Source of the DNA: Candidatus Woesearchaeota archaeon
Lineage (GTDB): Archaea; Nanobdellota; Nanobdellia; SCGC-AAA011-G17; PNOQ01
Length of the DNA: 64,000 bases
Reading direction: 5' to 3'
Assembly (NCBI GenBank): GCA_043812195.1
Contig: JBDRML010000016.1
Coordinates: 1-64,000 of the forward strand
In this document: positions 1-64,000 of the stretch, one piece after another
Numbering within the stretch: the stretch's first letter is position 1
Layout of the letters: each line of letters begins with the position of its first letter
Notes under the pieces: generated by a model
What the model saw: only the letters and a program-made list of their open reading frames with translations
Database searches by the model: none
What the model was told of the DNA's origin: nothing
Program-made: the position numbers and the translations under genes

Positions 1-1613
1 GGTGGATCTAATGTATAATCTCTTATATATTTAGTTTTAAGTTGTTCTCCAACCCCATCAGCACATCCATCAGGAGAATCATTCGGACAATAACATTCTC
101 CAATATCATAATAACTATTTGGATCTATCCACTCATTACAAGTACCAGGAAGAGAAAATCTACAATAATTAAAAGGATCACAAAATAATTCCCCGCCCGG
201 AGGATAATCAAAATCTTGACAAGTCTTAAAATCAAGTTCTTCAGGAGTATCACAATACCAAGGATAACCACAGTCACACTGCTCTCCCCCAGTTATTCTT
301 CCATCTCCGCATTCCTCACCAGATAAAGGAGTGTACTCACAACATAATAGATATCTATAATCTGATCCACCATATTGTGCTGGGTCACAAGAAGCTACGT
401 GTGCATTTGCTAATGAAGATAATCTCAGTATGCACATATCATTTTCAACACAAGGTTCATCTGGCTCAGTAAGATAACATATACCATCAAAAGAAGAGCT
501 TTTACCAAAATACAAAGTTTTTTCTCCAAAAGTTCCTTCTTCATAAGCATGACAATTAGTATATTCATTAGCTCCCCTACAATTAATATCCATAATAGCT
601 ATATTGCCCCCTCCAATAATATCCTGAACAAATATTTGATTACCAGTTATAGCTGGACAAAAAATCTCTTTATCAGTAATTTGTAACCCAACCTGAGCAT
701 TATAATAATCAAGACTATCAAGATATATCTTAGTCTCGTAAAAGTAAGGAGGCCCAGTAGGTGGATCATCAGGATCTCCAATCACACAATAATCAATAAC
801 ATTTTCTATTATATCTCTTACATATATCCTGTGGTGTGTATCAAATTCATCATCATCAATAGACTTATCATCACATTCCCAGCGATTTGCTGGGAAAGTA
901 ATACCTTCAGTACCATCAAGTACCCAATTATGTAAAGCTCCAGATTTTCCATCCCTCATTGGAAATTCATAACCAAAAATATAATCAGAATTTGTCTCGA
1001 TAGAAAAAGTACAGGAATCTGGTAACGTTGTATCGTGTGGAGGATCACTTAAAGGATCTCCATCTTTAAAATCATCACACACAGGCAATAGTTGAGTATT
1101 ATCCAAGATAGAATTAATAACATTAAAATTATTTGTTTTATAATTAAATATCCTTCCATCATTTCCTGTTGAATCACAATACATCATAACTTCATCTATA
1201 TCTGAAACAGAAAATCCCCATGCCTGAAGATTATCAACATGTAAGTTAGAAGGAGGACCACTAACATCTTCAATTGGTTTTAAGGGAAATGTACCAGAAG
1301 AAGGACCATCTACAGGAAAAATATCCAAAGAAACTTCCGCCTCATGATGATATGCCATAACTAACATCCACCCATCAGGATGGCCATCCTCATCATTATC
1401 AATTTCCATATCACAATATACCTGAAAGGGTTCAGGATCATTAACTGGATCTGGATCAACCCAATAAGTTTTACTAAACGAATAAGGTCTGCCCCAATAT
1501 ATCTCCGCACAACTTCTTCCAGATTCTGAAGGGTTATCACCAATAGCAGCATAAACATTCCCAACACTAGCTAAAAAAACAATCACGACTAAAAATATTA
1601 TACCTCTTTTCAT
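1..1613 (-). CDS. Secreted Cys-rich protein with N-terminal fibrinogen-like domain (partial, runs off window start)
   Basis: Not in the ORF track; translated by hand from ATG 1613. MKRGIIFLVVIVFLASVGNVYA signal peptide, then RSCAEI..YWVDPD..PFQVYCDM..DGWMLV fibrinogen-like motif and a later CGDGRITGGEQCDCG repeat; frame stays open to position 1. Confidence 0.8.
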   Translation of the reverse strand, partial: MKRGIIFLVVIVFLASVGNVYAAIGDNPSESGRSCAEIYWGRPYSFSKTYWVDPDPVNDPEPFQVYCDMEIDNDEDGHPDGWMLVMAYHHEAEVSLDIFPVDGPSSGTFPLKPIEDVSGPPSNLHVDNLQAWGFSVSDIDEVMMYCDSTGNDGRIFNYKTNNFNVINSILDNTQLLPVCDDFKDGDPLSDPPHDTTLPDSCTFSIETNSDYIFGYEFPMRDGKSGALHNWVLDGTEGITFPANRWECDDKSIDDDEFDTHHRIYVRDIIENVIDYCVIGDPDDPPTGPPYFYETKIYLDSLDYYNAQVGLQITDKEIFCPAITGNQIFVQDIIGGGNIAIMDINCRGANEYTNCHAYEEGTFGEKTLYFGKSSSFDGICYLTEPDEPCVENDMCILRLSSLANAHVASCDPAQYGGSDYRYLLCCEYTPLSGEECGDGRITGGEQCDCGYPWYCDTPEELDFKTCQDFDYPPGGELFCDPFNYCRFSLPGTCNEWIDPNSYYDIGECYCPNDSPDGCADGVGEQLKTKYIRDYTLDP

Positions 1614-1640
1614 CAAAAAATAAAATACATTAAAGTTTAT

Positions 1641-4600
1641 TTAAAGCTTTCTTCTTCTACCTGTATAAACAAAATATCCAATTAAAATTAAAACAGACAA
1701 TATTAGAGCCATATTATCAAAGAAATGTACAGGTTCATCTGTATCTAACCAACAATCTATAAATTCACTACTAATTTTTTGACTTCTACACACATCACTA
1801 AAAGTATCTTCATAAAATCTATATTTGTGTCTTTGCTTAGTTCCAATTTTATCTGGACAACCATCAGAATCATCACATGTACAAGTTCTATCATCAATAT
1901 ATTTTATTCCAGAACATTCTCCTGGATTATCTCCAACACCTTCCGCACACTCACAAGAATATCTTGGATTTACATCATCTCCCACATATTCAATAATCTT
2001 ACCAGTAGAACCAAGAGGTAAACAAAAACCATTATCCCCACAAGCATCATCTAAATCTTCAGAAAATTCACACTCTTCATTATACAAATTTCTTACATCA
2101 ACACCATCATCATTATAAAAATCTACATCATCAAACTCAGGTGGATTTTGATTAGCTAAATCATCTAACCTATTATTTCCACAAGCTCTAAGACCATTTG
2201 AATCTCCAAAAAATTTACATTCATTTGGGGTGTCTGGACGATTACAACCTTCCCAATTACCATTTAATCCAGCATCACATTCTTCATTAAATGGTGCCCT
2301 CCATTGCAAAATTCCATCTCCACAACCTTCTTCACGAATATCTGGTTCAACAAGCATACAACCAAGTCCACCTTCAGCACAAACATATCCCTCTTCACAA
2401 TCAGCTTTCTCATATAAACAAGCTTCACAGTTACAACCCTCATTTATTTCAAAACTATCCCCTGATTCACATCTAGTATTATCATTACAACCCCTATATG
2501 GGCAACCTGTATCTCCTTCAATACCACAATATATATTATCACCACTACCACAACAAAGTTTACCTTGAGAAGAGCAAAAAGAACATAAATCCAACACATG
2601 TTTACATTGTGTAACATCAAACTTACATTGATTATTACATCTTAAAAGACCACCTTCATAATTATCAAAACTAGTACATCCTTCTTTATCATCCCAATCA
2701 TAAGATCCACTATCCCAAGGATTTCCATCGCATTCTTCTCCATCATTGATTTCACCATTTTCACAGGGACCAGTCGGATATGGTGGTTCACATTGCGATA
2801 AATCTATAGTGCATTTCTCTTCGCTATTTGGAGGATTACATATCAAATCTCCACTTTCAAAATAGCTATCATAACTTTGGCAATCAATATATCCACCAAA
2901 AATTGGATTTCCATTAATAAATTCACATTTCTCGTTTAAGGTAGGATCAAAATAACCATCTCCACATCTTCTTTCATTAATTAACTCATCATAACAAACA
3001 CCTTCAACACAGGCCAATCCTAGACCACAATTATCTGGTTCTCCTTCACATTCACTACATCCACAAGAATCCCCATCTTCACAAACAAGAGAATTACTAC
3101 CACAATAAGGATTAGCACATAATCCCTCATAACATTCTTCCCCATTTCCTTTATCACAACAATTATAATATTTTGGACATCCATTTTGCCATAATGGATT
3201 ATCTCCACAAGATCTATCTGGAGGACACATACAATCCCCTGGACATGTTGAACATGTTTCACCACCATTACATTCACCATCACCACATTCTGGTTCTCCA
3301 CCAGCAGTTACACATCCAATACCACCCAAACCACAAAAATAGCCATCTGGACAAGGTAGATCACTTTCCCAACAATCAGGGCAATTACAATCTTCATAAA
3401 ACTTTGTTTTACACTCACCATCAAAATCACAACTAGTATATTCACAATGATTAGGACTACAATACGTAAATGCTCCATCATTACAACAAAATCTTCCTAT
3501 TTCAATATTACAGCTATCACAAAAGTCAGATTCATAATAAGGAACACATTCAGTAACATCAAACTCACATTCATCATTACAAATTAATCCACCCCCAACA
3601 TAATCATCATAACTAGTACACCCAATTATACCTCCCCAATCATATCCTTCAATATCTCCAGGATTTCCATCACATATATCATCCCCATTAATAACTTTAT
3701 CACCACACTCTCCAGGAGGGAGAGGGGGAGTACATCCAGAAGTATCTATTTTACATTCATCTTGACTATTTGGTAGATTACATATTAAATTACCACCAGT
3801 ATAATCATCATAATCAGAGCAAGTTAATCCGCCAAAATCAGGAGCATCTAAATTCCCTTCAATAAACTCACATTGCTCACCTAAATCTGGGTTCCATTCA
3901 CCATCTCCACAATCACTAACAGGGGGGAAAGAAGTACAATAATTAAAACTAACTCCATTACATCCAAATATATCTTGAAGTAAATTACCAGATCCAGAAT
4001 TTTCAGGTTCATTACTATCACAATACAAATCTATCAATAAATTTCCCTTAACACCATCATGACATAAATCATTATCATAAACATAATTGTTTGAGGATCC
4101 CTCAAATCTTACACCATACCTATTTCCATAAATTTTGTTATTAGAAAAGGAATTTAATTCTCCATTTGAAACATAAATACCATCATTATATCCTATTATC
4201 TCGCAATTCCTAATTTTAACCTTATCGCCCTCTATTTTAATTCCCTGACCATCAGCATGCCCTCTTAATGTTGCCCAGTTAAAACAATCAACAATTATCT
4301 CATCAGCAACAGAAGTAGCCCGATATCTATTTTTAACCTTTCCTTGAATATAATTATTAGGCCCAGAATATCCACCAGACTTACAAGCCTTAAGATAATA
4401 ATCTCCTACATCTAATTGAACTCTCTTTTCACAATCACCAAAAGGACCACCATCAAAAGAACATTTTACTTGGCCACCAATTCCAGCAGGAACACAATCA
4501 CTAATCAACTGACCATCCGCACCATCTGCCCTAAGCCAAACCTTTCCAGATGTTGTTAATCCAGTCTTAGTACATTTAAAATCAAAATAATCTTCTCCAC

Positions 4601-5126
4601 TAGGATAATTTAAACTAAATTCATCAAACTCACAATCATCATCAACAACACCATCACTAACCAAAGCAAAGGTTGTAGTTTCAATAAGATTATATTCTTC
4701 ATCAATAGAAGAAACAGTTATTCCATTAGGCAATTCATGGTCCCCTGGGCAAATTAAACAATAATCATCCTCACAAGTATTAGAATCTATAACCATTCCA
4801 TCTTCTAAACTCACACAATTATCAATCCACTCACAACCACCAACCAATCCACAAATATATTCAGTAGGTTGATTCTGACAAGGAAAAACTGTATTAGTGC
4901 AAAATGGAGGATTTTGATCCACCTTCCATATACAATTATGAGCTGCATTACATTCATCAGGACTCCAATCCATATATTCATACATCTCTGTACAATCATT
5001 AGTTATAGGAGCACCATAACATCCAGGATCAAATTGAATAGGAGAAAACTGTGCTTCCTCACATCCAGAAATAAATATAACTAAAACCAATACTAAAATA
5101 ATAAGTAATGTTCTGGTATCTTTCAC
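1641..5126 (-). CDS. Large Cys-rich surface protein with parallel beta-helix (NosD-like) segment, CGDG repeats and C-terminal TM anchor
   Basis: 1168-aa ORF; likely GTG start at 5126 after AGAGGTGA SD; signal ending ISGC; repeated CGDG..EQC/ECD and GGxLxCNxxCxFD units; IxNCxIxGYNDGIYV..NNKIYGNRYGV beta-helix; TM plus RRRK tail. Confidence 0.8.
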   Translation of the reverse strand: MKDTRTLLIILVLVLVIFISGCEEAQFSPIQFDPGCYGAPITNDCTEMYEYMDWSPDECNAAHNCIWKVDQNPPFCTNTVFPCQNQPTEYICGLVGGCEWIDNCVSLEDGMVIDSNTCEDDYCLICPGDHELPNGITVSSIDEEYNLIETTTFALVSDGVVDDDCEFDEFSLNYPSGEDYFDFKCTKTGLTTSGKVWLRADGADGQLISDCVPAGIGGQVKCSFDGGPFGDCEKRVQLDVGDYYLKACKSGGYSGPNNYIQGKVKNRYRATSVADEIIVDCFNWATLRGHADGQGIKIEGDKVKIRNCEIIGYNDGIYVSNGELNSFSNNKIYGNRYGVRFEGSSNNYVYDNDLCHDGVKGNLLIDLYCDSNEPENSGSGNLLQDIFGCNGVSFNYCTSFPPVSDCGDGEWNPDLGEQCEFIEGNLDAPDFGGLTCSDYDDYTGGNLICNLPNSQDECKIDTSGCTPPLPPGECGDKVINGDDICDGNPGDIEGYDWGGIIGCTSYDDYVGGGLICNDECEFDVTECVPYYESDFCDSCNIEIGRFCCNDGAFTYCSPNHCEYTSCDFDGECKTKFYEDCNCPDCWESDLPCPDGYFCGLGGIGCVTAGGEPECGDGECNGGETCSTCPGDCMCPPDRSCGDNPLWQNGCPKYYNCCDKGNGEECYEGLCANPYCGSNSLVCEDGDSCGCSECEGEPDNCGLGLACVEGVCYDELINERRCGDGYFDPTLNEKCEFINGNPIFGGYIDCQSYDSYFESGDLICNPPNSEEKCTIDLSQCEPPYPTGPCENGEINDGEECDGNPWDSGSYDWDDKEGCTSFDNYEGGLLRCNNQCKFDVTQCKHVLDLCSFCSSQGKLCCGSGDNIYCGIEGDTGCPYRGCNDNTRCESGDSFEINEGCNCEACLYEKADCEEGYVCAEGGLGCMLVEPDIREEGCGDGILQWRAPFNEECDAGLNGNWEGCNRPDTPNECKFFGDSNGLRACGNNRLDDLANQNPPEFDDVDFYNDDGVDVRNLYNEECEFSEDLDDACGDNGFCLPLGSTGKIIEYVGDDVNPRYSCECAEGVGDNPGECSGIKYIDDRTCTCDDSDGCPDKIGTKQRHKYRFYEDTFSDVCRSQKISSEFIDCWLDTDEPVHFFDNMALILSVLILIGYFVYTGRRRKL

Positions 5127-5209
5127 ATAATCACCTCTATAATACAATTAATATTATACTTATTTATAAAAGTTTCTTATTCAACAAAAAATACCATTTA
5201 TAAATAAAA

Positions 5210-7678
5210 TCAAACCTTTCCCTTAAAAACCAATTTTATCTGCTTTTTAGTCCACCCTTTAGTCAATAAAGAATCTGTAATCTCTTTTTCTCCAAATCCC
5301 CTAGCTTGAGCATTTCTAACAAACTCTTTCAAAATAATTTTATCCCTTTCAGTAACAAATAACTTCTTATGAAACAACTCATAAGAAACAGAATTAGTAA
5401 TTTGCATAAAATTTCCAGGACCTTTATAAAAATTAATATATATAATACCTAATAATAATACAACACCCAATATAATATACAATGTCCAAGGAAATTCTTC
5501 CTCTTCATCATCAATAATGATATCATCATCCACAGAAACATCACTAAACACCACACTCCTAATTTCAACCAAACTATCAGATTTTACAGCATACTTAATA
5601 TCTCTAACACTATCAAAAAATATAACACCTGTAATATTATCTAAATTATAACCTTCACTAAATATAAATACATCTTCAAAACTAAACCCTCTAAAGTCCT
5701 CAATTAAAACATTATTCACACCACCACTCACAGAAACACTCTTATCAACATACATAAAACTCTCAATCTCTCCACTCAAAAACTCAACTTCAAACAAATC
5801 AGCCTTAAGTGAAACATCAACATTCTGCTGATTAAATTTATACAAAGCCTCTCTTTTAGCATCATTCAAAAAAACTTGAGAATAATCAGGAATATTAGAT
5901 GGCAAACTAATCATAGAATTTTCAATCTCTAAAGAATCCTCAAAATCAATTTTCTTAGGAACACTATCAACCAACTCAGATAGTCTTTTAGCAATATCAT
6001 TAAGAAGAACATTTTTACCTTCTTCACTTAAATTACTCTCATTCCCATTTAAATCCTCAAACTCATCCATCAAATCTTTAATAGAACCATTAGCACCACC
6101 AACTAATAAATCATAATCCATTCCATCATAAAATTCTTTAGCATCTCCGCTTATTCCTTTCAAAGATTCAATAGATTCTGACAACCTATCCATCTGCCTA
6201 ATAAATTCATCATATAAATAATCTTCCAAATCAATTATATGAATAACTTTCTCAGTACTTCCTTCCAATCCATTCTCATCAATAACTTTTAATTTAACAA
6301 TATAATCTCCATCTTCTGTATAAGTATGTCTAACAACACTTCCATTTTTTGTAGAATTATCTCCAAAGTCCCACACCCATTTAACAATACTTCCATTATT
6401 AGGTGCCGTAGAATTAGTTCCATTAAATTCAATCTCAATATCTTTTAACACATAATCAACATTATTAACAATAACAGCCTTAGGAACCTCACTCACACTA
6501 AAATTAACAGAATAAGAATCATCTAAAAAACTAATTTTCAAACTACAATTATTCGCATAACTGCTTGGAGTTTTTAAATCCTCAAAAAACTTTAAACTAA
6601 CTTTATCACCTTCAACATCTATTTTATTAAATGTCTCAACTAAATCATAAAATTCTAAAGACGCACCACCTGCATAAACAATATTCAAATCACTTAAAGT
6701 AGCACTTCCACTTCCAGTCATCTTCATTGCAACAGGAATAACACACCAATCATTATCACAATTATCATCAATATAATCCCTAACAACCTGTGCCAATCCA
6801 GCAGAAGAAACTAGTCTTGGACTAGATGGTAAATTTTCTTGATAAACAGCTCTTTGTAAACTTATAAAATAATGTTCAGTTCCAGCACATGTAGGCACCT
6901 GGAAATTATTAGTATCAACAACAAAATGAACCTCAAACTCATTGCTTCCATTATAAACACTTTTTTTCATACTGCAAGAAACATCAGTCCACACATTACC
7001 AACATTATTCAAAACACACACATCACTCCCAACTCTAGCTCTTAGTGTTCCTTCACCAGTTTTTCTAGCCACAGCATTAATATTTATATCAGACTCTTTC
7101 TGAAATTCATCAAATCTTAAAGCTATAACTTCTTCAATCCCAGGCCCAACAACTTCATAAGATCCACCAGGATTACAACCTGCCCTATACTCTTCAGAAT
7201 ACTCTTTAGCACCCCAGCTTAAAAAATCACCCAAATATTTCCAATCATAAACTCCATCATTTCCAATATCTAAAAATAACGGACCCCCACTTCCAGAAAC
7301 CTTAAATGTAACATTATTAATATATCTATCTTGTAAATAAAACGCAAATAATTTTTTATTGCTTCCATCAAAAGTTTCGCTAACAGAACTCTTAGAAGCA
7401 CCTACATCATAAGCCTTTTCTTCAAAATCAGCCATTCCAGAATTTTCATATAAATCAAATAAACTAATCTGCTTAGAATATAAACTACATCCAGAAACTT
7501 CACCTGTAAATTTTTCTCCAACACTAACTTTATCTTCATACTCAAGTTCTATTTCACCTTCAAAATTCTCACTAATTCCATAAATAGATTTATCTAAACT
7601 AAAAATTAATTCTTCATCAGCAGCAATTACAAAAGATAAACTAATTACTACAATTAAAAACAAAATACTCTTTTTCAA
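5210..7678 (-). CDS. PKD-domain membrane-anchored surface protein
   Basis: TTG start with GAGGTGA SD; signal peptide; WVWDFGD..HTY..GDYIVKLKVID PKD motif; C-terminal TM and cytoplasmic tail. Confidence 0.8.
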   Translation of the reverse strand: MKKSILFLIVVISLSFVIAADEELIFSLDKSIYGISENFEGEIELEYEDKVSVGEKFTGEVSGCSLYSKQISLFDLYENSGMADFEEKAYDVGASKSSVSETFDGSNKKLFAFYLQDRYINNVTFKVSGSGGPLFLDIGNDGVYDWKYLGDFLSWGAKEYSEEYRAGCNPGGSYEVVGPGIEEVIALRFDEFQKESDININAVARKTGEGTLRARVGSDVCVLNNVGNVWTDVSCSMKKSVYNGSNEFEVHFVVDTNNFQVPTCAGTEHYFISLQRAVYQENLPSSPRLVSSAGLAQVVRDYIDDNCDNDWCVIPVAMKMTGSGSATLSDLNIVYAGGASLEFYDLVETFNKIDVEGDKVSLKFFEDLKTPSSYANNCSLKISFLDDSYSVNFSVSEVPKAVIVNNVDYVLKDIEIEFNGTNSTAPNNGSIVKWVWDFGDNSTKNGSVVRHTYTEDGDYIVKLKVIDENGLEGSTEKVIHIIDLEDYLYDEFIRQMDRLSESIESLKGISGDAKEFYDGMDYDLLVGGANGSIKDLMDEFEDLNGNESNLSEEGKNVLLNDIAKRLSELVDSVPKKIDFEDSLEIENSMISLPSNIPDYSQVFLNDAKREALYKFNQQNVDVSLKADLFEVEFLSGEIESFMYVDKSVSVSGGVNNVLIEDFRGFSFEDVFIFSEGYNLDNITGVIFFDSVRDIKYAVKSDSLVEIRSVVFSDVSVDDDIIIDDEEEEFPWTLYIILGVVLLLGIIYINFYKGPGNFMQITNSVSYELFHKKLFVTERDKIILKEFVRNAQARGFGEKEITDSLLTKGWTKKQIKLVFKGKV

Positions 7679-7726
7679 TTAATCACCTCTCTTGAAATTT
7701 AGTATGTTTGTATTTAAATATTTCCA

Positions 7727-8227
7727 TTAATAAAATTCTTTACCTTTAACACTAGGTTTAATCCTAATTTTACCATCAAACTTTTTGTATTCTCCACTAA
7801 AATAATTATCCAAAAATACTCCAAGAGCCGCAACTTCAGAATGTGGCTGATTAGTCACACTTAAATTATAATCAGCAAGTTCATAAATTTCAGGAGGAAC
7901 TTTCTCTCCACCTAAAACCAAAACAAAATCTCCTTTTAATTTCTTAATATTTTTCTTAAATTCTAAACCATACATTGCCAAATGAACAATCTTAAATCCT
8001 TTTTTCTTCTTCTCTTTTAAATACTTAATATAATCTTTCTCATAAACAATTTCATAAGAACCACCAAATCTAGAAACAACAGAATTAACAGTTTTCAAAA
8101 TTCCATCATCTTTCTGACCACATAAAATAAATTTATCAGCCCCAAAAGCCCTTCCAACTAAAGCTAAATGTGTACTAATCCTTTTATCTCTAACTATTCT
8201 ATGTCCTAATCTTAAAATTTCAATCAT
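7727..8227 (-). CDS. trm56: tRNA (cytidine(56)-2'-O)-methyltransferase, SPOUT family
   Basis: LRLGHR..RDKRISTH..LVGRAFGA, VHLAMYG, GGEKVP, NQPHSEVAAL motifs. Confidence 0.93.
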   Translation of the reverse strand: MIEILRLGHRIVRDKRISTHLALVGRAFGADKFILCGQKDDGILKTVNSVVSRFGGSYEIVYEKDYIKYLKEKKKKGFKIVHLAMYGLEFKKNIKKLKGDFVLVLGGEKVPPEIYELADYNLSVTNQPHSEVAALGVFLDNYFSGEYKKFDGKIRIKPSVKGKEFY

Positions 8228-8277
8228 AATAAAAAACTAACAAAAAACTATTTAAATAGCTATCCTACCTCAAAATC

Positions 8278-9159
8278 ATGAATTTCGAAGAATTTTATAT
8301 GAAAAATCAAAAAAAGATACTAATAATCCCTATTCTAATATTTATACTAAGTATAATAATATTAGGTTCTCAATTAGCAACTAAAGGATATATAATAGAC
8401 AGAGATGTAACTTTAAAAGGTGGAATTTCAGCCACAATACATTCTAATCAAGAAATTAATTTAGACGATTTAGAATCTCAACTAAGAAGTGAATTCCCAA
8501 ATTCAGATTTTTCAGTTAGACAATTATCAGCATTTGGATCTAAAGAAAACATAGGAATAGTAATAGAAGCAACAGATTTAACAAGTAAACAAATAAGAGA
8601 ATTCATAGAAAATAATCTAGAAACCGTAGACATTTCAATCCAAGAAATGGGTTCAGGTTTGGGTTCTTCTTTCCTAACAGAAACCATAACAGCAATACTA
8701 ATCGCTTTTGTATTAATTATAATAGTAATCTTAATAGCTTTCAGAAAATTCATACCATCACTAGCAATCATTTTATCATTAATCTTAGATTTAACAGCAA
8801 CATTAGCAATAATCTCAATTTTAGGAGTTAAAATCTCATCAGCAGGAATAGCAGCTTTCTTAATGGTTATAGGTTATTCAATAGACACAGATATTCTACT
8901 AACAACTAGATTAATAAAAAGAAAAATGGGCACTAAATATGAAAGACTAAAAGGTGCATTCAATACAGGAATGTTAATGACAATAACAACTTTAACTGCA
9001 TTAACAATTGGATATTTTGTCACAAACTCTTTAATCCTAAAACAAATGTTTAGCATAATCCTAATCGCATTAGTGATTGATATAATCTCAACTTGGATGA
9101 TGAACGCTCCAATATTATTAAATCACTTAAAGAAACATGAAACTCAAGAAAATATTTAA
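8278..9159 (+). CDS. secF: Protein translocase subunit SecF
   Basis: LKGG motif after TM1; GYSIDTDILLTTR motif; adjacent to secD. Confidence 0.92.
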   Translation: MNFEEFYMKNQKKILIIPILIFILSIIILGSQLATKGYIIDRDVTLKGGISATIHSNQEINLDDLESQLRSEFPNSDFSVRQLSAFGSKENIGIVIEATDLTSKQIREFIENNLETVDISIQEMGSGLGSSFLTETITAILIAFVLIIIVILIAFRKFIPSLAIILSLILDLTATLAIISILGVKISSAGIAAFLMVIGYSIDTDILLTTRLIKRKMGTKYERLKGAFNTGMLMTITTLTALTIGYFVTNSLILKQMFSIILIALVIDIISTWMMNAPILLNHLKKHETQENI

Positions 9160-10696
9160 ACGGACTAGAGTATTAATATTATTAGCATTTCTTATAATTA
9201 GTTATTTTGCTATCAATCCTCAATTCGATGTTTCAGGAGTCTCAATTAAAAGTGTAGAGACAGATTCAAACGCAAATTTAGCAGGAATACAATCACCAAC
9301 TCCAGAAACTTCACCAACAAACTTAGAAATTATTAAAGAAATAAATGGAGAAAAAATAAATAACATAGATGATTATTCAAGAATTATATCAGAAATAGAA
9401 ATAAATTCAACTATAAGAATAAAAACTGACAAAGACGAATATTCATTCCCAAAAGATTCAATAGATTTAGGAATATCAGTCCAAAATGCACCATCATCAA
9501 ATATAAAAAAAGGATTAGAATTACAAGGTGGAACAAGAGTTCTTCTTAAACCAGTATCAGACATTACAGAACAACAAAGGGATGAGTTAATGCAAATAAT
9601 GGAATTCAGATTAAACACCTATGGTTTATCAGATATAGACATAAGAAAAACAGATGACTTTTCAGGAAATAAATTCATCTTAGTAGAAATTGCAGGTGCA
9701 ACCAAACAAGAAGTATCAGAATTAATTGCTTCACAAGGAGTTTTCGAAGCAAAAATAGGCAATGATACAGCTTTCAATGGAGGAGACGATGTAACATTTG
9801 TCTGTAGAAACGATGGAACATGTGCAGGAATAAGATCCTGCGATAATGTAGCTCCAGATACAGTACAATGTAGGTTCGAATTCCAAATCAGATTAAGTCC
9901 AGGAGCAGCAAAAAGACAAGCAGACCTAACAAGAAATTTAACCATAATCACAGAAAATAATCAACAATACTTATCTCAAGATTTAGAACTTTATCTTGAT
10001 AATGAACTAGTAGATTCCTTAAAAATTTCAGCAGATCTTCAGGGAGTAGAAGCAACCCAAATTGTAATTTCAGGTCCTGGAGTAGGAGCAACTCAAAATG
10101 AAGCTTTAGAAGAAGCTTCAAATCAAATGAACAAACTACAAACAATTCTAATAACAGGTTCCTTACCAGTAGATTTAGAAATAGAAAGACTAGACACAAT
10201 ATCCCCAATACTAGGTTCAGAATTCACCAATAATGCACTTATAGTTGGTATCCTAGCCGTAATATCTGTCTCTGTAGTTGTTTTCATAAGATACAGAAAC
10301 TTAAAAATTTCAATTCCAATGTTAATAGGTTTAACTTCAGAAATAGTAATCTTATTAGGAATATTCTCATTAATAAAATACAATTTAGACTTAGCAGCAA
10401 TAGCAGGTATAATAGCAGCAGTAGGAACAGGAGTAGATGATTTAATAGTTATTATAGACGAAGTTTTAGGATCTCAAAAAGAATACTTCTACAGATGGAA
10501 AGAAAAACTAAAAAGAGCTTTCTTCATAATCATGGCAGCCTACTTCACTACTGTAGTTGCAATGTTTCCATTATTAATTGCAGGAGCAGGATTATTAAGA
10601 GGATTCGCATGGGCAACAATTATAGGAGTAACAATCGGTGTATTTATTACAAGACCTGCATTCGCAGCCATGGTAGAAACTCTAACAGAAGAATAA
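9137..10696 (+). CDS. secD: Protein translocase subunit SecD
   Basis: KKGLELQGGTRV, RLNTYGLSD, GSLP, SPILG, IAGIIAAVGTGVDD motifs. Confidence 0.93.
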   Translation: MKLKKIFKRTRVLILLAFLIISYFAINPQFDVSGVSIKSVETDSNANLAGIQSPTPETSPTNLEIIKEINGEKINNIDDYSRIISEIEINSTIRIKTDKDEYSFPKDSIDLGISVQNAPSSNIKKGLELQGGTRVLLKPVSDITEQQRDELMQIMEFRLNTYGLSDIDIRKTDDFSGNKFILVEIAGATKQEVSELIASQGVFEAKIGNDTAFNGGDDVTFVCRNDGTCAGIRSCDNVAPDTVQCRFEFQIRLSPGAAKRQADLTRNLTIITENNQQYLSQDLELYLDNELVDSLKISADLQGVEATQIVISGPGVGATQNEALEEASNQMNKLQTILITGSLPVDLEIERLDTISPILGSEFTNNALIVGILAVISVSVVVFIRYRNLKISIPMLIGLTSEIVILLGIFSLIKYNLDLAAIAGIIAAVGTGVDDLIVIIDEVLGSQKEYFYRWKEKLKRAFFIIMAAYFTTVVAMFPLLIAGAGLLRGFAWATIIGVTIGVFITRPAFAAMVETLTEE

Positions 10697-10701
10697 AAAA
10701 G

Positions 10702-10830
10702 TTATTTACCGCTCCTCTTAGAAAGTTGATAAATCTTAAAGATAATAAATATTACTATTATAATTACAATCACACCAAAAATATAAGTCATATTCTGTGT
10801 AGGAGCATATAACGGATCAACAGCTGGCAT
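10702..10830 (-). CDS. 42-aa single-TM small protein
   Basis: MPAVDPLYAPTQNMTYIFGVIVIIIVIFIIFKIYQLSKRSGK; GAGGTGA SD just upstream; below the ORF-track cutoff. Confidence 0.65.
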   Translation of the reverse strand: MPAVDPLYAPTQNMTYIFGVIVIIIVIFIIFKIYQLSKRSGK

Positions 10831-10887
10831 ATTTTAATCACCTCAAATAAAAATGTATTAAATCTTTTAAATAAGTTTCTATTTCAA

Positions 10888-10979
10888 CGCCGGAGACAGG
10901 ATTCGAACCTGCACGCCCTAAGGCACTAGTTCTCTCAATAAGTTCGAGACTAGTATGTCTACCGTTTCATCACTCCGGC
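10888..10979 (-). tRNA. tRNA-Ser(CGA) with 11-nt intron at canonical 37/38 (10932-10942)
   Basis: GCCGGAG/CTCCGGC acceptor, CTAGT/ACTAG anticodon stem, long variable arm, GGTTCGAATCC T-arm, G73; CTCG pairs with intron TGAG (relaxed BHB). Confidence 0.92.
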
Positions 10980-11033
10980 TTTATAAATAAAACACCAATA
11001 ACATTTATAAAGGTAACCAAGTTCCTAACCTAA

Positions 11034-13601
11034 ATGGAAGAAATCAAAAAAGAAGATGACACCAAAAAAGAAGATATCTCTTTAAATATAGATAAAGACA
11101 AAATAATTTACTATATAAAAAAGTATAATATATTCTTATTATTATTAATTCCAATTTTTCTAGCTATTTTTTACAGAGCATACACTTATGATTTACCAAT
11201 AACAGAAGACTTTGCACAAAATTCAGTATACCAAAGTATAGAATCTCAAATAAGATCTCAAATTATTCAACAAGCACCAGATATTGATCAAGAAACTCTA
11301 AATCAAATAGCAGCACAAAGAACAAATGAATATATACAACAAAACCAGCAACAACTCAAACAAAATATAGTACAAACAAGAGAATTTATAATAGGAAATT
11401 ATCAAGATGATTCAGGTCAAACATACTTATTAGCAATAGATCCATATCATTATTACAGACAAGCAAAGAATATTTTAGAACACGGTCATGTTGGAGATGA
11501 ATTAAGAGACGGAAAACCATTGGATAATCACATGATAGCACCAAATGGGAAAAAAATAAATCCAACTTTGCACCCTTATCTAATAGTGATTGTTCATAAA
11601 ATATCTTCAATTTTTGGAAATGATTCATTAATGTCTTCTTCATTTATCTTACCATTAATATTAATAGCACTCTCAACAATTCCCTGCTTCTTTATCATAA
11701 AAAGATTTGCAGGCAAGCTTGGTGCAACATTAGGAGCATCAATTTTAGCAATAGATACAACAATATTAGGAAGAACACCTGCAGGTTTTTCAGACACAGA
11801 TGCTTATAATGTATTTTTTCCATTAATGATTGTTTGGTTCTTATTTGAAAGTTTCAAAAATAAAAATCCAAAATATAAACTATTCTTTGCGTTTTTAGCA
11901 GGATTAACAACAGGATTATTCTCTTTTGCATGGAGTGTATGGTGGTTCTTCTTTGATATTATATTAGCAACAATAGGAATTTACATAGTATATTTAATAA
12001 TAAAATACAAAAAAACATTTTTCCAAAGAAAACTCACAAAAAGCGCACTTAAAACTTCAATACCATACATACTATCATCTTTTATATTTATTTTAATATT
12101 CACAAGTTTCAAAGCATTTATATCAGCATTCTCAGGTCCAATAGCATCATTATTCCTAAAACAAGCTGCACACGCAACACTTTGGCCAAATGTTTACACA
12201 ACAGTTGCAGAGTTAAATGAAATTCCATTCTCATCAATTATAAGTGTAATAGGTGGAAACCTTTTAGTTTTACTAGCCTTCTTAGGACCATTAATTCTTT
12301 TATTATCTAAAAAACATTTCAGTTCAAGATTAAAATATTCTTTATTAATAATAATTTGGCTTGTAATAACAATATACGGAAGCACAAAGGGAATGAGATT
12401 TATATTATTAGCCATCCCTGCATACTCAATAGGATTAGGAATTACAGCAGGAATAATCTACAATAAAGCAATAAGATTCTCACATAAATCACTTAAATTA
12501 AATAAAATATTCATAGCAATAGTTCTAATAGCATTGCTAATAATAGCATTTCAACCATTATTACCAAAAGCAGATAACCAAGCTAAAAATGAAGTACCAA
12601 GTTTTGATGATACCTGGTATACAGCTTTAAATAACATAAAACAAAATTCACAAGAAAATGCTATAATAACATCTTGGTGGGATTTTGGCCATTGGTTTAA
12701 AGCAATAGCTGATAGACCAGTAACATTTGATGGAGCGTCTCAAAATAGACCACAAGCACATTGGGTAGGAAAACTTCTTCTAACATCAAATGAAGAAGAA
12801 TCAATAGCAATTCTAAGAATGTTAGACTGTGGAGGAAATGATGCTTATGATTTATTATTAGAAGAAACAAATAACGCACTAATAACTAAAAACACAATAG
12901 ACACAATATTATTAGAAAGCAAAGAACAAGCCAGAAATACTTTATCTCAATACATAAATGATCCAGACAAAATATTAGAAAAAACACACTGTAATCCGCC
13001 AGAAGCTTTCTTAATAACCTCTGAAGATATGGTAAGTAAATCAGGGGTCTGGTCTCACTTTGGATCTTGGAGTTTTGAAAGATCAGCAGCCTATAATATA
13101 ATAAAATCAAATTCAAAACAAAACGCAGTTAATAAGCTTATTTCAGAATTAGATTATACAGAAGAAGAAGCAGGCAATATCTATAATCAATTAAAAGGAA
13201 TAGAAGAAAGTAATGCAAACTCATGGATAGCTGGATATCCTGGATACATGGACACTGGAACTTGTAGAATTGTAAATGAAACTATATTCTGTCAAAATGG
13301 AATAATAATTGAAAACCAAGAAATTGTAGTAAATACAAATGATGGTCCTATCCCAGTTGCAAAATATAGATACGATGATATAATTCATGAAGATGATGAA
13401 GGCATAACAGACTTTGCAGCAGCATACAACTCAGAAACAAATACTTTAATATTAATGCCACCTGTTTTATTAGAAAGCATATTCACCGAATTATTCTTTT
13501 TTGAAGGAAAATATCTACAAAATTATGAGTTATTTGATCATCAAATAGGTTTTAGTAATTTCGATATATATACTTGGAAAGTCAAATGGAACTCTCAATA
13601 G
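11034..13601 (+). CDS. aglB: Archaeal oligosaccharyltransferase AglB (STT3)
   Basis: DPYHY, GFSDTD, TVAE, WWDFG and DMVSK motifs; many TM helices. Confidence 0.95.
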   Translation: MEEIKKEDDTKKEDISLNIDKDKIIYYIKKYNIFLLLLIPIFLAIFYRAYTYDLPITEDFAQNSVYQSIESQIRSQIIQQAPDIDQETLNQIAAQRTNEYIQQNQQQLKQNIVQTREFIIGNYQDDSGQTYLLAIDPYHYYRQAKNILEHGHVGDELRDGKPLDNHMIAPNGKKINPTLHPYLIVIVHKISSIFGNDSLMSSSFILPLILIALSTIPCFFIIKRFAGKLGATLGASILAIDTTILGRTPAGFSDTDAYNVFFPLMIVWFLFESFKNKNPKYKLFFAFLAGLTTGLFSFAWSVWWFFFDIILATIGIYIVYLIIKYKKTFFQRKLTKSALKTSIPYILSSFIFILIFTSFKAFISAFSGPIASLFLKQAAHATLWPNVYTTVAELNEIPFSSIISVIGGNLLVLLAFLGPLILLLSKKHFSSRLKYSLLIIIWLVITIYGSTKGMRFILLAIPAYSIGLGITAGIIYNKAIRFSHKSLKLNKIFIAIVLIALLIIAFQPLLPKADNQAKNEVPSFDDTWYTALNNIKQNSQENAIITSWWDFGHWFKAIADRPVTFDGASQNRPQAHWVGKLLLTSNEEESIAILRMLDCGGNDAYDLLLEETNNALITKNTIDTILLESKEQARNTLSQYINDPDKILEKTHCNPPEAFLITSEDMVSKSGVWSHFGSWSFERSAAYNIIKSNSKQNAVNKLISELDYTEEEAGNIYNQLKGIEESNANSWIAGYPGYMDTGTCRIVNETIFCQNGIIIENQEIVVNTNDGPIPVAKYRYDDIIHEDDEGITDFAAAYNSETNTLILMPPVLLESIFTELFFFEGKYLQNYELFDHQIGFSNFDIYTWKVKWNSQ

Positions 13602-14512
13602 TTATACCCATATATAATGAAGAAAGAAATATTTCTATCTTATTCAAAGAACTAAAATCAATACTTGATCAATTAAAAAAATCATATGAAATAATATTTG
13701 TAAACGATGGAAGCAAAGACAGATCAGAAAAAATTCTAAATAATATTAAAGACCCAAAAGTTAGAGTAATTCATTTCAGAAAAAATTTTGGCCAAACATC
13801 AGCTCTGGAAGCAGGTTTCAAACATTCTAATGGAAAAATAATAATTTCAATGGATGGAGATTTACAAAACGATCCAAAAGATATTCCAAGACTTATAACA
13901 AAGTTAGAAGAGGGTTATGATGTAGTTTCTGGCTGGAGGTATAAAAGAAAAGACAGTTTCTCTAAAAAATTTATGTCAAAGGGAGCAGATAACTTAAGAA
14001 AATTACTATTCAAAGATAAAATACACGATTCTGGTTGTACTTTAAAAGCATATAAAAAAGAAACTCTAAAAGATCTTAAGTTATACGGTGAAATGCATAG
14101 ATTTATTCCTGCTTTATTAACCATGAAGGGCTATAAAATAACAGAAATAAAAGTAAGACATAGAAAAAGGATATATGAAAAATCTAAATACGGATTCAAA
14201 AGAACAATGAAAGGATTCCTAGATATGCTGCTAATTAAATTCTGGATGGATTTTTCAACAAGACCAATACATCTTTTAGGAGGATTAGGACTAATTAGTA
14301 TGTTTCTAGGATTCTTAATTGCAATTTATTTAGTAATAATAAAAATATTCTTAAATCAGCCAATAGGAGATAGACCACTATTATTATTCTCTGTATTATT
14401 TATTATTTTAGGAGCACTATTTTTGGTATTTGGTGTTTTGGCCGATATATTAATAAAGATATACTATCAAAACGAAAATTATTATTCAATAAAAAATGAG
14501 AGAAAGAATTAA
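13586..14512 (+). CDS. GT2 polyprenol-phosphate glycosyltransferase (GtrB/ArnC-like)
   Basis: SIVIPIYNEE, VNDGSKD, NFGQ, MDGDLQNDP, two C-terminal TMs. Confidence 0.88.
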   Translation: MELSIVIPIYNEERNISILFKELKSILDQLKKSYEIIFVNDGSKDRSEKILNNIKDPKVRVIHFRKNFGQTSALEAGFKHSNGKIIISMDGDLQNDPKDIPRLITKLEEGYDVVSGWRYKRKDSFSKKFMSKGADNLRKLLFKDKIHDSGCTLKAYKKETLKDLKLYGEMHRFIPALLTMKGYKITEIKVRHRKRIYEKSKYGFKRTMKGFLDMLLIKFWMDFSTRPIHLLGGLGLISMFLGFLIAIYLVIIKIFLNQPIGDRPLLLFSVLFIILGALFLVFGVLADILIKIYYQNENYYSIKNERKN

Positions 14513-14708
14513 TAATGCAATTAGAAACAATAGAAGTTTTGTAACCTACACTTGGGTAGGTATATTTATGATGATTCTTCAAATTATTTCACTTTATTTG
14601 TTCATAGATTTATTAAAAATTCCAACAATAATAAGCAGCATAGTAATTGTTGGAGGAATATTTATTTTCAAATTTATAATATATAAATGGACAGGTTTCA
14701 CACGATGA
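14496..14708 (+). CDS. Small GtrA-like membrane protein
   Basis: 70 aa, two TMs, overlaps both neighbours in the operon. Confidence 0.5.
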   Translation: MRERINNAIRNNRSFVTYTWVGIFMMILQIISLYLFIDLLKIPTIISSIVIVGGIFIFKFIIYKWTGFTR

Positions 14709-15316
14709 GTTTTATAAACTTTCTAAAAAAACTACCAATAGATTTAGGCCAAGGAAATATCAACAAAGGGCTTAGATCTAAAACCCATGGGAAAGTTATA
14801 GCAGAATCATTAGTTCCAAACGAACAAGGGAAAAAAGCTTTAGATATTGGTTGCAGAGAAGGTATTCAATCTAAATGGTTAGAATCAAAAGGTTATGAAG
14901 TAACTTCTATAGATATAGAAAAAGTTTATGATAAATGTATAATAGCAGATGCAAACAAAAAACTTCCATTCAAAGACAACACATTTGATTTAATCTGGAA
15001 TAGTGAATTAATTGAACATTTAGAAAAACCAGAATTCACAATAAACGAATTTAAAAGAGTTCTAAAACCAAATGGTAAAATAATAACTACAACACCAAAT
15101 TCTAATTTCTGGTTATACAAATTAGCCAAACTATTTGGAAAATCAGCAAAAGACTTACAAAATCCAGGACACAAACATTTCTTCTCAGAAAAGGATATAA
15201 AAGAATTATTCCCAAATGATCAAATATATGGTTATTTTCCATACATAATTAAAAAATTTACTATTAAAAAAAATATTGGGCATTTATCTCCGACTTTCGT
15301 TATTCTATCATCTTAG
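14705..15316 (+). CDS. Class I SAM-dependent methyltransferase
   Basis: LDIGCREG, LPFKDNTFD, ELIEHL, RVLKPNG, TTPN. Confidence 0.85.
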   Translation: MSFINFLKKLPIDLGQGNINKGLRSKTHGKVIAESLVPNEQGKKALDIGCREGIQSKWLESKGYEVTSIDIEKVYDKCIIADANKKLPFKDNTFDLIWNSELIEHLEKPEFTINEFKRVLKPNGKIITTTPNSNFWLYKLAKLFGKSAKDLQNPGHKHFFSEKDIKELFPNDQIYGYFPYIIKKFTIKKNIGHLSPTFVILSS

Positions 15317-15330
15317 TCAATCATAAGAAT

Positions 15331-15750
15331 TCATAAATGCATATCTACAATTTTTGTTTCTTTTCCAGAAAGCACATTATATTCTTCTGATATTTCTTCA
15401 GCTAATTCAAAAAAATCTTTTTTATAAACTCTTAATTCTAAAGGAAGATAACTTGCTTCATCAGAAACAGGTCCAGAAAAATCTGCAACAACTTCTGTGT
15501 GCTTTGGTTTATCACCCCCGATATAATAAAACCATTCTGAAATCCTTTTTCTTATCCCTATATCTATTTTCCTTTCAATATTCCAAGGTCCAGAAAAATT
15601 CCTAACAGTCACCATACTCCCACAACAATTATACGGAAAAGTTAAAAAATATTCATCACTAAGAATTGTTTCTAACAGTTCTTCAACTTTACTTTCTTTT
15701 TCTTCAATTAAGGAATCTTTTCCTCTAACAGTTTTTTCCATTTTATTCAA
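15331..15750 (-). CDS. Hypothetical protein
   Basis: 139-aa ORF with natural composition, no motif recognised. Confidence 0.55.
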   Translation of the reverse strand: MNKMEKTVRGKDSLIEEKESKVEELLETILSDEYFLTFPYNCCGSMVTVRNFSGPWNIERKIDIGIRKRISEWFYYIGGDKPKHTEVVADFSGPVSDEASYLPLELRVYKKDFFELAEEISEEYNVLSGKETKIVDMHL

Positions 15751-15765
15751 GAAGCACCCAAAAAC

Positions 15766-16512
15766 TTATAAATCTTTCTTTTCAGCAACTAAACAATGAT
15801 TCACAAAAGAACCTTTAGTAAATTTTCTTTTATCTAATTCATTTATCTTATTATAAAATCTATAAAGCTTAGAATTTTCAATTCCTTCTTTAACTTTAAA
15901 TTCTCCTTGTTTTTTAAGTCCTATTTTTTTTAATAATGGTGAAACAACATAAGTAGATAAATAAGGCAGATAATTAACAAATAAAGCAACCAAGAATCTT
16001 GATCTCCCCTCATAATGATTTATCTTTAAACCATTCTCCTCCATAAGTTTTCTTAAATCATCTTCTTTAAACAATCTTTTATGTCCCCATGCCCAAAGAC
16101 CAATTGGAATTCTTTTACCAAACTTATTCAAAATCCAATTAATAGGATCATAAACAAAAGGAAATTTCTTATTTGGAACAGTCAATATTAGTTTCCCTTT
16201 CATCTTCAACACCCTCTTAATCTCTTTAATTGCATCATCAAGATTTTCAACATGCTCTAAAACATCAGTACACACTACATAATCAAAACTCTCATTAGAA
16301 AAAGGCATTTTCTCAGCAGATGCATATATTACGTTTTCAGAAATCAAACTTTCATTAGGTTCTATACCAATATATTTCAACCCCTTTTTCTTATAAATAT
16401 GAAAATAATGCCCTGCCCCACACCCAACATCTAACAAATATCCTTCACTACCTAAATTTTCATCTACAAAATCCAATTTATTTCTATAAACTGGGCTAAT
16501 TCTTTTATCCAT
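15766..16512 (-). CDS. Class I SAM-dependent methyltransferase
   Basis: LDVGCGAG, MPFSNESFD, DVLEHV, RVLK. Confidence 0.88.
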   Translation of the reverse strand: MDKRISPVYRNKLDFVDENLGSEGYLLDVGCGAGHYFHIYKKKGLKYIGIEPNESLISENVIYASAEKMPFSNESFDYVVCTDVLEHVENLDDAIKEIKRVLKMKGKLILTVPNKKFPFVYDPINWILNKFGKRIPIGLWAWGHKRLFKEDDLRKLMEENGLKINHYEGRSRFLVALFVNYLPYLSTYVVSPLLKKIGLKKQGEFKVKEGIENSKLYRFYNKINELDKRKFTKGSFVNHCLVAEKKDL

Positions 16513-16593
16513 ATTAAAAGAAAATCAAACTATTTTTATAAATCATTCTATTTAAACAAAAGTTATATAAAAACCTTCAAAATCCTTTAATAA

Positions 16594-16995
16594 ATGATCA
16601 GATTATTAGTCACGTCCGCAATTATAAAAAAAGACAATAAAATATTATTAGTTAAAAGAGCTAAAAATCCATATAAAGGGTATTGGAGCTTTCCTGGAGG
16701 AACAGGGGCTTTTAAAGTATTACACGATCCAAAAGATGCAGTATCAGCAGAAGTAAAGGGAGACTTACAATGCCCCTTCAAGGGAGATTTTTTTACATAT
16801 AGTTATAATTTTTTTGAACATCCAACAATAACTATGTTTTTTATTGGAACAATTGCAGGAGAACCTAAAATAGACAAAACATACAGTCTTGATTATAAAT
16901 GGATAACTCCTGAAGAAGCATTAAAAATAGACTTAGCATTTGATCATGTATCAATACTAAAAAAATACATCAAACAATCAAACATTAATATATGA
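16594..16995 (+). CDS. NUDIX-fold hydrolase with degenerate Nudix box
   Basis: ILLVKR..PYKGYWSFPGG, LAFDH; REUXEE replaced by AEVKGD. Confidence 0.7.
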   Translation: MIRLLVTSAIIKKDNKILLVKRAKNPYKGYWSFPGGTGAFKVLHDPKDAVSAEVKGDLQCPFKGDFFTYSYNFFEHPTITMFFIGTIAGEPKIDKTYSLDYKWITPEEALKIDLAFDHVSILKKYIKQSNINI

Positions 16996-18633
16996 TATTC
17001 TCTGAACACCAAATGAATATTCGTAATCTCTAGTTTTCATTTCTTTATTTTGAACTATATTATTAATATTATTCAAATCAAAACTTCCGCCCTTTTCTAA
17101 TAAGAAATAAATTGGTTGTACTTGTTCGCCATTCTGCATAAATGCTATCTGTTTTAAAGAATAGGTTTCACTAATATATTCCCACAACTCTTCTTTTTCA
17201 AATAAATCCATACCCCATTGATAAACAAACACCCACCTTACATTGTCTTCATCTTCTATTTTCTTAAAAGTATCCAAATCCTTACTCCACCCCTTTCCAT
17301 AACCCATTCTATCAGCATGCCATAAAATACCATAAGATTGATGACTTGGAAATACTAATCTTTCATCTTCAGCAGAATGCTCTTTTATATATTCTCCAGC
17401 AATATCTAATCCCACAAATTGTGTATTAAACATCCTATCTTTAGCTTCCATAGCAGGAAAATATAAAATAATTAAAAATATCAAAATTACAATAATTCTA
17501 GTATATTTTATCTTAACAAATTTCTCAATATTCACCCCCACAAATACAAACAAATAAGCAATTAAAAGTAACATTAAAGGAGCAATAGGATACTGATGAT
17601 AAACATGTCCTTTCAAATAACCAGAAGCTACAATTATCCATACTGGACTAGAATAAATCATAGCTCTTAAAAAAACATGAGTTTTTCTTCTTCTTAAAAA
17701 AAGCAAAACAATAATCAAACCACAAATCATAAAATAAAATCCTAAATGAGTAATACTATCATTAATAAAAAGCCAAACCATATCCCACCAACCTTCTTTA
17801 AACATAGCGCCAAAATCCAAAGCATCAGCAAATAATTGTCCTTTCAATCTTTCAGAAACAATTTTAGTATAAATTAACCATAAAGGAATAGTTAGTAAAA
17901 TCAAAAAGCTCCAAAAAACACTTTTTTTATTTTCTTTAATAAATGTTTTCTTAAATACTTTTTTGTATGGGAATGTTAACAAAATTGGTAAAAATATAAA
18001 AAAGAAATCATATTTAGTTAAAAAAGTCAAAGCTAAGAATACACTAACTAAAATACTATTCTTAAAATTAATATTTTTTCTCCATTTTAAATAAAAATAA
18101 CCAGCTCCAACCATGAAAAATAAAGCAGGATTAACTAATTGCATCTGTCTTCCAAAAAAGATAAATAATGGTAAAATAGCAGCTAAAGCAGCAACAGTAA
18201 AAGCCATATCTTCTCTTTTAGTTAATTCTTTTGTAAATAAATATAACATTAAAATAGCACCCAACATAAATAAGATATTAACAACTCTAGCAATAGCTAA
18301 AGACTCACCAAATATCATATATAAAAACCCAACTATAACAGAAATCATAGGAAACGAATCAGCATGCGCACCACTAGGATCATCTCCAACTATTGGATAA
18401 TTCCAAGCTGGTATAAAAAATCCATTAGCAAAAAATCCATCATCAGCAAAATTTCTAGCCTCAGTTAAATAATGTGTTTCTTTCCAGTTATGATATCCAA
18501 CCACAGGGTAATCAACATGATAAATTCTCAAATAAAAAGCAAACACTAAAATTATCAATAATAAAATCCATTTCCAATTTCTCTTTAAAAATGGAAAAAT
18601 CTCTATATCTACATCTTTTTTTTCTTCAGACAT
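16978..18633 (-). CDS. GT-C fold (ArnT/PMT-like, GT39/83) membrane glycosyltransferase
   Basis: Multi-TM; FYLR..WKETHY..ARN N-terminal loop; soluble C-terminal domain. Confidence 0.75.
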   Translation of the reverse strand: MSEEKKDVDIEIFPFLKRNWKWILLLIILVFAFYLRIYHVDYPVVGYHNWKETHYLTEARNFADDGFFANGFFIPAWNYPIVGDDPSGAHADSFPMISVIVGFLYMIFGESLAIARVVNILFMLGAILMLYLFTKELTKREDMAFTVAALAAILPLFIFFGRQMQLVNPALFFMVGAGYFYLKWRKNINFKNSILVSVFLALTFLTKYDFFFIFLPILLTFPYKKVFKKTFIKENKKSVFWSFLILLTIPLWLIYTKIVSERLKGQLFADALDFGAMFKEGWWDMVWLFINDSITHLGFYFMICGLIIVLLFLRRRKTHVFLRAMIYSSPVWIIVASGYLKGHVYHQYPIAPLMLLLIAYLFVFVGVNIEKFVKIKYTRIIVILIFLIILYFPAMEAKDRMFNTQFVGLDIAGEYIKEHSAEDERLVFPSHQSYGILWHADRMGYGKGWSKDLDTFKKIEDEDNVRWVFVYQWGMDLFEKEELWEYISETYSLKQIAFMQNGEQVQPIYFLLEKGGSFDLNNINNIVQNKEMKTRDYEYSFGVQRISYINV

Positions 18634-18721
18634 AAGAAATCAATATTCAAAGAACATATATAAAAGTTGTCAAAAATAAGATGCTTTAATAATCTATATA
18701 AACAATACATTAACCTCAAAA

Positions 18722-19399
18722 ATGATGGACCCTTTAATCATAATTCCAGCATTTAATGAAGAAAAAGCCATAGCTGATGTAATCAAAGATTTAAAATCTC
18801 ATGATTATCACAATATCCTAGTAATAGATGATGGAAGTAAAGATAGAACAGCAGAAATAGCAAAAGAAAACGGCGCAAAAGTAATAAAACATATAATAAA
18901 TAGAGGTCAAGGAGCAGCATTACAAACAGGTCATGAATACGCCTTAAAAAATGGAGCTGAAACCATAGTACATTTTGACGCAGATGGACAGTTCATAGCA
19001 AAAGACATAGAAAGCATGCTATCAGCAATAAATAATGGATATGAAATTGTACTTGGTTCTAGATTCTTAGATAAAAAACCAATAAATATACCATTAGAGA
19101 AAAAAATTATACTAAAAGCTGGCAGGTTATTTACAAAAATATTCTCAAACATCTCACTATCAGACACCCATAATGGTTTCAGAGCAATAAAAAGAGAAGC
19201 ACTAACAAAAATAAAGATAACCCAAGATGGTATGGCGCATGCATCAGAAATTATAGATTTAATAAAGAAAAATAATTTAAAGTATAAGGAAGTTCCTGTT
19301 ACAGTAATATATTCAGAATACGCACTCTCAAAAGGACAAAGTATTTTTAATAGTTTAAGAATAGCATTTAAGCTATTAATAAGGAAACTAACAAAATGA
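18722..19399 (+). CDS. GT2 (DPM1-like) glycosyltransferase
   Basis: IIPAFNEE, IDDGSKD, NRGQGAA, FDADGQ, DTHNGFR. Confidence 0.9.
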   Translation: MMDPLIIIPAFNEEKAIADVIKDLKSHDYHNILVIDDGSKDRTAEIAKENGAKVIKHIINRGQGAALQTGHEYALKNGAETIVHFDADGQFIAKDIESMLSAINNGYEIVLGSRFLDKKPINIPLEKKIILKAGRLFTKIFSNISLSDTHNGFRAIKREALTKIKITQDGMAHASEIIDLIKKNNLKYKEVPVTVIYSEYALSKGQSIFNSLRIAFKLLIRKLTK

Positions 19400-19719
19400 T
19401 AGAAGCAATAAGTATAATAATAATTTTATTTGCACTTTTTGCACTTAGTAGAGCTTATTTAAGATTCAAAGAAAGAAAAATATCTAATTGGAGTTTTGCT
19501 CTATGGTTTATAATATGGATAGCAGTAATAACTGTTGTTTTAATTCCTGAAACAACAAGCCAGATATCAAAATTCTTTGGCATAGAAAGAGGAGTTGACC
19601 TCTTAGTTTATGCTTCAATAATAATAATTTTTTATTTAATCTTCAGGCTTTACATAAAAATAGATCAGACAGAGCAAAACCTTACAAAAGTAGTGAGAAA
19701 GGTTAGCAAAGAAGAGTAA
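19396..19719 (+). CDS. DUF2304-like membrane protein
   Basis: Three TMs, GIERGVDLLVY motif, typical partner of a GT2 gene. Confidence 0.75.
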   Translation: MIEAISIIIILFALFALSRAYLRFKERKISNWSFALWFIIWIAVITVVLIPETTSQISKFFGIERGVDLLVYASIIIIFYLIFRLYIKIDQTEQNLTKVVRKVSKEE

Positions 19720-19722
19720 AAC

Positions 19723-20475
19723 TTATTTTTTATTCTTAAATCTATTAAACATTTCTAGCATCTCCTCTGGAAATGGAAATACAATTGTAGAATTCTTCTC
19801 AGCAGCTATATCTGATAAAGTTTGATATAATCTTAATTTAAGAGCAGCAGGCGACTTATCAATAATCCTACCTGCATCTAATAATCTTTGTGCAGCTTGT
19901 TTTTCAGCTTCAGCAAGAATGATTCTAGCTCTCCTATCTCTTTCAGCTTCTGCCTGATGAGCCATAGCTCTTTTCATATTTTCTGGTAATTCTATATCTT
20001 TTATTTTAACATCTGTAACTTTTAATCCCCAGGGATCTGTTTCCTTATCTACAACAATTCTAATTTTTTCACCAATTTCTTCTCTCTTAATCAAAATAGT
20101 ATCTAATTCTGCTTTTCCACACATATCTCTTAAAGCAGATTGCGCTAATTGAGATATAGCATATCCATATTGTTCAACCTCTAAAACCGCTTTTTCAGCA
20201 GCAGTCACTTTAAAGAATACAACTCCATTCACTTTAATAGGTACATTATCCTGAGTCATAACTTCTTGAGAAGGAATGTCTATTGCAATAACCCTAATAT
20301 CAACTCTTTGGATTCTTTCTACTATGGGTATTATCCATCTAAAGCCTGGCTGTAAAACTCCAACAAATTTACCAAATCTAAATCTAACACCCCTATCATA
20401 TTGATTTATTATTCTTATTCCTGAAAAAAAGATAACTACAGCCAAAGCAATTAAAAACCATGTTAAAGGAGTCAT
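19723..20475 (-). CDS. SPFH/stomatin (slipin) family protein
   Basis: PSQEVMTQDNV, AQSALR, RAMAHQAEAERDRRA, ALKLRLYQTL. Confidence 0.92.
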   Translation of the reverse strand: MTPLTWFLIALAVVIFFSGIRIINQYDRGVRFRFGKFVGVLQPGFRWIIPIVERIQRVDIRVIAIDIPSQEVMTQDNVPIKVNGVVFFKVTAAEKAVLEVEQYGYAISQLAQSALRDMCGKAELDTILIKREEIGEKIRIVVDKETDPWGLKVTDVKIKDIELPENMKRAMAHQAEAERDRRARIILAEAEKQAAQRLLDAGRIIDKSPAALKLRLYQTLSDIAAEKNSTIVFPFPEEMLEMFNRFKNKK

Positions 20476-20568
20476 AATTTTAAATATTACTAAAAGCTTA
20501 TAAATCTTTTTAAAACACCATAACTTCCTTTCATATTTCTTATAAAACCCATATTATTATCTTCATCT

Positions 20569-21711
20569 ATGAACATTCTCTACTTCACAGAATACTTCCC
20601 AGAATCAGAAAATGCAGAATTAACAGGAGGAGTAGAATCAAGAACCTATCACTTAGCAAAAGAACTAGCAAAAAAAAACAATATAACAATAATCACAACC
20701 ACACAACACAATCCAAGAATTCAAAATTTTCAAAATATGCTAATCATCAGATGCAAAAAATTGCCATATACACATACAGGCTACAAAAAAGAAAGACTAC
20801 AAACAGCAATAAAAATGTACAAAACTGGAGAAAGATTCATAAAAAGAAATAAAATAGACATAATAGATTCACACAATTTCTTCACATATTACCCAGCATC
20901 AAAACTAGCACAAAAATACAAAATAAAACACTTTGTAAATTACCATGAAACATGGATAAATAATTGGGTTAAAAACACAGGATCAAAAGCAGGAATTATA
21001 GGAGAAATAGCAGAAAGATTCATTCTAAACAACCTCAAGAAAAACAACACTAGATTCATTGCAGTATCAAACTTCACAAAAAACAAACTAATTCAAAATA
21101 ATATTAAAAACAAAATATCAGTAGTCTACAATGGAATCAATTTAGACAAATACAAAATAAAAGTAAAAAAAGAAAAACAACCTACAATAGTTTCAATGAG
21201 CAGATTAACACCATTAAAAAGAACTAAAGATATAATTAAAGCATTAAAAATCATAAAACAAGAGATTCCAAATATAAAACTAAAAATAATAGGAGATGGA
21301 GAAGAAAAAAACAATTTAATAAAATTAACAAAACAATTACAATTAGAAAATAATGTAGAATTCTTAGGATTCATAAAAAAACATGATGATGTGTTAAAAA
21401 TACTAAAAAGTTCACATATTTTCTGCTTACCATCTGTTTTAGAAGGATTTGGAATAGCAACAGCAGAAGCAATGGCATCAGAAGTTCCTTATGTATCATC
21501 AAATATTCCTCCAACAAGAGAAATCACACAAAACGGAAAAGCAGGATTATTATACAAACCAACAGATCATAATGAATTAGCAATAAACGTAATCAAACTA
21601 TTAAAAGATAAAAGTTTATACAAAAAAAAGCAAGAAGAAGGAAAAAAACTAGCAAAAAACTATGATTGGAGTAAATTAGCAAAACAACTAGAAAAGGAAT
21701 ATTTTTATTAA
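20569..21711 (+). CDS. GT4 glycosyltransferase
   Basis: GGVE N-terminal motif; LPSVLEGFGIATAEAMA. Confidence 0.9.
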   Translation: MNILYFTEYFPESENAELTGGVESRTYHLAKELAKKNNITIITTTQHNPRIQNFQNMLIIRCKKLPYTHTGYKKERLQTAIKMYKTGERFIKRNKIDIIDSHNFFTYYPASKLAQKYKIKHFVNYHETWINNWVKNTGSKAGIIGEIAERFILNNLKKNNTRFIAVSNFTKNKLIQNNIKNKISVVYNGINLDKYKIKVKKEKQPTIVSMSRLTPLKRTKDIIKALKIIKQEIPNIKLKIIGDGEEKNNLIKLTKQLQLENNVEFLGFIKKHDDVLKILKSSHIFCLPSVLEGFGIATAEAMASEVPYVSSNIPPTREITQNGKAGLLYKPTDHNELAINVIKLLKDKSLYKKKQEEGKKLAKNYDWSKLAKQLEKEYFY

Positions 21712-21725
21712 AAACAAAAAGTTTA

Positions 21726-21756
21726 TATAGTTTAACTGTTTAACAATTTAACTATA
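21726..21756. promoter_or_regulatory. Putative antitoxin operator overlapping the TATA box of the vapBC-like operon
   Basis: 31-bp imperfect palindrome TATAGTTTAACTGTTTAACAATTTAACTATA, overlapping TTTATATA at 21722-21729 and just before the GGAGG SD. Confidence 0.6.
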
Positions 21757-21766
21757 GGAGGTAAAA

Positions 21767-22027
21767 ATGGCAACTGATCTTGTAAAAATGAGTCCAAAAG
21801 GACAATTAGTAGTTCCTGAAGAAATTAGGGAAAATGAAGGATTTATGCCTGGAGATAGATTTGTGGGGTTTCAAGTAAAAGAGGGGGTATTATTTAAAAG
21901 AGTTAAAATACCAGATGTAAAATTAGAATTTGAAAAACTAGCCAAGGACATAGAAAAGCATTTCAAGAAGCAAAGTATAACAAGAGAAGATATAGGTAAG
22001 GCTGTAAGATGGGCAAGAAAAAAGTAG
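21767..22027 (+). CDS. AbrB/MazE-type antitoxin (VapB-like)
   Basis: KMSPKGQLVVPEEIR..GD swapped-hairpin motif; overlaps the PIN gene. Confidence 0.85.
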   Translation: MATDLVKMSPKGQLVVPEEIRENEGFMPGDRFVGFQVKEGVLFKRVKIPDVKLEFEKLAKDIEKHFKKQSITREDIGKAVRWARKK

Positions 22028-22413
22028 TTTTAGACACCAATATACTTATTTCTGCTCTGGGGTGGAATGGAAAACCTAGGCAGATATTCCAAAAATGTAT
22101 AGAGGGAGATTTAGAATTAATTATTTCAAAGGAACAGCTTAAAGAATTAAATAAAGTAATGAATTATCCTAAATTCAAATTTAGTGATGAACAAAAAGAA
22201 ACTTTTATTTCAATTATATTAGAAATTGCTAAAGTTGTTGAAATTAAAAATAGCTTAAAAGTTATCAAGGATGATCCAGATGATAATATGATTTTAGAGA
22301 CTGCTTTAGCATCGAATGTAGATTACATTATTTCAGGAGACCCGCATTTATTAAATCTTGAAGAATTTAAAGGGATAAAAATTTTAAAAGCATCTGACTT
22401 TTTAGATTTGTAG
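22009..22413 (+). CDS. PIN-domain toxin (VapC-like)
   Basis: VVLDTNILISA, DPDDNMILE, IISGDPHLL. Confidence 0.9.
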   Translation: MGKKKVVLDTNILISALGWNGKPRQIFQKCIEGDLELIISKEQLKELNKVMNYPKFKFSDEQKETFISIILEIAKVVEIKNSLKVIKDDPDDNMILETALASNVDYIISGDPHLLNLEEFKGIKILKASDFLDL

Positions 22414-22500
22414 TAATTTTTTTGTAGTTCAAAATCTGGAGAATAGGAAATCTGTATAAAAATTACCAAAAAATAACAAAAACCAAAAACTATATAAACC

Positions 22501-22524
22501 CATAGTTTACATATATAAACTGTG
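22501..22524. promoter_or_regulatory. Putative operator upstream of the HTH-MNT gene
   Basis: Imperfect palindrome CATAGTTTA-CATATA-TAAACTGTG between a TATA-like element and ATG 22532. Confidence 0.5.
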
Positions 22525-22531
22525 AGTTTAT

Positions 22532-23116
22532 ATGAAAGATGTAACTAAAAATGAGATGTCTCTCATTCTAACTATTTTTAAAAGCCCTGAAAAAGACTAT
22601 AATGCAAGAACGATAGCCAAAGAAATAAAGATAACCCACATGGGAGCATTAAAAATAGTCAAAAGATTAGAAAACGAAGGAATTTTAAAATCTAAAGAAC
22701 TAGGCAAAGCTAAATTTTATACATTAAACTTTGATAATGATTATGTAGAACAATATCTAAAGTTTTTGCTAAAAAGGGAAGTTGAACAATCTAATCCTTA
22801 TGTAAAAAGATGGATTAAAGAAATTAAAAAAATAAAGAATGCTGACTCTGCAATTTTATTCGGATCTATATTAATAAAACATAAAAAAGCTAAAGATATA
22901 GACATTCTATTTATTATAGATAGCAAAAAATTTTCAAAGCTAAAAGATGAAATAACAAAAATAAACTCAATTAACATTAAGAAATTACATCCAATATACC
23001 AAACAAAACAGGATATAAAAGACAATATTAAAGAAGAAGATAAACCATTATTAAATGCTATTAAAGGAATAATTATATTTGGAGATAACACAATTATAAA
23101 TCTATTAAGAAAATAA
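22532..23116 (+). CDS. wHTH plus minimal nucleotidyltransferase (MNT antitoxin)
   Basis: N-terminal YNARTIAKEI wHTH; ILFGS...DIDI polymerase-beta motif. Confidence 0.85.
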   Translation: MKDVTKNEMSLILTIFKSPEKDYNARTIAKEIKITHMGALKIVKRLENEGILKSKELGKAKFYTLNFDNDYVEQYLKFLLKREVEQSNPYVKRWIKEIKKIKNADSAILFGSILIKHKKAKDIDILFIIDSKKFSKLKDEITKINSINIKKLHPIYQTKQDIKDNIKEEDKPLLNAIKGIIIFGDNTIINLLRK

Positions 23117-23622
23117 CACATGCTAAAAATAAAGTTGATTGGTGTATTAAAAAGGCTGAGAAAGAATTACAAAAATTAAATAGGCACAGAGGATTGATTA
23201 AAACCAGCTCAAATAAAGGAAAATCTAATAATTTTATAGAAAAGGCAGAACATAACTTAAATGCAGCAATAGAGTTTGAAAAAGGAAATTATTCTGATTG
23301 GTCACCAATTGCCTTTTTCTATTCTATGTATCATTGTTTATTAGCTATAAGTGCAAAATTTGGATATGAATCAAGAAACCAAGAATGTACTCTTGCACTA
23401 ATATATAACTTAATTGAAGATAAAAAGATAGATTTTAATAAAAGATTATTAGATGAGATATCAATGTTAGGCATTCCTAAAGATAAAGAAAGAAGCATTG
23501 TAGATATTAGAGAATTTTATCAGTATGGAACTTCACTTTCTATTAAAAAAGATGTATACAAAGATTTATTAAAACTAGCAAAAGAGGTTCTCTCAAGAAC
23601 CAAGGATTTATTGGAAGAATGA
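23113..23622 (+). CDS. HEPN-domain protein; natural start appears to be ATA 23113
   Basis: KAEHNL, DWS..AFFYSMYH, GYESRNQEC, REFYQYG; frame is open 27 codons upstream of the TTG at 23194. Confidence 0.8.
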   Translation: MTHAKNKVDWCIKKAEKELQKLNRHRGLIKTSSNKGKSNNFIEKAEHNLNAAIEFEKGNYSDWSPIAFFYSMYHCLLAISAKFGYESRNQECTLALIYNLIEDKKIDFNKRLLDEISMLGIPKDKERSIVDIREFYQYGTSLSIKKDVYKDLLKLAKEVLSRTKDLLEE

Positions 23623-23951
23623 AAATAAAAGAAAATAAAAGTCTGTTTTTAAAACAGTTTGGGGATACTCCTCAATTAAGAGTATTAGACTTCCTTATAG
23701 ATAACCATATGTTTGATTTCCCTATGACAGAGATAGCAAGAGAAAGCAATGTTAGTTATAACTCTATCAAAATCTTTTTTCCTAACCTCGTAAAATCCAA
23801 AGTACTAATCAAAACTAGAAAAATAGGAAAGTCTGACTATTACAAATTAAACATGGAAAACCATTTTATTAAGAACCTTATAAAACTTGATTGGACGCTA
23901 ACCAAAGAAAGTATTCCACCAAAAAAGGAAAAACCATTGATTCCTGCCTAA
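23619..23951 (+). CDS. Winged-helix DNA-binding protein
   Basis: FGDTPQLRVLDFL, TEIARESNVSY, RKIGKSDYYKLN. Confidence 0.8.
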   Translation: MKIKENKSLFLKQFGDTPQLRVLDFLIDNHMFDFPMTEIARESNVSYNSIKIFFPNLVKSKVLIKTRKIGKSDYYKLNMENHFIKNLIKLDWTLTKESIPPKKEKPLIPA

Positions 23952-23999
23952 ACCTCAAAAAAGAATACTTTTATTAAATAAAACAAAGTTCTCACCTTA

Positions 24000-25619
24000 A
24001 TGACCAGTATATCTAAAAAACATATAGTTTACTTCTTAATTCTAATCTTATTTCTAACAGGATTATTCTTTAGAGTATCATTAGATGGCTTGCCTGAAAA
24101 TCACCCAGGAAATCTAAAAGCTGCAAATGCATTCTATCACACAATAGCAGCAGATCATATAGCAGAAACAGGGAAAATATTCAATCATCCTTGGTGGGAT
24201 GCAGAAGGTCATGATGACATAATAAGCACAGTATCACAACACGAAGCAGTATTAATAGCTCCTTTAATAAAACTCACAGGAATTCCAGATTGGAACGCAG
24301 CATACTTAATTGTCTGTATATTATCAGCATTAGCTATTCCCCTAATGTACATGTTAACAAGAAAACTATTTAATTCTCATCTTATCGGAATCATAGCAGC
24401 AGGCGTTTTAGTTTTACCTTTAGACTTATCAAACTGGCTTTATTACCAATATATTGGAATTTGGCTACAATCAAGTGTAACACCTTTCATGTTATTATCC
24501 TTCATATTAATAATTGATATCCTTAAAAAACCAGAAACTTGGAAAATTCTAGCACTAGGAATAAACATAGCAGCAGTATTCCTAATGTTCCCTCCAGTAT
24601 TAATTTTCTTATTCCCATTATTACTAATAGTTTTATGGAAATTAGCATTCAAAGAAAAAAAGAAAGCAAAAAGATTAGCAGCATACATCATAATCCCATT
24701 AATCGCAATTATAATCTTCATGCCTAGTTTATTAGTAGGAGATATTGGAGCAAGAATAAACAATGAAGAATCTCCATTTTATTTTGCAACTCCAAACTAT
24801 GATAGCACTCCATTCGCAAAAGGATTTGAAGGCACACCAATCATTTTACTAATCTTATTCGGATTAGGAATAATACAATTATTGTTAAACTATAAAAAGT
24901 ATAGACCATTAATAGCTTATTCAATATACTTTGTAGCTGTAGTATATTTATTCCCATTTTTCATACACAATATGGAATACTATCTAATGAGAATGAAAGG
25001 ATTCTTAATTTACTTAATGGCTCCAATAATAGCTTACGGGATATATTATTTCATAATTAAAAATATAGCAAAATATTTCAACAAAAAAACATTAATCACA
25101 ATAGTAATATTAATCTTATTAGTACTTGGAGGAATATCTCAATTTAACACACTAAAAAGTCAATTAAATTATGAACACATCCCAGCAGACAAATATGTAG
25201 TAGCTAAATGGATACAAGAAAACATACCAGAAGATGAACATTTATTCATGCTTGAAGGAGATTATCAATTAGAAGCAACTTATTTCCAAAGAGTTAGATT
25301 TACATTATACCAAGAAGAATTCGCTAACTACATAAAACAATTACAAGAAACAGGAGACCCAACAGAAGTAACAGGCCATTGGTCAGGATACATAGATTGG
25401 AGTAAATGGAAAACAAGAACTGGATATCTAAGTTTTGAAGAATACGAACCACTAAGTAAAACTCAAAAAATAACAGACTTCAATTACATTTATCTAGAAT
25501 CATTAAACCAACAATTACTAGAACTAAACCAATATATCGCATCTTGGCTAGTACAAGAAAATAACTATGAACCAATATATGAACAAGGAAGGTTCCTAAT
25601 ATTAAAGAAAAATGAATAA
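24000..25619 (+). CDS. Multi-TM GT-C-like membrane protein
   Basis: About 12 TMs; FYH loop; WIQENIP C-terminal soluble domain reminiscent of GT-C enzymes. Confidence 0.6.
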   Translation: MTSISKKHIVYFLILILFLTGLFFRVSLDGLPENHPGNLKAANAFYHTIAADHIAETGKIFNHPWWDAEGHDDIISTVSQHEAVLIAPLIKLTGIPDWNAAYLIVCILSALAIPLMYMLTRKLFNSHLIGIIAAGVLVLPLDLSNWLYYQYIGIWLQSSVTPFMLLSFILIIDILKKPETWKILALGINIAAVFLMFPPVLIFLFPLLLIVLWKLAFKEKKKAKRLAAYIIIPLIAIIIFMPSLLVGDIGARINNEESPFYFATPNYDSTPFAKGFEGTPIILLILFGLGIIQLLLNYKKYRPLIAYSIYFVAVVYLFPFFIHNMEYYLMRMKGFLIYLMAPIIAYGIYYFIIKNIAKYFNKKTLITIVILILLVLGGISQFNTLKSQLNYEHIPADKYVVAKWIQENIPEDEHLFMLEGDYQLEATYFQRVRFTLYQEEFANYIKQLQETGDPTEVTGHWSGYIDWSKWKTRTGYLSFEEYEPLSKTQKITDFNYIYLESLNQQLLELNQYIASWLVQENNYEPIYEQGRFLILKKNE

Positions 25620-25941
25620 ATCAATAAAATTATTAATAATAGAAATAATAATCGTTTTCATAATCAGTATTGTATTAAATAACTTCATAGATATGATAAA
25701 ATTCACAACCTTTTTCATACTCTTATACTTTATCCCAATTCTTCCATGGGTATCAAAAATAAAAATGAACCTTTTAGAAAAAATGATAATAATCAACACA
25801 ATAGGTTTAGCTTTAATACCAATAGTATACATAATAATAGGATCTTTCACAAAACTATCAACAATCTTATATATTTTAGGAGCAGCAGCAATATTTATAG
25901 TTGGGATATTAAAAAATAGAAAAGAAAATGAAAAACATTAG
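25612..25941 (+). CDS. Small membrane protein
   Basis: Four hydrophobic segments; overlaps both neighbours. Confidence 0.6.
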   Translation: MNKSIKLLIIEIIIVFIISIVLNNFIDMIKFTTFFILLYFIPILPWVSKIKMNLLEKMIIINTIGLALIPIVYIIIGSFTKLSTILYILGAAAIFIVGILKNRKENEKH

Positions 25942-26653
25942 TCTATCAGTATTCTTTCCATTCTACAATGATGAAGGAAGTATAAGAAAAATAGTTAATG
26001 ATACTTTAGAAACTCTAAAAGAAATTACAGAAGATTATGAAATAATTCTAGTAGATGATCACAGCCCAGACAAAGTAGGAGAAATAGCAGATGAATTAGC
26101 CAAAGAAAATCCAAAAATAAAAGTTATTCACCATGAAAAAAACAGAGGTTACGGAGGAGCATTAAAATCCGGTTTTTCAAACTCAACAAAAGAATACATT
26201 TTCTACACAGATGGTGATAATCAATACGATGTAAAAGAACTAAAACTATTAGTAGACAAATTAGATGAAGACACAGACTTAGTAAATGGCTATAAATTAA
26301 GTAGAGGAGATCCTTGGTATAGAAAATTAATAGGAAGAACATATCACTGGACTGTAAAAATATTATTCAATTTAAAAATAAGAGATGTAGATTGTGATTT
26401 TAGATTAATAAGAAGAAAATTATTTGATCAATTTGATTTGGAGTCTAATTCTGGCGTTATATGTGTAGAACTAATGAAAAAAATTCATATGCAAAAAGCT
26501 AAAATTAAAGAAGTCCCTGTTCATCATTATCCAAGATATTATGGCAAGTCTCAATTTTTTAATTTTAAAAGAATTTTTAAAGTTGGAATAGGAATTCTAA
26601 ACCAATGGTATAAATTAATTTTATTAAAAAAAAATGGAAAAAGAAGCATATAA
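25928..26653 (+). CDS. GT2 glycosyltransferase
   Basis: SVFFPFYNDE, VDDHSPD, NRGYGGAL, TDGDNQYD, DVDCDFRL. Confidence 0.9.
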   Translation: MKNISLSVFFPFYNDEGSIRKIVNDTLETLKEITEDYEIILVDDHSPDKVGEIADELAKENPKIKVIHHEKNRGYGGALKSGFSNSTKEYIFYTDGDNQYDVKELKLLVDKLDEDTDLVNGYKLSRGDPWYRKLIGRTYHWTVKILFNLKIRDVDCDFRLIRRKLFDQFDLESNSGVICVELMKKIHMQKAKIKEVPVHHYPRYYGKSQFFNFKRIFKVGIGILNQWYKLILLKKNGKRSI

Positions 26654-27356
26654 ACAAACATATGAAGCTGAGGAAAATCACTGGTGGTTTAAAGGAATCA
26701 GAAAAATAATATTTTCAATTTTAGACAAAAAAATAAAAAGAAATGATTTAAAGATATTAGATTCTGGATGTGGAACAGGAATTCTTTTGACTAAATTAAA
26801 AAAATATGGTGAGCCTTCTGGAGTAGATATATCTGAAGAAGCACTAAAATACTGCAAAGAAAGAGGTTTAAAAAAGTTATACAAATCTTCTGTAGAAAAC
26901 CTGCCTTTCAAAGAAAACACATTTGATTTAGTGACATCCATAGATGTAATCTACCATAAAGAAGTTCAATCAGATATAAAAGCATTAAAAGAAATAAATA
27001 GGGTATTAAAAAAAGATGGCCTTGCCTTAATTCAGGTTGCAGCTTACAATTTCATGCTTAGTAATCATGATAAGTTTGTTCACACTCAAAGAAGATACAC
27101 AAAAAAAGAATTAGAAAAAAAATTAAGAGAGATGGGCTTTAAAATTGAAAAAATAACATATATTAACACATTTTTATTTCCAATAGCATTAATTAAAAGA
27201 CTAACAGAATCAAAAAATACAAAATCAGAACTAAAACCACTTCCAAAAATAATTAATGATTTATTTATAAATATTCTATATTTAGAATCAAAAATAATAA
27301 ATATCATAAACCTGCCTTTTGGCCTTTCAATTATTTGTTTAGCTAGAAAACAATAA
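26634..27356 (+). CDS. Class I SAM-dependent methyltransferase
   Basis: EENHWWF, LDSGCGTG, LPFKENTFD. Confidence 0.88.
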   Translation: MEKEAYKQTYEAEENHWWFKGIRKIIFSILDKKIKRNDLKILDSGCGTGILLTKLKKYGEPSGVDISEEALKYCKERGLKKLYKSSVENLPFKENTFDLVTSIDVIYHKEVQSDIKALKEINRVLKKDGLALIQVAAYNFMLSNHDKFVHTQRRYTKKELEKKLREMGFKIEKITYINTFLFPIALIKRLTESKNTKSELKPLPKIINDLFINILYLESKIINIINLPFGLSIICLARKQ

Positions 27357-27389
27357 TTTTAAATAACCAGCTTAAATAATCAACATATT

Positions 27390-28340
27390 ATGTTAAGTTA
27401 TTTCCAAGAAAAAATTAAAAATAAACAAACCTTAATTTCGTTTATAATTGTAGCAATAATTCTAATCTTTTTGGTTCTCAATGCAAATATAAATGAATTA
27501 ATAAAACATATTTCTCAAATAAACCTAATATATTTCATATTAGCTATAATTGTATTTTACTTATCAATATTTCCAAGAGCATTAAGATACAATATATTAT
27601 TAAAAAATATAGGAATAAATCAAAGATTAAAGAATATCACAGAAATTTATTTTCTTTCCTGGTTTGCAAATTTAATAGCTCCTGCAAAGCTTGGGGATTT
27701 ATACAGGAGTTATTTAATAAAAAAGAATTATGGCAATTCAAAATCTGAAACCCTAGGAACAACCTTTGTAGAGAGATTAATGGATTTGATTTTATTAATT
27801 ATCTTAATAAGTATAGCTGGCTTTTTAATAATAGAAGAAGCAGTTTCAGGACAAATAAAAAATTTCTTAATAATAGCATACTTAATACTGATCATTCTTA
27901 TAATTTCAATTTTCATTCTAAAAGGATTTAGAGCAAAGCTAACAAGACTACTACCAGAAAGATTCCAACACATAGTACCAAACTTTGAAAATAGTATGTC
28001 AACATGTTTAACCAAAAAAACAATATTACAAATAGTATTATTAACTATAATTTATTGGGCATTAGAAATTGGAACTCTTTATTTTGTTACTTTAGCACTA
28101 AACACAAATTTATCCTTAATGTTAATAATATTTGTAACTCTGATTTCAGCTTTAACAAGTGTAATTCCACTAACACCATCAGGAGCCGGAGCAGCAGAAG
28201 CAGGAGTAACAGCTACATTAGTAATATTTGGAATACCTTACAGCTTAGCATTCGCAATAGCAATCGTTCATAGAAGCATAGATTATTATTCAGGTTTAAT
28301 CATAGGTACAATTGTTTATATTAAATCAAAATTAAAATAG
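27390..28340 (+). CDS. Flippase-like protein (lysylphosphatidylglycerol synthase TM family)
   Basis: PAKLGDLYR, ERLMD, PLTPSGAGAAE. Confidence 0.85.
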   Translation: MLSYFQEKIKNKQTLISFIIVAIILIFLVLNANINELIKHISQINLIYFILAIIVFYLSIFPRALRYNILLKNIGINQRLKNITEIYFLSWFANLIAPAKLGDLYRSYLIKKNYGNSKSETLGTTFVERLMDLILLIILISIAGFLIIEEAVSGQIKNFLIIAYLILIILIISIFILKGFRAKLTRLLPERFQHIVPNFENSMSTCLTKKTILQIVLLTIIYWALEIGTLYFVTLALNTNLSLMLIIFVTLISALTSVIPLTPSGAGAAEAGVTATLVIFGIPYSLAFAIAIVHRSIDYYSGLIIGTIVYIKSKLK

Positions 28341-28341
28341 A

Positions 28342-28515
28342 TTAAAACTGTGGAGAATTAATCTTTTTTTCAAGACCTGCCTCTATATCATACTCAATCC
28401 ATACATCATTTGATTTAAAATAAACAACAGCTTCTTCTTTAAAAATAATTGGTTCACCCATATCATTTAGATCTTTTAACCCATACCCATATCTTCTTCC
28501 AATCTCTCTTTCCAT
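28342..28515 (-). CDS. Small hypothetical protein
   Basis: 57 aa from ATG 28515, directly after the methyltransferase. Confidence 0.4.
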   Translation of the reverse strand: MEREIGRRYGYGLKDLNDMGEPIIFKEEAVVYFKSNDVWIEYDIEAGLEKKINSPQF

Positions 28516-28532
28516 AATAAAAAGCAGCAGTA

Positions 28533-29132
28533 TTAAACTTTTAAATCTTTCTTTTTCAAAACAAAAACAGAATAAAACCATAAACCACTTTTCATAGGAT
28601 AAAACTTCTCTACATTAAACTTACTCTTTAACATTGAAAGATACTCATTCCCGTTCCTAATATTAGCTCCAACATCATATTTTTGAAGTCTTTTACTAAT
28701 AAAATTCTTTGCGGGAGCATCTTCAATTAATAAAAAAACACCATTCTTCTTTAAAACTCTATGGACTTCATCAATAACTTTTCCAGTCTCTTCTTCACTC
28801 AAATGATGAAAAAATCCACTAACTAAAACAGAATCAAAATATTCATCTCCAAAATCCAAATTCAAAGCATCACCAACCACCATATTTTTACCATACTTCT
28901 CTTTTCCATAATTAACATAGGCCTCAGATAAATCCACACCAGTATAGTTTTCCTTATCAAAAAACACAGAAAATTCACCAACACCGCAAGGAATATCTAA
29001 AACCAGTCCATGCTTAGGCAATTCATTAGCAATTATCTTTCTTTGACTTTTAAAATTTGCCTCTATAACTTTTCTCAAAAAAGTATAAATTCCAGGATAC
29101 TCCGATAATTTATTAGATAACCTCTTTAACAT
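28533..29132 (-). CDS. Class I SAM-dependent methyltransferase
   Basis: LDIPCGVG, GVDLS, FFHHL, RVLKKNG. Confidence 0.85.
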   Translation of the reverse strand: MLKRLSNKLSEYPGIYTFLRKVIEANFKSQRKIIANELPKHGLVLDIPCGVGEFSVFFDKENYTGVDLSEAYVNYGKEKYGKNMVVGDALNLDFGDEYFDSVLVSGFFHHLSEEETGKVIDEVHRVLKKNGVFLLIEDAPAKNFISKRLQKYDVGANIRNGNEYLSMLKSKFNVEKFYPMKSGLWFYSVFVLKKKDLKV

Positions 29133-29184
29133 AAAAGAAGTCAATTTCAATATATATTTAAGGTTTTACCTTTTTCAAAATAAT

Positions 29185-30399
29185 ATGAAAGCTCTATTAA
29201 TAACTGAATACTTTCCACCAATAATACATGGGGGAGGTGAAATAAGCGCATATTCCCTAGCACAAGCTTTAGCAAAAAATAATATAGAAGTTCATGTTCT
29301 TACTTCTTACTTTCCAAACCTCAAAAAATATGAAGAAAAAGATAATATAAAAATATACAGGCTCTTAGAAACAGGATTAAATCCAAGAAAACTAACAGAT
29401 AATATAAAAAGAAACATTCTATTAAAAAGATCTATAAAAAAATACGCCACAGAACTAAATAAAAAAGAAAATTTTGATATAATACACTTTCTAAATACAA
29501 CTTCAATAACAAACTTACCAGAGATAAAAGCAAAAAAAATAGCAACAATAAACAATTACACAAACTTCTGTCCCAAATCAGATTTATATTATACAAAAAC
29601 AAACTTTTCACCAGGAGAAAAAAATTTCAGAAAATATATAATAGAAATGCTTAATACAAACTACATAGGAAAACAAAAATTAAGATTCTATTTAAAATAC
29701 AACCCAGCGTTTTTAACATGGCTATATTTAAATTATCTTCAAAGAAGAAAACAAATAAATTATGTAGATAAATTAATAGTCTTAAATGATCTCATAAAAA
29801 GAAAAAACACAGAAAAAATATACAACATAGCAAATATAGAAACAAAAATAACATTCTATCCAATAAAATCAGAAAACAAAAACCCAATAATTACATTTAT
29901 AGGAACTTTAGAAAAAATAAAGGGGGTAGATCTATTAATAAAAGCTTTCTCAAAAACAAAAGAAGCAAATCTATTAATAGTTGGTTCAGGCTCAGAAGAA
30001 AATAATCTCAAACAACTCTGCAAAGAGCTTAATATAGAAAATAAAGTAGAGTTCACAGGAAAACTAAACCAAAAATACTTACCATATATTTATTCAAAAA
30101 CAGACATAGTAGTATTACCAACAAGATGGCCAGAACCATTTGCTAGAGTTCTATTAGAAGCCACATTTTTCAAAAAACCAATAATAGCTACAAACACAGG
30201 TGGAAATCCAGAAGCAGTAATAGAAAATCTAAACGGGTTCCTAATAAACACAGAACAAGAACTAGCAAACAAGCTAAATATACTAATTAACAATAAAAAT
30301 CTAAGGGAAAAAATGGCTATAGAATCAGGAAATATATACAAAACTAAATTCATAACAGAAAAAATTATAAAGCAAATAATACACCTCTATCAAAAATGA
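29185..30399 (+). CDS. GT4 glycosyltransferase
   Basis: EYFPP..GGGE; LPTRWPEPFARVLLEA. Confidence 0.9.
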   Translation: MKALLITEYFPPIIHGGGEISAYSLAQALAKNNIEVHVLTSYFPNLKKYEEKDNIKIYRLLETGLNPRKLTDNIKRNILLKRSIKKYATELNKKENFDIIHFLNTTSITNLPEIKAKKIATINNYTNFCPKSDLYYTKTNFSPGEKNFRKYIIEMLNTNYIGKQKLRFYLKYNPAFLTWLYLNYLQRRKQINYVDKLIVLNDLIKRKNTEKIYNIANIETKITFYPIKSENKNPIITFIGTLEKIKGVDLLIKAFSKTKEANLLIVGSGSEENNLKQLCKELNIENKVEFTGKLNQKYLPYIYSKTDIVVLPTRWPEPFARVLLEATFFKKPIIATNTGGNPEAVIENLNGFLINTEQELANKLNILINNKNLREKMAIESGNIYKTKFITEKIIKQIIHLYQK

Positions 30400-30941
30400 A
30401 TAAGAAACTCAATATGGGATGTAATAGAAAAAAATTAAATGGTTATCTAAACGCAGATATAAATAATAATACAAATCCAGATATGGTAGTTCCACCATTA
30501 CCTCAAAGACAACCATTTAAAGATAAAGAATTTGATGAAGTATTATTTGATAATTGCATGCAATATGTCCCTGTAATAGATATAGTTCCTAGTTTAAAAG
30601 AAATGTGTAGAATAGGTAAAAAAGTTATAGTCAGTTTTAGTCCTAAAAATATGGTTGGTAGTACTATATTTGAAAGAGGGATAAATATGATTGGTTATTC
30701 TATATTAAGTTTTTATTATTTGGATGAAGAAAATAGAAAAAGTAAATCATGGAGAGATTGGGATTATGATTTTAAGATAAATAAAATTTGGTTTGAATTA
30801 AATTTTAGAAGGTTTTGGCATGTTAGATTATTGGAATGGTGGGTAAATAAATCTAAAAGAAATCAGCAACTGTATGAAAACTCATGTTTATTTTATTTAT
30901 TTCCTGCCAGATGGATATGGATAGAATTTAAAGGAGTTTAA
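30396..30941 (+). CDS. Methyltransferase-like protein (degenerate type 11)
   Basis: KLNMGC..GYLNADI, PFKDKEFDEV. Confidence 0.6.
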   Translation: MNKKLNMGCNRKKLNGYLNADINNNTNPDMVVPPLPQRQPFKDKEFDEVLFDNCMQYVPVIDIVPSLKEMCRIGKKVIVSFSPKNMVGSTIFERGINMIGYSILSFYYLDEENRKSKSWRDWDYDFKINKIWFELNFRRFWHVRLLEWWVNKSKRNQQLYENSCLFYLFPARWIWIEFKGV

Positions 30942-30991
30942 AAAGAACCAGATGAAAATGATGATTTTGAGAATTTAAAATAAGTTAAAAA

Positions 30992-31474
30992 ATGGAAACG
31001 AAGAAAATAAATTTCGGCTGTGGAAAAGATATAAAAAAGGGTTTTTTAAATGTCGATTACCCAGAGATTAATTTGAATAAACCATTACATTATCAAGATA
31101 ATGAATTTGATTATGGTTTGTGTAAATCAGTTATACCTTACTTAAAAAATTTGCATTTTTCATTAAAAGAAATGAAAAGAATATGTAAAAAATTAGAAGT
31201 TGCATTTCCACATTTCTCTGTTGGGACCCCTAATCAAATATCTTATGGTAAGGTCTATTACTTGGGATTTAGTATTAACAATATGTTTCTATTAAAACCT
31301 GATGAGATTATAGTTAAAAATTCTTTCTTTAAAATAAAATTAAAGAAGAAGAATTGGAAAGGGAAATTAATGATTTATTTTGAGCAGTATCTTAGTGCTA
31401 TAATTAAAATAAGAGAAATGTATTTAATATGGAATAAAAAATCTAATAATTCGCAGGAGAAAACAGGGAGTTGA
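30992..31474 (+). CDS. Methyltransferase-like protein (degenerate type 11)
   Basis: KINFGCGKD..GFLNVD, LNKPLHYQDNEFD, FPHFS. Confidence 0.6.
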   Translation: METKKINFGCGKDIKKGFLNVDYPEINLNKPLHYQDNEFDYGLCKSVIPYLKNLHFSLKEMKRICKKLEVAFPHFSVGTPNQISYGKVYYLGFSINNMFLLKPDEIIVKNSFFKIKLKKKNWKGKLMIYFEQYLSAIIKIREMYLIWNKKSNNSQEKTGS

Positions 31475-31570
31475 TTAAGAATGGAAAACCAAAACAATCA
31501 AGAAAAATATATGAAACAAAATTCAATCCTCAAAAACTAATAAAGCAAATAATAACCCTATACCAAAATG
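31453..31570 (+). pseudogene. GT4 C-terminal remnant
   Basis: AGENRELIKNG..RKIYETKFNPQKLIKQIITLYQ resembles the C-terminus of the 29185 GT4. Confidence 0.5.
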
Positions 31571-31669
31571 AAAATAGCATTACTAATACCATCTTTTCTT
31601 CCAATGAATGAAGGAGCAAAAAATGGATTTTTAGTTCCTTCTCAAGATTTAGAATTATTTACAGAAAAA

Positions 31670-31810
31670 GTAACCGTTTAGCTACCTTTTGCTTTATCGA
31701 CGATAAACATGATTTTTCACAAAAATGGCCAAAATTGGCTCAGTGACGTTTTTATTCTCGATAAATTAGTTTTTCACTTTCTTTCAGTGGGCGATCAGCT
31801 AAACGGTTAC
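31670..31810. mobile_element. 141-bp MITE with IS66-type ends
   Basis: Perfect 14-bp TIRs GTAACCGTTTAGCT/AGCTAAACGGTTAC; 8-bp target duplication CAGAAAAA at 31662-31669 and 31811-31818. Confidence 0.9.
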
Positions 31811-31862
31811 CAGAAAAACAAACATTTTAATACAAAATAAAGACTTAAGAGAAAAATGTCTT

Positions 31863-31923
31863 TAGAATCAGAAAATATATACAAAACTAAATTCATAACA
31901 GAAAAAATTATAAAGCAAATAAT
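31863..31923 (+). repeat. 61-bp direct repeat of the GT4 3' end (other copy 30320-30380)
   Basis: 60/61 identical by eye. Confidence 0.85.
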
Positions 31924-31983
31924 TGATCTTTATAGTAAATGAGTTCATAAGTTTTATAAAACAAATCTCGATTATTTCTGATA

Positions 31984-32961
31984 ATGAAAAAAGCACTTAT
32001 TACAGGTATTACTGGTCAAGATGGTTCTTACTTAGCAGAATTATTATTAAATAAGGAATATGAAGTTCACGGAATCGTAAGAAGAGCAGCAATAGAAGAT
32101 TCCAATCATAGATTAAGTAGAATTAAACATATAGAAGACAGCATAGAACTACATCCGGGATCTCTCGAAGCATATCCTACCATATTCAATATTTTTCAAG
32201 AAGTCAAACCAGATGAATGTTATCATCTGGCATCACAGAGTTTTGTTTTTGAATCATTTAAAGATCCATTCACAACATTCAATACAAACATTTATGGAAC
32301 ACTTCATGTTTTAGAAGCATTAAAAAGAGTAACACCAAATTGTAGATTCTATTTTGCAGGCACATCTGAAATGTTCGGAAATATAAAAGAATCACCACAA
32401 AATGAAAAAACCCCTTTCCACCCAAGATCTCCATATGGAATATCTAAAAACACTGGATTTGATTTAACTAGAAATTATAGGGAAGGTCACAATATATTTG
32501 GAGCTTCTGGAATATTATTCAACCATGAATCGCCGAGAAGAGGCCTAGAATTTGTTACAAGAAAAATAACAGATGGAGTTGCAAAAATAAAACATGGTTT
32601 AGAAAGTGAATTAAGATTAGGAAACTTAGACGCTAAAAGAGATTGGGGGTTTGCTAAAGACTATGTAGAAGCCATGTGGATGATGTTACAAGCTGAAGAA
32701 CCATCAGATTATGTGGTTTCCTCAGGAAGATCGCACTCCATAAGAGATTTCTTAGATATCGCATTCAACCATGTTGGTTTAGAATTTAGGGATTATGTCA
32801 AAGTTGATCCAAAATTCTTAAGACCAGCAGAGGTACACACACTACAAGGAGATTCATCAAAAATAAAAACAGAACTTGGATGGGAACCCAAAACAGAATT
32901 TGGGGATCTAATAAAAATGATGGTAGATCATGATATGGAAAGAGTCAAAAAAGAATTGTAA
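31984..32961 (+). CDS. gmd: GDP-mannose 4,6-dehydratase
   Basis: ALITGITGQDGSYLAE, PRSPYGISK, FNHESPRRG, RDWG. Confidence 0.95.
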   Translation: MKKALITGITGQDGSYLAELLLNKEYEVHGIVRRAAIEDSNHRLSRIKHIEDSIELHPGSLEAYPTIFNIFQEVKPDECYHLASQSFVFESFKDPFTTFNTNIYGTLHVLEALKRVTPNCRFYFAGTSEMFGNIKESPQNEKTPFHPRSPYGISKNTGFDLTRNYREGHNIFGASGILFNHESPRRGLEFVTRKITDGVAKIKHGLESELRLGNLDAKRDWGFAKDYVEAMWMMLQAEEPSDYVVSSGRSHSIRDFLDIAFNHVGLEFRDYVKVDPKFLRPAEVHTLQGDSSKIKTELGWEPKTEFGDLIKMMVDHDMERVKKEL

Positions 32962-32962
32962 A

Positions 32963-34117
32963 ATGAATATTTGTTTGATAAACCCTTCTTTCTTTCCAGT
33001 TAGAGGGGGAGGAGAACAATTAACATATGACGTTGCAAAGGAATTATCAAATTCAAACAAAGTAGTAATCGCAACAGAACAGTTACCAAACACAAAACCT
33101 ATAGAAATAATAAACAACATAAAGGTATACAGAGCAAAAACTTCAAAAATTCCATTCTTAAGATTATTTTTAAATCAAATATATTTCTACAAAATGTTGC
33201 TAAAAATAATCGATAAAGAAAAAATAAATTTGCTTCATATGTTTCACCTTTTCAATTTGGGAGGTGCGGCAGTTTTAGCCAAAAGAAAGAAAAAATTAAA
33301 ACTAATAACTAGTCTAATTGGATGGGACACATATGATCCAATAAAACCTGTTCCAAAATACGCATTTCCATACATGGCATGGGTAATGAACAACTCAGAC
33401 ACTGTATTAACTAGCTCTAAACACTTATTAAAATCTGCAAGAAAACAAGGTGCAAGAAAACAAATTCCAATAATCTCACATGGAACAAATTTGCATAGAA
33501 TAAAGCAAAAAACAATAGATATAAAAAAAAAATATAACATAAAAAAAGATGAAAAAATTGTTTTCTCTCTTCAAAGACTTCACAAAAGAAAAGGTTTAGA
33601 ATATTTAATTCTTGCAGCCAAAAAAGTTCTGGCAAACAAACCAAATATAAAATTCATAATCGGAGGAAAGGGTCCTGAACTAAATAATTTAAAAGTACTT
33701 GCCAAAAGACTAAGACTAGAAAAAAATATTATATTCGCTGGATTCATACCAGACGAAGAATTAAACAATTACTATCAAACTGCAGATCTCTTCTCATTGC
33801 CAAGTCTTTACGAAGGGTTTGGAATAGTTTATGTGGATGCTCTAATCAATGGATTACCAATAGCAACAACAAAATGTGGCGGTTCAGAAGAAATGGTAAA
33901 CAAATCAAATGGAATTTTAGTAAAACCAAAAAGTAGCGAACAATTAGCCAATGCAATCTTAGAAGTATTAAACAAAACATGGAATAAAAAAGAAATCAAG
34001 AAAAATGCTGAAAAATATAAATGGGAAAATATAATAAAAAAATACGAAGAAATTTATGAAAAACTATCTTTTTCTGTATCTAATAACCCAAAACAACACA
34101 TTCTTAATCCAAGCTAA
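32963..34117 (+). CDS. GT4 glycosyltransferase
   Basis: FFPVRGGGE; RKG; LPSLYEGFGIVYVDA. Confidence 0.9.
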   Translation: MNICLINPSFFPVRGGGEQLTYDVAKELSNSNKVVIATEQLPNTKPIEIINNIKVYRAKTSKIPFLRLFLNQIYFYKMLLKIIDKEKINLLHMFHLFNLGGAAVLAKRKKKLKLITSLIGWDTYDPIKPVPKYAFPYMAWVMNNSDTVLTSSKHLLKSARKQGARKQIPIISHGTNLHRIKQKTIDIKKKYNIKKDEKIVFSLQRLHKRKGLEYLILAAKKVLANKPNIKFIIGGKGPELNNLKVLAKRLRLEKNIIFAGFIPDEELNNYYQTADLFSLPSLYEGFGIVYVDALINGLPIATTKCGGSEEMVNKSNGILVKPKSSEQLANAILEVLNKTWNKKEIKKNAEKYKWENIIKKYEEIYEKLSFSVSNNPKQHILNPS

Positions 34118-34711
34118 ATTAAACAAAACTGCAAACAACAACAACAAAACCACTAATTGATTAAAAATAATCAAAACAGATATAACTAAATTCTGTATTG
34201 CAACATCTACTTCAATTGGTTTCTGATCTTTTGGTTTTGAATCTTCAACATTAAATTTAACTTTAGTAAATAATGCACTATGTCTCCAAAACAAGGTGCT
34301 TATAATAGCCAAAATAGATAAAACCATAACAAAAAGAGAGGGTTCATTAATATAAATCACAACAGAAATTGCTATAAGAATTATCAATTCCCTTATTCTA
34401 TCTAATATTCCATCAAGCCATGCTCCAAATTGAGAAGCTTTTCCTTTAAGTCTAGCAAGTTCTCCATCAACCAAATCAAAAACCCAAGAAAACCAATAAA
34501 CTATTCCTGCAAATACATAATTCCCATTTAATAAGAGAAAAGCAGAAAAGACACCAATTAAAAAACTGAGAACCGTCACAAAATTTGGAGAAATAAATCT
34601 AAGCTTATAAAAAAGCACAGTAAAGGGATATGAAAACAACCTACTAAACTCGAACAAATAAGATTCCTTAAAAGATTTTCTTCTCCTTCTCCATAAAGAT
34701 TGCATTCTCAA
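34064..34711 (-). CDS. CDP-alcohol phosphatidyltransferase family protein
   Basis: SPNFVT; complete DxxDGxxAR..GxxxDxxxD motif (DLVDGELAR..GAWLDGILD). Confidence 0.9.
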   Translation of the reverse strand: MRMQSLWRRRRKSFKESYLFEFSRLFSYPFTVLFYKLRFISPNFVTVLSFLIGVFSAFLLLNGNYVFAGIVYWFSWVFDLVDGELARLKGKASQFGAWLDGILDRIRELIILIAISVVIYINEPSLFVMVLSILAIISTLFWRHSALFTKVKFNVEDSKPKDQKPIEVDVAIQNLVISVLIIFNQLVVLLLLFAVLFNLAWIKNVLFWVIRYRKR

Positions 34712-34801
34712 AAACTACAAAACCTCGTATATAAAGTTTATTAAAATTAATTTAGAATCCACAAAGCTTAAGAATAGTATAACATTCCAAATCATGTTTA
34801 A

Positions 34802-35563
34802 ATGAATTTAAAAGAGAGATACAATAAAATAAAAGAGCACTCATTCAGCAGAGCCAGAAAATACAAAGGATTTGACAAAATCTACGATACATTTATGAGA
34901 GTTATAACATTTATACCAGTATTCATTTTATCCTTTTTTCCTATAACAGGTAACGCTGTATCAATATTAGCCATTTTAGGTAATTTTCTAGCATTCTATT
35001 TATTTATAACTCAACAATTTATTTTAGGTATAATAATCATTTTTGCTACTGAAGTATTAGATTACATGGATGGAACTGTAGCAAGGATAAGAAATGAAAA
35101 AAATCCAATAATGGGTAGCTTTTTAGGAAGGTTATATCATGTAGTTAGTTTTGGGATAATTTTTATCGGTATTTGTATAGGAATTGGTATTTGGGAGATG
35201 GGTATAGTATTAGGGATTAGTTATTATATCAGAGTATATATGATAGAATTAAGAAATAGTCTATTAAACATAGTCCACAAAGATATTCAAAAACCAGAAG
35301 AAACAAAAAAACAAAACAAATTATATAAATTTATCAAAAATCTTATAGTATTTCCAATAAGTGATGGAAAGGTTATTATTCTAATAATTTTAATTAGCAT
35401 AATATTGGGCATTTTAAAAGAAGTTATGATATTTTATGCAATTCATTCAGTAATTTTAGCTTTAGCAGTATTTGTAATAACATATAGACAATTAATAGCA
35501 AAAAAGAAGGAACCTACAGAAAATAGTAACATAAACATTAAAAAAGAAGAAGAGGTAAATTAA
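34802..35563 (+). CDS. CDP-alcohol phosphatidyltransferase family protein (variant motif)
   Basis: TGNAVS; DYMDGTVAR..GSFLGRLYH. Confidence 0.8.
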   Translation: MNLKERYNKIKEHSFSRARKYKGFDKIYDTFMRVITFIPVFILSFFPITGNAVSILAILGNFLAFYLFITQQFILGIIIIFATEVLDYMDGTVARIRNEKNPIMGSFLGRLYHVVSFGIIFIGICIGIGIWEMGIVLGISYYIRVYMIELRNSLLNIVHKDIQKPEETKKQNKLYKFIKNLIVFPISDGKVIILIILISIILGILKEVMIFYAIHSVILALAVFVITYRQLIAKKKEPTENSNINIKKEEEVN

Positions 35564-35598
35564 AAAATCGTTTCAAAAAACAAAGGAGGAAATAAAAA

Positions 35599-36033
35599 AT
35601 GAAAATAGTTTATTCATATTATGTATTAGATTTGGTACATAAAGGACACATTCTTCAAATGAGAAATTCTAAAAACTTTGCAGGTGAAGATGGAAAACTA
35701 GTTGTTGGGATTTTAACAGATGAAGCCGCAATGGAAAAAAAACCAAAACCAATTATGCCATTTGACGAGAGGGTAATTCTCGCTAAAGCCATAAAATATG
35801 CAGATGTAGTTATTCCGCAAGAAACTTATTCTCCAATAGATAATATAAGAAGAATAAAACCAGATATTTTAATGGAATCAGTAAGCCACAATGAAAAAGA
35901 TATAAAAGAAGCGATTGAAGTAATGAAAGAATGGGGTGGTAAAGTCATAATAACTCCAAATTACCCACAACAATCTTCAACAAATTTAAAAAAAGAATTA
36001 AGAAGAACTAACGCTAAAAGGGAGGAAATATAA
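35599..36033 (+). CDS. HxGH cytidylyltransferase (TagD-like / PEP-mutase-associated type)
   Basis: DLVHKGH, VVGILTD, PFDER, VIPQET, EWGG, SST; its stop overlaps the phnD start (TAATG). Confidence 0.85.
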   Translation: MKIVYSYYVLDLVHKGHILQMRNSKNFAGEDGKLVVGILTDEAAMEKKPKPIMPFDERVILAKAIKYADVVIPQETYSPIDNIRRIKPDILMESVSHNEKDIKEAIEVMKEWGGKVIITPNYPQQSSTNLKKELRRTNAKREEI

Positions 36034-36968
36034 TGAAAAAAACAAATTTGGCAATCGGAGCGTTAGTAATACTCTTAGGAATAGTATTAATTTTTCCAAT
36101 TATATCTGGAGAAGAAAAATTACAGGAAGAGATAACAGGAGACATTGTTAAAAATACAAATGAAATAAAAGTCTTAAAGATGGGTTTAATCCCTGCAGAT
36201 GACGCAGCAGAAATGCTAAGAAATTATGAACCTATTAAAGAATACCTATCTGAAAAATTAGGAATTCCAGTAGAAATTCAAGTAACTTCAGATTATACTG
36301 CTGCAATTGAAGCAATGAGAGCAAAACATATTGATATGGCATGGTTTGGACCATTCTCATACATAATAGCAGCCAATGTTGCAGACGCAGAAGCAATAGT
36401 TAATGGAGTTAAAGAAGATGGAAAATCTACCTACAAATCAATAATAGTAGTTAATGCAAATAGTGGAATAAAAACATTAGAAGATTTAAAAGGCAAAAGT
36501 TTCGCTTTTGTAGATCCAGCATCAACGTCAGGAAATTTAATACCTAGAAAGATGTTAATTGAAAATGGAATAGATCCAGACAACGATTTTAGCACTCAAT
36601 ATTATGCTGGCACACACAATGCAGTACAATATGCAATAGCAAACGGAAAAGTAGATGCAGGAGCAGATAGTGATAATTCATATTACAGAATGTTAGAAGC
36701 TGGAGAAATAGATTCTGAAGTTAATATAATCATTTACGAATCTGAACCAATTCCGGGATCTCCAATAGCAGTTAGGGGAGGCTTACCTAAAGATTTCAAA
36801 AAAGCCATCCAAGATGCTTTAATAGCAATGGAAGAACAGACAATCCATAAAGTAGATGGTTGGGGTGGAATTATAAGGTATCAAGCAGTCACAGATAGTG
36901 ATTACGACATTATTAGAGATACTGCAAAAATATTAGGAATGGATGTAACAAACCCAGACGCTACTTAA
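36033..36968 (+). CDS. phnD: Phosphonate/phosphate-ester ABC substrate-binding protein
   Basis: DYTAAIEAM, WFGPFSY, DPASTSGNLIP, GTHNA, IPGSP. Confidence 0.9.
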   Translation: MKKTNLAIGALVILLGIVLIFPIISGEEKLQEEITGDIVKNTNEIKVLKMGLIPADDAAEMLRNYEPIKEYLSEKLGIPVEIQVTSDYTAAIEAMRAKHIDMAWFGPFSYIIAANVADAEAIVNGVKEDGKSTYKSIIVVNANSGIKTLEDLKGKSFAFVDPASTSGNLIPRKMLIENGIDPDNDFSTQYYAGTHNAVQYAIANGKVDAGADSDNSYYRMLEAGEIDSEVNIIIYESEPIPGSPIAVRGGLPKDFKKAIQDALIAMEEQTIHKVDGWGGIIRYQAVTDSDYDIIRDTAKILGMDVTNPDAT

Positions 36969-37021
36969 ATAAATTATTTTTTATTTTTTTATAATTCTAA
37001 AATAAGAAAAATAAAATAAAA

Positions 37022-37768
37022 ATGATAAAAATAGAAAACCTAACCCATACTTACAAAAATAGAAATGAAGAAGCAATTAAATGTATTAATTTGCACATCA
37101 AAAAAGGAGAAAGTATAGTTATAATAGGATCAAGTGGATCTGGAAAATCAACATTACTAAGATGTATCAATAAATTAATAGAACCTAATTCTGGAAAAAT
37201 ATTAATAGAAGATGAAGATATTATAAATTGTTCAGCTAAAAAAGCAGAAAAAATACGTGGAAAAATTGCAATGATTTTCCAGAATTTCAACCTTATAGAA
37301 AGAGAGAGTGTTCTTAAAAACGTTTTAAATGGAAGATTAAAATATAATAGCACAATCAAAACTTTATTCGGAAAGTTTTCTAAAGAAGATTATAATATTG
37401 TAAAAGAAAACATCAAAATAGTTGGATTGGAAGGATACGAAGAAGAAAGAATCAATAATTTAAGTGGCGGACAAAAACAAAGAGTCGCTATAGCAAGAGC
37501 ATTGTCACAAAAACCAGATATCATTCTAGCTGATGAACCAGTATCAAACTTAGATCCAATGCTAATGACAGAAATAATGGATTTACTTAAAAGTATTTGT
37601 GATAAAAAAAATATAACACTTATAACAAGTTTGCATTTTCTTGAATTTGCAAAAAGATATGGTACAAGAATAATAGGAATGCGAAACGGGCAGATTGTTT
37701 TTAATGGGACCCCAGAAGAACTTACAGAAAGAGACATAGTAGAAATATACCAAAAAACTCAAAACTAA
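37022..37768 (+). CDS. phnC: Phosphonate ABC transporter ATPase
   Basis: GSSGSGKS, IFQNFNL, NVLNGRL, LSGGQKQRV, ADEPVSNLDP, SLH. Confidence 0.92.
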   Translation: MIKIENLTHTYKNRNEEAIKCINLHIKKGESIVIIGSSGSGKSTLLRCINKLIEPNSGKILIEDEDIINCSAKKAEKIRGKIAMIFQNFNLIERESVLKNVLNGRLKYNSTIKTLFGKFSKEDYNIVKENIKIVGLEGYEEERINNLSGGQKQRVAIARALSQKPDIILADEPVSNLDPMLMTEIMDLLKSICDKKNITLITSLHFLEFAKRYGTRIIGMRNGQIVFNGTPEELTERDIVEIYQKTQN

Positions 37769-37778
37769 CTTGCCAAAA

Positions 37779-38570
37779 ATGACTAAACTAAAACTCCCAA
37801 AAAATAAGTATAAAGGAATTATTATAGGTATATTAATAGTCATAATCTATTACTGGGCCATTACTGGAACTGAAACAAGCCCTATTAATTTTGTCAAAGG
37901 TCTTCCAAATATGGCAGATTTCATCAGTAGAATGTTCCCACCAGACATAACTAACTTAGAAAGATTTCTATTAAAAGCTGTAGAAACTCTACAAATGGCT
38001 ATAGTAGGATCAACATTAGGAGCATTAATAGCACTACCATTATCATTTTTGGCTGCAAGAAATATAATGCACAATAAATTAATATATCATACAACAAGAA
38101 CTATATTTGATGCTTTAAGAGGAATTAACGAAATAGTATGGGGTCTAATTTTTGTTTCAATGGTAGGACTAGGACCATTTCCAGGAGTATTAGCATTAAC
38201 AGCGCACGTTACAGGTGCGTTAGGAAGATATTTTTCAGAAGCAATAGAAACAGTAGATCCAGAATCAATAAGAGCTATTGTCTCAACAGGAGCAAGCAAA
38301 ATTCAAGTAATAGCTAGAGGAATTTTCCCACAAGTTAAACCACTATTTGCCAATTATTCCTTGTACTATTTAGAAAATAATTTCAGAGCTGCAACAGTCT
38401 TAGGATTGGTAGGAGCAGGAGGAATAGGTATGGAGCTCATCACAAGTATGAGACTATTCAAAAACCAAGAAGTTCTAACTATTCTAATAATAATGGTATT
38501 AATGGTTATAATGATAGATCGATTAAGTGCATTCGTTAGAAAAAAGATAATTAAAATTGAAAATGTTTAA
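37779..38570 (+). CDS. phnE: Phosphonate ABC transporter permease
   Basis: ETLQMA, GLGPFPGVLAL, FSEAIE, ENNFRAATVLGLVGAGGIG. Confidence 0.92.
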   Translation: MTKLKLPKNKYKGIIIGILIVIIYYWAITGTETSPINFVKGLPNMADFISRMFPPDITNLERFLLKAVETLQMAIVGSTLGALIALPLSFLAARNIMHNKLIYHTTRTIFDALRGINEIVWGLIFVSMVGLGPFPGVLALTAHVTGALGRYFSEAIETVDPESIRAIVSTGASKIQVIARGIFPQVKPLFANYSLYYLENNFRAATVLGLVGAGGIGMELITSMRLFKNQEVLTILIIMVLMVIMIDRLSAFVRKKIIKIENV

Positions 38571-38588
38571 CAAAAATTAAATAAGACT

Positions 38589-38756
38589 TTATTGCATAAT
38601 TGCTTCTTCACTCAATTTACCTTCTTTTAAAGCTTGTACCCTTTCACAAACCTCAAAAATTCTTGACAATCCAATATTCATTGCTTTAACCAAAGTAGGA
38701 TTAAATTTAGAAAGAACAGAATCTTCATAATACCTTGATTTAATATCAGCTATTCT
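38589..38756 (-). pseudogene. Start-less gene fragment, possibly the C-terminus of an HD-domain protein
   Basis: 55-codon frame RIADIKSRYYEDSVL..RIFEVCERVQ with an upstream stop; family assignment from memory only. Confidence 0.3.
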
Positions 38757-38815
38757 TTATCTAAAAAACATTCTCGCACCATTTACATTACATGCATAGC
38801 CCACTTATAATCTCA

Positions 38816-39478
38816 TTATGCATCAATCTTTGATACAGCCTTATAACTATTCTTAAATGAATAAATAACCATTAAACTTGTTATCAACAAATAACCTAAA
38901 TTTAATACCATCATTAAACCAAGTATTTTACCAATAATTATCATAGGCAAATAACCTTCAAAACTTAAAGCAATTCTTATTACTTCGTTCTGTTTTCCAC
39001 CGACTTTCTTACTTTTTTTGTTTGTAGTTTTTAGTAGATTATCTTTGTATCTAAAAGAAATCTGACTAAGCAAATAAAATATTGCAGATGTTACACCAAC
39101 CACTAAATAACCACTTCCAATTCCAACACCTATTAAAAGCGTTATTAAAGATACAATATGAAACATGTGGTCTAAATATGCATATGTCTTATTGTTTAAG
39201 TTATTTGTTGAGTGTGCTATTGCACCATCTACGCAATCTAAAATATGGCCCAAAATTAAGAACAACATTCCAATCCAAAACTCATTAGATAAAAAGAAAA
39301 TTATTGCAGGTATTCTACTTAAGATTGCTAACCAAGTGATTGTATCTGGCTTTATCTTTAACCATTTAAATGAATAATAGAATGGAATTGAAAGTATTAT
39401 TAAACAACAATATACTATCTTCCATATTAAAGGATTATTCTTAAACTTCCTTTTTATGGTTACTTCGTATAGTTCCAA
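38816..39478 (-). CDS. CDP-alcohol phosphatidyltransferase family protein (variant motif)
   Basis: KPDTIT; DCVDGAIAH..YAYLDHMFH. Confidence 0.8.
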   Translation of the reverse strand: MELYEVTIKRKFKNNPLIWKIVYCCLIILSIPFYYSFKWLKIKPDTITWLAILSRIPAIIFFLSNEFWIGMLFLILGHILDCVDGAIAHSTNNLNNKTYAYLDHMFHIVSLITLLIGVGIGSGYLVVGVTSAIFYLLSQISFRYKDNLLKTTNKKSKKVGGKQNEVIRIALSFEGYLPMIIIGKILGLMMVLNLGYLLITSLMVIYSFKNSYKAVSKIDA

Positions 39479-41384
39479 GTATCACATCTCCTGATTTTTT
39501 TGAAGAATCAAATAAATTTTCCCTTATGGATAAATTCCTCTTCTTTATGCTTTCTAATATTCTTAAAAAATGTTCAATACTAACATTTCTAATATCAACT
39601 TCTAATAACTCGTGTTTCCCCAAACATTTTTCTGAAAATCCTTCCGTATCTTTATATTTTATTATTATTATTGGTCTATCTACGTATATTGCTTCTAACA
39701 CTATTGATGAAAAAAATGTTATTACTAAATCATATTTTTTTAGAAAATCATATTTATCACCCACATTTTTATCTTCATAAACTTTATTAGAAATTTTATT
39801 ATAGATTTCTTTATTTTCTTCAGATGGATGCATCTTTATATCTAACTCAAAATCTCCCTTCAATTTTTCACTTAATTCTTTTATATAACTCTCATACTCT
39901 TTGATTGTTGATGTTCCTTCTTCCACAAAAGCATTTGTGCATAACAAAACTTTCTTCTTTGGTTTCTTTACAAAACTATATCCCACCAAATGTAAGTTTT
40001 CTTTCTTCGCCCCATTCTTTAATAACATATCTTTTAATAAATGATTATAACACAATACATGGCAATTATCTGGGTATGTATATTCTACATCGGGAATAAG
40101 GAAACCATGTGTCAATCTAAAACAAGGTATATTCATAGACTTACCCGCAATAATCATACACTTTTCAACAAGGTTTCCAAATCCATCTAACAAAACACAT
40201 TTACAATCGTACTTTTTTATTATATCCAAACAAATTTTATAATAAATGTTTATTAATCGTATTACTTCTTTTGAATATATAAAATCTTCTGGAGGAATCT
40301 TTGTTTTTTTATATTTAATATTATTCGATTGAAAAATAGAGTCAAAATAATTGTATATCATATCCTCCCTATACCTAATTCTTTTACTTGATAACTTATC
40401 GAAATAGATTACTTTTTGTGCATGTCCCAAACTTTTTATGTAATTATAAATATCGCCAACTCTTTCTAGTTCATCACCTTTCTTTCTTATTAATGGCAGT
40501 AAGTATAGTATATCATACTTATTATTATCTTTTATTTTTTTAGACGCAATCAGCTTTGTTATTTGAGAGATATACATTGCTTTTCTATATATATTTCTTT
40601 TTTCACCGTATACCCATTTTGGCATTTCACCAACTAATATTTTCTGTTTAAAAAACAATCCAATGTTATAATCGCCGATTTTATAATTCTCATCTATACT
40701 AAAATTGCCAGATTTTTTATTGATAGATGAACCTTGCATAAGATCTTGCCCCTCCATTATTTTTACTCTTTTTTCTTTTTTCTTTTCAATAATTAAATTC
40801 ATCCATTTTTTTTGGTATTTTATGTTATAATCTTCATAAAATTCAATTACATCAAACCCATTTTCATTAAACATCTCAATAAACTCATCTTTAACAAATC
40901 GCCTTCTAAATCTTTTAGTTACATTTTTATAATCTTCTTTAATAAAATACCCTTCTTCTGATTTTTCATTTATAGTGGTACAAACAAAAATACATCCATT
41001 CGGCATTAATAATGATTTTAATTTGTTTAATATTATTTTTGTTTCATCTTTTGGAAATAAGTGTATAAAAGCATCTAAAATTATTCCATCATATTTTCTA
41101 TCAAATTCCTTTTTTAAGAAATCTATAACTTCTAATTTTGCTTCTGGAACATTCTTTTTAGCAAATTTAATCATCTCTTTTGAACAATCAATACCATAGG
41201 TTTTAAATCCAAAATTATTTAAAATATGTAAATCAAGACCAACGCCGCAACCAATATCTAAAACTTCTGGTTTCTTGAATCTTTTTGCTAATATTTTTTT
41301 AAAGGGTAATAATACTTTTGTTTGATACAAAATATTATTTTTATTTCTTTCATTATATTCTTTAGCAACAGAATCATAGTTCAT
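39441..41384 (-). CDS. SAM methyltransferase fused to a GT-B-like polysaccharide transferase domain
   Basis: N-terminal LDIGCGVG/FIHLFP; C-terminal LTHG, KMHPSE, DLVITFFSSIVLEA as in CDP-glycerol/sialyl-type transferases. Confidence 0.7.
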   Translation of the reverse strand: MNYDSVAKEYNERNKNNILYQTKVLLPFKKILAKRFKKPEVLDIGCGVGLDLHILNNFGFKTYGIDCSKEMIKFAKKNVPEAKLEVIDFLKKEFDRKYDGIILDAFIHLFPKDETKIILNKLKSLLMPNGCIFVCTTINEKSEEGYFIKEDYKNVTKRFRRRFVKDEFIEMFNENGFDVIEFYEDYNIKYQKKWMNLIIEKKKEKRVKIMEGQDLMQGSSINKKSGNFSIDENYKIGDYNIGLFFKQKILVGEMPKWVYGEKRNIYRKAMYISQITKLIASKKIKDNNKYDILYLLPLIRKKGDELERVGDIYNYIKSLGHAQKVIYFDKLSSKRIRYREDMIYNYFDSIFQSNNIKYKKTKIPPEDFIYSKEVIRLINIYYKICLDIIKKYDCKCVLLDGFGNLVEKCMIIAGKSMNIPCFRLTHGFLIPDVEYTYPDNCHVLCYNHLLKDMLLKNGAKKENLHLVGYSFVKKPKKKVLLCTNAFVEEGTSTIKEYESYIKELSEKLKGDFELDIKMHPSEENKEIYNKISNKVYEDKNVGDKYDFLKKYDLVITFFSSIVLEAIYVDRPIIIIKYKDTEGFSEKCLGKHELLEVDIRNVSIEHFLRILESIKKRNLSIRENLFDSSKKSGDVILGTIRSNHKKEV

Positions 41385-41718
41385 TTATCTATTTCCTTCC
41401 TAATTTTTATCAATAAATATTCTTATTATTCTTTTTAGGCATACTAAAAATTCTAGCTCTTGCCTTAACATACACAAAAAGATATTTACCCCTCTTTATA
41501 AATTTTATTAAAAAAGAAACCCATAAAACTTAAAAAGACAAATATATTTTAAAATCTAAAAGAAATACTGCAAAAACACAGCATATATTAAAAAGTTAAT
41601 CTATATATTAATTATAATTACTACCTTAAAAACTACTTAGAAAGATAATAGAACCTATCAGTAAAAATAAATTCATTTTTAATAAAATTTATAAGGTATA
41701 AAAAAAACACTTAATTTA

Positions 41719-43212
41719 ATGACTGATTATTCTAAAACTTTGATAAAAGGAACAAGTGTTATTTTCATTGCAACAATAAGCACAAGTCTAATTGGTTATT
41801 TTCTAAAATTATTATTAGCAAAAAACTTAACTATAACGGAATTTGGATTAGTTTATTCAATAATAGCATTATTCGGAGTTTTTCTAATATTGCCTGGAAT
41901 AGGATCAGGCAAAGCATTAGTTAGATTTATAACAGAATACAAGACCAAAAATAAATTAAAAGAAATTAAAACAACCATACTAACAAGTTTCTTAATCAAC
42001 ATGTGTTTATCTCTAACAATAGGCCTTATATTAATTATATTTTCAGAACCAATAGCTCTAAATTATTTACATGATATAACCAAATCATCTTACATAAGAT
42101 TATATGCTATAGCATTTATTCTTACCCCTACAATAAGTATATTTAAATCTATTTTTGCAGGATTCAAAAAAAGTAAATATTATTCAATAATAGACTTATC
42201 AAAAATGTTAACAATCCTAATTTTCGCTTATATCTTCCTAAAATTAAACTTGGGTGTAACAGGGGTATTTTTAGCCTACATTTTAGTATATATTCTACCA
42301 ATAATATTCTATTTCCCATTACTAATAAAAAAAGTATTTCCAACTTTCTTAAAGGTAAAAGCAGGAATCAAATCACAAAAAGCAAAAAGATTAATAAAAT
42401 TTGGGATACCCCTCACAATAGCAAGTACAGCAGGTATGATATTTGGATACATGGACACAGTGATAATCACTTTCTTTAGATCTCTAGAAGAAGTAGCACT
42501 ATACAATGTAGGATTGCCAACTATAAGAATTGTATGGAACTTTGAAAGGGCTCTAACTGTAATACTTTTTCCAATAGCAGTAGAATTATGGCTCCAAAAA
42601 GATAAAACCAGATTCAGAAACGGAATAAAAAATCTCTACAAATACATTTTAATTATAATAATACCATTTACTATGGTCTTATTCATATTTCCTGAATTAA
42701 TCCTCAAAGTATTATTTGGCCAAGCATTTGTGGGGGCTGCTAGTGTAGTGAGAATTCTTGCAATCACATCGCTAATTATAGTTTTAGCAAGAATAAATAT
42801 AGCCATAATAACCAGCATAGGAAAACCAAGCATTATAACTAAAGTAATGGTAATAGGCGCGCTGATAAATATTATAATAAACCTAATTTTAATCCCGATA
42901 ATAGGTATAAATGGTGCTGCGATATCCACAGCAGCCGCCTTTTCATTTATATTGATTTACACACATAATAATCTAAAAAAATTAGCACAAATAAATTTCC
43001 CAGTAGGAAAAATAATCAAAATATTATTAATCAGCACAATTATAACTATTACAGCTTACATTTTAAAAGAAATTATTCAAATAAATATCTATTTAGAATC
43101 TATAATTATAATATTAATAGGAATGATAATCTACACAACTCTGATTTTTGTATTCAAAGTCTTAACTCCAAAAGAAGTTAAAAATCTGCTTAACAAGCTT
43201 AAAAATAAATAA
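41719..43212 (+). CDS. Wzx/MOP-family oligosaccharide flippase
   Basis: About 14 TMs; EFGL, DTVII..EVALYN, GINGAAIST. Confidence 0.9.
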   Translation: MTDYSKTLIKGTSVIFIATISTSLIGYFLKLLLAKNLTITEFGLVYSIIALFGVFLILPGIGSGKALVRFITEYKTKNKLKEIKTTILTSFLINMCLSLTIGLILIIFSEPIALNYLHDITKSSYIRLYAIAFILTPTISIFKSIFAGFKKSKYYSIIDLSKMLTILIFAYIFLKLNLGVTGVFLAYILVYILPIIFYFPLLIKKVFPTFLKVKAGIKSQKAKRLIKFGIPLTIASTAGMIFGYMDTVIITFFRSLEEVALYNVGLPTIRIVWNFERALTVILFPIAVELWLQKDKTRFRNGIKNLYKYILIIIIPFTMVLFIFPELILKVLFGQAFVGAASVVRILAITSLIIVLARINIAIITSIGKPSIITKVMVIGALINIIINLILIPIIGINGAAISTAAAFSFILIYTHNNLKKLAQINFPVGKIIKILLISTIITITAYILKEIIQINIYLESIIIILIGMIIYTTLIFVFKVLTPKEVKNLLNKLKNK

Positions 43213-43238
43213 TAAATCTGACAAAACTAAAAAGATAA

Positions 43239-44012
43239 TTAATATTCAACTTTGAAAGTATTTTCTAAAGCTGTGGGCCCATGAGAAAACACACGAGTCC
43301 CTTCAGCCATTGTTTCGAGTATTATTCTATCCATAAATTCTCTTTGTGAAGGTAAGGTTCTACCAGTTTCACCTAATTTAGGTTTATAAAAATAATTACC
43401 ACCATAATAACTAGAATCACTAGAAACCTCATTACTAAATTCAACACCATACAAATGAATTGAAGATGCACCCATGACATGAGCGACTTGTAGAGCCATA
43501 CATGCACTTGTACCCCCAACATTAATCGCCTTTTGATGTCTTCTAGAAACTGGAACAGGATTCTTAGATCCAGCAATATAATGCATTAATAAATGTGGCT
43601 CAGAAGGGCTAGGTAATTGTAAAAAAAGATTATTGATATGTTCATCTCTGCTAGAAACCCATCTTAATCCTAATTCAGTAGTTTTAACTAAACTAGGTTT
43701 CTCATCCATATATTTTTCATATTCATTAATAAATTTATTCCTAATCTTTTCATCAGGATAAAATTTGGGAGAGTAAATAGCTGAATGTGGTTTAATTATA
43801 CATTGCACATCCTCATCCAAATCCAAAAACCAACTTCTAGTATGTGCAGCTTGGTCTCCAGAAAGAAAAATATCTCTTCCATGAAGTAAATAACCCGCAC
43901 CATTAACACCAATAACAATGTCTTCCCCTCTATTAAAAATCATAACAGAAGGAGCAGAACCTAAAACAGCAATTTCAGTACCATAATAAATATTTCTTAC
44001 TTTATCAAGCAT
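43239..44012 (-). CDS. DUF115/MAF (MptE-like) family protein, possible nonulosonate transferase
   Basis: AVLGSAPS, IGVN, ALQVAHVMGASSIHLYGVEF. Confidence 0.6.
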   Translation of the reverse strand: MLDKVRNIYYGTEIAVLGSAPSVMIFNRGEDIVIGVNGAGYLLHGRDIFLSGDQAAHTRSWFLDLDEDVQCIIKPHSAIYSPKFYPDEKIRNKFINEYEKYMDEKPSLVKTTELGLRWVSSRDEHINNLFLQLPSPSEPHLLMHYIAGSKNPVPVSRRHQKAINVGGTSACMALQVAHVMGASSIHLYGVEFSNEVSSDSSYYGGNYFYKPKLGETGRTLPSQREFMDRIILETMAEGTRVFSHGPTALENTFKVEY

Positions 44013-45039
44013 TTTTTAACGTTTTAATCAGTTTTTTCTCTAATCCTAAAGCAATTTCTGTTCTATTATTGAAAAAATCATATCTTCTACTAAAATAATC
44101 TCTCTCAGCATCTGAAGACGTAGGTAAATATCCTTCACCCCACGTAACTATTAAACTATTTAACCCAACATCAGCAAGCATTAAGGGTAAGCTCTCAATC
44201 TGATCTCTAATAGAAGGATCAAATTTCCTATATTCAGAAAAACATTCTTTTAATTTATCCCAATCAACCCTATCATCAAGAGCAATATCTTTTGTTTCTT
44301 TATCAAAACAATATAAATCAGAGGTATGTATCGCATCAGTCCCTCTAAAATCCATTCTAACTAAATCATAATCAACAACAGCAACCAATTTGCCATTGTT
44401 TATCAACGCGCACCCTAAATTAAAGTCGCCATGAATCAATTGCTTAGGTTTACCTAATTTAGGTAATCTTTCTTCAACTGTACTTATCATCTCTCTAACT
44501 CTACTAACCTGAGAAAGAACATATTCATCCGTATCATTACATGCACTTCTGGGCAAATGTGGTTCTAATTCTTCAAGCAATCTTCTATGGGATTTAAAAA
44601 ATCTTGGCAAAGCTTCATATTCTTCTAAATTCTCAAATTGGCCCAATGCTAAATTAAATCTAGCTAAACCATGAAATGCTAAATTTATTTCTGATTGAAC
44701 AGATTCTCTTGGATGTCTCCCTTCAACAAATGTCATCAAGGAATAAAGGTTATTTTCAAAAGTCGTTAAGTTTTCTCCATTTATACTCTTCAAAATCTTT
44801 GGTGTAGGCACTCCACAAGCATAAACAAAATCATTTAACCTTAGTTGAAATTCTGCTATTTGGGGTGTAAAATCATAAGAATATTTCTTAACAACATACT
44901 TAGATGCATTAGAATCAGTCAAAAAAACGACTTGGTTTTTGTCTCCTTTTTCAGGAAATTCTTGATTTGGGGTAAAATCTAAATCATATGCACGTGATAA
45001 AAAATCAATCTCTTCCGGTGTAAATTTTTCCCTTAACAT
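44005..45039 (-). CDS. APH/homoserine-kinase type II-like phosphotransferase
   Basis: YVVK, GVPTP, FVEG, IHGDFN, VVDYD. Confidence 0.8.
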   Translation of the reverse strand: MLREKFTPEEIDFLSRAYDLDFTPNQEFPEKGDKNQVVFLTDSNASKYVVKKYSYDFTPQIAEFQLRLNDFVYACGVPTPKILKSINGENLTTFENNLYSLMTFVEGRHPRESVQSEINLAFHGLARFNLALGQFENLEEYEALPRFFKSHRRLLEELEPHLPRSACNDTDEYVLSQVSRVREMISTVEERLPKLGKPKQLIHGDFNLGCALINNGKLVAVVDYDLVRMDFRGTDAIHTSDLYCFDKETKDIALDDRVDWDKLKECFSEYRKFDPSIRDQIESLPLMLADVGLNSLIVTWGEGYLPTSSDAERDYFSRRYDFFNNRTEIALGLEKKLIKTLKNA

Positions 45040-45137
45040 AAAAAAAGAATTTAACGACTACTTATAAAGTTTACTAATATTAAAAAAATTAGAAATTATT
45101 CCACAAGCTTTTTAAACAAATATCATTTCTCAAACTC

Positions 45138-45887
45138 ATGCAAAACAATAAAGTATTAGCTATAATCCCTGCAAGAGGTGGTTCTAAAGGAATTCCAAGA
45201 AAAAACATAAAACCATTTCTAGGCAAACCATTAATAACATACACAATTAAATTAGCATTATCTTGTCCAGAAATAGACAAAGTAATTGTTTCTACAGATG
45301 ACGAAGAAATAGCTCAAATTTCTAAAGAAGCTGGAGCAGAAATACCTTTCATAAGACCTGAAGAATTGGCAAGAGATGATACACCAGCCATTCCTGTATT
45401 CAGACATGTTATAAAATTCTTAGAAGAAAAAAACGAACATTATGAAAATATATTAATTCTAGAACCAACAGCACCACTAAGAACAAAAGAACACATTTTA
45501 CAAACAATAAAAACACTAAAAGAAGAAGATGTTGAAACAGTAGTAAGCGTCAGAAAATTTGATATAGATTTCACAGATGTACTTGAAAAAAATGAAAACA
45601 ATTATCTAACACCTTTTTTAGGAACTAAAACAACAATCAGAAGACAAGATACAAAAGATGTCTACATAATGGATGCAGCAATCTACGGAGTCAAAAGAGA
45701 TGCATTAATGGATGAATCATTAATCATGCTTAACCCATACAAAGGAAGAAATCCACAATTAAAAACAAAAATGGTATTATCAAATCCAAATCTATCTTGT
45801 GAGATTGATAATGAAGAAGATTGGGAATATGCTGAATTTTTATACAACAAATACAAAAAAGAAATAGAAAGAGAAAAAAATGATTAA
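45138..45887 (+). CDS. neuA: CMP-nonulosonic acid synthetase
   Basis: IPARGGSKGIPRKNI, VSTDDEEI, PFIRPEELARD, PTAPLR, RRQD. Confidence 0.92.
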   Translation: MQNNKVLAIIPARGGSKGIPRKNIKPFLGKPLITYTIKLALSCPEIDKVIVSTDDEEIAQISKEAGAEIPFIRPEELARDDTPAIPVFRHVIKFLEEKNEHYENILILEPTAPLRTKEHILQTIKTLKEEDVETVVSVRKFDIDFTDVLEKNENNYLTPFLGTKTTIRRQDTKDVYIMDAAIYGVKRDALMDESLIMLNPYKGRNPQLKTKMVLSNPNLSCEIDNEEDWEYAEFLYNKYKKEIEREKND

Positions 45888-46593
45888 CATAATAGGTCCA
45901 TCTACTGGATGGTTATACGCAATTGGAACAAATACATTAGAAGAACAAGAAAAAATAATAAAAGAAGCAAATGCAAACGCATTTGAAATTTCATTCGAGC
46001 CAGAAGTACCAAGAATTAGATCTTTATTAAATGGAAGCTTTAATGGTTTCAAATATAGATCAATGCATCTACCTGAAATAGATCCAGCAAAACCTCTAGA
46101 AGCACAATTAGGAGCAATGAAATCAGTAATAAGCAAACATAAAATAGAAACAGGAGTAATTCATCCTTGTGATGTCTCTTCAAGAGATTACTGGAGAAGA
46201 ATGGTTACTTACACAATTCCTGTAGCAGCAGAAAATATGGACAAAAATAAACCAAGCGGATTCAAATTAGAAGAACTAAGAGAATTAAACGAAATTTATG
46301 GAGTAAATTTTGTATTAGATGTTCAACACGCATATGAACATGATCCAACTATGAATTATGCTAAAGAATTATTAAATATGATGGAACCTAATTTAAAACA
46401 CCTACATGTTAGTGGAGAAACAGAAGACAACTGTCATTCATTAGTATATAAAGCAAGAAACGCAGATACAATAACAGATTTCATAGGAACAGTATTATCA
46501 AGAAAGGAAGTTCCGATAATACTTGAAGGACAGTATTCAAATGCAGAAGAATTAAAAACAGAAATAGATTTCCTAAATGGTGAATTAAAATGA
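45880..46593 (+). CDS. Xylose-isomerase-like TIM-barrel protein
   Basis: MHLP, VIHP, ENMD, LDVQHA, HLHVS, ILE metal-ligand pattern. Confidence 0.7.
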   Translation: MINIIGPSTGWLYAIGTNTLEEQEKIIKEANANAFEISFEPEVPRIRSLLNGSFNGFKYRSMHLPEIDPAKPLEAQLGAMKSVISKHKIETGVIHPCDVSSRDYWRRMVTYTIPVAAENMDKNKPSGFKLEELRELNEIYGVNFVLDVQHAYEHDPTMNYAKELLNMMEPNLKHLHVSGETEDNCHSLVYKARNADTITDFIGTVLSRKEVPIILEGQYSNAEELKTEIDFLNGELK

Positions 46594-47900
46594 TAGAACC
46601 TAAAAAATTAACATTAACAAAATCTTATGATTATTGGAAAAGAGCCGTAGAAGTAATTCCAAATGGTTGCATGACCATAAGCAATGGACCAATAAGTTAC
46701 ATAACAAATGTTTCACCAATATACATTCAAAAAGGAAAGGGATGTAATGTATGGGATGTAGATGGAAATAAATTTTTAGATTTAGCTCCAGGAGGTTATT
46801 TAAAAATATTAGGCCATAACTACAAACCATTAACAAAAGCCATAATAAAACAAGTAAAAGATGATTCAATTTTCCAAATGCCACATCCGCTAGAAGTAGA
46901 AACAGCAGAAACAATAGTAAAGACAATTCCTAGTGCAGAAATGGTTAAATTTGCAAAAAACGGTGCAGATGTTTTAACTATGGGTGTAAGAGCAGCTAGA
47001 GCATACACAAACAGAGACATGATAGCTTCAGAAGGTTACCATGGAATACACGATTGGTATATCGGAACCACAGAAAGAAACAAAGGAGTTCCAGAAGCAG
47101 TCAAAAGATTAACAGCCACATTTAATTACAATGATATAGATTCACTTAAAAAAATATTCGAAAAATATCCAGACCAGATAGCATGCGTAACTTTAGAACC
47201 AGTTCAATTATCAGAGCCAAAAAATAACTTTTTACATCAAGTTAAAAAAATCACACATGAAAATGGCGCAGTATTAATGTTTGACGAGATAATAACTGGA
47301 TTCAGATTTTCACTCGCTGGAGCACAAGGTTATTTTGATATAAAACCAGATTTGTCAGCATTTGGCAAAGCAATGTCAAACGGATTCTCCTGTTCAGCTT
47401 TAGTTGGAAAATCAGATATAATGATGGAATTTGAAAAAGGTGCATTTTTCTCAACAACATACGGTGGAGAAACAACTGGACTAATAGCAGCAAAGAAAAC
47501 AATAGAAATAATGAAAGAAAAAAATGTTCACGACCATCTTTGGAAAATGGGATCCATACTAAAAAATGGAATAAATAAAATCATAAAACAAAATAATCTA
47601 CAAGACCATTATTATATTCATGGATATCCTGTTTGGACAGTAATAAAAGCAAAAGGTGATGATAAAATAGGAACAGAAAACGAAAAAACTGGCTTATTGC
47701 AACAAGAAGCAATGCAAAGAGGAATGTTAGCAGGATTATTCCATGGATTATGCTACGCACATAAAGAAAAAGATATTCAAAAAGGATTAGAGATTTACGA
47801 AGATTCTTTCAAAAAAGTTAAAAAGTACATTAATGAAGGGGATATCAAAAAACATCTAAAGGGAGAATACGGAGGAAAAGTATTCAGAAAAGTAGGTTAA
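46590..47900 (+). CDS. Class III aminotransferase (GSA-aminomutase-like, glycan-associated)
   Basis: WDVDGN, GYHGIHDW, FDEIITGFR, FGKAMSNG, STTYGGE. Confidence 0.88.
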   Translation: MIEPKKLTLTKSYDYWKRAVEVIPNGCMTISNGPISYITNVSPIYIQKGKGCNVWDVDGNKFLDLAPGGYLKILGHNYKPLTKAIIKQVKDDSIFQMPHPLEVETAETIVKTIPSAEMVKFAKNGADVLTMGVRAARAYTNRDMIASEGYHGIHDWYIGTTERNKGVPEAVKRLTATFNYNDIDSLKKIFEKYPDQIACVTLEPVQLSEPKNNFLHQVKKITHENGAVLMFDEIITGFRFSLAGAQGYFDIKPDLSAFGKAMSNGFSCSALVGKSDIMMEFEKGAFFSTTYGGETTGLIAAKKTIEIMKEKNVHDHLWKMGSILKNGINKIIKQNNLQDHYYIHGYPVWTVIKAKGDDKIGTENEKTGLLQQEAMQRGMLAGLFHGLCYAHKEKDIQKGLEIYEDSFKKVKKYINEGDIKKHLKGEYGGKVFRKVG

Positions 47901-47901
47901 T

Positions 47902-48705
47902 ATGAAATCAATAAAAGAACTATCAGATTTAAATAAAAAAGTAGCTATAATAACTGGAGCAGTCGGCAATCTGGGAATAGTTCATGCAGAAGCTCTAGCA
48001 GAATTAGGTTGTAATTTAGCACTAATAGATATTTTAGAAGATAAAGCAAGAGAATTAGCTCAAGACATTTCAAATAGATTTGGAGTTAAAGCTATAGGTC
48101 TAAAAATAGATTTATTCAAAAAAGAATCAATTGAAGAAACATTTCAAAAAATACATAATGAGATGGGAAGGATAGACATTCTAATTAACAGCGCGCAATA
48201 TTCACCACCAGAAGATATAGAACCTGTAGAAACTTTTGATAAAGATGTTTGGGATAAAGTAATGGCAATAAATGTGACTGGAACTTTCTTGTGTTGTCAA
48301 CAAGCATTAAAATATATGAAAGAAGGTGGATCAATTCTAAACATGGGCTCAATAATGGGAGTGATTGCACCAGACAGAAGAATCTATGAGGGTTCAACTT
48401 ATGATGGAAAACAAATGAACAGCCCATTAGTATATTCAACTAGTAAAGCAGCCATAATTGGATTAACAAGATATTTAGCAGTAGATTTCGCAAAGAAAAA
48501 TATCAGAGTAAACTGCATATCAGCAGCAGGCTTTGAAAGCGGCCAAACAGATTTATTCAAATCAAAATATAAAGACAAAATTCCAATGGCTAGAATGGCA
48601 AACAAAGAAGAACTTAAAGGAGCTATAGCCTATTTATGTTCAGATAATTCATCTTTCGTAACAGGTCATAATTTAATTTTAGATGGCGGCATGTCTAGCT
48701 GGTAG
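47902..48705 (+). CDS. SDR oxidoreductase (PtmA-like)
   Basis: TGAVGNLG, YSTSK, IRVNCIS, TGHNLILDGG. Confidence 0.88.
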   Translation: MKSIKELSDLNKKVAIITGAVGNLGIVHAEALAELGCNLALIDILEDKARELAQDISNRFGVKAIGLKIDLFKKESIEETFQKIHNEMGRIDILINSAQYSPPEDIEPVETFDKDVWDKVMAINVTGTFLCCQQALKYMKEGGSILNMGSIMGVIAPDRRIYEGSTYDGKQMNSPLVYSTSKAAIIGLTRYLAVDFAKKNIRVNCISAAGFESGQTDLFKSKYKDKIPMARMANKEELKGAIAYLCSDNSSFVTGHNLILDGGMSSW

Positions 48706-49840
48706 ATTTTTTCAGTCTATAACTTTTATCATAATCTCCAGCCGAAAAATATCCTTTATACGCAGGGAAGAATTTATCATTAAATTCAATATTATTCTCT
48801 TTACAGTAATTTCTTCTTAAATCAACAAATTTACCATAAACTTCTTGGTTAAAAATAATACCAGCACCTCTAAACATTCCTCTATCATCAGAAAACCCAT
48901 ATTTAAAATGATACAAAGAATCTCCAGGAGAATTTCCAGCACCTAAATGCAACCTTTTAACTCCTTTTTCCTTTAGATACTTAAAAGCCTCCCATAAAAT
49001 AAGATTAGCAGGAGATAACGTCCAATAATCTTTATCTGAACCAGAGAAATGATAATGTGCGTAATCATTTCTATGAATAAAAAAAGAGCCAGCTATTACT
49101 TTCCCATCATATTTAGCAATAAACAAAGAAGCATCATCACCTAAAAAATCCATTGTATTTTTATAAAACTCAAATGGAAAAAAATACTTCTTTCCAGTAT
49201 TAACAGCACGCATTCTTCCCAAATATAAATCAACAAAAGATTCAAGATCTCTCATATCTTTACTTTTATAAACTTGAATGCCACTTTTTTCAGCTTTTCT
49301 TATTTGATTTCTTGTTTTCTTCTTCATACTCATCAATATTTCATCAAGACTTTTAGTCAAATCAACATAAACCACATCTCTCTCATCAATAAGATTAACA
49401 TGATCTTTAAAATCAAGATAATTATCAGTCATTGGGTGAAATCTAACAAATCCAGAAACTATATTATTCTTTAAACAATATTTATTCAAACTGGCCATAG
49501 ATTCTTCAATAAGATCTTCTTTTTTACTTTGATTAGAACATTTTACAATTGGTCCATTGTATCCATAAACAGAAATTAAATCATAAAAATCAGAATTTTC
49601 AATGTAGGGCAAATCAATTTTTCTTTTCATAAAAGGAATTAAAACATAATCATTTTCATCCCCATAAACAAACATAAACGCCTCACCATTAAAAGCATCA
49701 TCAATGTCTTTTCCATAACTCTGCTCATAAATTTTATTGTATCCACAAGAATAATACACATCACAGCCACAAGAACCATCTATTAAAGAATTCCACTCTT
49801 TTTCATCCTTTGTAGTTAAAACTCTGTTAGTGTAAACCAT
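48695..49840 (-). CDS. GNAT/FemAB-like acyl or aminoacyl transferase
   Basis: SVYGYNGP, FVRFHP, TRNQIRKAEK, HYHFSGS, LHLGAG..SLYHFK. Confidence 0.8.
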   Translation of the reverse strand: MVYTNRVLTTKDEKEWNSLIDGSCGCDVYYSCGYNKIYEQSYGKDIDDAFNGEAFMFVYGDENDYVLIPFMKRKIDLPYIENSDFYDLISVYGYNGPIVKCSNQSKKEDLIEESMASLNKYCLKNNIVSGFVRFHPMTDNYLDFKDHVNLIDERDVVYVDLTKSLDEILMSMKKKTRNQIRKAEKSGIQVYKSKDMRDLESFVDLYLGRMRAVNTGKKYFFPFEFYKNTMDFLGDDASLFIAKYDGKVIAGSFFIHRNDYAHYHFSGSDKDYWTLSPANLILWEAFKYLKEKGVKRLHLGAGNSPGDSLYHFKYGFSDDRGMFRGAGIIFNQEVYGKFVDLRRNYCKENNIEFNDKFFPAYKGYFSAGDYDKSYRLKKSTS

Positions 49841-50867
49841 TTATCACCCCAACAATTCTATACATATCTCTCAAATTATACCTTTGATCTATAGGGATAG
49901 TTAAAATATTATCTGAAACATCCCACGACTCTGAAAATTCTTCTTTACTAACATCTTTAGGCAAGATCCAATGAATAGAGGGATAAATCTTATTCTGTAT
50001 CAAAAACTTTCTAATTTTATCTCTATCTTTAACTATAATAGGACATCCTAAAGGACAAACATTCTTAGAAATCTTAGGAAATAAAACCTTAACATTTTTC
50101 ATAGTTTTTAGTTTATTAACTAAGTATAAATAATTTCTTCTTCTCTTAAAAATAATCTCTCTCAAATCTATTCTATTCAATAAAAACTTAGAAATTCCAG
50201 ACATTGCAACAGGCCTATCATAACTATCAATAGATCTATCTTCAGCTTCAACAAAAAATTTCCTATAATGTTTCTTAAGAAAAATAAAATTCTTTAACAA
50301 ACCACCAATTAACCTATTAGAAACAAAATCAGTTTTAGTATGATTAACCTTAACTCTCTTATTAAAATTGCCTAAAAGAAATGCACCATCTGGCAAAGGT
50401 AAAAACTTTCTATAACTATTAAATACATAATCTCCAACAAAAGGATAGCCAGATAAAAATGATTGAACATAATCCTCAACTAATTTAATTTCATTTTTTT
50501 CACAAATTTCTTTTATTTTATTTATTTCAGGCTGAATAAACCCAAAGTAATGAATAACTAAAACAAATTTAGGTTTTTTCTTTAAAACTTTCTTCTTTAA
50601 ATCAACAATATCAACATTCAAATTCTTATCAATTTTATAAAATCCACAATCTAACCCCCATTTCTTTAATGGATCTAAAATAGAATCACAAAAATAAGAA
50701 GGCAAAAGAATATAAGAATCTTTATTTAATCCAAGATCTTTAATAATATAATCTATACAATCCCTTCCGCTAGTTAAAAGAATAGAATTTCTTAAAATAT
50801 TATTCCTCTTACTATTAAAAAACAATTCAAATCCTATTTCAAAATCACTACCAATTTCTCTAATCAT
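49827..50867 (-). CDS. DegT-like PLP-dependent sugar aminotransferase (divergent)
   Basis: EIGSDF, SGRD, LPSYFC, HYFG, NSYRK, TIPIDQRY. Confidence 0.8.
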   Translation of the reverse strand: MIREIGSDFEIGFELFFNSKRNNILRNSILLTSGRDCIDYIIKDLGLNKDSYILLPSYFCDSILDPLKKWGLDCGFYKIDKNLNVDIVDLKKKVLKKKPKFVLVIHYFGFIQPEINKIKEICEKNEIKLVEDYVQSFLSGYPFVGDYVFNSYRKFLPLPDGAFLLGNFNKRVKVNHTKTDFVSNRLIGGLLKNFIFLKKHYRKFFVEAEDRSIDSYDRPVAMSGISKFLLNRIDLREIIFKRRRNYLYLVNKLKTMKNVKVLFPKISKNVCPLGCPIIVKDRDKIRKFLIQNKIYPSIHWILPKDVSKEEFSESWDVSDNILTIPIDQRYNLRDMYRIVGVINGLH

Positions 50868-50869
50868 TT

Positions 50870-52000
50870 TTAATAGGTCATTTTTTTATTTAATAGCTTC
50901 TCACCTAATTCTATCTCTTCTAATACTTCACAAATATTTTTTTCTACATTCTCAGAATGATAAGGATTAACCATATCTTTTAACTTTTCTTTAAATTCAT
51001 TAGACAAAGCCAAAGAAATAGCTTCTCTAATCTTTTCTTCATCATGTGGAACATCAATAACATTGCCAGCTCTTTCACGTCCTTCTTCCCTAATACCTAT
51101 ATTAATACAAGGCAATTTAAACATAGGGGTTTCAACAATACCTGAACTAGAATTTCCAACCATTAAAGAAACATTTCTCAAAATCCCCATATAAACTTCC
51201 GGACTCAGATTTTTGAATACATGAAAATTAGGTAAATATTCATATCTTTTAATAGCCTCTATTATCTTATCAGAACCAGGATCATTACTTGGATAAATAA
51301 CAACAACCTGTTTATTTAAATCTCTAACAACTTTAAGGGTTAATTCCATGTATTCTCCTGCTTTCTCAAACTCAGTACTAACAGGGTGTTGCAAAACCAA
51401 TATAGTCTCCTTAGAAAAATCTACTCCAATTTTCCTTTCTAACTCTTCTTTTGAATCATATTCTTTATACAAAGGTGTTCCAGTCATAAAAACTCTCCAA
51501 GGTTCTTCACCCATTTTAATTATTCTTTCAGCGCTTTGATAAGAACCAGGTAAATGGATATGTGCAAATTTAGTTATAGAATGTCTAGTAGAATCATCAA
51601 TAGATTTAGAAACATCACCACCACAAGCATGAGCTACAGGAATATTCAAATGTGCAGCAGCAATAGCAGCAGGTAATTTCTCAAAACGATCTCCTTCTAT
51701 TAATAATATATCTGGCTTAATTTCATCTAATGCTTTAGTAATTTCAATTAAAAATTTACCAAAAAAAATCGGTGTATTTAGATTACTTTCTTGGGTATCA
51801 ACTCCTATATCAATTACCTTAGCAATCTTCAATCCAGTTTCCCTAACAAAATCCAAAGTATATCCATGTTCTCTAGATAAATGCATACCAGTAACAATTA
51901 AAGATAATTCTAAATTAGAATTTTCATCAATAGCTTTTAAGGTAGAATAGAGTAATCCAAACTCAGATCTAGATCCTGTAACACAAACAATCTTTCTCAT
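50870..52000 (-). CDS. neuC: Hydrolysing NDP-N-acetylhexosamine 2-epimerase (NeuC/LegG)
   Basis: VTGSRSEFG, TGMHL, GDRFE, RHSITK, GNSSSG. Confidence 0.92.
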   Translation of the reverse strand: MRKIVCVTGSRSEFGLLYSTLKAIDENSNLELSLIVTGMHLSREHGYTLDFVRETGLKIAKVIDIGVDTQESNLNTPIFFGKFLIEITKALDEIKPDILLIEGDRFEKLPAAIAAAHLNIPVAHACGGDVSKSIDDSTRHSITKFAHIHLPGSYQSAERIIKMGEEPWRVFMTGTPLYKEYDSKEELERKIGVDFSKETILVLQHPVSTEFEKAGEYMELTLKVVRDLNKQVVVIYPSNDPGSDKIIEAIKRYEYLPNFHVFKNLSPEVYMGILRNVSLMVGNSSSGIVETPMFKLPCINIGIREEGRERAGNVIDVPHDEEKIREAISLALSNEFKEKLKDMVNPYHSENVEKNICEVLEEIELGEKLLNKKMTY

Positions 52001-53112
52001 TCAAAATCATCATAAGAAGCAAGCTGGTCTTTATTAACATTATGCTTCAATTTTCTACCAATAACTTCTTCATATTTATTTGCTGTAATTCCCCTAGCAT
52101 CTGCTCTTTTCATAACTAAATGAGCCTCATTCAAAACAGTCCCAGCAACCAATCCATCTCTAAAAACAACAGATTTTTGTACAACTGGTTTAATAGTAAT
52201 TTCTCTTTCACAAGGTTTTTTTTCAAAAGATCCAGCAATCAAATCAAAATATTTCGCACCAATTTTCTCTTTAAGATAATCTACTCTTTTATTAATTGGT
52301 ATCTTTTCCATCTCCTTTATTTCTTGGATCATTTCTTTCAGTTGGTCTACTGATAATGACGCTTTATGATCTGGGCCATATGCCATTCTATCATACGTAA
52401 AATGTTTTTCAATAAGCTGCGCACCTAATGCAACTGCAACTAAAGAAACATGTATTCCAATTGTATGATCAGAATACCCAAATAAAGTTCCTAATTCATC
52501 TTTCATAGTTAACATAGCATTTATGTTAGAATCTTCATAACGAGCAGGATAATCGGTAGTACAATGTAAAAATATAACATCTTTATTACCTTGGCTATAT
52601 ATTGCTTCTTGAGCAGCTTTAATCTCTTTGATATTTCCCATACCTGTAGAGACAACTAATGGTTTCCCTAAAGATGCTAAAAATTTCAAATAAGAAATAT
52701 TAGTTAATTCCCCAGAACCAACTTTAATAGCAGGAACCTTAGTTTCATTTACTAAAAACCTAGCACTCTTTTCCTCATCAGGAGTTGACATAAAAATTAT
52801 TCCTTTTTCATCACAATATTTTTTTAATCCAACAAAATCATCATAACTTAATTCTAATTTTTTAATCATATCAAACTGAGTTTCACCAGCACCCGTCTGT
52901 TCCTCTTGATAAGAAGCCTTAGCTGTATCTGGTAAACAAAGTTCTTCAGTTATCCATGTTTGAAACTTAACAGCATCAGCGCCAGCATCTTTAGCAATAT
53001 CTATTAACTGTTTAGCCTTCTCAACATCTGCATCATGGCAAACTCCAGCCTCAGCAATTATAAAAACAGGATTTCCAGGACCTATTTTTTTCCCAGTTAT
53101 GTTTAACTCCAT
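51997..53112 (-). CDS. neuB: Nonulosonic acid synthase (NeuB/LegI) with C-terminal SAF domain
   Basis: FIIAEAG, DAVKFQT, STGM, LHC, GYSDHT, IEKHFT, GPDHKAS; ATG 53112 preferred. Confidence 0.93.
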   Translation of the reverse strand: MELNITGKKIGPGNPVFIIAEAGVCHDADVEKAKQLIDIAKDAGADAVKFQTWITEELCLPDTAKASYQEEQTGAGETQFDMIKKLELSYDDFVGLKKYCDEKGIIFMSTPDEEKSARFLVNETKVPAIKVGSGELTNISYLKFLASLGKPLVVSTGMGNIKEIKAAQEAIYSQGNKDVIFLHCTTDYPARYEDSNINAMLTMKDELGTLFGYSDHTIGIHVSLVAVALGAQLIEKHFTYDRMAYGPDHKASLSVDQLKEMIQEIKEMEKIPINKRVDYLKEKIGAKYFDLIAGSFEKKPCEREITIKPVVQKSVVFRDGLVAGTVLNEAHLVMKRADARGITANKYEEVIGRKLKHNVNKDQLASYDDFE

Positions 53113-53181
53113 TAAATATAGAAACAAATAACTCCTTATAAAAATTATGTAAAGATGTTCTAAAACTAACAAAAATAATAC

Positions 53182-53940
53182 TCAAAGAGCAATAGAATAT
53201 CCACAATCTACTAGAATATTTTGTCCAGTTATTGCACTACTTCTATCAGAAAGCAAAAATAAAACAGAGTCAGCAACTTCCTCAGGCCTAACACCTCTGT
53301 GCAAAGGAGCCCTTTCATTAAAACGATCAATCAAATCCTTCTTCTCTTTACTACTAGAACAAGCTTCTAAAACCTTACGTGTTTCAACATTTCCAGGAGA
53401 GACCGTATTAACCCTTATTCTTTTCTCTCCAAAAGTATTTGCATAAGCTCGAGTCATAGCTCCAAGACCTCCTTTAGAAATTGCATATAAAACAGTATTA
53501 GGATTTTGCATATCTGCATTAATAGAACTTATGTTAACAATAGATCCACCTTCAGACATTTTAGGATACAATAATTCTATCAAATTGAATGGTGCTCTAG
53601 TGTTCACTGAAATAACTCTATCAAAAGATTCAATAGATCTTCCACCATGAGAGTCATCCTTTCCTAAAATAGCAGCATTATTCACTAAGCCATAAATAGT
53701 ATCAAATCTATCACTATCAAAAATTTCTTTCATTCTATCAAAATCAGAAACATCGCCTTGAAAATAATCAATTTTTTGGTGAGGAACCAATAAATTACTA
53801 AGTTCTGATTTATCAAATTCCAAAGAATCTATTCCAATAACATAAGCATTTTCTTGCACCAATTCACTAGAGATTATTGCACCTATTCCACTTCCAGCAC
53901 CAGTAACTACAACCTTTTTTCCTTTTAAATTTAAATTCAT
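53182..53940 (-). CDS. SDR oxidoreductase
   Basis: TGAGSGIG, VNNAA, YAISK, TGQNILVD. Confidence 0.88.
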   Translation of the reverse strand: MNLNLKGKKVVVTGAGSGIGAIISSELVQENAYVIGIDSLEFDKSELSNLLVPHQKIDYFQGDVSDFDRMKEIFDSDRFDTIYGLVNNAAILGKDDSHGGRSIESFDRVISVNTRAPFNLIELLYPKMSEGGSIVNISSINADMQNPNTVLYAISKGGLGAMTRAYANTFGEKRIRVNTVSPGNVETRKVLEACSSSKEKKDLIDRFNERAPLHRGVRPEEVADSVLFLLSDRSSAITGQNILVDCGYSIAL

Positions 53941-53941
53941 T

Positions 53942-54694
53942 TTAAAATAATCTCTCAATAACTTTATGTTCAAGCCCATTTAACCCCTCTTGAACCCTTG
54001 GTTCTTTTAAGGGAAGCATCCATAATCTACCATTATTCACATGTTCATTATTTTCATCCAACATAGGAAACTTAGCTATATATTTTAAACCTACTAACTC
54101 TTGCATTTTTTCTGCAAATTTAGTAGATGCTAAATCATCAGACTCTATAGAAGTATATGTAGTAATATGTTCAGCACCTTCTTGTTCAGAAAGCCTCACT
54201 GCAGCCAAATAAGCAAATGTTCCAAATCCTTTTCTTCTTACACTCTCCAAAAAAGCCATTTCCCAACAATGTGCTTGATTAGACCATTCTCCATGAATCT
54301 CTAATTCAGAATCTCCATTTTTATCTTTTCCAGCCTTATAATGATAACCATCTGTAGGTTTAGCATGAACCCTAACACCCACAATCTCATCATTAGAATC
54401 ATAACACATTACAACACTATTTCCTACTTTATCTTCAAACTCCCTACTCCTAATATAAAACTCGTCTCTTAAATGAACATCTCCTCTTCTAACTAAATCA
54501 ATAACACGTTTAGGCAAGGGATTCCCTTCACAATCAGTCAAATCCATTTCAGTAATTACACAATTATAAAGAGTGTCATTATAAACGTTCTTAGACAATC
54601 TCAAAAGATCATTAGCAAGCCCATCAACACTACCTTGTCTAAAAACATGACCATCTTTGGTAGGTTGGCCCAAATAATCTAAAACTTTTTTCAT
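53942..54694 (-). CDS. GNAT-like protein
   Basis: VRRKGFGT acetyl-CoA-binding-like motif; remainder unrecognised. Confidence 0.5.
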   Translation of the reverse strand: MKKVLDYLGQPTKDGHVFRQGSVDGLANDLLRLSKNVYNDTLYNCVITEMDLTDCEGNPLPKRVIDLVRRGDVHLRDEFYIRSREFEDKVGNSVVMCYDSNDEIVGVRVHAKPTDGYHYKAGKDKNGDSELEIHGEWSNQAHCWEMAFLESVRRKGFGTFAYLAAVRLSEQEGAEHITTYTSIESDDLASTKFAEKMQELVGLKYIAKFPMLDENNEHVNNGRLWMLPLKEPRVQEGLNGLEHKVIERLF

Positions 54695-54815
54695 AATTTA
54701 AAGAAATTTACAACCGTTTTTAAAGCTTATGGTGGCATTTTAAAGTGTATAAAAACCGAACATATAGTCTTTAATTACACATTATTTATAAACAAAACCA
54801 CTTTTCCAAAAATGA

Positions 54816-55922
54816 ATGATACCAATTACAAAACCAACATTACCAAAATATGAAGAGGTAGAAAAAGAGCTAAGAAATATAATTGAAAGTGGCATGATTA
54901 CAAATGCCAAATATGTAAGAGAATTAGAAAAAAATGCAGCAGAATATATTCAAATCCCAGACACTGCGGCACTCTCATCATGCACATCTGGTTTAATCCT
55001 AACACAAAAACTATTAAATCTAAAAGGAGAAGTAATACTTCCAAGTTTCACATTTCATGCAACTGCACATTCATTAGTTTGGAACAATTTAAAACCTAAA
55101 TTCGTAGACATAGAAGAAAATCACTACAATATAGATCCACAAAAAGTAAATGAAGCCATAACTCCAAACACATCAGCAATTCTAGCAGTACACATGTTTG
55201 GTCATCCAGCAGATACAAAAGCACTTCAAGAAATAGCAAAAGATAACAACTTAAAATTAATTTTTGATGCTGCACACGCCTTCGGCTCTAAAATAAACAA
55301 TTTAAACATAGGTAGATTTGGAGATGCAGAGGTCTTCAGTCTATCACCAACAAAATTATTAACCGCAGGTGAAGGAGGAATAGTATCTTCCAATAATAAA
55401 GTGTTAATAAAAAAATTAAAAATAGCAAGAAATTACGGAGATGATGGAAGTTATAATTGTGAATATTCTGGATTAAATGCAAGAATGTCTGAATTAAATG
55501 GAATTTTAGGCATTAAAACATTACAACAATTAGACCAAAATATAGAAAATAGAAACAAGCTAGCAGAATTCTACAAACAAAAATTATCAAAATTAAAGAT
55601 AGGTTTTCAAAAAATAGCTCCAAATGTAAAAACTACTTACAAAGATTTCTCTTTATATATTAACCCAGAAGAAATAGGCATTAACAGAGATGAATTATGT
55701 AATCAATTGGAAAAGAAAGGGATTATATCTAAAAAATACTTTTACCCTCCAGTCCACAAACAAACAGCATTTAAAGAATTCAACAATTTAAGGTATCCAA
55801 TTACAGAAAAAGTTTCCACAAACGTTTTAAGTGTACCACTTTACTCCCACATGAAAAAAACAGAGGTAGAAAAGGTGTGTGATGCTATTTCTACTATAAT
55901 TCAAGAAAATGGAAGAAAATAA
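54816..55922 (+). CDS. DegT/DnrJ/EryC1/StrS sugar aminotransferase
   Basis: SSCTSGL, PSFTF, DAAHAFG, SLSPTK, GEGG, NARMSE. Confidence 0.92.
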   Translation: MIPITKPTLPKYEEVEKELRNIIESGMITNAKYVRELEKNAAEYIQIPDTAALSSCTSGLILTQKLLNLKGEVILPSFTFHATAHSLVWNNLKPKFVDIEENHYNIDPQKVNEAITPNTSAILAVHMFGHPADTKALQEIAKDNNLKLIFDAAHAFGSKINNLNIGRFGDAEVFSLSPTKLLTAGEGGIVSSNNKVLIKKLKIARNYGDDGSYNCEYSGLNARMSELNGILGIKTLQQLDQNIENRNKLAEFYKQKLSKLKIGFQKIAPNVKTTYKDFSLYINPEEIGINRDELCNQLEKKGIISKKYFYPPVHKQTAFKEFNNLRYPITEKVSTNVLSVPLYSHMKKTEVEKVCDAISTIIQENGRK

Positions 55923-57330
55923 CAAGATAGACATGATACTTATACAAGAAAATGCAACTTTAAGAGATGTAATGAACAATATTGATAATTCTGGATTAGG
56001 CATATGCATAATAATAAACAATGAAAAGAAAATAAAGGGAATATTATCTGATGGAGATATAAGAAGAGCAATTCTAACAGGACACTCAATAGAAGATTCC
56101 GCATCTAAAATAATGAATAAAAATCCAACTATAGTTACAGGAAACTTCTCACTAAAAGAATTAGAAAAAACAATAAAAGAAAAAAAAATAAACGGAAAAA
56201 TACCAATAATAGATGAAGATGGGAAAATTATAGATTTAGCAATAATACCAGAACAAAAAATTAGATTCTTATCAAAACATAACGTAGCTGAAATGCCAAT
56301 GAAAAAAATACTGATCACAGGTGGTGCCGGTTATTTAGGATCAATCCTTTGTAGAAAGTTGTTAGAAAGGGGTTATGAAGTAAGAGTTTTAGACAATTTA
56401 ACATATGGAGATGATTCAATAAAAGATCTTTATGATAATCCAAATTTCGAACTAAAAATAGGAGACATTAGGCATATTGAAAACATAAGTAAAAATATAC
56501 AAGACGTAAATGCAGTTGTTCATTTAGCAGGCATAGTAGGAGATCCTGCATGTGGGTTAGATCCACAACAAACCATAGAACAAAATCTTTTAGCAACTAT
56601 GGCATTAGCACAAACTTGCAAGCATTTCCAAGTAAACAGATTTTTATTCGCATCAAGCTGTTCAGTTTACGGAGAAAATAATGATGTTCTTACAGAAGAA
56701 TCAAAATTAAATCCAATATCAGTTTATGGAAAAGATAAAATAGAAAGTGAAAAAGCTATCTTAAATTTAGCAAATGAAAACTTTTCCCCAACAATACTAA
56801 GAATGGGAACACTATATGGTCCTTCTTATAGGATGAGATTTGATTTAGTATTGAACACAATAACTACATTAGCAATAAAAGAAGGAAAATTCTGCATATT
56901 CGGTGGAAACCAATGGAGACCTATGTTACATGTAAACGATGCGGCAGATGCTTACATAAAAGTTCTTGAAGCCCCGCTAAACAAAATAGGAAGAGAAATA
57001 TTTAATATTGGTTCTGACGAAGGAAACCACAAAATCATAGATATTGGGAAAAAAGTAAAAGAAATTATTCCAGAAGCAATAATGGAAATAAATGCAGAAG
57101 AAGTAGACGAAAGAAACTATAGAGTAAGTTTCAAAAAACTAAGAGAAACTCTAAGTTTTGAACCAAAAAAAACTATAAAAGATGGAATAATTGAAATTAA
57201 AACTATGACAGAAAGAGGAGAACATATAGACTTCAGAAATCCAAAATATAATAATTATATTTTTCTTAAAAATAAAAATTTAAAAGAATATAGGAGTAAT
57301 ATAAACTTCCAAGAAAGCAGCAAACAATAG
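55909..57330 (+). CDS. CBS-pair fused to NAD-dependent epimerase/dehydratase
   Basis: N-terminal GILSDGDIRRA CBS; TGGAGYLG, HLAGIVGDPAC, SSCSVYG, YGKDK. Confidence 0.88.
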   Translation: MEENNKIDMILIQENATLRDVMNNIDNSGLGICIIINNEKKIKGILSDGDIRRAILTGHSIEDSASKIMNKNPTIVTGNFSLKELEKTIKEKKINGKIPIIDEDGKIIDLAIIPEQKIRFLSKHNVAEMPMKKILITGGAGYLGSILCRKLLERGYEVRVLDNLTYGDDSIKDLYDNPNFELKIGDIRHIENISKNIQDVNAVVHLAGIVGDPACGLDPQQTIEQNLLATMALAQTCKHFQVNRFLFASSCSVYGENNDVLTEESKLNPISVYGKDKIESEKAILNLANENFSPTILRMGTLYGPSYRMRFDLVLNTITTLAIKEGKFCIFGGNQWRPMLHVNDAADAYIKVLEAPLNKIGREIFNIGSDEGNHKIIDIGKKVKEIIPEAIMEINAEEVDERNYRVSFKKLRETLSFEPKKTIKDGIIEIKTMTERGEHIDFRNPKYNNYIFLKNKNLKEYRSNINFQESSKQ

Positions 57331-58128
57331 CATCGCCACAGCAATCAAAACTAAATCAATAGCATCTATCATTATATTCTTAAATCTGCCAGTTTCTAAA
57401 TCCTTATTTATCATAGCAACAGAAATTATTCCGCCAGCTAATCCACCAACAAAATAAGCAGCAATCTCTGGAACACCATGAATAATATATCTCAATAACC
57501 CTAAAGAAAAAGCATGGAAATAACTAACAGCTCCAACACCACCAGCAGCTGCCCACATAGCTAACTTATCTTTAATGAAACTACCCATCGCAGCAGATAT
57601 CACAGAAGCATTCCAAGTCAAAATAAATATAGCTCCAGCTCCAAAAAAGAACGCAAAGAATAATGAAAATAATAAGACTTTAAAATTATTCAAAAATATA
57701 TGTAAAAAAATAGCGCCAGAACCAACAGCATCACCAACAATTTTACTATTAATCGCGCCAATAGTTTCTAATTGACTAGAAAATAAAGATTGAACTATAG
57801 TTGTAGGCAACACAACAAACCATACTGCAAATGCCAATAAAAACCCAACAAACATAAACAATAAATAACGCAAAGTCTTTCCATGATGGCTCAATAAATC
57901 TACTTGATCTTTAGACTTAGCAGCCTCTTCCTCTTCAGATTTCATAGATTTGTACATTAAAGGAACACTAACTAAAACAGTCAACAAAACCATAATTAAA
58001 CTAGAATAAGCTCTAAATATCCATGTAGCCAAAAACACAGCCACAGTAGCATATAAAAAACCTATAAACAAAAGTTCCCAAGGTCTTTTTATTGCCCTTA
58101 TCGGCGTTGACAAAGATTCTAAAGCCAT
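57280..58128 (-). CDS. SpoIIM/DUF95-family membrane protein
   Basis: IFLNN, WNAS, HGVPEIAAY, AAFLEVYITP. Confidence 0.85.
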   Translation of the reverse strand: MALESLSTPIRAIKRPWELLFIGFLYATVAVFLATWIFRAYSSLIMVLLTVLVSVPLMYKSMKSEEEEAAKSKDQVDLLSHHGKTLRYLLFMFVGFLLAFAVWFVVLPTTIVQSLFSSQLETIGAINSKIVGDAVGSGAIFLHIFLNNFKVLLFSLFFAFFFGAGAIFILTWNASVISAAMGSFIKDKLAMWAAAGGVGAVSYFHAFSLGLLRYIIHGVPEIAAYFVGGLAGGIISVAMINKDLETGRFKNIMIDAIDLVLIAVAMLLFAAFLEVYITPIFF

Positions 58129-58161
58129 AACTAAAAGTACTCTACTTTATTTATATAGCTT

Positions 58162-58533
58162 TTGGAAAACAATATAACTTTAGAGGTTTTTACATCAAAA
58201 AAACAAACAAATATTACAAATGATGGTGAAAGGGAATTCGATTTAATAGAACAATCAATTTCTGTTAAAAGTGACTTTTCTAGTTTAGAAAGTTTCAACT
58301 TAGACAATAAAAAATATTATATGCAATATGTTGGTAAAAACTTGCTTGGAGCACATTTAATTAGAATAGCAACTACAAAAAATAGAAAATATCCAGACTT
58401 AAACAAAAAAACTGCAGTTTTACAACCAAGCTTAAATGAAGGTAGTTTTGAATTAGATGGATACACAGTAGACTACAATATTAAAGAAGGTAAAAGAAGA
58501 AGCGCTAAGATATATTTGAATAAAGCTAAATAA
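58162..58533 (+). CDS. Hypothetical protein
   Basis: 123-aa ORF (TTG start) filling the gap; no motif recognised. Confidence 0.5.
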   Translation: MENNITLEVFTSKKQTNITNDGEREFDLIEQSISVKSDFSSLESFNLDNKKYYMQYVGKNLLGAHLIRIATTKNRKYPDLNKKTAVLQPSLNEGSFELDGYTVDYNIKEGKRRSAKIYLNKAK

Positions 58534-58563
58534 TACAAACAACAATATTTTTCTTTTTTATTT

Positions 58564-59598
58564 TTAATTTAATAATTCTTTCTGACTAATATGTATATTC
58601 TTTTCTTCATATATCTTGTATATAACTAATAATATAGATAAAATCAAAGGACCAACTATAATTCCAACCATTCCAAATAAAGATATTCCTCCAACTATCC
58701 CTAACAAAATTATTACTGGATCTATTTTGGATCTTTTTCCTATAAAAATAGGTTTAAGGAAAGTATCTACATAAGTCAACAAAATTCCAGAATAAATTAT
58801 CAAAAGAATCCCATTTGTTACTTGGTTATTAATTAAAAGATATATAGCAGCAAATGGCCATACTAATAAAGGTCCAACAACAGGAATCATTGCAAACAAA
58901 GCTATAACAAGTGCCCATATAATTGGATTAGGAACTCCAAATAAAGAAAAACCAATCCACGCTATTACACCTTCTAAAATAGCAATTAAAAATAAGCCCT
59001 TGAACAAACCTTTAATTATGCTATTTATTTCAGAGAATAATTTATCTTTATCCTCTTTTTTCATTGGAAACAATTTCTTAATTTTTGAAATTATTTCAGT
59101 GCCTCTAATTAAAAGAAGATAAATTAGAAAAAACATTATTAAAAGACTAATTGTTCCCTTAGCCAAAAATTCTATTATTTTAGAACTTGATAGCAAGAAG
59201 AACTTTGATACTTCTTCTAAATTTTCCCTTATATGTCTCTCAAAATTTATGTTTAACCCAGTTACTTCTTTAAGAGTTTCTGAAACAGATGTCAACTCTA
59301 AATTATTAGCAGAATTAAAGGTATTTATAGCCTGATTAAATAAAGTATTTGCAAAAAAGATTAGTGGAATTATTATAAAAACAACTATAAGTACTATAAT
59401 AATAAGAGATGATAATCCTTTCTTTTTAATCTTTTTATTTATCCTTAAGTATACTGGATGTAATAATATAGTAAAGATTATTGCCCCTAAAAGAGCTGGC
59501 AACAAAGGTTCTATTACTTTATATGATAAATATATTAGTAATAATACTATTATTAGCAAAATATATCTACTATAATCTTTAAGATTTACTGAAACCAT
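58564..59598 (-). CDS. AI-2E family transporter
   Basis: MIPVVGP, DTFLKP, GGISLFGMVGIIVGP. Confidence 0.9.
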   Translation of the reverse strand: MVSVNLKDYSRYILLIIVLLLIYLSYKVIEPLLPALLGAIIFTILLHPVYLRINKKIKKKGLSSLIIIVLIVVFIIIPLIFFANTLFNQAINTFNSANNLELTSVSETLKEVTGLNINFERHIRENLEEVSKFFLLSSSKIIEFLAKGTISLLIMFFLIYLLLIRGTEIISKIKKLFPMKKEDKDKLFSEINSIIKGLFKGLFLIAILEGVIAWIGFSLFGVPNPIIWALVIALFAMIPVVGPLLVWPFAAIYLLINNQVTNGILLIIYSGILLTYVDTFLKPIFIGKRSKIDPVIILLGIVGGISLFGMVGIIVGPLILSILLVIYKIYEEKNIHISQKELLN

Positions 59599-59675
59599 TA
59601 ATAAAATACTCTTGTTTTAGTTTATAAATATTATCATTAGTTAGAATTATTTAAAAATAAAGAAGAAGAAAAAAA

Positions 59676-61685
59676 TTATTTTTTCTTTTTCAACACACTG
59701 AATAATATTATTGCTATTATAACTATCGCAACAATAACTATTATCCATACATAGCCTGTCGTACTTGGCACAGTAGATGTATCTCCAGCCGTAGTTGTAG
59801 TATCTGATTCATCATCACCTGACGTAGTCTGAGTTTCAACAAGACCTGTTATCCTAAAGTCGGCTTCATTATTCACATTTATTCTCAATAATTTAACCAT
59901 GGTATCGTCAATTCCGTTATCATTCAAATCAAATTGTTTTTCCTGTCCGACTGTAAATGTCGATGTAACAGGTGCAGATCTAATTGTTATTGTTGCTGTA
60001 CCAGTAACAGAATCAGCTGAATCTACAGTAATTGAATGTCCAATTCCACTTAATCTAAAGCTATGGCTTTCTCCAGCTCCTAATCCTCTTGCAGTAGTGC
60101 TTCCACCATCTTCTATATCAACTAATTCCTCTGTTTCTGTTTCATCTCCAGTATCACTAGCTCCACCACCAGTATCTGTATCACCACTACCTCCAGACGC
60201 AGCTATCGCAACTGTAATTTGTCTCGTTCCGGATGCTCCTCGTCTTCCAGATTTGTCGTAACAATAAATATACCAATCGACATTTTCACCTTCTAGGTTA
60301 CTATTATCTGTAGTAGTTATTGTGAAATTAACCACAGTATCTGTAATCGTAGTTGTATTAGAAAATAACACATTATTAAGACTTAGTGTACAATTATTCA
60401 CAATACCATTCTCACCCGTCACATCACTAACAACATATATAAAAGTCGTAGAACCATCTATATCAGAATCGCCATCTACTGGAGATAATGAAGTTATATT
60501 TGGATCCCAAGTATCAATAGCAAATGTTCTATTACTCGTCACATTAAACATTGCATTTGAATTGTTATCATAAGCTAAGCAATTCCACTTATATGTAACA
60601 TTAGTTCCATTATCAGTGCTCTGATCACTTGCATTAGTCAAATTAGTGTAACCAGTTATGTTAAATAATTCAGACCAAGTTCCATTTTCTGCTCCGCTAA
60701 CATTAATACTATAATTAAATGCCTGTGCCCCACTAGTAGCATTCCAAACCATAAAGACCATACTTGATATATTAGCTGCACGATTAACACTATTGGGTGT
60801 TGTAGGTGTCGCACTACAATTAAATCCATTAGGACTAGTATTGGTAAACCATGTATCATTGTTAACTCCCGCGTGTGTTGTAGCTATAGTCAAAGTATCA
60901 AAGATAAATGTGCTACTTACATTACTATTACTAGCATTGTCAAAACACTGCACATACCATTCTAATGTATCATCAAAAATATCCAACGATGTAATTGAAA
61001 AATTAGTCATTGATCCGTTTCTATGTGTTGATGTATTAGTTTCATTTATTGCACCATTCAAATACAAACTACAATTCTTCTCAACCCTTACAGCACCAGA
61101 TAAAGCACCTATAGAATCTGATACGTTAAATGAAAATTGGAACGCTCTACTATTAGTAGGTCCACTAAATATTGTTCTGTTCAGTGTATCGCCATGCCAA
61201 TTCATAGTAATGGCTGGAGCTACAGAATCTAAACCAAACGTACGGTTAGATGTATTATAACTATAATTACCATCTTTAAATGCAGCATAACAATTCCATG
61301 ACCAATTAAGTCCTCCATCCATCTCAGTTAAATTTGTAACAGTAAAATTTACAGTTAAAGTTCCATTAACCGCGCTCTCATTACTATAACCATAATCTGC
61401 ACTAGTTGAATTTACTAATACTTGCAAAGCAGTAGAATTTCCACTTGTATTTGTAGTATTCCAAACCAAAAGAGTTATACTAGTAACATTAGTATCTCCT
61501 GTAGCTGTTGCAGAACAATTAAAAGTCATATTATTTCCTGAAGTGGTCCAATAATTATCAGCTGGTGAATTAAAAGTAACAGGCCCTACATCACCCTTAG
61601 CCATAAAAGCCATAACAATAATAATTAAAATATATATAAAGATTCTCCCGTAATTAAAATTTTTCTTCAATAAAAACACCTCCAT
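59676..61685 (-). CDS. Heavily N-glycosylated surface glycoprotein with tandem Ig-like domains and C-terminal TM
   Basis: Signal peptide; about 44 NxS/T sequons by hand count; duplicated FNCSAT..WNC..SNRTF module; Thr/Gly linkers; TM plus KKKK; start may be TTG 61670. Confidence 0.85.
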   Translation of the reverse strand: MEVFLLKKNFNYGRIFIYILIIIVMAFMAKGDVGPVTFNSPADNYWTTSGNNMTFNCSATATGDTNVTSITLLVWNTTNTSGNSTALQVLVNSTSADYGYSNESAVNGTLTVNFTVTNLTEMDGGLNWSWNCYAAFKDGNYSYNTSNRTFGLDSVAPAITMNWHGDTLNRTIFSGPTNSRAFQFSFNVSDSIGALSGAVRVEKNCSLYLNGAINETNTSTHRNGSMTNFSITSLDIFDDTLEWYVQCFDNASNSNVSSTFIFDTLTIATTHAGVNNDTWFTNTSPNGFNCSATPTTPNSVNRAANISSMVFMVWNATSGAQAFNYSINVSGAENGTWSELFNITGYTNLTNASDQSTDNGTNVTYKWNCLAYDNNSNAMFNVTSNRTFAIDTWDPNITSLSPVDGDSDIDGSTTFIYVVSDVTGENGIVNNCTLSLNNVLFSNTTTITDTVVNFTITTTDNSNLEGENVDWYIYCYDKSGRRGASGTRQITVAIAASGGSGDTDTGGGASDTGDETETEELVDIEDGGSTTARGLGAGESHSFRLSGIGHSITVDSADSVTGTATITIRSAPVTSTFTVGQEKQFDLNDNGIDDTMVKLLRINVNNEADFRITGLVETQTTSGDDESDTTTTAGDTSTVPSTTGYVWIIVIVAIVIIAIILFSVLKKKK

Positions 61686-61923
61686 ATTTTTATAGTAGTT
61701 TTTATAATAGTATTATATCCTATTTTTTAGTATCATAATCCTTATATATAAAACTTTTGATTTTTGCAGAATTTTTTTAAATACTTTATTTGTTTGGTAT
61801 AAAATATCAAATAAAAAAAACGCCGCGACTGGGCTTGAGGAGTTTAGGTAGAAATCCGTATTGTTATTTCTACTTTATTTTTATTACTATTAATTTAAAG
61901 ATATATAAATATTTGTTAACTTC

Positions 61924-61971
61924 GTAACCATTTAGTATGCTTAGGCAAACCCTAAGCAGCTAAACGGTTAC
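61924..61971. repeat. 48-bp hairpin with the same IS66-type termini as the 31670 MITE
   Basis: GTAACCATTTAG..TGCTTAGG-CAAAC-CCTAAGCA..GCTAAACGGTTAC; no TSD visible. Confidence 0.7.
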
Positions 61972-62014
61972 CGGAAACAGAAATCTTTAAAAACAATCAT
62001 AATAACACTAAAAT

Positions 62015-62164
62015 ATGGAAACTGTAACAATACCAAAGGAAGAGTATGAATGCTTAAAAGAGAAAGCAGAATTAGATGAAGATTTATTAATTTCATTAGT
62101 CAGAGGTTTAGAAGATATAAAATCCGGCAGAATAAAACCATGGAAAAGCAAAATTAAAGATTAA
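62015..62164 (+). CDS. 49-aa putative RelB-like antitoxin
   Basis: METVTIPKEEYECLKEKAELDEDLLISLVRGLEDIKSGRIKPW; TTTAAAAA TATA-like box upstream; not in the ORF track. Confidence 0.7.
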   Translation: METVTIPKEEYECLKEKAELDEDLLISLVRGLEDIKSGRIKPWKSKIKD

Positions 62165-62465
62165 GTTTTCTTTTGATTTCTTCTTTATAGGTGGGTATTA
62201 AACTTTTTATTTTATCGATTGCTTTTTGTTGATCCCTTTTAGTGCTTATAGCAATTAAAAAAACTACAACATGTTCTTCATAAATTAGATAGTATATTCT
62301 ATGGTTTTTAATTTTCTTCTCTCTGAAGAATTTATAACCTAAAGATCTACCAACGTAGGGATTCATTTCTAATTGTTCAATTTCGTTATCGATCATTATT
62401 TGAAGAGATTTATCTAATCTATCAAAATACTTATCATATTCATCTGTAGTGAATATATTGTACAT
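62154..62465 (-). CDS. RelE/ParE-family toxin
   Basis: LEMNPYVGRSL..FFREKKI..RIYYLI..VVFLIAIS.KRDQQ. Confidence 0.8.
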   Translation of the reverse strand: MYNIFTTDEYDKYFDRLDKSLQIMIDNEIEQLEMNPYVGRSLGYKFFREKKIKNHRIYYLIYEEHVVVFLIAISTKRDQQKAIDKIKSLIPTYKEEIKRKLNL

Positions 62466-62537
62466 ATGAAATCAGTAATGGCTTATTGTTTTTAAATTAT
62501 TTGATTTCAGTGGTGGGATTTCGACCTAAACATAGGA

Positions 62538-62652
62538 CGCCGCGACTGGGATTCGAACCCAGATATCCTTTCGGAAACAGGTTTTCAAGACTTACGCTTC
62601 AAAGATATTAAATCACTTGAATCTGCGCGATACCAGATTACGCGATCGCGGC
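62538..62652 (-). tRNA. tRNA-Ser(TGA) with 31-nt intron at non-canonical position 29/30 (62592-62622)
   Basis: GCCGCGA/TCGCGGC acceptor, G73, long variable arm; removing the intron gives a perfect CAGGT-CTTGAAA-ACCTG arm; BHB-type junction (GCGC/GCGT helix, TTCAA/TTGAA intron helix). Confidence 0.88.
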
Positions 62653-63229
62653 ATAAACTTTGTAAAACCATGTTGCTTTCAGCCATATTTAAATTTAACT
62701 GATATGAAAAATATTTGTTTTTTTGTATAACAGCTTTAACAGGTTTATTAAATCCCAATAAACTTTCAGTTATCTTGCCTATATCCAATAATAAACCCCT
62801 ACTAGCCATATGAAATAATACTCTCCCTCTTTTATTTATCACTCTATCTGTTAATAATAATCCAAGGAAAAAATATTTTTTAACTTTCCTACATGAATTC
62901 AATATTAAATTCGGAACCCTTACAATAGATGCTTTCTTTCCTGAAGGAATATTCAATTCATTTACTAAATAATCAAACATTGATCTTGAGTATTTAAAAA
63001 ATTCATAGATAGTCTTTCTATTTGACCTAGTTCTATTTATTATCTTTCCTTTCTCACCAAATAAATCAAAGTATAAATTATAAAATAAGTCAACTAAAGA
63101 TTAGAAGTATTATAGAACATAATTGAATAAGTAAGATAACCAGATCCATTCATTACGGTTAGAAATACTACCATCTCCGATTACCATCCCCAAAAAAAGA
63201 GCTAATTTATTAATATTTATATCTTCCAC
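62585..63229 (-). pseudogene. Frameshifted double-motif LAGLIDADG homing-endonuclease-like gene overlapping the tRNA 5' half
   Basis: From GTG 63229: LALFLGMVIGDGSI (motif 1); after about 3 frameshifts ..IPSGKKA..VRVPNLI..KYFFLGLLLTDRV (degenerate motif 2). Confidence 0.72.
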
Positions 63230-63300
63230 GCCATCCTATAGATTTACAGATTTATAAATTCTGAACCAACATATGATAAAATTTCGGAAAATCTTTTTAT

Positions 63301-63984
63301 TTAAAATATTCCAACTAAATGGTAAACTAACTTAGTAGAAACAGCAATTGCATCATCATAATCAATAAATTCTAAGATAATACAGTCATTATCTGTTAAA
63401 TAAATCTGATTCTCATCCCCTTTCTCAAATAATATTATGGTTCTCCCATTACCAGAATCATCACATGTTCTTACAGGAATATCTATATCTTGTGTAAACT
63501 CATTCTCTTCAGTCAACGCACTAATAGTATTTATCTTAAAAACAGCAGGCTCAACACCAGTACTTAATATTCTCTGAGCAGTCAATATAGCAATTGCCAT
63601 TTTTCCATCTGATTCAATATCAAGATCAACATCTCTAGTAATATAAATATTCTTAGTTTTAGACTTATTAAATATTAAATCATTTATAGTATCATCTAAA
63701 GGGATACCTTCTAACTCTTCAGGACCATATTCAAAGGGAACCTTATACTCCTTTCTAAATTGAGGTACATTATTAACTGTTCTATAATCAATCCAAAAAG
63801 ATACTATATGTATCGGTTTTCCAGTATGTTTATCTACACTTATATTATATTCAATCCCATCAGCCCCAAGATAGCTATACTCATAGGAAATTCTAGATAA
63901 AGTAGGCACAAAAATAACTATTAAAAGTAAAACAACTAAAACAATAATACCTATTGTTATATTTCTTCCCTGTTTTTTATCCAT
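63301..63984 (-). CDS. Membrane-anchored hypothetical protein
   Basis: N-terminal TM; C-terminal RTCDD..DCIIL..KLVYHLVGIF. Confidence 0.7.
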   Translation of the reverse strand: MDKKQGRNITIGIIVLVVLLLIVIFVPTLSRISYEYSYLGADGIEYNISVDKHTGKPIHIVSFWIDYRTVNNVPQFRKEYKVPFEYGPEELEGIPLDDTINDLIFNKSKTKNIYITRDVDLDIESDGKMAIAILTAQRILSTGVEPAVFKINTISALTEENEFTQDIDIPVRTCDDSGNGRTIILFEKGDENQIYLTDNDCIILEFIDYDDAIAVSTKLVYHLVGIF

Positions 63985-64000
63985 TTTTAAACAATAATCC

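Follow-up and report, generated by a model that had tools for sequence, protein, structure and literature searches.

Gene layout and glycan context

The window, that is, the whole stretch of 64,000 nt analysed here, lies on contig JBDRML010000016.1 (GCA_043812195.1) of a Candidatus Woesearchaeota archaeon from groundwater (genome G000) and forms a glycan island around aglB. Seven genes, which a sequence-only reading of this DNA had grouped into a system for import, activation and display, were all confirmed in place (Table 1). Five of them (cdp2, CT*, phnD, phnC and phnE) form a co-oriented run with intergenic gaps of 35, -1, 53 and 1 nt, while cdp1 is transcribed divergently from this operon and cdp3 is convergent with it. 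The TAATG stop/start overlap noticed earlier between the cytidylyltransferase gene and phnD is real (TAA at 36031-36033, ATG at 36033-36035), and an internal Shine-Dalgarno-like site, GGGAGG, lies 8-13 nt 5' of the phnD ATG. The corresponding genes of a Planctomycetota locus (L047) likewise overlap by 1 nt.

Table 1 Features of the module and of its surroundings in the window
Feature	Position	Strand	Model matches
AglB oligosaccharyltransferase (context)	11034..13601	+	STT3, 143.4 bits
cdp1, canonical CDP-alcohol phosphotransferase	34064..34711	-	CDP-OH_P_transf PF01066, 65.2 bits
cdp2, variant CDP-alcohol phosphotransferase-like membrane protein, operon gene 1	34802..35563	+	PF01066, 22.5 bits (borderline; cut-off 22 bits)
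CT*, stand-alone HxGH cytidylyltransferase, putative activating enzyme	35599..36033	+	CTP_transf_like PF01467, 46.2 bits
PhnD-family substrate-binding protein, N-terminal membrane anchor	36033..36968	+	Phosphonate-bd, 254 bits; TIGR03431
PhnC, ATPase	37022..37768	+	ABC_tran; TIGR02315
PhnE, permease	37770..38570	+	BPD_transp_1; TIGR01097
cdp3, variant CDP-alcohol phosphotransferase-like protein	38816..39478	-	PF01066, 35.2 bits
Methyltransferase fused to weak TagF-like/GT-B domain	39441..41384	-	Methyltransf_23, 51.5 bits; Glyphos_transf, 29 bits (residues 493-584)
Wzx-type flippase (context; anchor to G021 island)	41719..43212	+	Polysacc_synt, 95 bits

The three importer genes were correctly named, each product scoring above its NCBIfam equivalog cut-off (PhnD, 273.2 against 261.1; PhnC, 317.7 against 266.1; PhnE, 298.5 against 216.7). 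The claim of three CDP-alcohol transferases stood in part: three PF01066 genes are present, but the full DxxDGxxAR...G...D...D motif occurs only in cdp1, and cdp2 and cdp3 belong to a variant subfamily. In cdp2 the third Asp is replaced by Gly and the fourth by His; in cdp3 the Arg of the AR pair and the fourth Asp are both replaced by His.

The same module is present in a sister archaeon, G021, with orthologues of cdp1, CT* and PhnDCE at 64-82% identity; the cdp1 orthologue occupies the same position and is 65% identical. An HD-like ORF of 231 aa takes the place of cdp2, which is not conserved there, and cdp3 is 32% identical to a CDP-OH transferase found within the phosphonate cassette of G021. 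The orthologous island of G021 holds a full aminoethylphosphonate set with an EDKxxxxxNS motif (CT-PepM, Ppd and a class-V aminotransferase). The flippase of the window is 68% identical to that of G021 (G021:C7), whose gene neighbours those for Ppd and CT-PepM. The C-terminal half of the 39441..41384 product, which is probably a further tailoring enzyme, shares 34% identity with a protein of the G021 island that gave Epimerase_2/polysialyltransferase matches. Cassette swapping is seen in the island. Among 41 related genomes, the module was present in only 2 and PepM fusions in 4.

Searches of the whole G000 genome (938 kb of contigs, 90.4% complete) found no PEP mutase, PhnJ, PhnX or member of the 2-Hacid_dh_C family, which includes PtxD, so that their absence, first noticed in the window, holds genome-wide. 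Nor did these contigs contain an aminoethylphosphonate cassette like that of G021; tblastn with the class-V aminotransferase of G021 yielded no more than a match of 32% across 117 aa, on a different contig. The same searches detected no PstS or PiT for phosphate import, no CarS, and no G1P-dehydrogenase-type, GpsA or glycerol-kinase gene, that is, no known route to glycerol phosphate. With neither such a route nor PepM found, the substrate of CT* must come from outside. The proposal that uptake had replaced de novo C-P synthesis fits the CT* family, but the word "replaced" claims too much if taken generally, since G021 has both synthesis and uptake.

The cytidylyltransferase and the pocket of PhnD

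The CT* translation (about 144 aa) contains the strings HKGH, VIPQET, EWGG and SST. It scored 52.6 on the NCBIfam TagD model, against a cut-off of 165.4, and the RfaE-II cut-off is likewise far above its score. Its closest PDB match, both by sequence (63.5 bits) and by fold (rmsd 1.3 Å), was the cytidylyltransferase domain of Fom1 (5x3d); human ECT was also among the matches (43.4 bits). Of 1240 homologues, the best 120 were 63-71% identical to CT*, which belongs to a conserved stand-alone family with 60-70% identity across phyla. Among the 34 longer homologues, 28 were CTP_transf_like+PEP_mutase fusions. Together with the 5x3d match, this bears out the earlier impression that the enzyme resembles the domain fused to PEP mutase; in the accessible text of Rice et al. 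2019 (PMC6697681), PF01467 is fused to 23.6% of Ppm enzymes. In a quick tree, CT* formed a separate clade apart from TagD (SH-aLRT 99) but was not resolved as the sister of the PepM-fused clade, its identity to TagD, RfaE2 and PepM-fused domains being alike about 30% (30-40% for the PepM-fused ones).

PhnD is present as a single copy in G000, and its closest solved relatives are the PtxB phosphite binders (180 bits). Like other members of the PhnT family (PtxB, phosphite; E. coli PhnD, 2AEP; GpxB, G1P/G3P), it shares the fold and keeps the residues that hold the three P-O oxygens of the head group (Y88, S164-T165-S166 and H195). In contrast, its cap signature, A55/N215/S243, fits none of the three proteins: the corresponding residues are D/-/Y in PtxB and T/E/D in E. 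coli PhnD, so that both the phosphite cap (Tyr to Ser, and its Asp partner to Ala) and the two acidic residues that hold the 2AEP amine in the latter are missing. A55 and S243 were invariant in all 22 long close relatives, and the loss of the Tyr cap implies a larger pocket. The bacterial PhnDs linked to CT* have the cap A/V/A.

Recurrence of the importer linkage

Among metagenome sequences, 26 loci were examined whose PhnD is 70-100% identical to that of the window, two of them near-identical twins of it. A nucleotidyltransferase flanked PhnDCE in 22, and the remaining four were truncated contigs of 1.6-2.8 kb. The enzyme was of the CT* type, immediately upstream of PhnDCE, in 14 loci; in loci without CT*, a LicC/PntC-like NTP_transf_3 protein was found in the same slot (5 loci) or after PhnE (9 loci). 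CDP-OH transferases adjoined PhnDCE in only 7 of the 26.

Among 74 genome loci with CT*, an importer was nearby in 47, and at position +1 in 30. This importer was a GlpT/AepP-like MFS protein of the OPA family in 45 and PhnDCE in 3, with both in one locus; the commonest neighbour gave its top scores on the PgtP, UhpC and GlpT models. There is precedent for the MFS type, AepP being a proven 2AEP importer that is itself a GlpT-like OPA transporter (PMC8316502, in the part of the article available). Two loci of Neomarinimicrobiota (L033 and L041) share the order NTP3-CT*-[PhnDCE or MFS]-porin-NUDIX, showing that the importer types swap in place. Porin_O_P-like genes were present in 17 of the 74 loci, and a CDP-X transferase (TagF-like, LicD or CDP-OH transferase) in 41; the CDP-OH transferases of the bacterial loci are 28-32% identical to cdp1. 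The sequence-only reading had named as the case against itself a linkage conserved in no other genome; we found it in G021, in metagenomes and in bacteria, and it is not due to chance.

PepM was present in 6 of 39 genomes with an importer at the CT* locus and in 8 of 10 without one, a make-or-take contrast that rests largely on one bacterial lineage and is thus not a set of independent events. As 33 of the 39 yielded no PepM, the substrate may simply not be a phosphonate. Furthermore, a fused cytidylyltransferase or a PntC-like enzyme is already present in PepM loci, so that CT* might act on a different compound.

A salvage-and-attach reading, its rivals and known systems

Importer, nucleotidyltransferase and CDP-X transferase recur together across lineages, and this recurrence, with the gene families and the operon geometry, supports a logic of "import, activate, attach". 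How the chemistry is coupled, and which acceptor and ligand take part, we infer. With moderate confidence, we favour the view that cdp2-CT*-phnD-phnC-phnE and the flanking cdp1 and cdp3 form a salvage-and-attach module. PhnDCE would bring in a small phosph(on)ate mono-anion for which the cell has no synthesis of its own, and CT* would convert it with CTP to a CMP-phosphonate or a CDP-alcohol. CDP-alcohol phosphotransferases would then pass the head group to an alcohol embedded in the membrane, with cdp1 as the confident candidate and cdp2 and cdp3 possibly acting too. As CarS was not found in the genome, CDP-archaeol would not be made and the transferases cannot act as lipid synthases of the ordinary kind; with no CDP-lipid donor available, a donor that carries the head group on CDP is the logical choice instead. 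Either an archaeol-type lipid obtained by scavenging or a glycan linked to polyprenol might serve as acceptor, and the product would be displayed via the Wzx/AglB island. As to the ligand, our tentative first choice is a phosphonate, such as 2-aminoethyl- or 2-hydroxyethyl-phosphonate, which, as first suggested, might come from a host. Phosphoethanolamine or phosphocholine seems unlikely, glycerol phosphate a little more so, and uptake of Pi only, with no coupling, about as doubtful as the last.

The alternative that survives best, which we nevertheless consider improbable, is that PhnDCE is the Pi importer of a reduced genome, that its place behind CT* reflects phosphorus economy or cassette shuffling of the kind seen in the island, and that CT* has an unrelated, cytoplasmic substrate. 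PhnD-family proteins can bind Pi, and the conserved P-O ligands of this single PhnD would suit it; the available text of PMC10284923 argues that picocyanobacterial PhnD1, in genomes without degradation genes, is a phosphate transporter. Because no other recognisable phosphate importer was found in G000, PhnDCE may also, or only, carry Pi. Yet of 41 genomes of the order, none yielded PstS, one yielded PiT and two yielded PhnD, making PhnDCE an accessory module rather than the housekeeping solution of the clade; and of the three bacterial genomes that combine CT* with PhnDCE, two encode PstS as well. Sister loci hold in the same slot an organophosphate:Pi antiporter, which brings no net gain of Pi. 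Also against Pi import stand the nucleotidyltransferases beside PhnDCE, which are of either of two unrelated folds, and the replaced cap with the larger pocket that it implies.

A teichoic-acid-like system is slightly less probable still. PhnDCE would be a GpxB-like importer of G1P/G3P from the lipids of neighbours, CT* would form CDP-glycerol, and the CDP-alcohol transferases and the TagF-like enzyme would attach glycerol phosphate to lipid or glycan, singly or as a polymer. Some members of the PhnT family are proven to bind G1P/G3P, and these carry Thr and Arg in the cap (PMC12718374, in its accessible part), where the window PhnD has Ser and Asn, the latter in putative correspondence to Arg223 of GpxB. 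The organophosphate-type neighbours of CT*, the TagF-like genes in 21 of the 74 loci, the weak TagF-like domain at 39441-41384 and the want of an endogenous route to glycerol phosphate in G000 all agree with this. However, CT* falls far below the TagD cut-off and outside its clade, free-living bacteria that make G3P would need no dedicated importer and porin beside CT*, and the association with PepM/Ppd would stay unexplained. Uptake of phosphonate or phosphite for phosphorus nutrition, by a catabolic route so far unrecognised, is very improbable: PhnDCE classically feeds catabolism, the nearest solved relatives bind phosphite, and HD-domain proteins, which have the fold of the C-P-cleaving PhnZ, adjoin the module in 6 of the 26 metagenome loci and in G021, but the module of the window has no HD gene, the phosphite-specific cap is replaced and the catabolic genes sought in G000 were not found.

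Under the salvage-and-attach reading, the importer-CT* pairing, which recurs in many unrelated microbes, probably enables cells to acquire a phosphorus head group in finished form and put it on the surface instead of making it.

The Lic pathway of Streptococcus pneumoniae and Haemophilus influenzae comprises the importer LicB, the kinase LicA, the cytidylyltransferase LicC and the transferase LicD. It has the same logic, in that the cell acquires a head group that it does not make, activates it with CTP and places it on surface polymers, and LicD and LicC-like NTP_transf_3 genes also accompany CT* in 13 and 18 of the 74 loci. In the window, however, the importer is the ABC-type PhnDCE (an OPA antiporter in other CT* loci) and not LicB, the cytidylyltransferase has the HxGH fold and not that of LicC, and the transferases are CDP-alcohol phosphotransferases and not LicD. 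Moreover, no kinase step would be needed here, as phosphorus would already be part of what is imported.

With the Pnt pathway and Fom1 (Rice et al. 2019, PMC6697681; 5x3d), the proposed module would share the activation of a phosphonate by cytidylylation and its later transfer to molecules on the cell surface. The published surveys that we searched centre on Ppm neighbourhoods; the available part of PMC6697681 mentions LicC and LicD but not the word "transporter", which PMC8942020 uses once, in another sense. The closest solved relative of CT* is the HEP-activating domain of Fom1, 5 of the 74 loci place CT* next to Ppd and PepM, and G021 has the full aminoethylphosphonate set. In contrast, G000 is without a detected PEP mutase, and its CT* is stand-alone, in its own clade and coupled to an importer.

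In the Kennedy pathway, ECT or CCT acts with a CDP-alcohol choline/ethanolamine phosphotransferase. The order of enzymes is the same: an HxGH cytidylyltransferase comes first, and then a CDP-alcohol phosphotransferase that uses a lipid alcohol. Human ECT is, as noted, a structural-database match of CT*. The set in the window differs in being archaeal and minimal, with small transferases of 215-253 aa, and in having a dedicated transporter that would supply the substrate.

Composition and conservation of the module

All seven genes that the sequence-only reading had listed between 34064 and 39478 were recovered by translation and Pfam searches. Three membrane proteins (Cdp1 to Cdp3) match the CDP-alcohol phosphotransferase family PF01066 (65.2, 22.5, and 35.2 bits; cut-off 22), and the 144-residue cytidylyltransferase (CT) gives a PF01467 match of 46.2 bits. 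PhnD, PhnC, and PhnE pass the NCBIfam equivalog cut-offs of TIGR03431 (273.2 bits; cut-off 261.1), TIGR02315 (317.7; 266.1), and TIGR01097 (298.5; 216.7). The genes cdp2, CT, phnD, phnC, and phnE are co-oriented, with gaps of 35, -1, 53, and 1 nt, and the TAATG in which the CT stop was said to overlap the phnD start is indeed present, with GGGAGG ahead of it within the coding sequence of CT. No RNA run was found to contain this stretch. Around the module lies a surface-glycan island with AglB, many glycosyltransferases and methyltransferases, a Wzx flippase, a nonulosonic-acid set, and a CMP-sugar synthase. Genes for a PIN-domain and a HEPN-domain protein, likely of toxin-antitoxin or defence type, also lie inside this island.

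Positions of the module and of surrounding genes in the window
Feature	Position	Strand	Remark
AglB	11034-13601		glycan island
PIN-domain gene	22009-22413		glycan island
HEPN-domain gene	23194-23622		glycan island
cdp1	34064-34711	-	CDP-alcohol transferase type
cdp2	34802-35563	+	CDP-alcohol transferase type
CT	35599-36033	+	HxGH cytidylyltransferase
phnD	36033-36968	+	
phnC	37022-37768	+	
phnE	37770-38570	+	
cdp3	38816-39478	-	CDP-alcohol transferase type
Wzx flippase	41719		
MptE-like ORF and APH-family kinase	43239-45039		two unrelated genes
APH-family kinase	44005-45039		outside the conserved module
CMP-sugar synthase	45138		
Aminotransferase	46590		

The proposed linkage of CT with PhnDCE was borne out in close metagenome loci and in G021, a sister archaeon of another genus in the same family. 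Among 41 relatives of the family and order, G021 is the sole genome sharing the module with G000, the genome of the window. The order is the same, with identities of 65% (Cdp1), 64% (CT), 74% (PhnD), 73% (PhnC), and 82% (PhnE), and an unrelated ORF of 231 residues that weakly matches an HDIG domain (NCBIfam, 20.5 bits) is included. Searching metagenomes with PhnD gave 26 loci at 70-100% identity, 25 of them low in G+C and two of them near-identical twins of the window. Immediately 5' of PhnD, 14 loci carry an enzyme of the type of CT*, the family of stand-alone CT orthologues; these enzymes are 53-75% identical to CT* references, compared with 31-42% to domains fused to PEP mutase (PepM). A LicC/PntC-like NTP_transf_3 protein occupies the place of CT in five loci and follows PhnE in nine. 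PhnDCE is thereby flanked by a nucleotidyltransferase in 22 of the 26 loci, the remaining four being contigs of 1.6-2.8 kb. Two unrelated nucleotidyltransferase folds alternating beside PhnDCE are hard to explain unless the cargo of the transporter is nucleotidylated. The coupling between importer and nucleotidyltransferase is well supported by these comparisons. The same 26 loci also contain CDP-alcohol transferases (seven), TagF-like proteins (two), and HD-like proteins (six).

Two further features of these contigs were observed. A second HxGH protein of 177-200 residues precedes the CT*-type gene in tandem in L119, L123, L124, L128, L135, L118, and L121; it is about 33% identical to both CT* and PepM-fused domains and hence represents a third type. 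A SAM methyltransferase gene lies between phnD and phnC in L133 (1336-2070 region, cluster c12) and directly after phnD in L122, which recalls a 248-residue methyltransferase accompanying CT* in bacterial loci.

The stand-alone cytidylyltransferase family

The motifs HKGH (residues 14-17) and QQSST (124-128) place CT in the HxGH superfamily PF01467, and the top folds found with its model (pLDDT 90.8) all belong to the HxGH cytidylyltransferase superfamily. Its best solved relative by sequence is the cytidylyltransferase domain of Fom1 (5x3d, 63.5 bits), ahead of HldC (44.6), human ECT (43.4), and TagD (37.6). The HEP-CMP-bound form of 5x3d is also the best fold match (E 4.6e-13, rmsd 1.3 Å over 126 columns). 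Fom1-type cytidylyltransferases are fused or adjacent to PepM, whereas CT stands alone and no PepM was found in G000. In a plasmid search with CT, an aepX fusion (67 bits), RfaE (60), and TagD (57) were all matched at about 30% identity.

In a quick tree, CT* formed a clade of its own (SH-aLRT 99; 26 rows, tandem paralogues among them) and the PepM-fused domains another (99); these two, RfaE2, and other cytidylyltransferases formed a polytomy, with TagD across a weak branch (55). The tree against TagD and PepM-fused domains that the sequence-only reading had called for did not recover a sister relationship of CT* to the PepM-fused domains. Orthology to TagD was rejected, the TIGR01518 score being 52.6 against a cut-off of 165.4 and three annotated TagD proteins falling outside the CT* clade. 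An identity as heptose-phosphate adenylyltransferase was likewise dismissed (66 bits; cut-off 181.5).

CT has 1240 homologues at E <= 0.001, of which the top 120 (136-169 residues, 63-71% identity) come from many bacterial phyla and from Thermoplasmata. Among the 34 homologues longer than 252 residues, 28 are fusions of CTP_transf_like and PEP_mutase domains (33-40% identity), and the other six are CT* proteins fused to NUDIX, NTP_transf_3, or other extensions. We examined 74 genome loci with CT orthologues, clustering the neighbouring ORFs under strict coverage and scanning the cluster representatives. An importer of any kind was present in 47 loci (at position +1 in 30; eight had nothing downstream), an OPA-family MFS in 45 and PhnDCE in three, both types occurring in one locus. 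TagF-like proteins were found in 21 loci, LicD in 13, and CDP-alcohol transferases in 25, at least one of the three occurring in 41. Porin_O_P-like proteins (17), NTP_transf_3 proteins of about 300 residues (18), and the 248-residue methyltransferase (11) recurred as well. Two Neomarinimicrobiota loci document an in-place exchange of importer type: L033 reads NTP3, CT*, PhnD-PhnC-PhnE, porin, NUDIX, and L041 reads NTP3, CT*, MFS, porin, NUDIX. In a Planctomycetota locus (L047), the CT stop overlaps the PhnD start, as in the window. AepP, an experimentally demonstrated importer of 2-aminoethylphosphonate (2AEP), is related to GlpT and belongs to the same MFS family (PMC8316502).

Cloacimonadota loci (L007, L021, L022, L024, L040, L077, and others) repeatedly comprise an ABC exporter, three TagF-like proteins, CT*, a phosphate-porin-like protein, and an OPA-family MFS importer, followed on the opposite strand by a 303-residue CDP-OH transferase and a 400-residue LicD protein. 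A 2025 survey of Cloacimonadota reports PhnCDE without degradation genes together with a 'fom1' annotation and draws no link between the two (PMC12590816).

CT* lies beside PepM and phosphonopyruvate decarboxylase (Ppd; TIGR03297, 483 bits; cut-off 312) in five of the 74 loci. Four are of Smithella type, the CT-PepM fusion being complete in L043; the fifth, from Thermoplasmata, has a PepM-NTP_transf_3 fusion, Ppd, and an iron alcohol dehydrogenase. The PepM-bearing loci already have a CT in fused form or an enzyme like PntC, so the head group on which CT* acts in them may be a different one. The Smithella/Syntrophaceae loci (L006, L010, L012, L038, L042, L043, L071, and L079) form one conserved cluster, which comprises Mla lipid-transport genes, two ORFs of unknown type (311 and 141 residues), CT*, and a small CDP-OH transferase, together with an SDR, a methyltransferase, two KAS-III-like genes, Ppd, and the CT-PepM fusion; it looks like a locus for phosphonolipid synthesis and outer-membrane delivery. 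A Parabacteroides distasonis record (L110, 3983-6916) shows an HxGH CT, an SDR, a CDP-alcohol phosphatidyltransferase, and a lysophospholipid acyltransferase in a row; the first three match the Smithella-type loci, and neither an importer nor PepM is in view. CT-PepM fusions occur in four of the 41 genomes of the family and order, and in one of them (G004:C3:51540-54242) an Fe-ADH_2 gene adjoins the fusion, an arrangement that suggests a hydroxyethylphosphonate rather than an aminoethylphosphonate pathway.

Source and nature of the imported cargo

The sequence-only reading had noted that the window lacks genes for making or breaking phosphonates, and the same held for the whole G000 assembly (938 kb, 90.4% complete), in which PEP mutase, PhnJ, PhnX, and the 2-hydroxyacid dehydrogenase family including PtxD were not found. 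Nor did this assembly yield an Fe-ADH_2-type G1P dehydrogenase, a GpsA C-domain, or an FGGY glycerol kinase. With no known route to phosphonate or glycerol phosphate, at 90% completeness, the substrate of CT has to come from outside. G000 encodes two small HxGH enzymes, the second of which adjoins KsgA, and four CDP-alcohol transferases, three of them at this locus.

We considered the possibility that PhnDCE transports only Pi. The G000 assembly contains a single PhnD, and neither a PstS-type binding protein nor PiT was found in it. When phosphate importers were searched for in the 41 genomes of the family and order (G000 included), PhnD exceeded its cut-off in two (G000 and G021), PiT was present in one, and PstS in none. 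Archaea of this order thus largely live without recognisable Pi importers, and these counts mark PhnDCE as a patchy accessory trait rather than the phosphate system of the clade. Among the three bacterial genomes with CT*-PhnDCE, two have PstS and none yielded PepM. With the recurrent nucleotidyltransferases also taken into account, a Pi-only importer is the less likely reading but a real rival.

The binding pocket of PhnD was compared through HMMER alignments and an alignment with E. coli PhnD (K-12 record). Its nearest solved relatives are phosphite binders (PtxB 5o2j, 180 bits; E. coli PhnD, 88 bits), and Y88, S164-T165-S166, and H195, which contact three P-O oxygens, are shared without change by E. 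coli PhnD and PtxB in the alignments. In Te_PtxB, phosphite specificity is conferred by a capping tyrosine, Y208, and its partner D22 (PMC5700983); S243 and A55 replace them here, so the phosphite signature is absent. Thr14, Glu177, and Asp205, which cap 2AEP in the E. coli protein, are replaced by A55, N215, and S243, and the amine-binding signature is absent too. These replacements exclude a phosphite-specific or E. coli-type site and do not by themselves name the ligand. In GpxB, a G1P/G3P binder, Thr247 and Arg223 contact the glycerol hydroxyls (PMC12718374); judged by spacing from the conserved histidine, S243 probably takes the place of Thr247, the cap residue. The signature P-A-D, D-N, G-S-P is conserved: A55, D56, D214, and S243 are invariant in all 22 long metagenome relatives and G021, and N215 is replaced by serine in two of the former. 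In the three CT-linked PhnDs from bacteria, the cap residues are A, V, and A. By these alignments, the pocket is uncapped and of an uncharacterised type. Phosphite uptake as the main reading was rejected, the tyrosine cap and its aspartate partner being absent and no PtxD-type family having been found in the genome.

Among the transferases, only Cdp1 has the full DxxDGxxAR...G...D...D motif with all four aspartates. In Cdp2 the third aspartate is replaced by glycine and the fourth by histidine; in Cdp3 the arginine and the fourth aspartate are both replaced by histidine. The replacement of the fourth aspartate by histidine is shared with a cassette transferase of G021 (L088:16415-17101) and with a protein next to PhnDCE (L115:7240-7971). 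By their motifs, such proteins form a variant subfamily of CDP-alcohol phosphotransferase-like proteins, some with glycine for the third aspartate; on several DPANN-like contigs, this type is found again next to phosphonate genes or PhnDCE. The CDP-alcohol transferases encoded at bacterial CT* loci share 28-32% identity with Cdp1 and Cdp2, and Cdp3 is 32% identical to the one on G021 contig C7. Ordinary archaeal lipid head-group synthases were ruled out as an identity for the three proteins, as CDP-archaeol synthase CarS was not found (no PF01864 match in G000, 90.4% complete) and NCBIfam scores were far below equivalog cut-offs. With no CDP-archaeol in a genome 90% complete, the local transferases cannot be usual archaetidyl-X synthases and a soluble CDP- or CMP-head-group donor is expected.

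G021 carries on contig C7 (L088 4974-19167) an island with Wzx, a Ppd-like protein, CT-PepM (motif EDKVGPKRNS), a sulfatase-family protein, and a class-V aminotransferase and, after other genes, a CDP-alcohol transferase, a CMP-sugar synthase, and a class-III aminotransferase. Other genes of this aminoethylphosphonate cassette encode PAPS-reductase-like, HIT, EF-Tu-like GTPase, phosphodiesterase, HD, and rSAM-SPASM proteins. Identity to the window counterparts is 68% for the flippase, 69% for the synthase, and 77% for the aminotransferase, which makes the island orthologous to window positions 41719-47900. In G000 the place of the cassette is taken by the 257-residue MptE-like ORF and the APH-family kinase, and a tblastn search of this genome found no remnants of the PepM, Ppd, aminotransferase, and sulfatase genes. 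The two orthologous islands differ by a cassette swap.

A related contrast was seen across the CT* family. PepM was searched for in 49 genomes of unknown MAG completeness, which contain 50 of the 74 loci, and was present in 14: six of 39 genomes with an importer at the CT* locus as against eight of ten without (Fisher p = 2e-4). Seven of the eight importer-less genomes share one Syntrophia-type architecture, so this make-or-take contrast represents a few events, not 49.

A salvage-and-attach reading and its relation to known pathways

Taken together, a salvage-and-attach module is the best-supported explanation of the locus. PhnDCE would import a phosph(on)ate cargo, CT* would activate it with CTP, and the CDP-alcohol phosphotransferases would move the resulting head group onto an acceptor of the glycan island that is either a lipid or polyprenol-linked. 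The cargo would be, in the first place, a phosphonate, then phosphoethanolamine or phosphocholine, then glycerol phosphate.

PhnDCE is almost automatically taken as a phosphorus-nutrition system. Finding it in genomes that lack C-P lyase, phosphonatase, and PtxD is known to be puzzling, a point made for picocyanobacteria (PMC10284923) and mentioned in passing for Cloacimonadota (PMC12590816). The conserved coupling of importer, CT, and CDP-X transferases offers a different, testable answer, in which the cargo would serve as an envelope building block and not as food. Phosphonate tailoring, until now charted only in the vicinity of PEP mutase, would gain a branch based on uptake, and a large conserved CT family (>1200 members) would have its substrate defined. 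In DPANN archaea, where the synthesis of lipid head groups and of glycerol phosphate is lacking, this would be one concrete way in which surface chemistry uses scavenged parts. More tentatively, and at clearly less than even likelihood, we propose a widespread, unrecognised phosphonate salvage, in which prokaryotes lacking PepM import, cytidylylate, and install phosphonates with the C-P bond kept intact throughout. The aminoethyl- or hydroxyethyl-phosphonate, from the environment or a host, would enter through PhnDCE or AepP-like antiporters, and the dedicated stand-alone CT family would make CMP-phosphonate directly, for transfer onto lipids or surface glycans. Such a pathway would cover DPANN archaea, Cloacimonadota, Neomarinimicrobiota, and Planctomycetota. 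If true, it would also account for "orphan" phnDCE operons where phosphonate catabolism is missing from the genome.

No description of a prokaryotic import-cytidylylate-attach module for phosph(on)ates was found in the literature searched, the coverage of which was limited. The proposed module works like the Lic system, which combines an importer, a kinase, a LicC-fold cytidylyltransferase, and LicD, but it is not a member: its CT has a different fold, no LicD occurs in the window, and the APH-family kinase is not part of the conserved module. It also works like the Kennedy pathway and overlaps with phosphonate tailoring pathways, though by their defining parts it belongs to neither.

Follow-up and report, generated by a model that had tools for sequence, protein, structure and literature searches.

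Among described proteins the closest in fold and size class to the gene reported here are I-DmoI, I-Tsp061I, PI-PfuI and TliVMA, which carry two motifs on one chain of ~190 aa and belong to the same Pfam family, LAGLIDADG_3. The introns encoding enzymes of the I-DmoI type belong to the bulge-helix-bulge (BHB) type and are located in rRNA genes. Judging from their Protein Data Bank titles, these enzymes are intron- or intein-encoded, whereas the gene of the present window is free-standing, probably has a promoter of its own and is located outside the tRNA gene that it adjoins.

SegB is reportedly a GIY-YIG endonuclease in the tRNA gene cluster of phage T4, and we know of no promoter or ORF overlap with a tRNA in that case. 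It differs from the gene described here in its enzyme family and in residing in a phage. The abstract of PMC13096335 describes SegB as a free-standing homing endonuclease associated with tRNA genes. Abstracts of other papers describe collaborative or trans homing in phages, where a free-standing endonuclease is combined with an ORF-less or defunct intron, as for T4 mobE with the I-TevIII intron (PMC2790892) and for F-CphI of a cyanophage (PMC6083498). Phage trans or collaborative homing is also the subject of PMC3984707, and a further paper, PMC5829648, is cited beside these. As far as those abstracts go, our locus resembles the phage systems in that a free-standing endonuclease gene lies beside an intron-bearing gene, and that neighbouring DNA would be expected to co-convert. 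The phage cases described there concern group I introns that interrupt protein genes of phages, with enzymes of the HNH or Endo VII type, whereas a BHB intron, a cellular tRNA and a LAGLIDADG enzyme are found here. Furthermore, an intron-split target defines phage collaborative homing, whereas most carriers of the present gene lack an intron at position 29/30.

The intron itself does not differ from known non-canonical archaeal BHB introns, with which it shares two 3-nt bulges around a 4-bp helix, and covariation. Group I introns with LAGLIDADG ORFs have been reported from archaeal rRNA genes, including those of Woesearchaeota, in passages of Nawrocki et al. 2018 (PMC6125680). Full-text searches of the literature yielded no description of free-standing LAGLIDADG genes adjoining archaeal tRNA genes, nor a paper on a selfish gene whose last codons harbour a tRNA promoter.

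The window, that is the whole stretch of 64,000 nucleotides that was analysed, belongs to a Woesearchaeota genome of 938 kb, with 29% G+C and 45 contigs, whose sequence relatives are Woesearchaeota/Nanoarchaeia MAGs; the organism is also present in groundwater metagenomes. The locus comprises the following features.

62538..62652, minus strand: tRNA-Ser(UGA), 115 nt including the intron, with a long variable arm and no encoded CCA (ARAGORN with introns allowed, hand reading, alignment)
62585..62587, minus strand: anticodon TGA, which is also the stop codon of the endonuclease frame (translation)
62592..62622, minus strand: bulge-helix-bulge intron of 31 nt between positions 29 and 30 (alignment A3)
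62585..63229, minus strand: decayed two-motif single-chain LAGLIDADG homing-endonuclease gene (translation and ortholog alignment)
62686..62693, minus strand: likely TATA box of the tRNA gene, TTTAAATA (read by sequence, conserved among carriers; a putative function)
63098..63152, minus strand: out-of-frame stretch from a +1 insertion to a -1 deletion (three-frame translation against the ortholog alignment)
63251..63258, minus strand: TATA-like box TTTATAAA, the likely promoter of the endonuclease gene (read by sequence; a putative function)

The reading frame of the endonuclease gene, here called frame A, starts with a GTG at 63229 on the minus strand and stops at 62587-62585. Motif 1 is located within LALFLGMVIGDGSIS and has the core GMVIGDGS. 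Motif 2 reads FFLGLLLTDR, where the Asp is kept and Arg replaces the Gly (TDG->TDR) in a column that is invariant across 20 intact relatives. Comparison with the orthologs revealed a pair of lesions, a +1 insertion at ~63152-63151 and a -1 deletion at ~63099-63098. The intervening 17 codons yield NGSGYLTYSIMFYNTSN when translated in another frame, 12 of the 17 matching ortholog P0007 when compared by eye. The ancestral protein would have read ...SISNR, then this other-frame stretch, then frame A again from LVDLFYNLYF. Two TAA codons of frame A, at 63112-63110 and 63103-63101, are both confined to the out-of-frame stretch, and must be secondary because that stretch matches the orthologs in another frame. 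For the same reason a single frame with two nonsense mutations was dropped as an explanation, and a genetic code with TAA as a sense codon is unneeded, since these codons occur only there. Both indel sites are spanned without indels by Logan contigs from three runs of three studies (X1 record 6; X2 records 11 and 12; X4 record 23) at low depths of 2-8, ruling out an assembly error as the source of the frameshifts. With two frameshifts and the G->R exchange in motif 2, the enzyme of the window is dead as judged from its gene, and the tRNA-Ser(UGA) beside it still looks intact.

The box TTTATAAA is located 21 nt upstream of the GTG start (63258-63251, minus strand) and is likely the promoter of the endonuclease gene. 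Six close-clade relatives likewise carry a TATA-like box within 60 nt 5' of their start codon, namely TTTATAAA in L006, L008, L009 and L022, TTTATAAT in L007 and TTTTTAAATA in L020.

Most of what the first-pass annotation had read from the letters at this locus agrees with these results. The two-motif LAGLIDADG-like gene 5' of tRNA-Ser(TGA) is borne out by both motifs and by the intact homologs described below, the proposed box of its own is present at 63258-63251, and the frame does cross the tRNA 5' exon and intron to stop at the TGA anticodon, at 62587-62585. The decay of the enzyme was also correctly recognised, given two frameshifts and the G->R change at an invariant motif-2 column, and the call to exclude assembly frameshifts is answered by the contigs of three studies, which show the same state at depths of 2-8. 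The number of frameshifts, given as about three, has to be corrected to the two shifts of one +1/-1 pair.

The tRNA-Ser(UGA) gene was missed both by ARAGORN at default settings and by Rfam. ARAGORN with introns allowed reported Ser(tga) with an intron at (34,31). Exon 1 spans 62652-62623 and exon 2 spans 62591-62538 on the minus strand. Together they form a cloverleaf with a UGA anticodon and a long variable arm, and they align to the intron-less tRNA-Ser(TGA) of relatives. An alignment of ten intron-bearing and three intron-less tRNA genes (A3) places the insertion after position 29. Working by hand on this alignment, we propose a 4-bp central helix of exon positions 24-27 with intron GYGU, two 3-nt bulges (28 and 29 plus the first intron nucleotide on one side, AA plus position 30 on the other), and a 5-bp intron hairpin formed between intron nucleotides 2-6 and the five that precede GYGU. 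The proposed pairs form in 87/87 alignment cells, and four of them show compensatory changes; position 26, for instance, covaries with its intron partner, being A:U in 6 sequences and G:C in 4. The observed score was reached by none of 500 shuffles, and slid partners pair in 23-53% of the cells. By this covariation the insertion is a true BHB intron. It is presumably removed by the splicing endonuclease of the host; the genome encodes one tRNA_int_endo (tRNA-splicing endonuclease) domain, located in an open frame of 182 aa.

Several other structures were considered at the locus. The minimum-free-energy fold of the pre-tRNA is an alternative one and uninformative, and the BHB was taken from covariation instead. 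A group I intron was rejected, as Rfam at its gathering threshold returned only one tRNA in the window. A possible stump of a tRNA 3' end directly behind the tRNA (62510-62527), resembling a T-arm, had no significant similarity elsewhere in the genome and was dropped, and no leftover tRNA 5' stub upstream of the endonuclease gene was seen by eye in 63230-63300 or in the related genome G023.

Read through its lesions, with X at the stops, the window copy matches known families weakly; it reached 15.4 bits with LAGLIDADG_3 (cut-off 22.5, E 0.023) and an E value of 0.003 with a V-ATPase intein chain. Its identity to intact orthologs is as high as 58%, with 99% of the copy aligned. We found 14 intact homologs of the window copy, of 169-216 aa and 41-58% identity, and the intact relatives overall are 38-65% identical by tblastn or BLASTP. 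All 20 intact relatives pass the LAGLIDADG_3 cut-off (best E 1.5e-13). In the profile search put forward in the first-pass annotation, the intact relatives thus pass and the read-through of the broken copy itself stays below the cut-off. In the same 20 relatives the Asp-Gly pair is invariant in motif 2 and present in at least 90% in motif 1.

An AlphaFold model was made of the intact ortholog P0002, with a pLDDT of 88.1 and a pTM of 0.85. This P0002 model displays the pseudo-dimeric alpha-beta-beta-alpha-beta-beta-alpha fold. Foldseek matched this model to the endonuclease domain of the TliVMA intein (7qsu, E 5e-14), to PI-PfuI and to I-DmoI (2vs7, target TM 0.79), at a sequence identity of only 18-28%. 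The ratio dN/dS between intact orthologs was 0.168 for the least saturated pair and 0.08-0.53 over all unsaturated pairs. Because of these ratios, the fold matches and the LAGLIDADG_3 matches, we conclude from sequence and model that the intact genes encode a selected, I-DmoI-like single-chain LAGLIDADG protein in which the Asp-Gly of both motifs is kept.

The intact ORF runs into tRNA-Ser(TGA) in 10/10 loci fetched from species-representative genomes, four of which are the same genomes as G012, G018, G020 and G023, and further orthologs seen by genome search occupy the same position. Among metagenomes, 51 loci were found; leaving out L132, which ends at a contig end, and L147, which is not an ortholog, all 49 classifiable loci adjoin a tRNA with a UGA anticodon loop. 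With 10/10 genome loci and 49/49 classifiable metagenome loci in agreement, the association of this lineage with the tRNA-Ser(UGA) 5' end is supported.

The last ~20 codons of the endonuclease gene contain the TATA box and leader of the tRNA gene, and in the window the frame continues for a further ~22 codons, an incidental tail that crosses exon 1 of the tRNA, then the intron, and ends at the TGA anticodon. The box TTTAAATA is located 33 nt 5' of tRNA position 1, where the endonuclease gene encodes ...QLNLN.... Among 10 carrier loci compared, own copy included, CAGTTAA(A/G/C)TTTAAA is kept 33-37 nt 5' of the tRNA; in these loci the codons for ...SYQL(N/T)L(N/K)... carry TTTAAA(T/A)A 33-37 nt 5' of tRNA position 1. 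It is likely that TTTAAATA serves the tRNA gene as its TATA box.

In the P0002 model the fold is completed at the start of the tRNA, its last helix comprising residues 179-191; the pLDDT drops below 50 in residues 193-211. The folded part of the window's protein should correspondingly end near 62655. The C-termini of homologs read CRDRIIWY..., FAAIA and PxWHNLVLR, which are the tRNA 5' end translated in three frames. Relatives thus continue into the tRNA in three frames, and the modelled tail is disordered; the exact coincidence of stop and anticodon is therefore, on sequence and model, a by-product of the frame. That the frame stops at the anticodon was correctly pointed out in the first reading of the sequence.

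Orthologs were found in 7 genomes (G000, G005, G008, G012, G018, G020 and G023) of the window family, the taxonomic family of the window, represented by 24 relatives plus the window's own genome. In 11 relatives an ortholog of the 227-aa gene at 63301-63984 is present, ending in ...YHxLGxM*, and is followed after ~45-50 nt by an intron-less tRNA-Ser(TGA). The clearest comparison is between two genomes of the same genus, G007 without and G023 with the endonuclease gene, where the distance between the upstream gene and the tRNA is 43 nt versus 627 nt. Upstream, the two are 88.5% identical over the 1458 nt that end with the stop codon of the upstream gene; downstream, identity is 82% over 1552 nt from the 3' part of the tRNA onward. 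The tRNA of G023 has two introns and exons identical to those of G007. A search of 240 genomes of the order, in which at most 13 candidates per genome were scored, detected an ortholog (E <= 1e-30) in at least 8. The distant carriers L010-L015 have only the gene-plus-tRNA block in common with each other, and their upstream neighbours differ.

Remnants of the gene were also found. G130 carries a scar directly after the same upstream gene, where the start MDSISNDLALFLG (~13 codons) has been joined to the end YQLVLNKSESQQILNSMP (~15 codons), and only the last codons remain in G102. Frameshifts were seen in the metagenome copies L122, L140 and L146, and 5' truncations in L141 and L144. Presence or absence at a conserved locus together with a patchy distribution is what is expected of a mobile element, and because of the difference between 43 nt and ~630 nt in close relatives and the scars in other genomes, the gene behaves, as far as can be read from genomes, as a mobile homing-endonuclease gene that was gained and lost repeatedly. 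The gene is an insertion whose presence varies at otherwise conserved loci such as those of G007 and G023.

Within the closest clade, gene and flanks have diverged to a similar degree (~70% nucleotide identity). This similarity also fits long vertical descent with repeated loss.

A Pfam LAGLIDADG_3 search of the window's genome gave 29 matches, the window copy not being among them. We inspected 17 places, namely 16 of these matches and the window copy, leaving out frames >1000 aa as likely inteins. Ten are frames of 213-367 aa; seven of these are located directly before a tRNA, one inside a tRNA intron, and two have no downstream tRNA. The tRNAs that follow the seven frames are Ser-UGA (window), Ser-GGA, Ser-GCU, Trp-CCA, Cys-GCA, Glu-UUC and one ~100 nt downstream on C25. 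The tRNAs docked by these frames have introns at non-canonical positions in all readable cases, and the Ser-GGA tRNA has a 29/30 intron homologous to that of Ser-UGA. The intron-borne frame occupies a 652-nt intron of tRNA-Lys(UUU) at 30/31, and no tRNA follows any of the seven larger LAGLIDADG frames (390-624 aa).

The first-pass annotation proposed that the enzyme cuts intron-less alleles and that the 29/30 intron protects the carrier. In this form of collaborative homing, the intact enzyme would cut an intron-less tRNA-Ser(UGA) at or near 29/30, the intron would split the site and immunise its carrier, and the two-part unit would spread. The genome-derived loci point in this direction, as the 29/30 intron is found in 12/14 carriers (own copy, L006, L007, L009, L010-L015, L020 and G084, the intron of G084 being inferred only from a pattern match 45 nt after the gene and not read). 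So does the pair of congeners, in which G023 has the gene and two introns and G007 has neither, with identical exons. The DNA of the anticodon stem-loop is, moreover, a near-palindrome, and near-palindromic sites are favoured by LAGLIDADG enzymes; the tRNA-Lys intron of the same genome that houses a LAGLIDADG gene is in line with this model as well. Within the window family the intron is found in 5/7 carriers versus 3/14 non-carriers (G003, G009 and G019; Fisher p 0.056, the genomes being related, and 4/25 genomes left out as not classifiable). This link of gene and intron in the window's sub-clade is borderline as judged from these genomes, and it also agrees with co-conversion of a marker located 30-110 nt away from the gene, the intron persisting after gene loss. 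Family-wide, however, carriers do not generally have the intron. It was found in only 19/49 metagenome carriers, or 15/42 after merging identical tRNA regions, these classes being assigned mostly by regular expression and by eye since an automated classification mis-anchored many loci and was discarded. Most of the 30/49 without it have only the canonical 37/38 intron, and four (L107, L126, L133 and L138) have no anticodon-region intron at all. G012 and G008, two of the 14 carriers derived from genomes, are intron-less, and the anticodon stem of G008, CTGGC/GCCAG, has exactly the spliced form. Nor does the distribution across the order match, where the intron is far more widespread than the gene. 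The pattern GYGTAAGYYTTGA gave 70/240 raw matches, which include many chance matches (8/20 fetched) and so are not an intron count. Among 24 GYGTAAGCCTTGA matches without an ortholog, 20 were fetched, and 12 of these were genuine intron-bearing tRNA-Ser(TGA) genes and 8 were chance matches; the 12, from at least 12 genomes of the order, have no endonuclease gene body, compared with at least 8/240 genomes that carry the gene. Because 30/49 metagenome and 2/14 genome carriers lack the 29/30 intron, these sequences indicate that the endonuclease family is independent of it and that a shield is not a rule of the family. We therefore consider collaborative homing unlikely. What had been claimed about protection fails as a family rule, and may still apply to the sub-clade of the window. 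The expected association of gene and intron is borderline in the window family (5/7 versus 3/14); the intron is found in 19/49 metagenome carriers and in 12/14 genome carriers, the latter including the sub-clade of the window.

Two further readings dispense with present-day homing, and we give them still less credence. A LAGLIDADG protein may have been domesticated to serve the tRNA, as a maturase-like splicing helper or a regulator of the tRNA promoter, instead of acting as a selfish nuclease. Both LAGLIDADG maturases and the regulator WhiA exist; the constant position, the purifying selection and the tRNA promoter inside the gene would be in keeping with such a role, two family members weakly match the WhiA LAGLIDADG domain, and WhiA is among the fold matches. 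A gene with such a service should, however, not be restricted to at least 8/240 genomes and absent from genomes with the same intron, nor be dead here and in several other genomes whose tRNA is intact. Maturases often lose the Asp-Gly residues of their motifs, whereas here the pairs are kept, invariantly in motif 2 and in at least 90% in motif 1. This makes domestication improbable. That the gene order is simply static and vertically inherited, with no mobility at present or in the past, is suggested by the similar divergence of flank and gene in the closest clade, but hardly survives the clean presence/absence differences within genera, the distant carriers that have different upstream neighbours and only the gene-plus-tRNA block in common, the deletion scars, and the finding that, of ten free-standing LAGLIDADG frames (213-367 aa) in this genome, seven directly precede a tRNA and one more is inside a tRNA intron. 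We regard such stasis as scarcely credible.

The reading we prefer, with a probability of about 0.6, is that the window contains a decaying free-standing single-chain LAGLIDADG homing-endonuclease gene, of a lineage docked 5' of DPANN tRNA-Ser(UGA), and that the intron is a linked passenger. A unit of ~0.63 kb with its own TATA-like box replaces the ~43-nt spacer between the conserved upstream gene and the tRNA. The intact enzyme may cut endonuclease-free alleles in or beside the tRNA-Ser gene, and repair from the carrier would copy the gene and neighbouring sequence; the 29/30 intron would be carried along by co-conversion and left behind upon decay of the gene. In the leader and promoter, which the insertion replaces, carriers always differ from empty alleles. 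The simplest guess would have the target span these parts or the tRNA 5' end, in which case the insertion alone would destroy the site. We infer homing of the gene from its family membership and distribution.

A wider speculation, which we put forward tentatively and consider doubtful, is that tRNA-docked LAGLIDADG genes are vehicles that plant and spread BHB introns at odd positions in DPANN tRNA genes. An endonuclease would first ride inside an intron, as in the 652-nt 30/31 intron of tRNA-Lys(UUU). In other lineages the gene would sit outside the tRNA, where it may drag ORF-less introns along by co-conversion or be shielded by them. Later the gene would decay and be deleted, and the short intron would remain.

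The locus is part of a large natural series that ranges from intact genes over frameshifted and internally deleted ones to those of which a scar only is left or which are gone. Through it a homing-endonuclease lineage is linked with a single tRNA gene and, within one clade, with a single intron. There are practical consequences as well, as default tRNA finders miss this essential-looking tRNA, and gene callers will report a protein of 131 aa overlapping it. The family furthermore offers many natural LAGLIDADG scaffolds, with probable targets in conserved tRNA genes. It has long been asked by what route introns come to occupy non-canonical positions in archaeal tRNA genes. If tRNA-docked endonuclease genes do act as vehicles, this would explain the abundance of non-canonical tRNA introns in these genomes.

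The genome to which the window belongs, G000, encodes six further free-standing LAGLIDADG genes of 251-367 aa, each located immediately 5' of an intron-bearing tRNA gene. All of their frames are open, and several of the six ORFs terminate within the tRNA. The adjoining tRNAs are Ser-GGA, which has its intron at 29/30, Ser-GCU, Trp-CCA, Cys-GCA, Glu-UUC and one more. The gene/tRNA sites, by contig of G000, are:

C29:75874-76282
C29:109500-109904
C29:99130-99580
C26:4473-4907
C45:65546-65948
C25:371-866

In one low-depth contig from sequencing run X4, another groundwater sample, window positions 62589 and 62623 are connected by two nucleotides that differ from those of the window. This contig corresponds to a related tRNA-Ser that lacks the 31-nt intron and is flanked by different sequence. 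The identity of another tRNA in the window (10888-10979, minus strand) is ambiguous: default ARAGORN calls Arg(tcg), and Ser(cga) with an 11-nt intron is called when introns are allowed.

Close downstream of the 3' end of the window's tRNA-Ser is a ParE-like toxin ORF, and a convergent ORF may be its partner:

62154-62465, minus strand: ParE-like toxin ORF, 103 aa (Pfam ParE_toxin, E 2e-5)
62015-62164, plus strand: 49-aa ORF, overlapping the former by 11 nt

The genes following tRNA-Ser in relatives differ from the ParE-like ORF, and the toxin region may therefore be an insertion at the 3' side of the tRNA. In two metagenome loci carrying orthologs of the window's LAGLIDADG gene (L107:1261-1500; L144/L145 past position 919), a 16-19 nt stretch of the 3' end of tRNA-Ser (T-stem and acceptor) occurs a second time, approximately 60-100 nt beyond the full-length tRNA. 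This repeat looks like an old 3' end remaining after insertion.

Outside the window, a tRNA-Lys(UUU) gene of G000 is apparently interrupted at 30/31, close downstream of a tRNA-Asp(GUC) gene whose T-loop seems to contain an intron of about 29 nt:

C29:46077-46180: tRNA-Asp(GUC)
C29:46198-46923: tRNA-Lys(UUU)
C29:46229-46880: its 652-nt intron
C29:46244-46879: complete LAGLIDADG_3 ORF, 211 aa, within the intron

The ends of the tRNA-Lys intron pair in a 10-bp helix, and a bulge-helix-bulge-like GGUG/AA|G junction comes next. The ORF would be a putative intron-encoded endonuclease within an archaeal tRNA gene.
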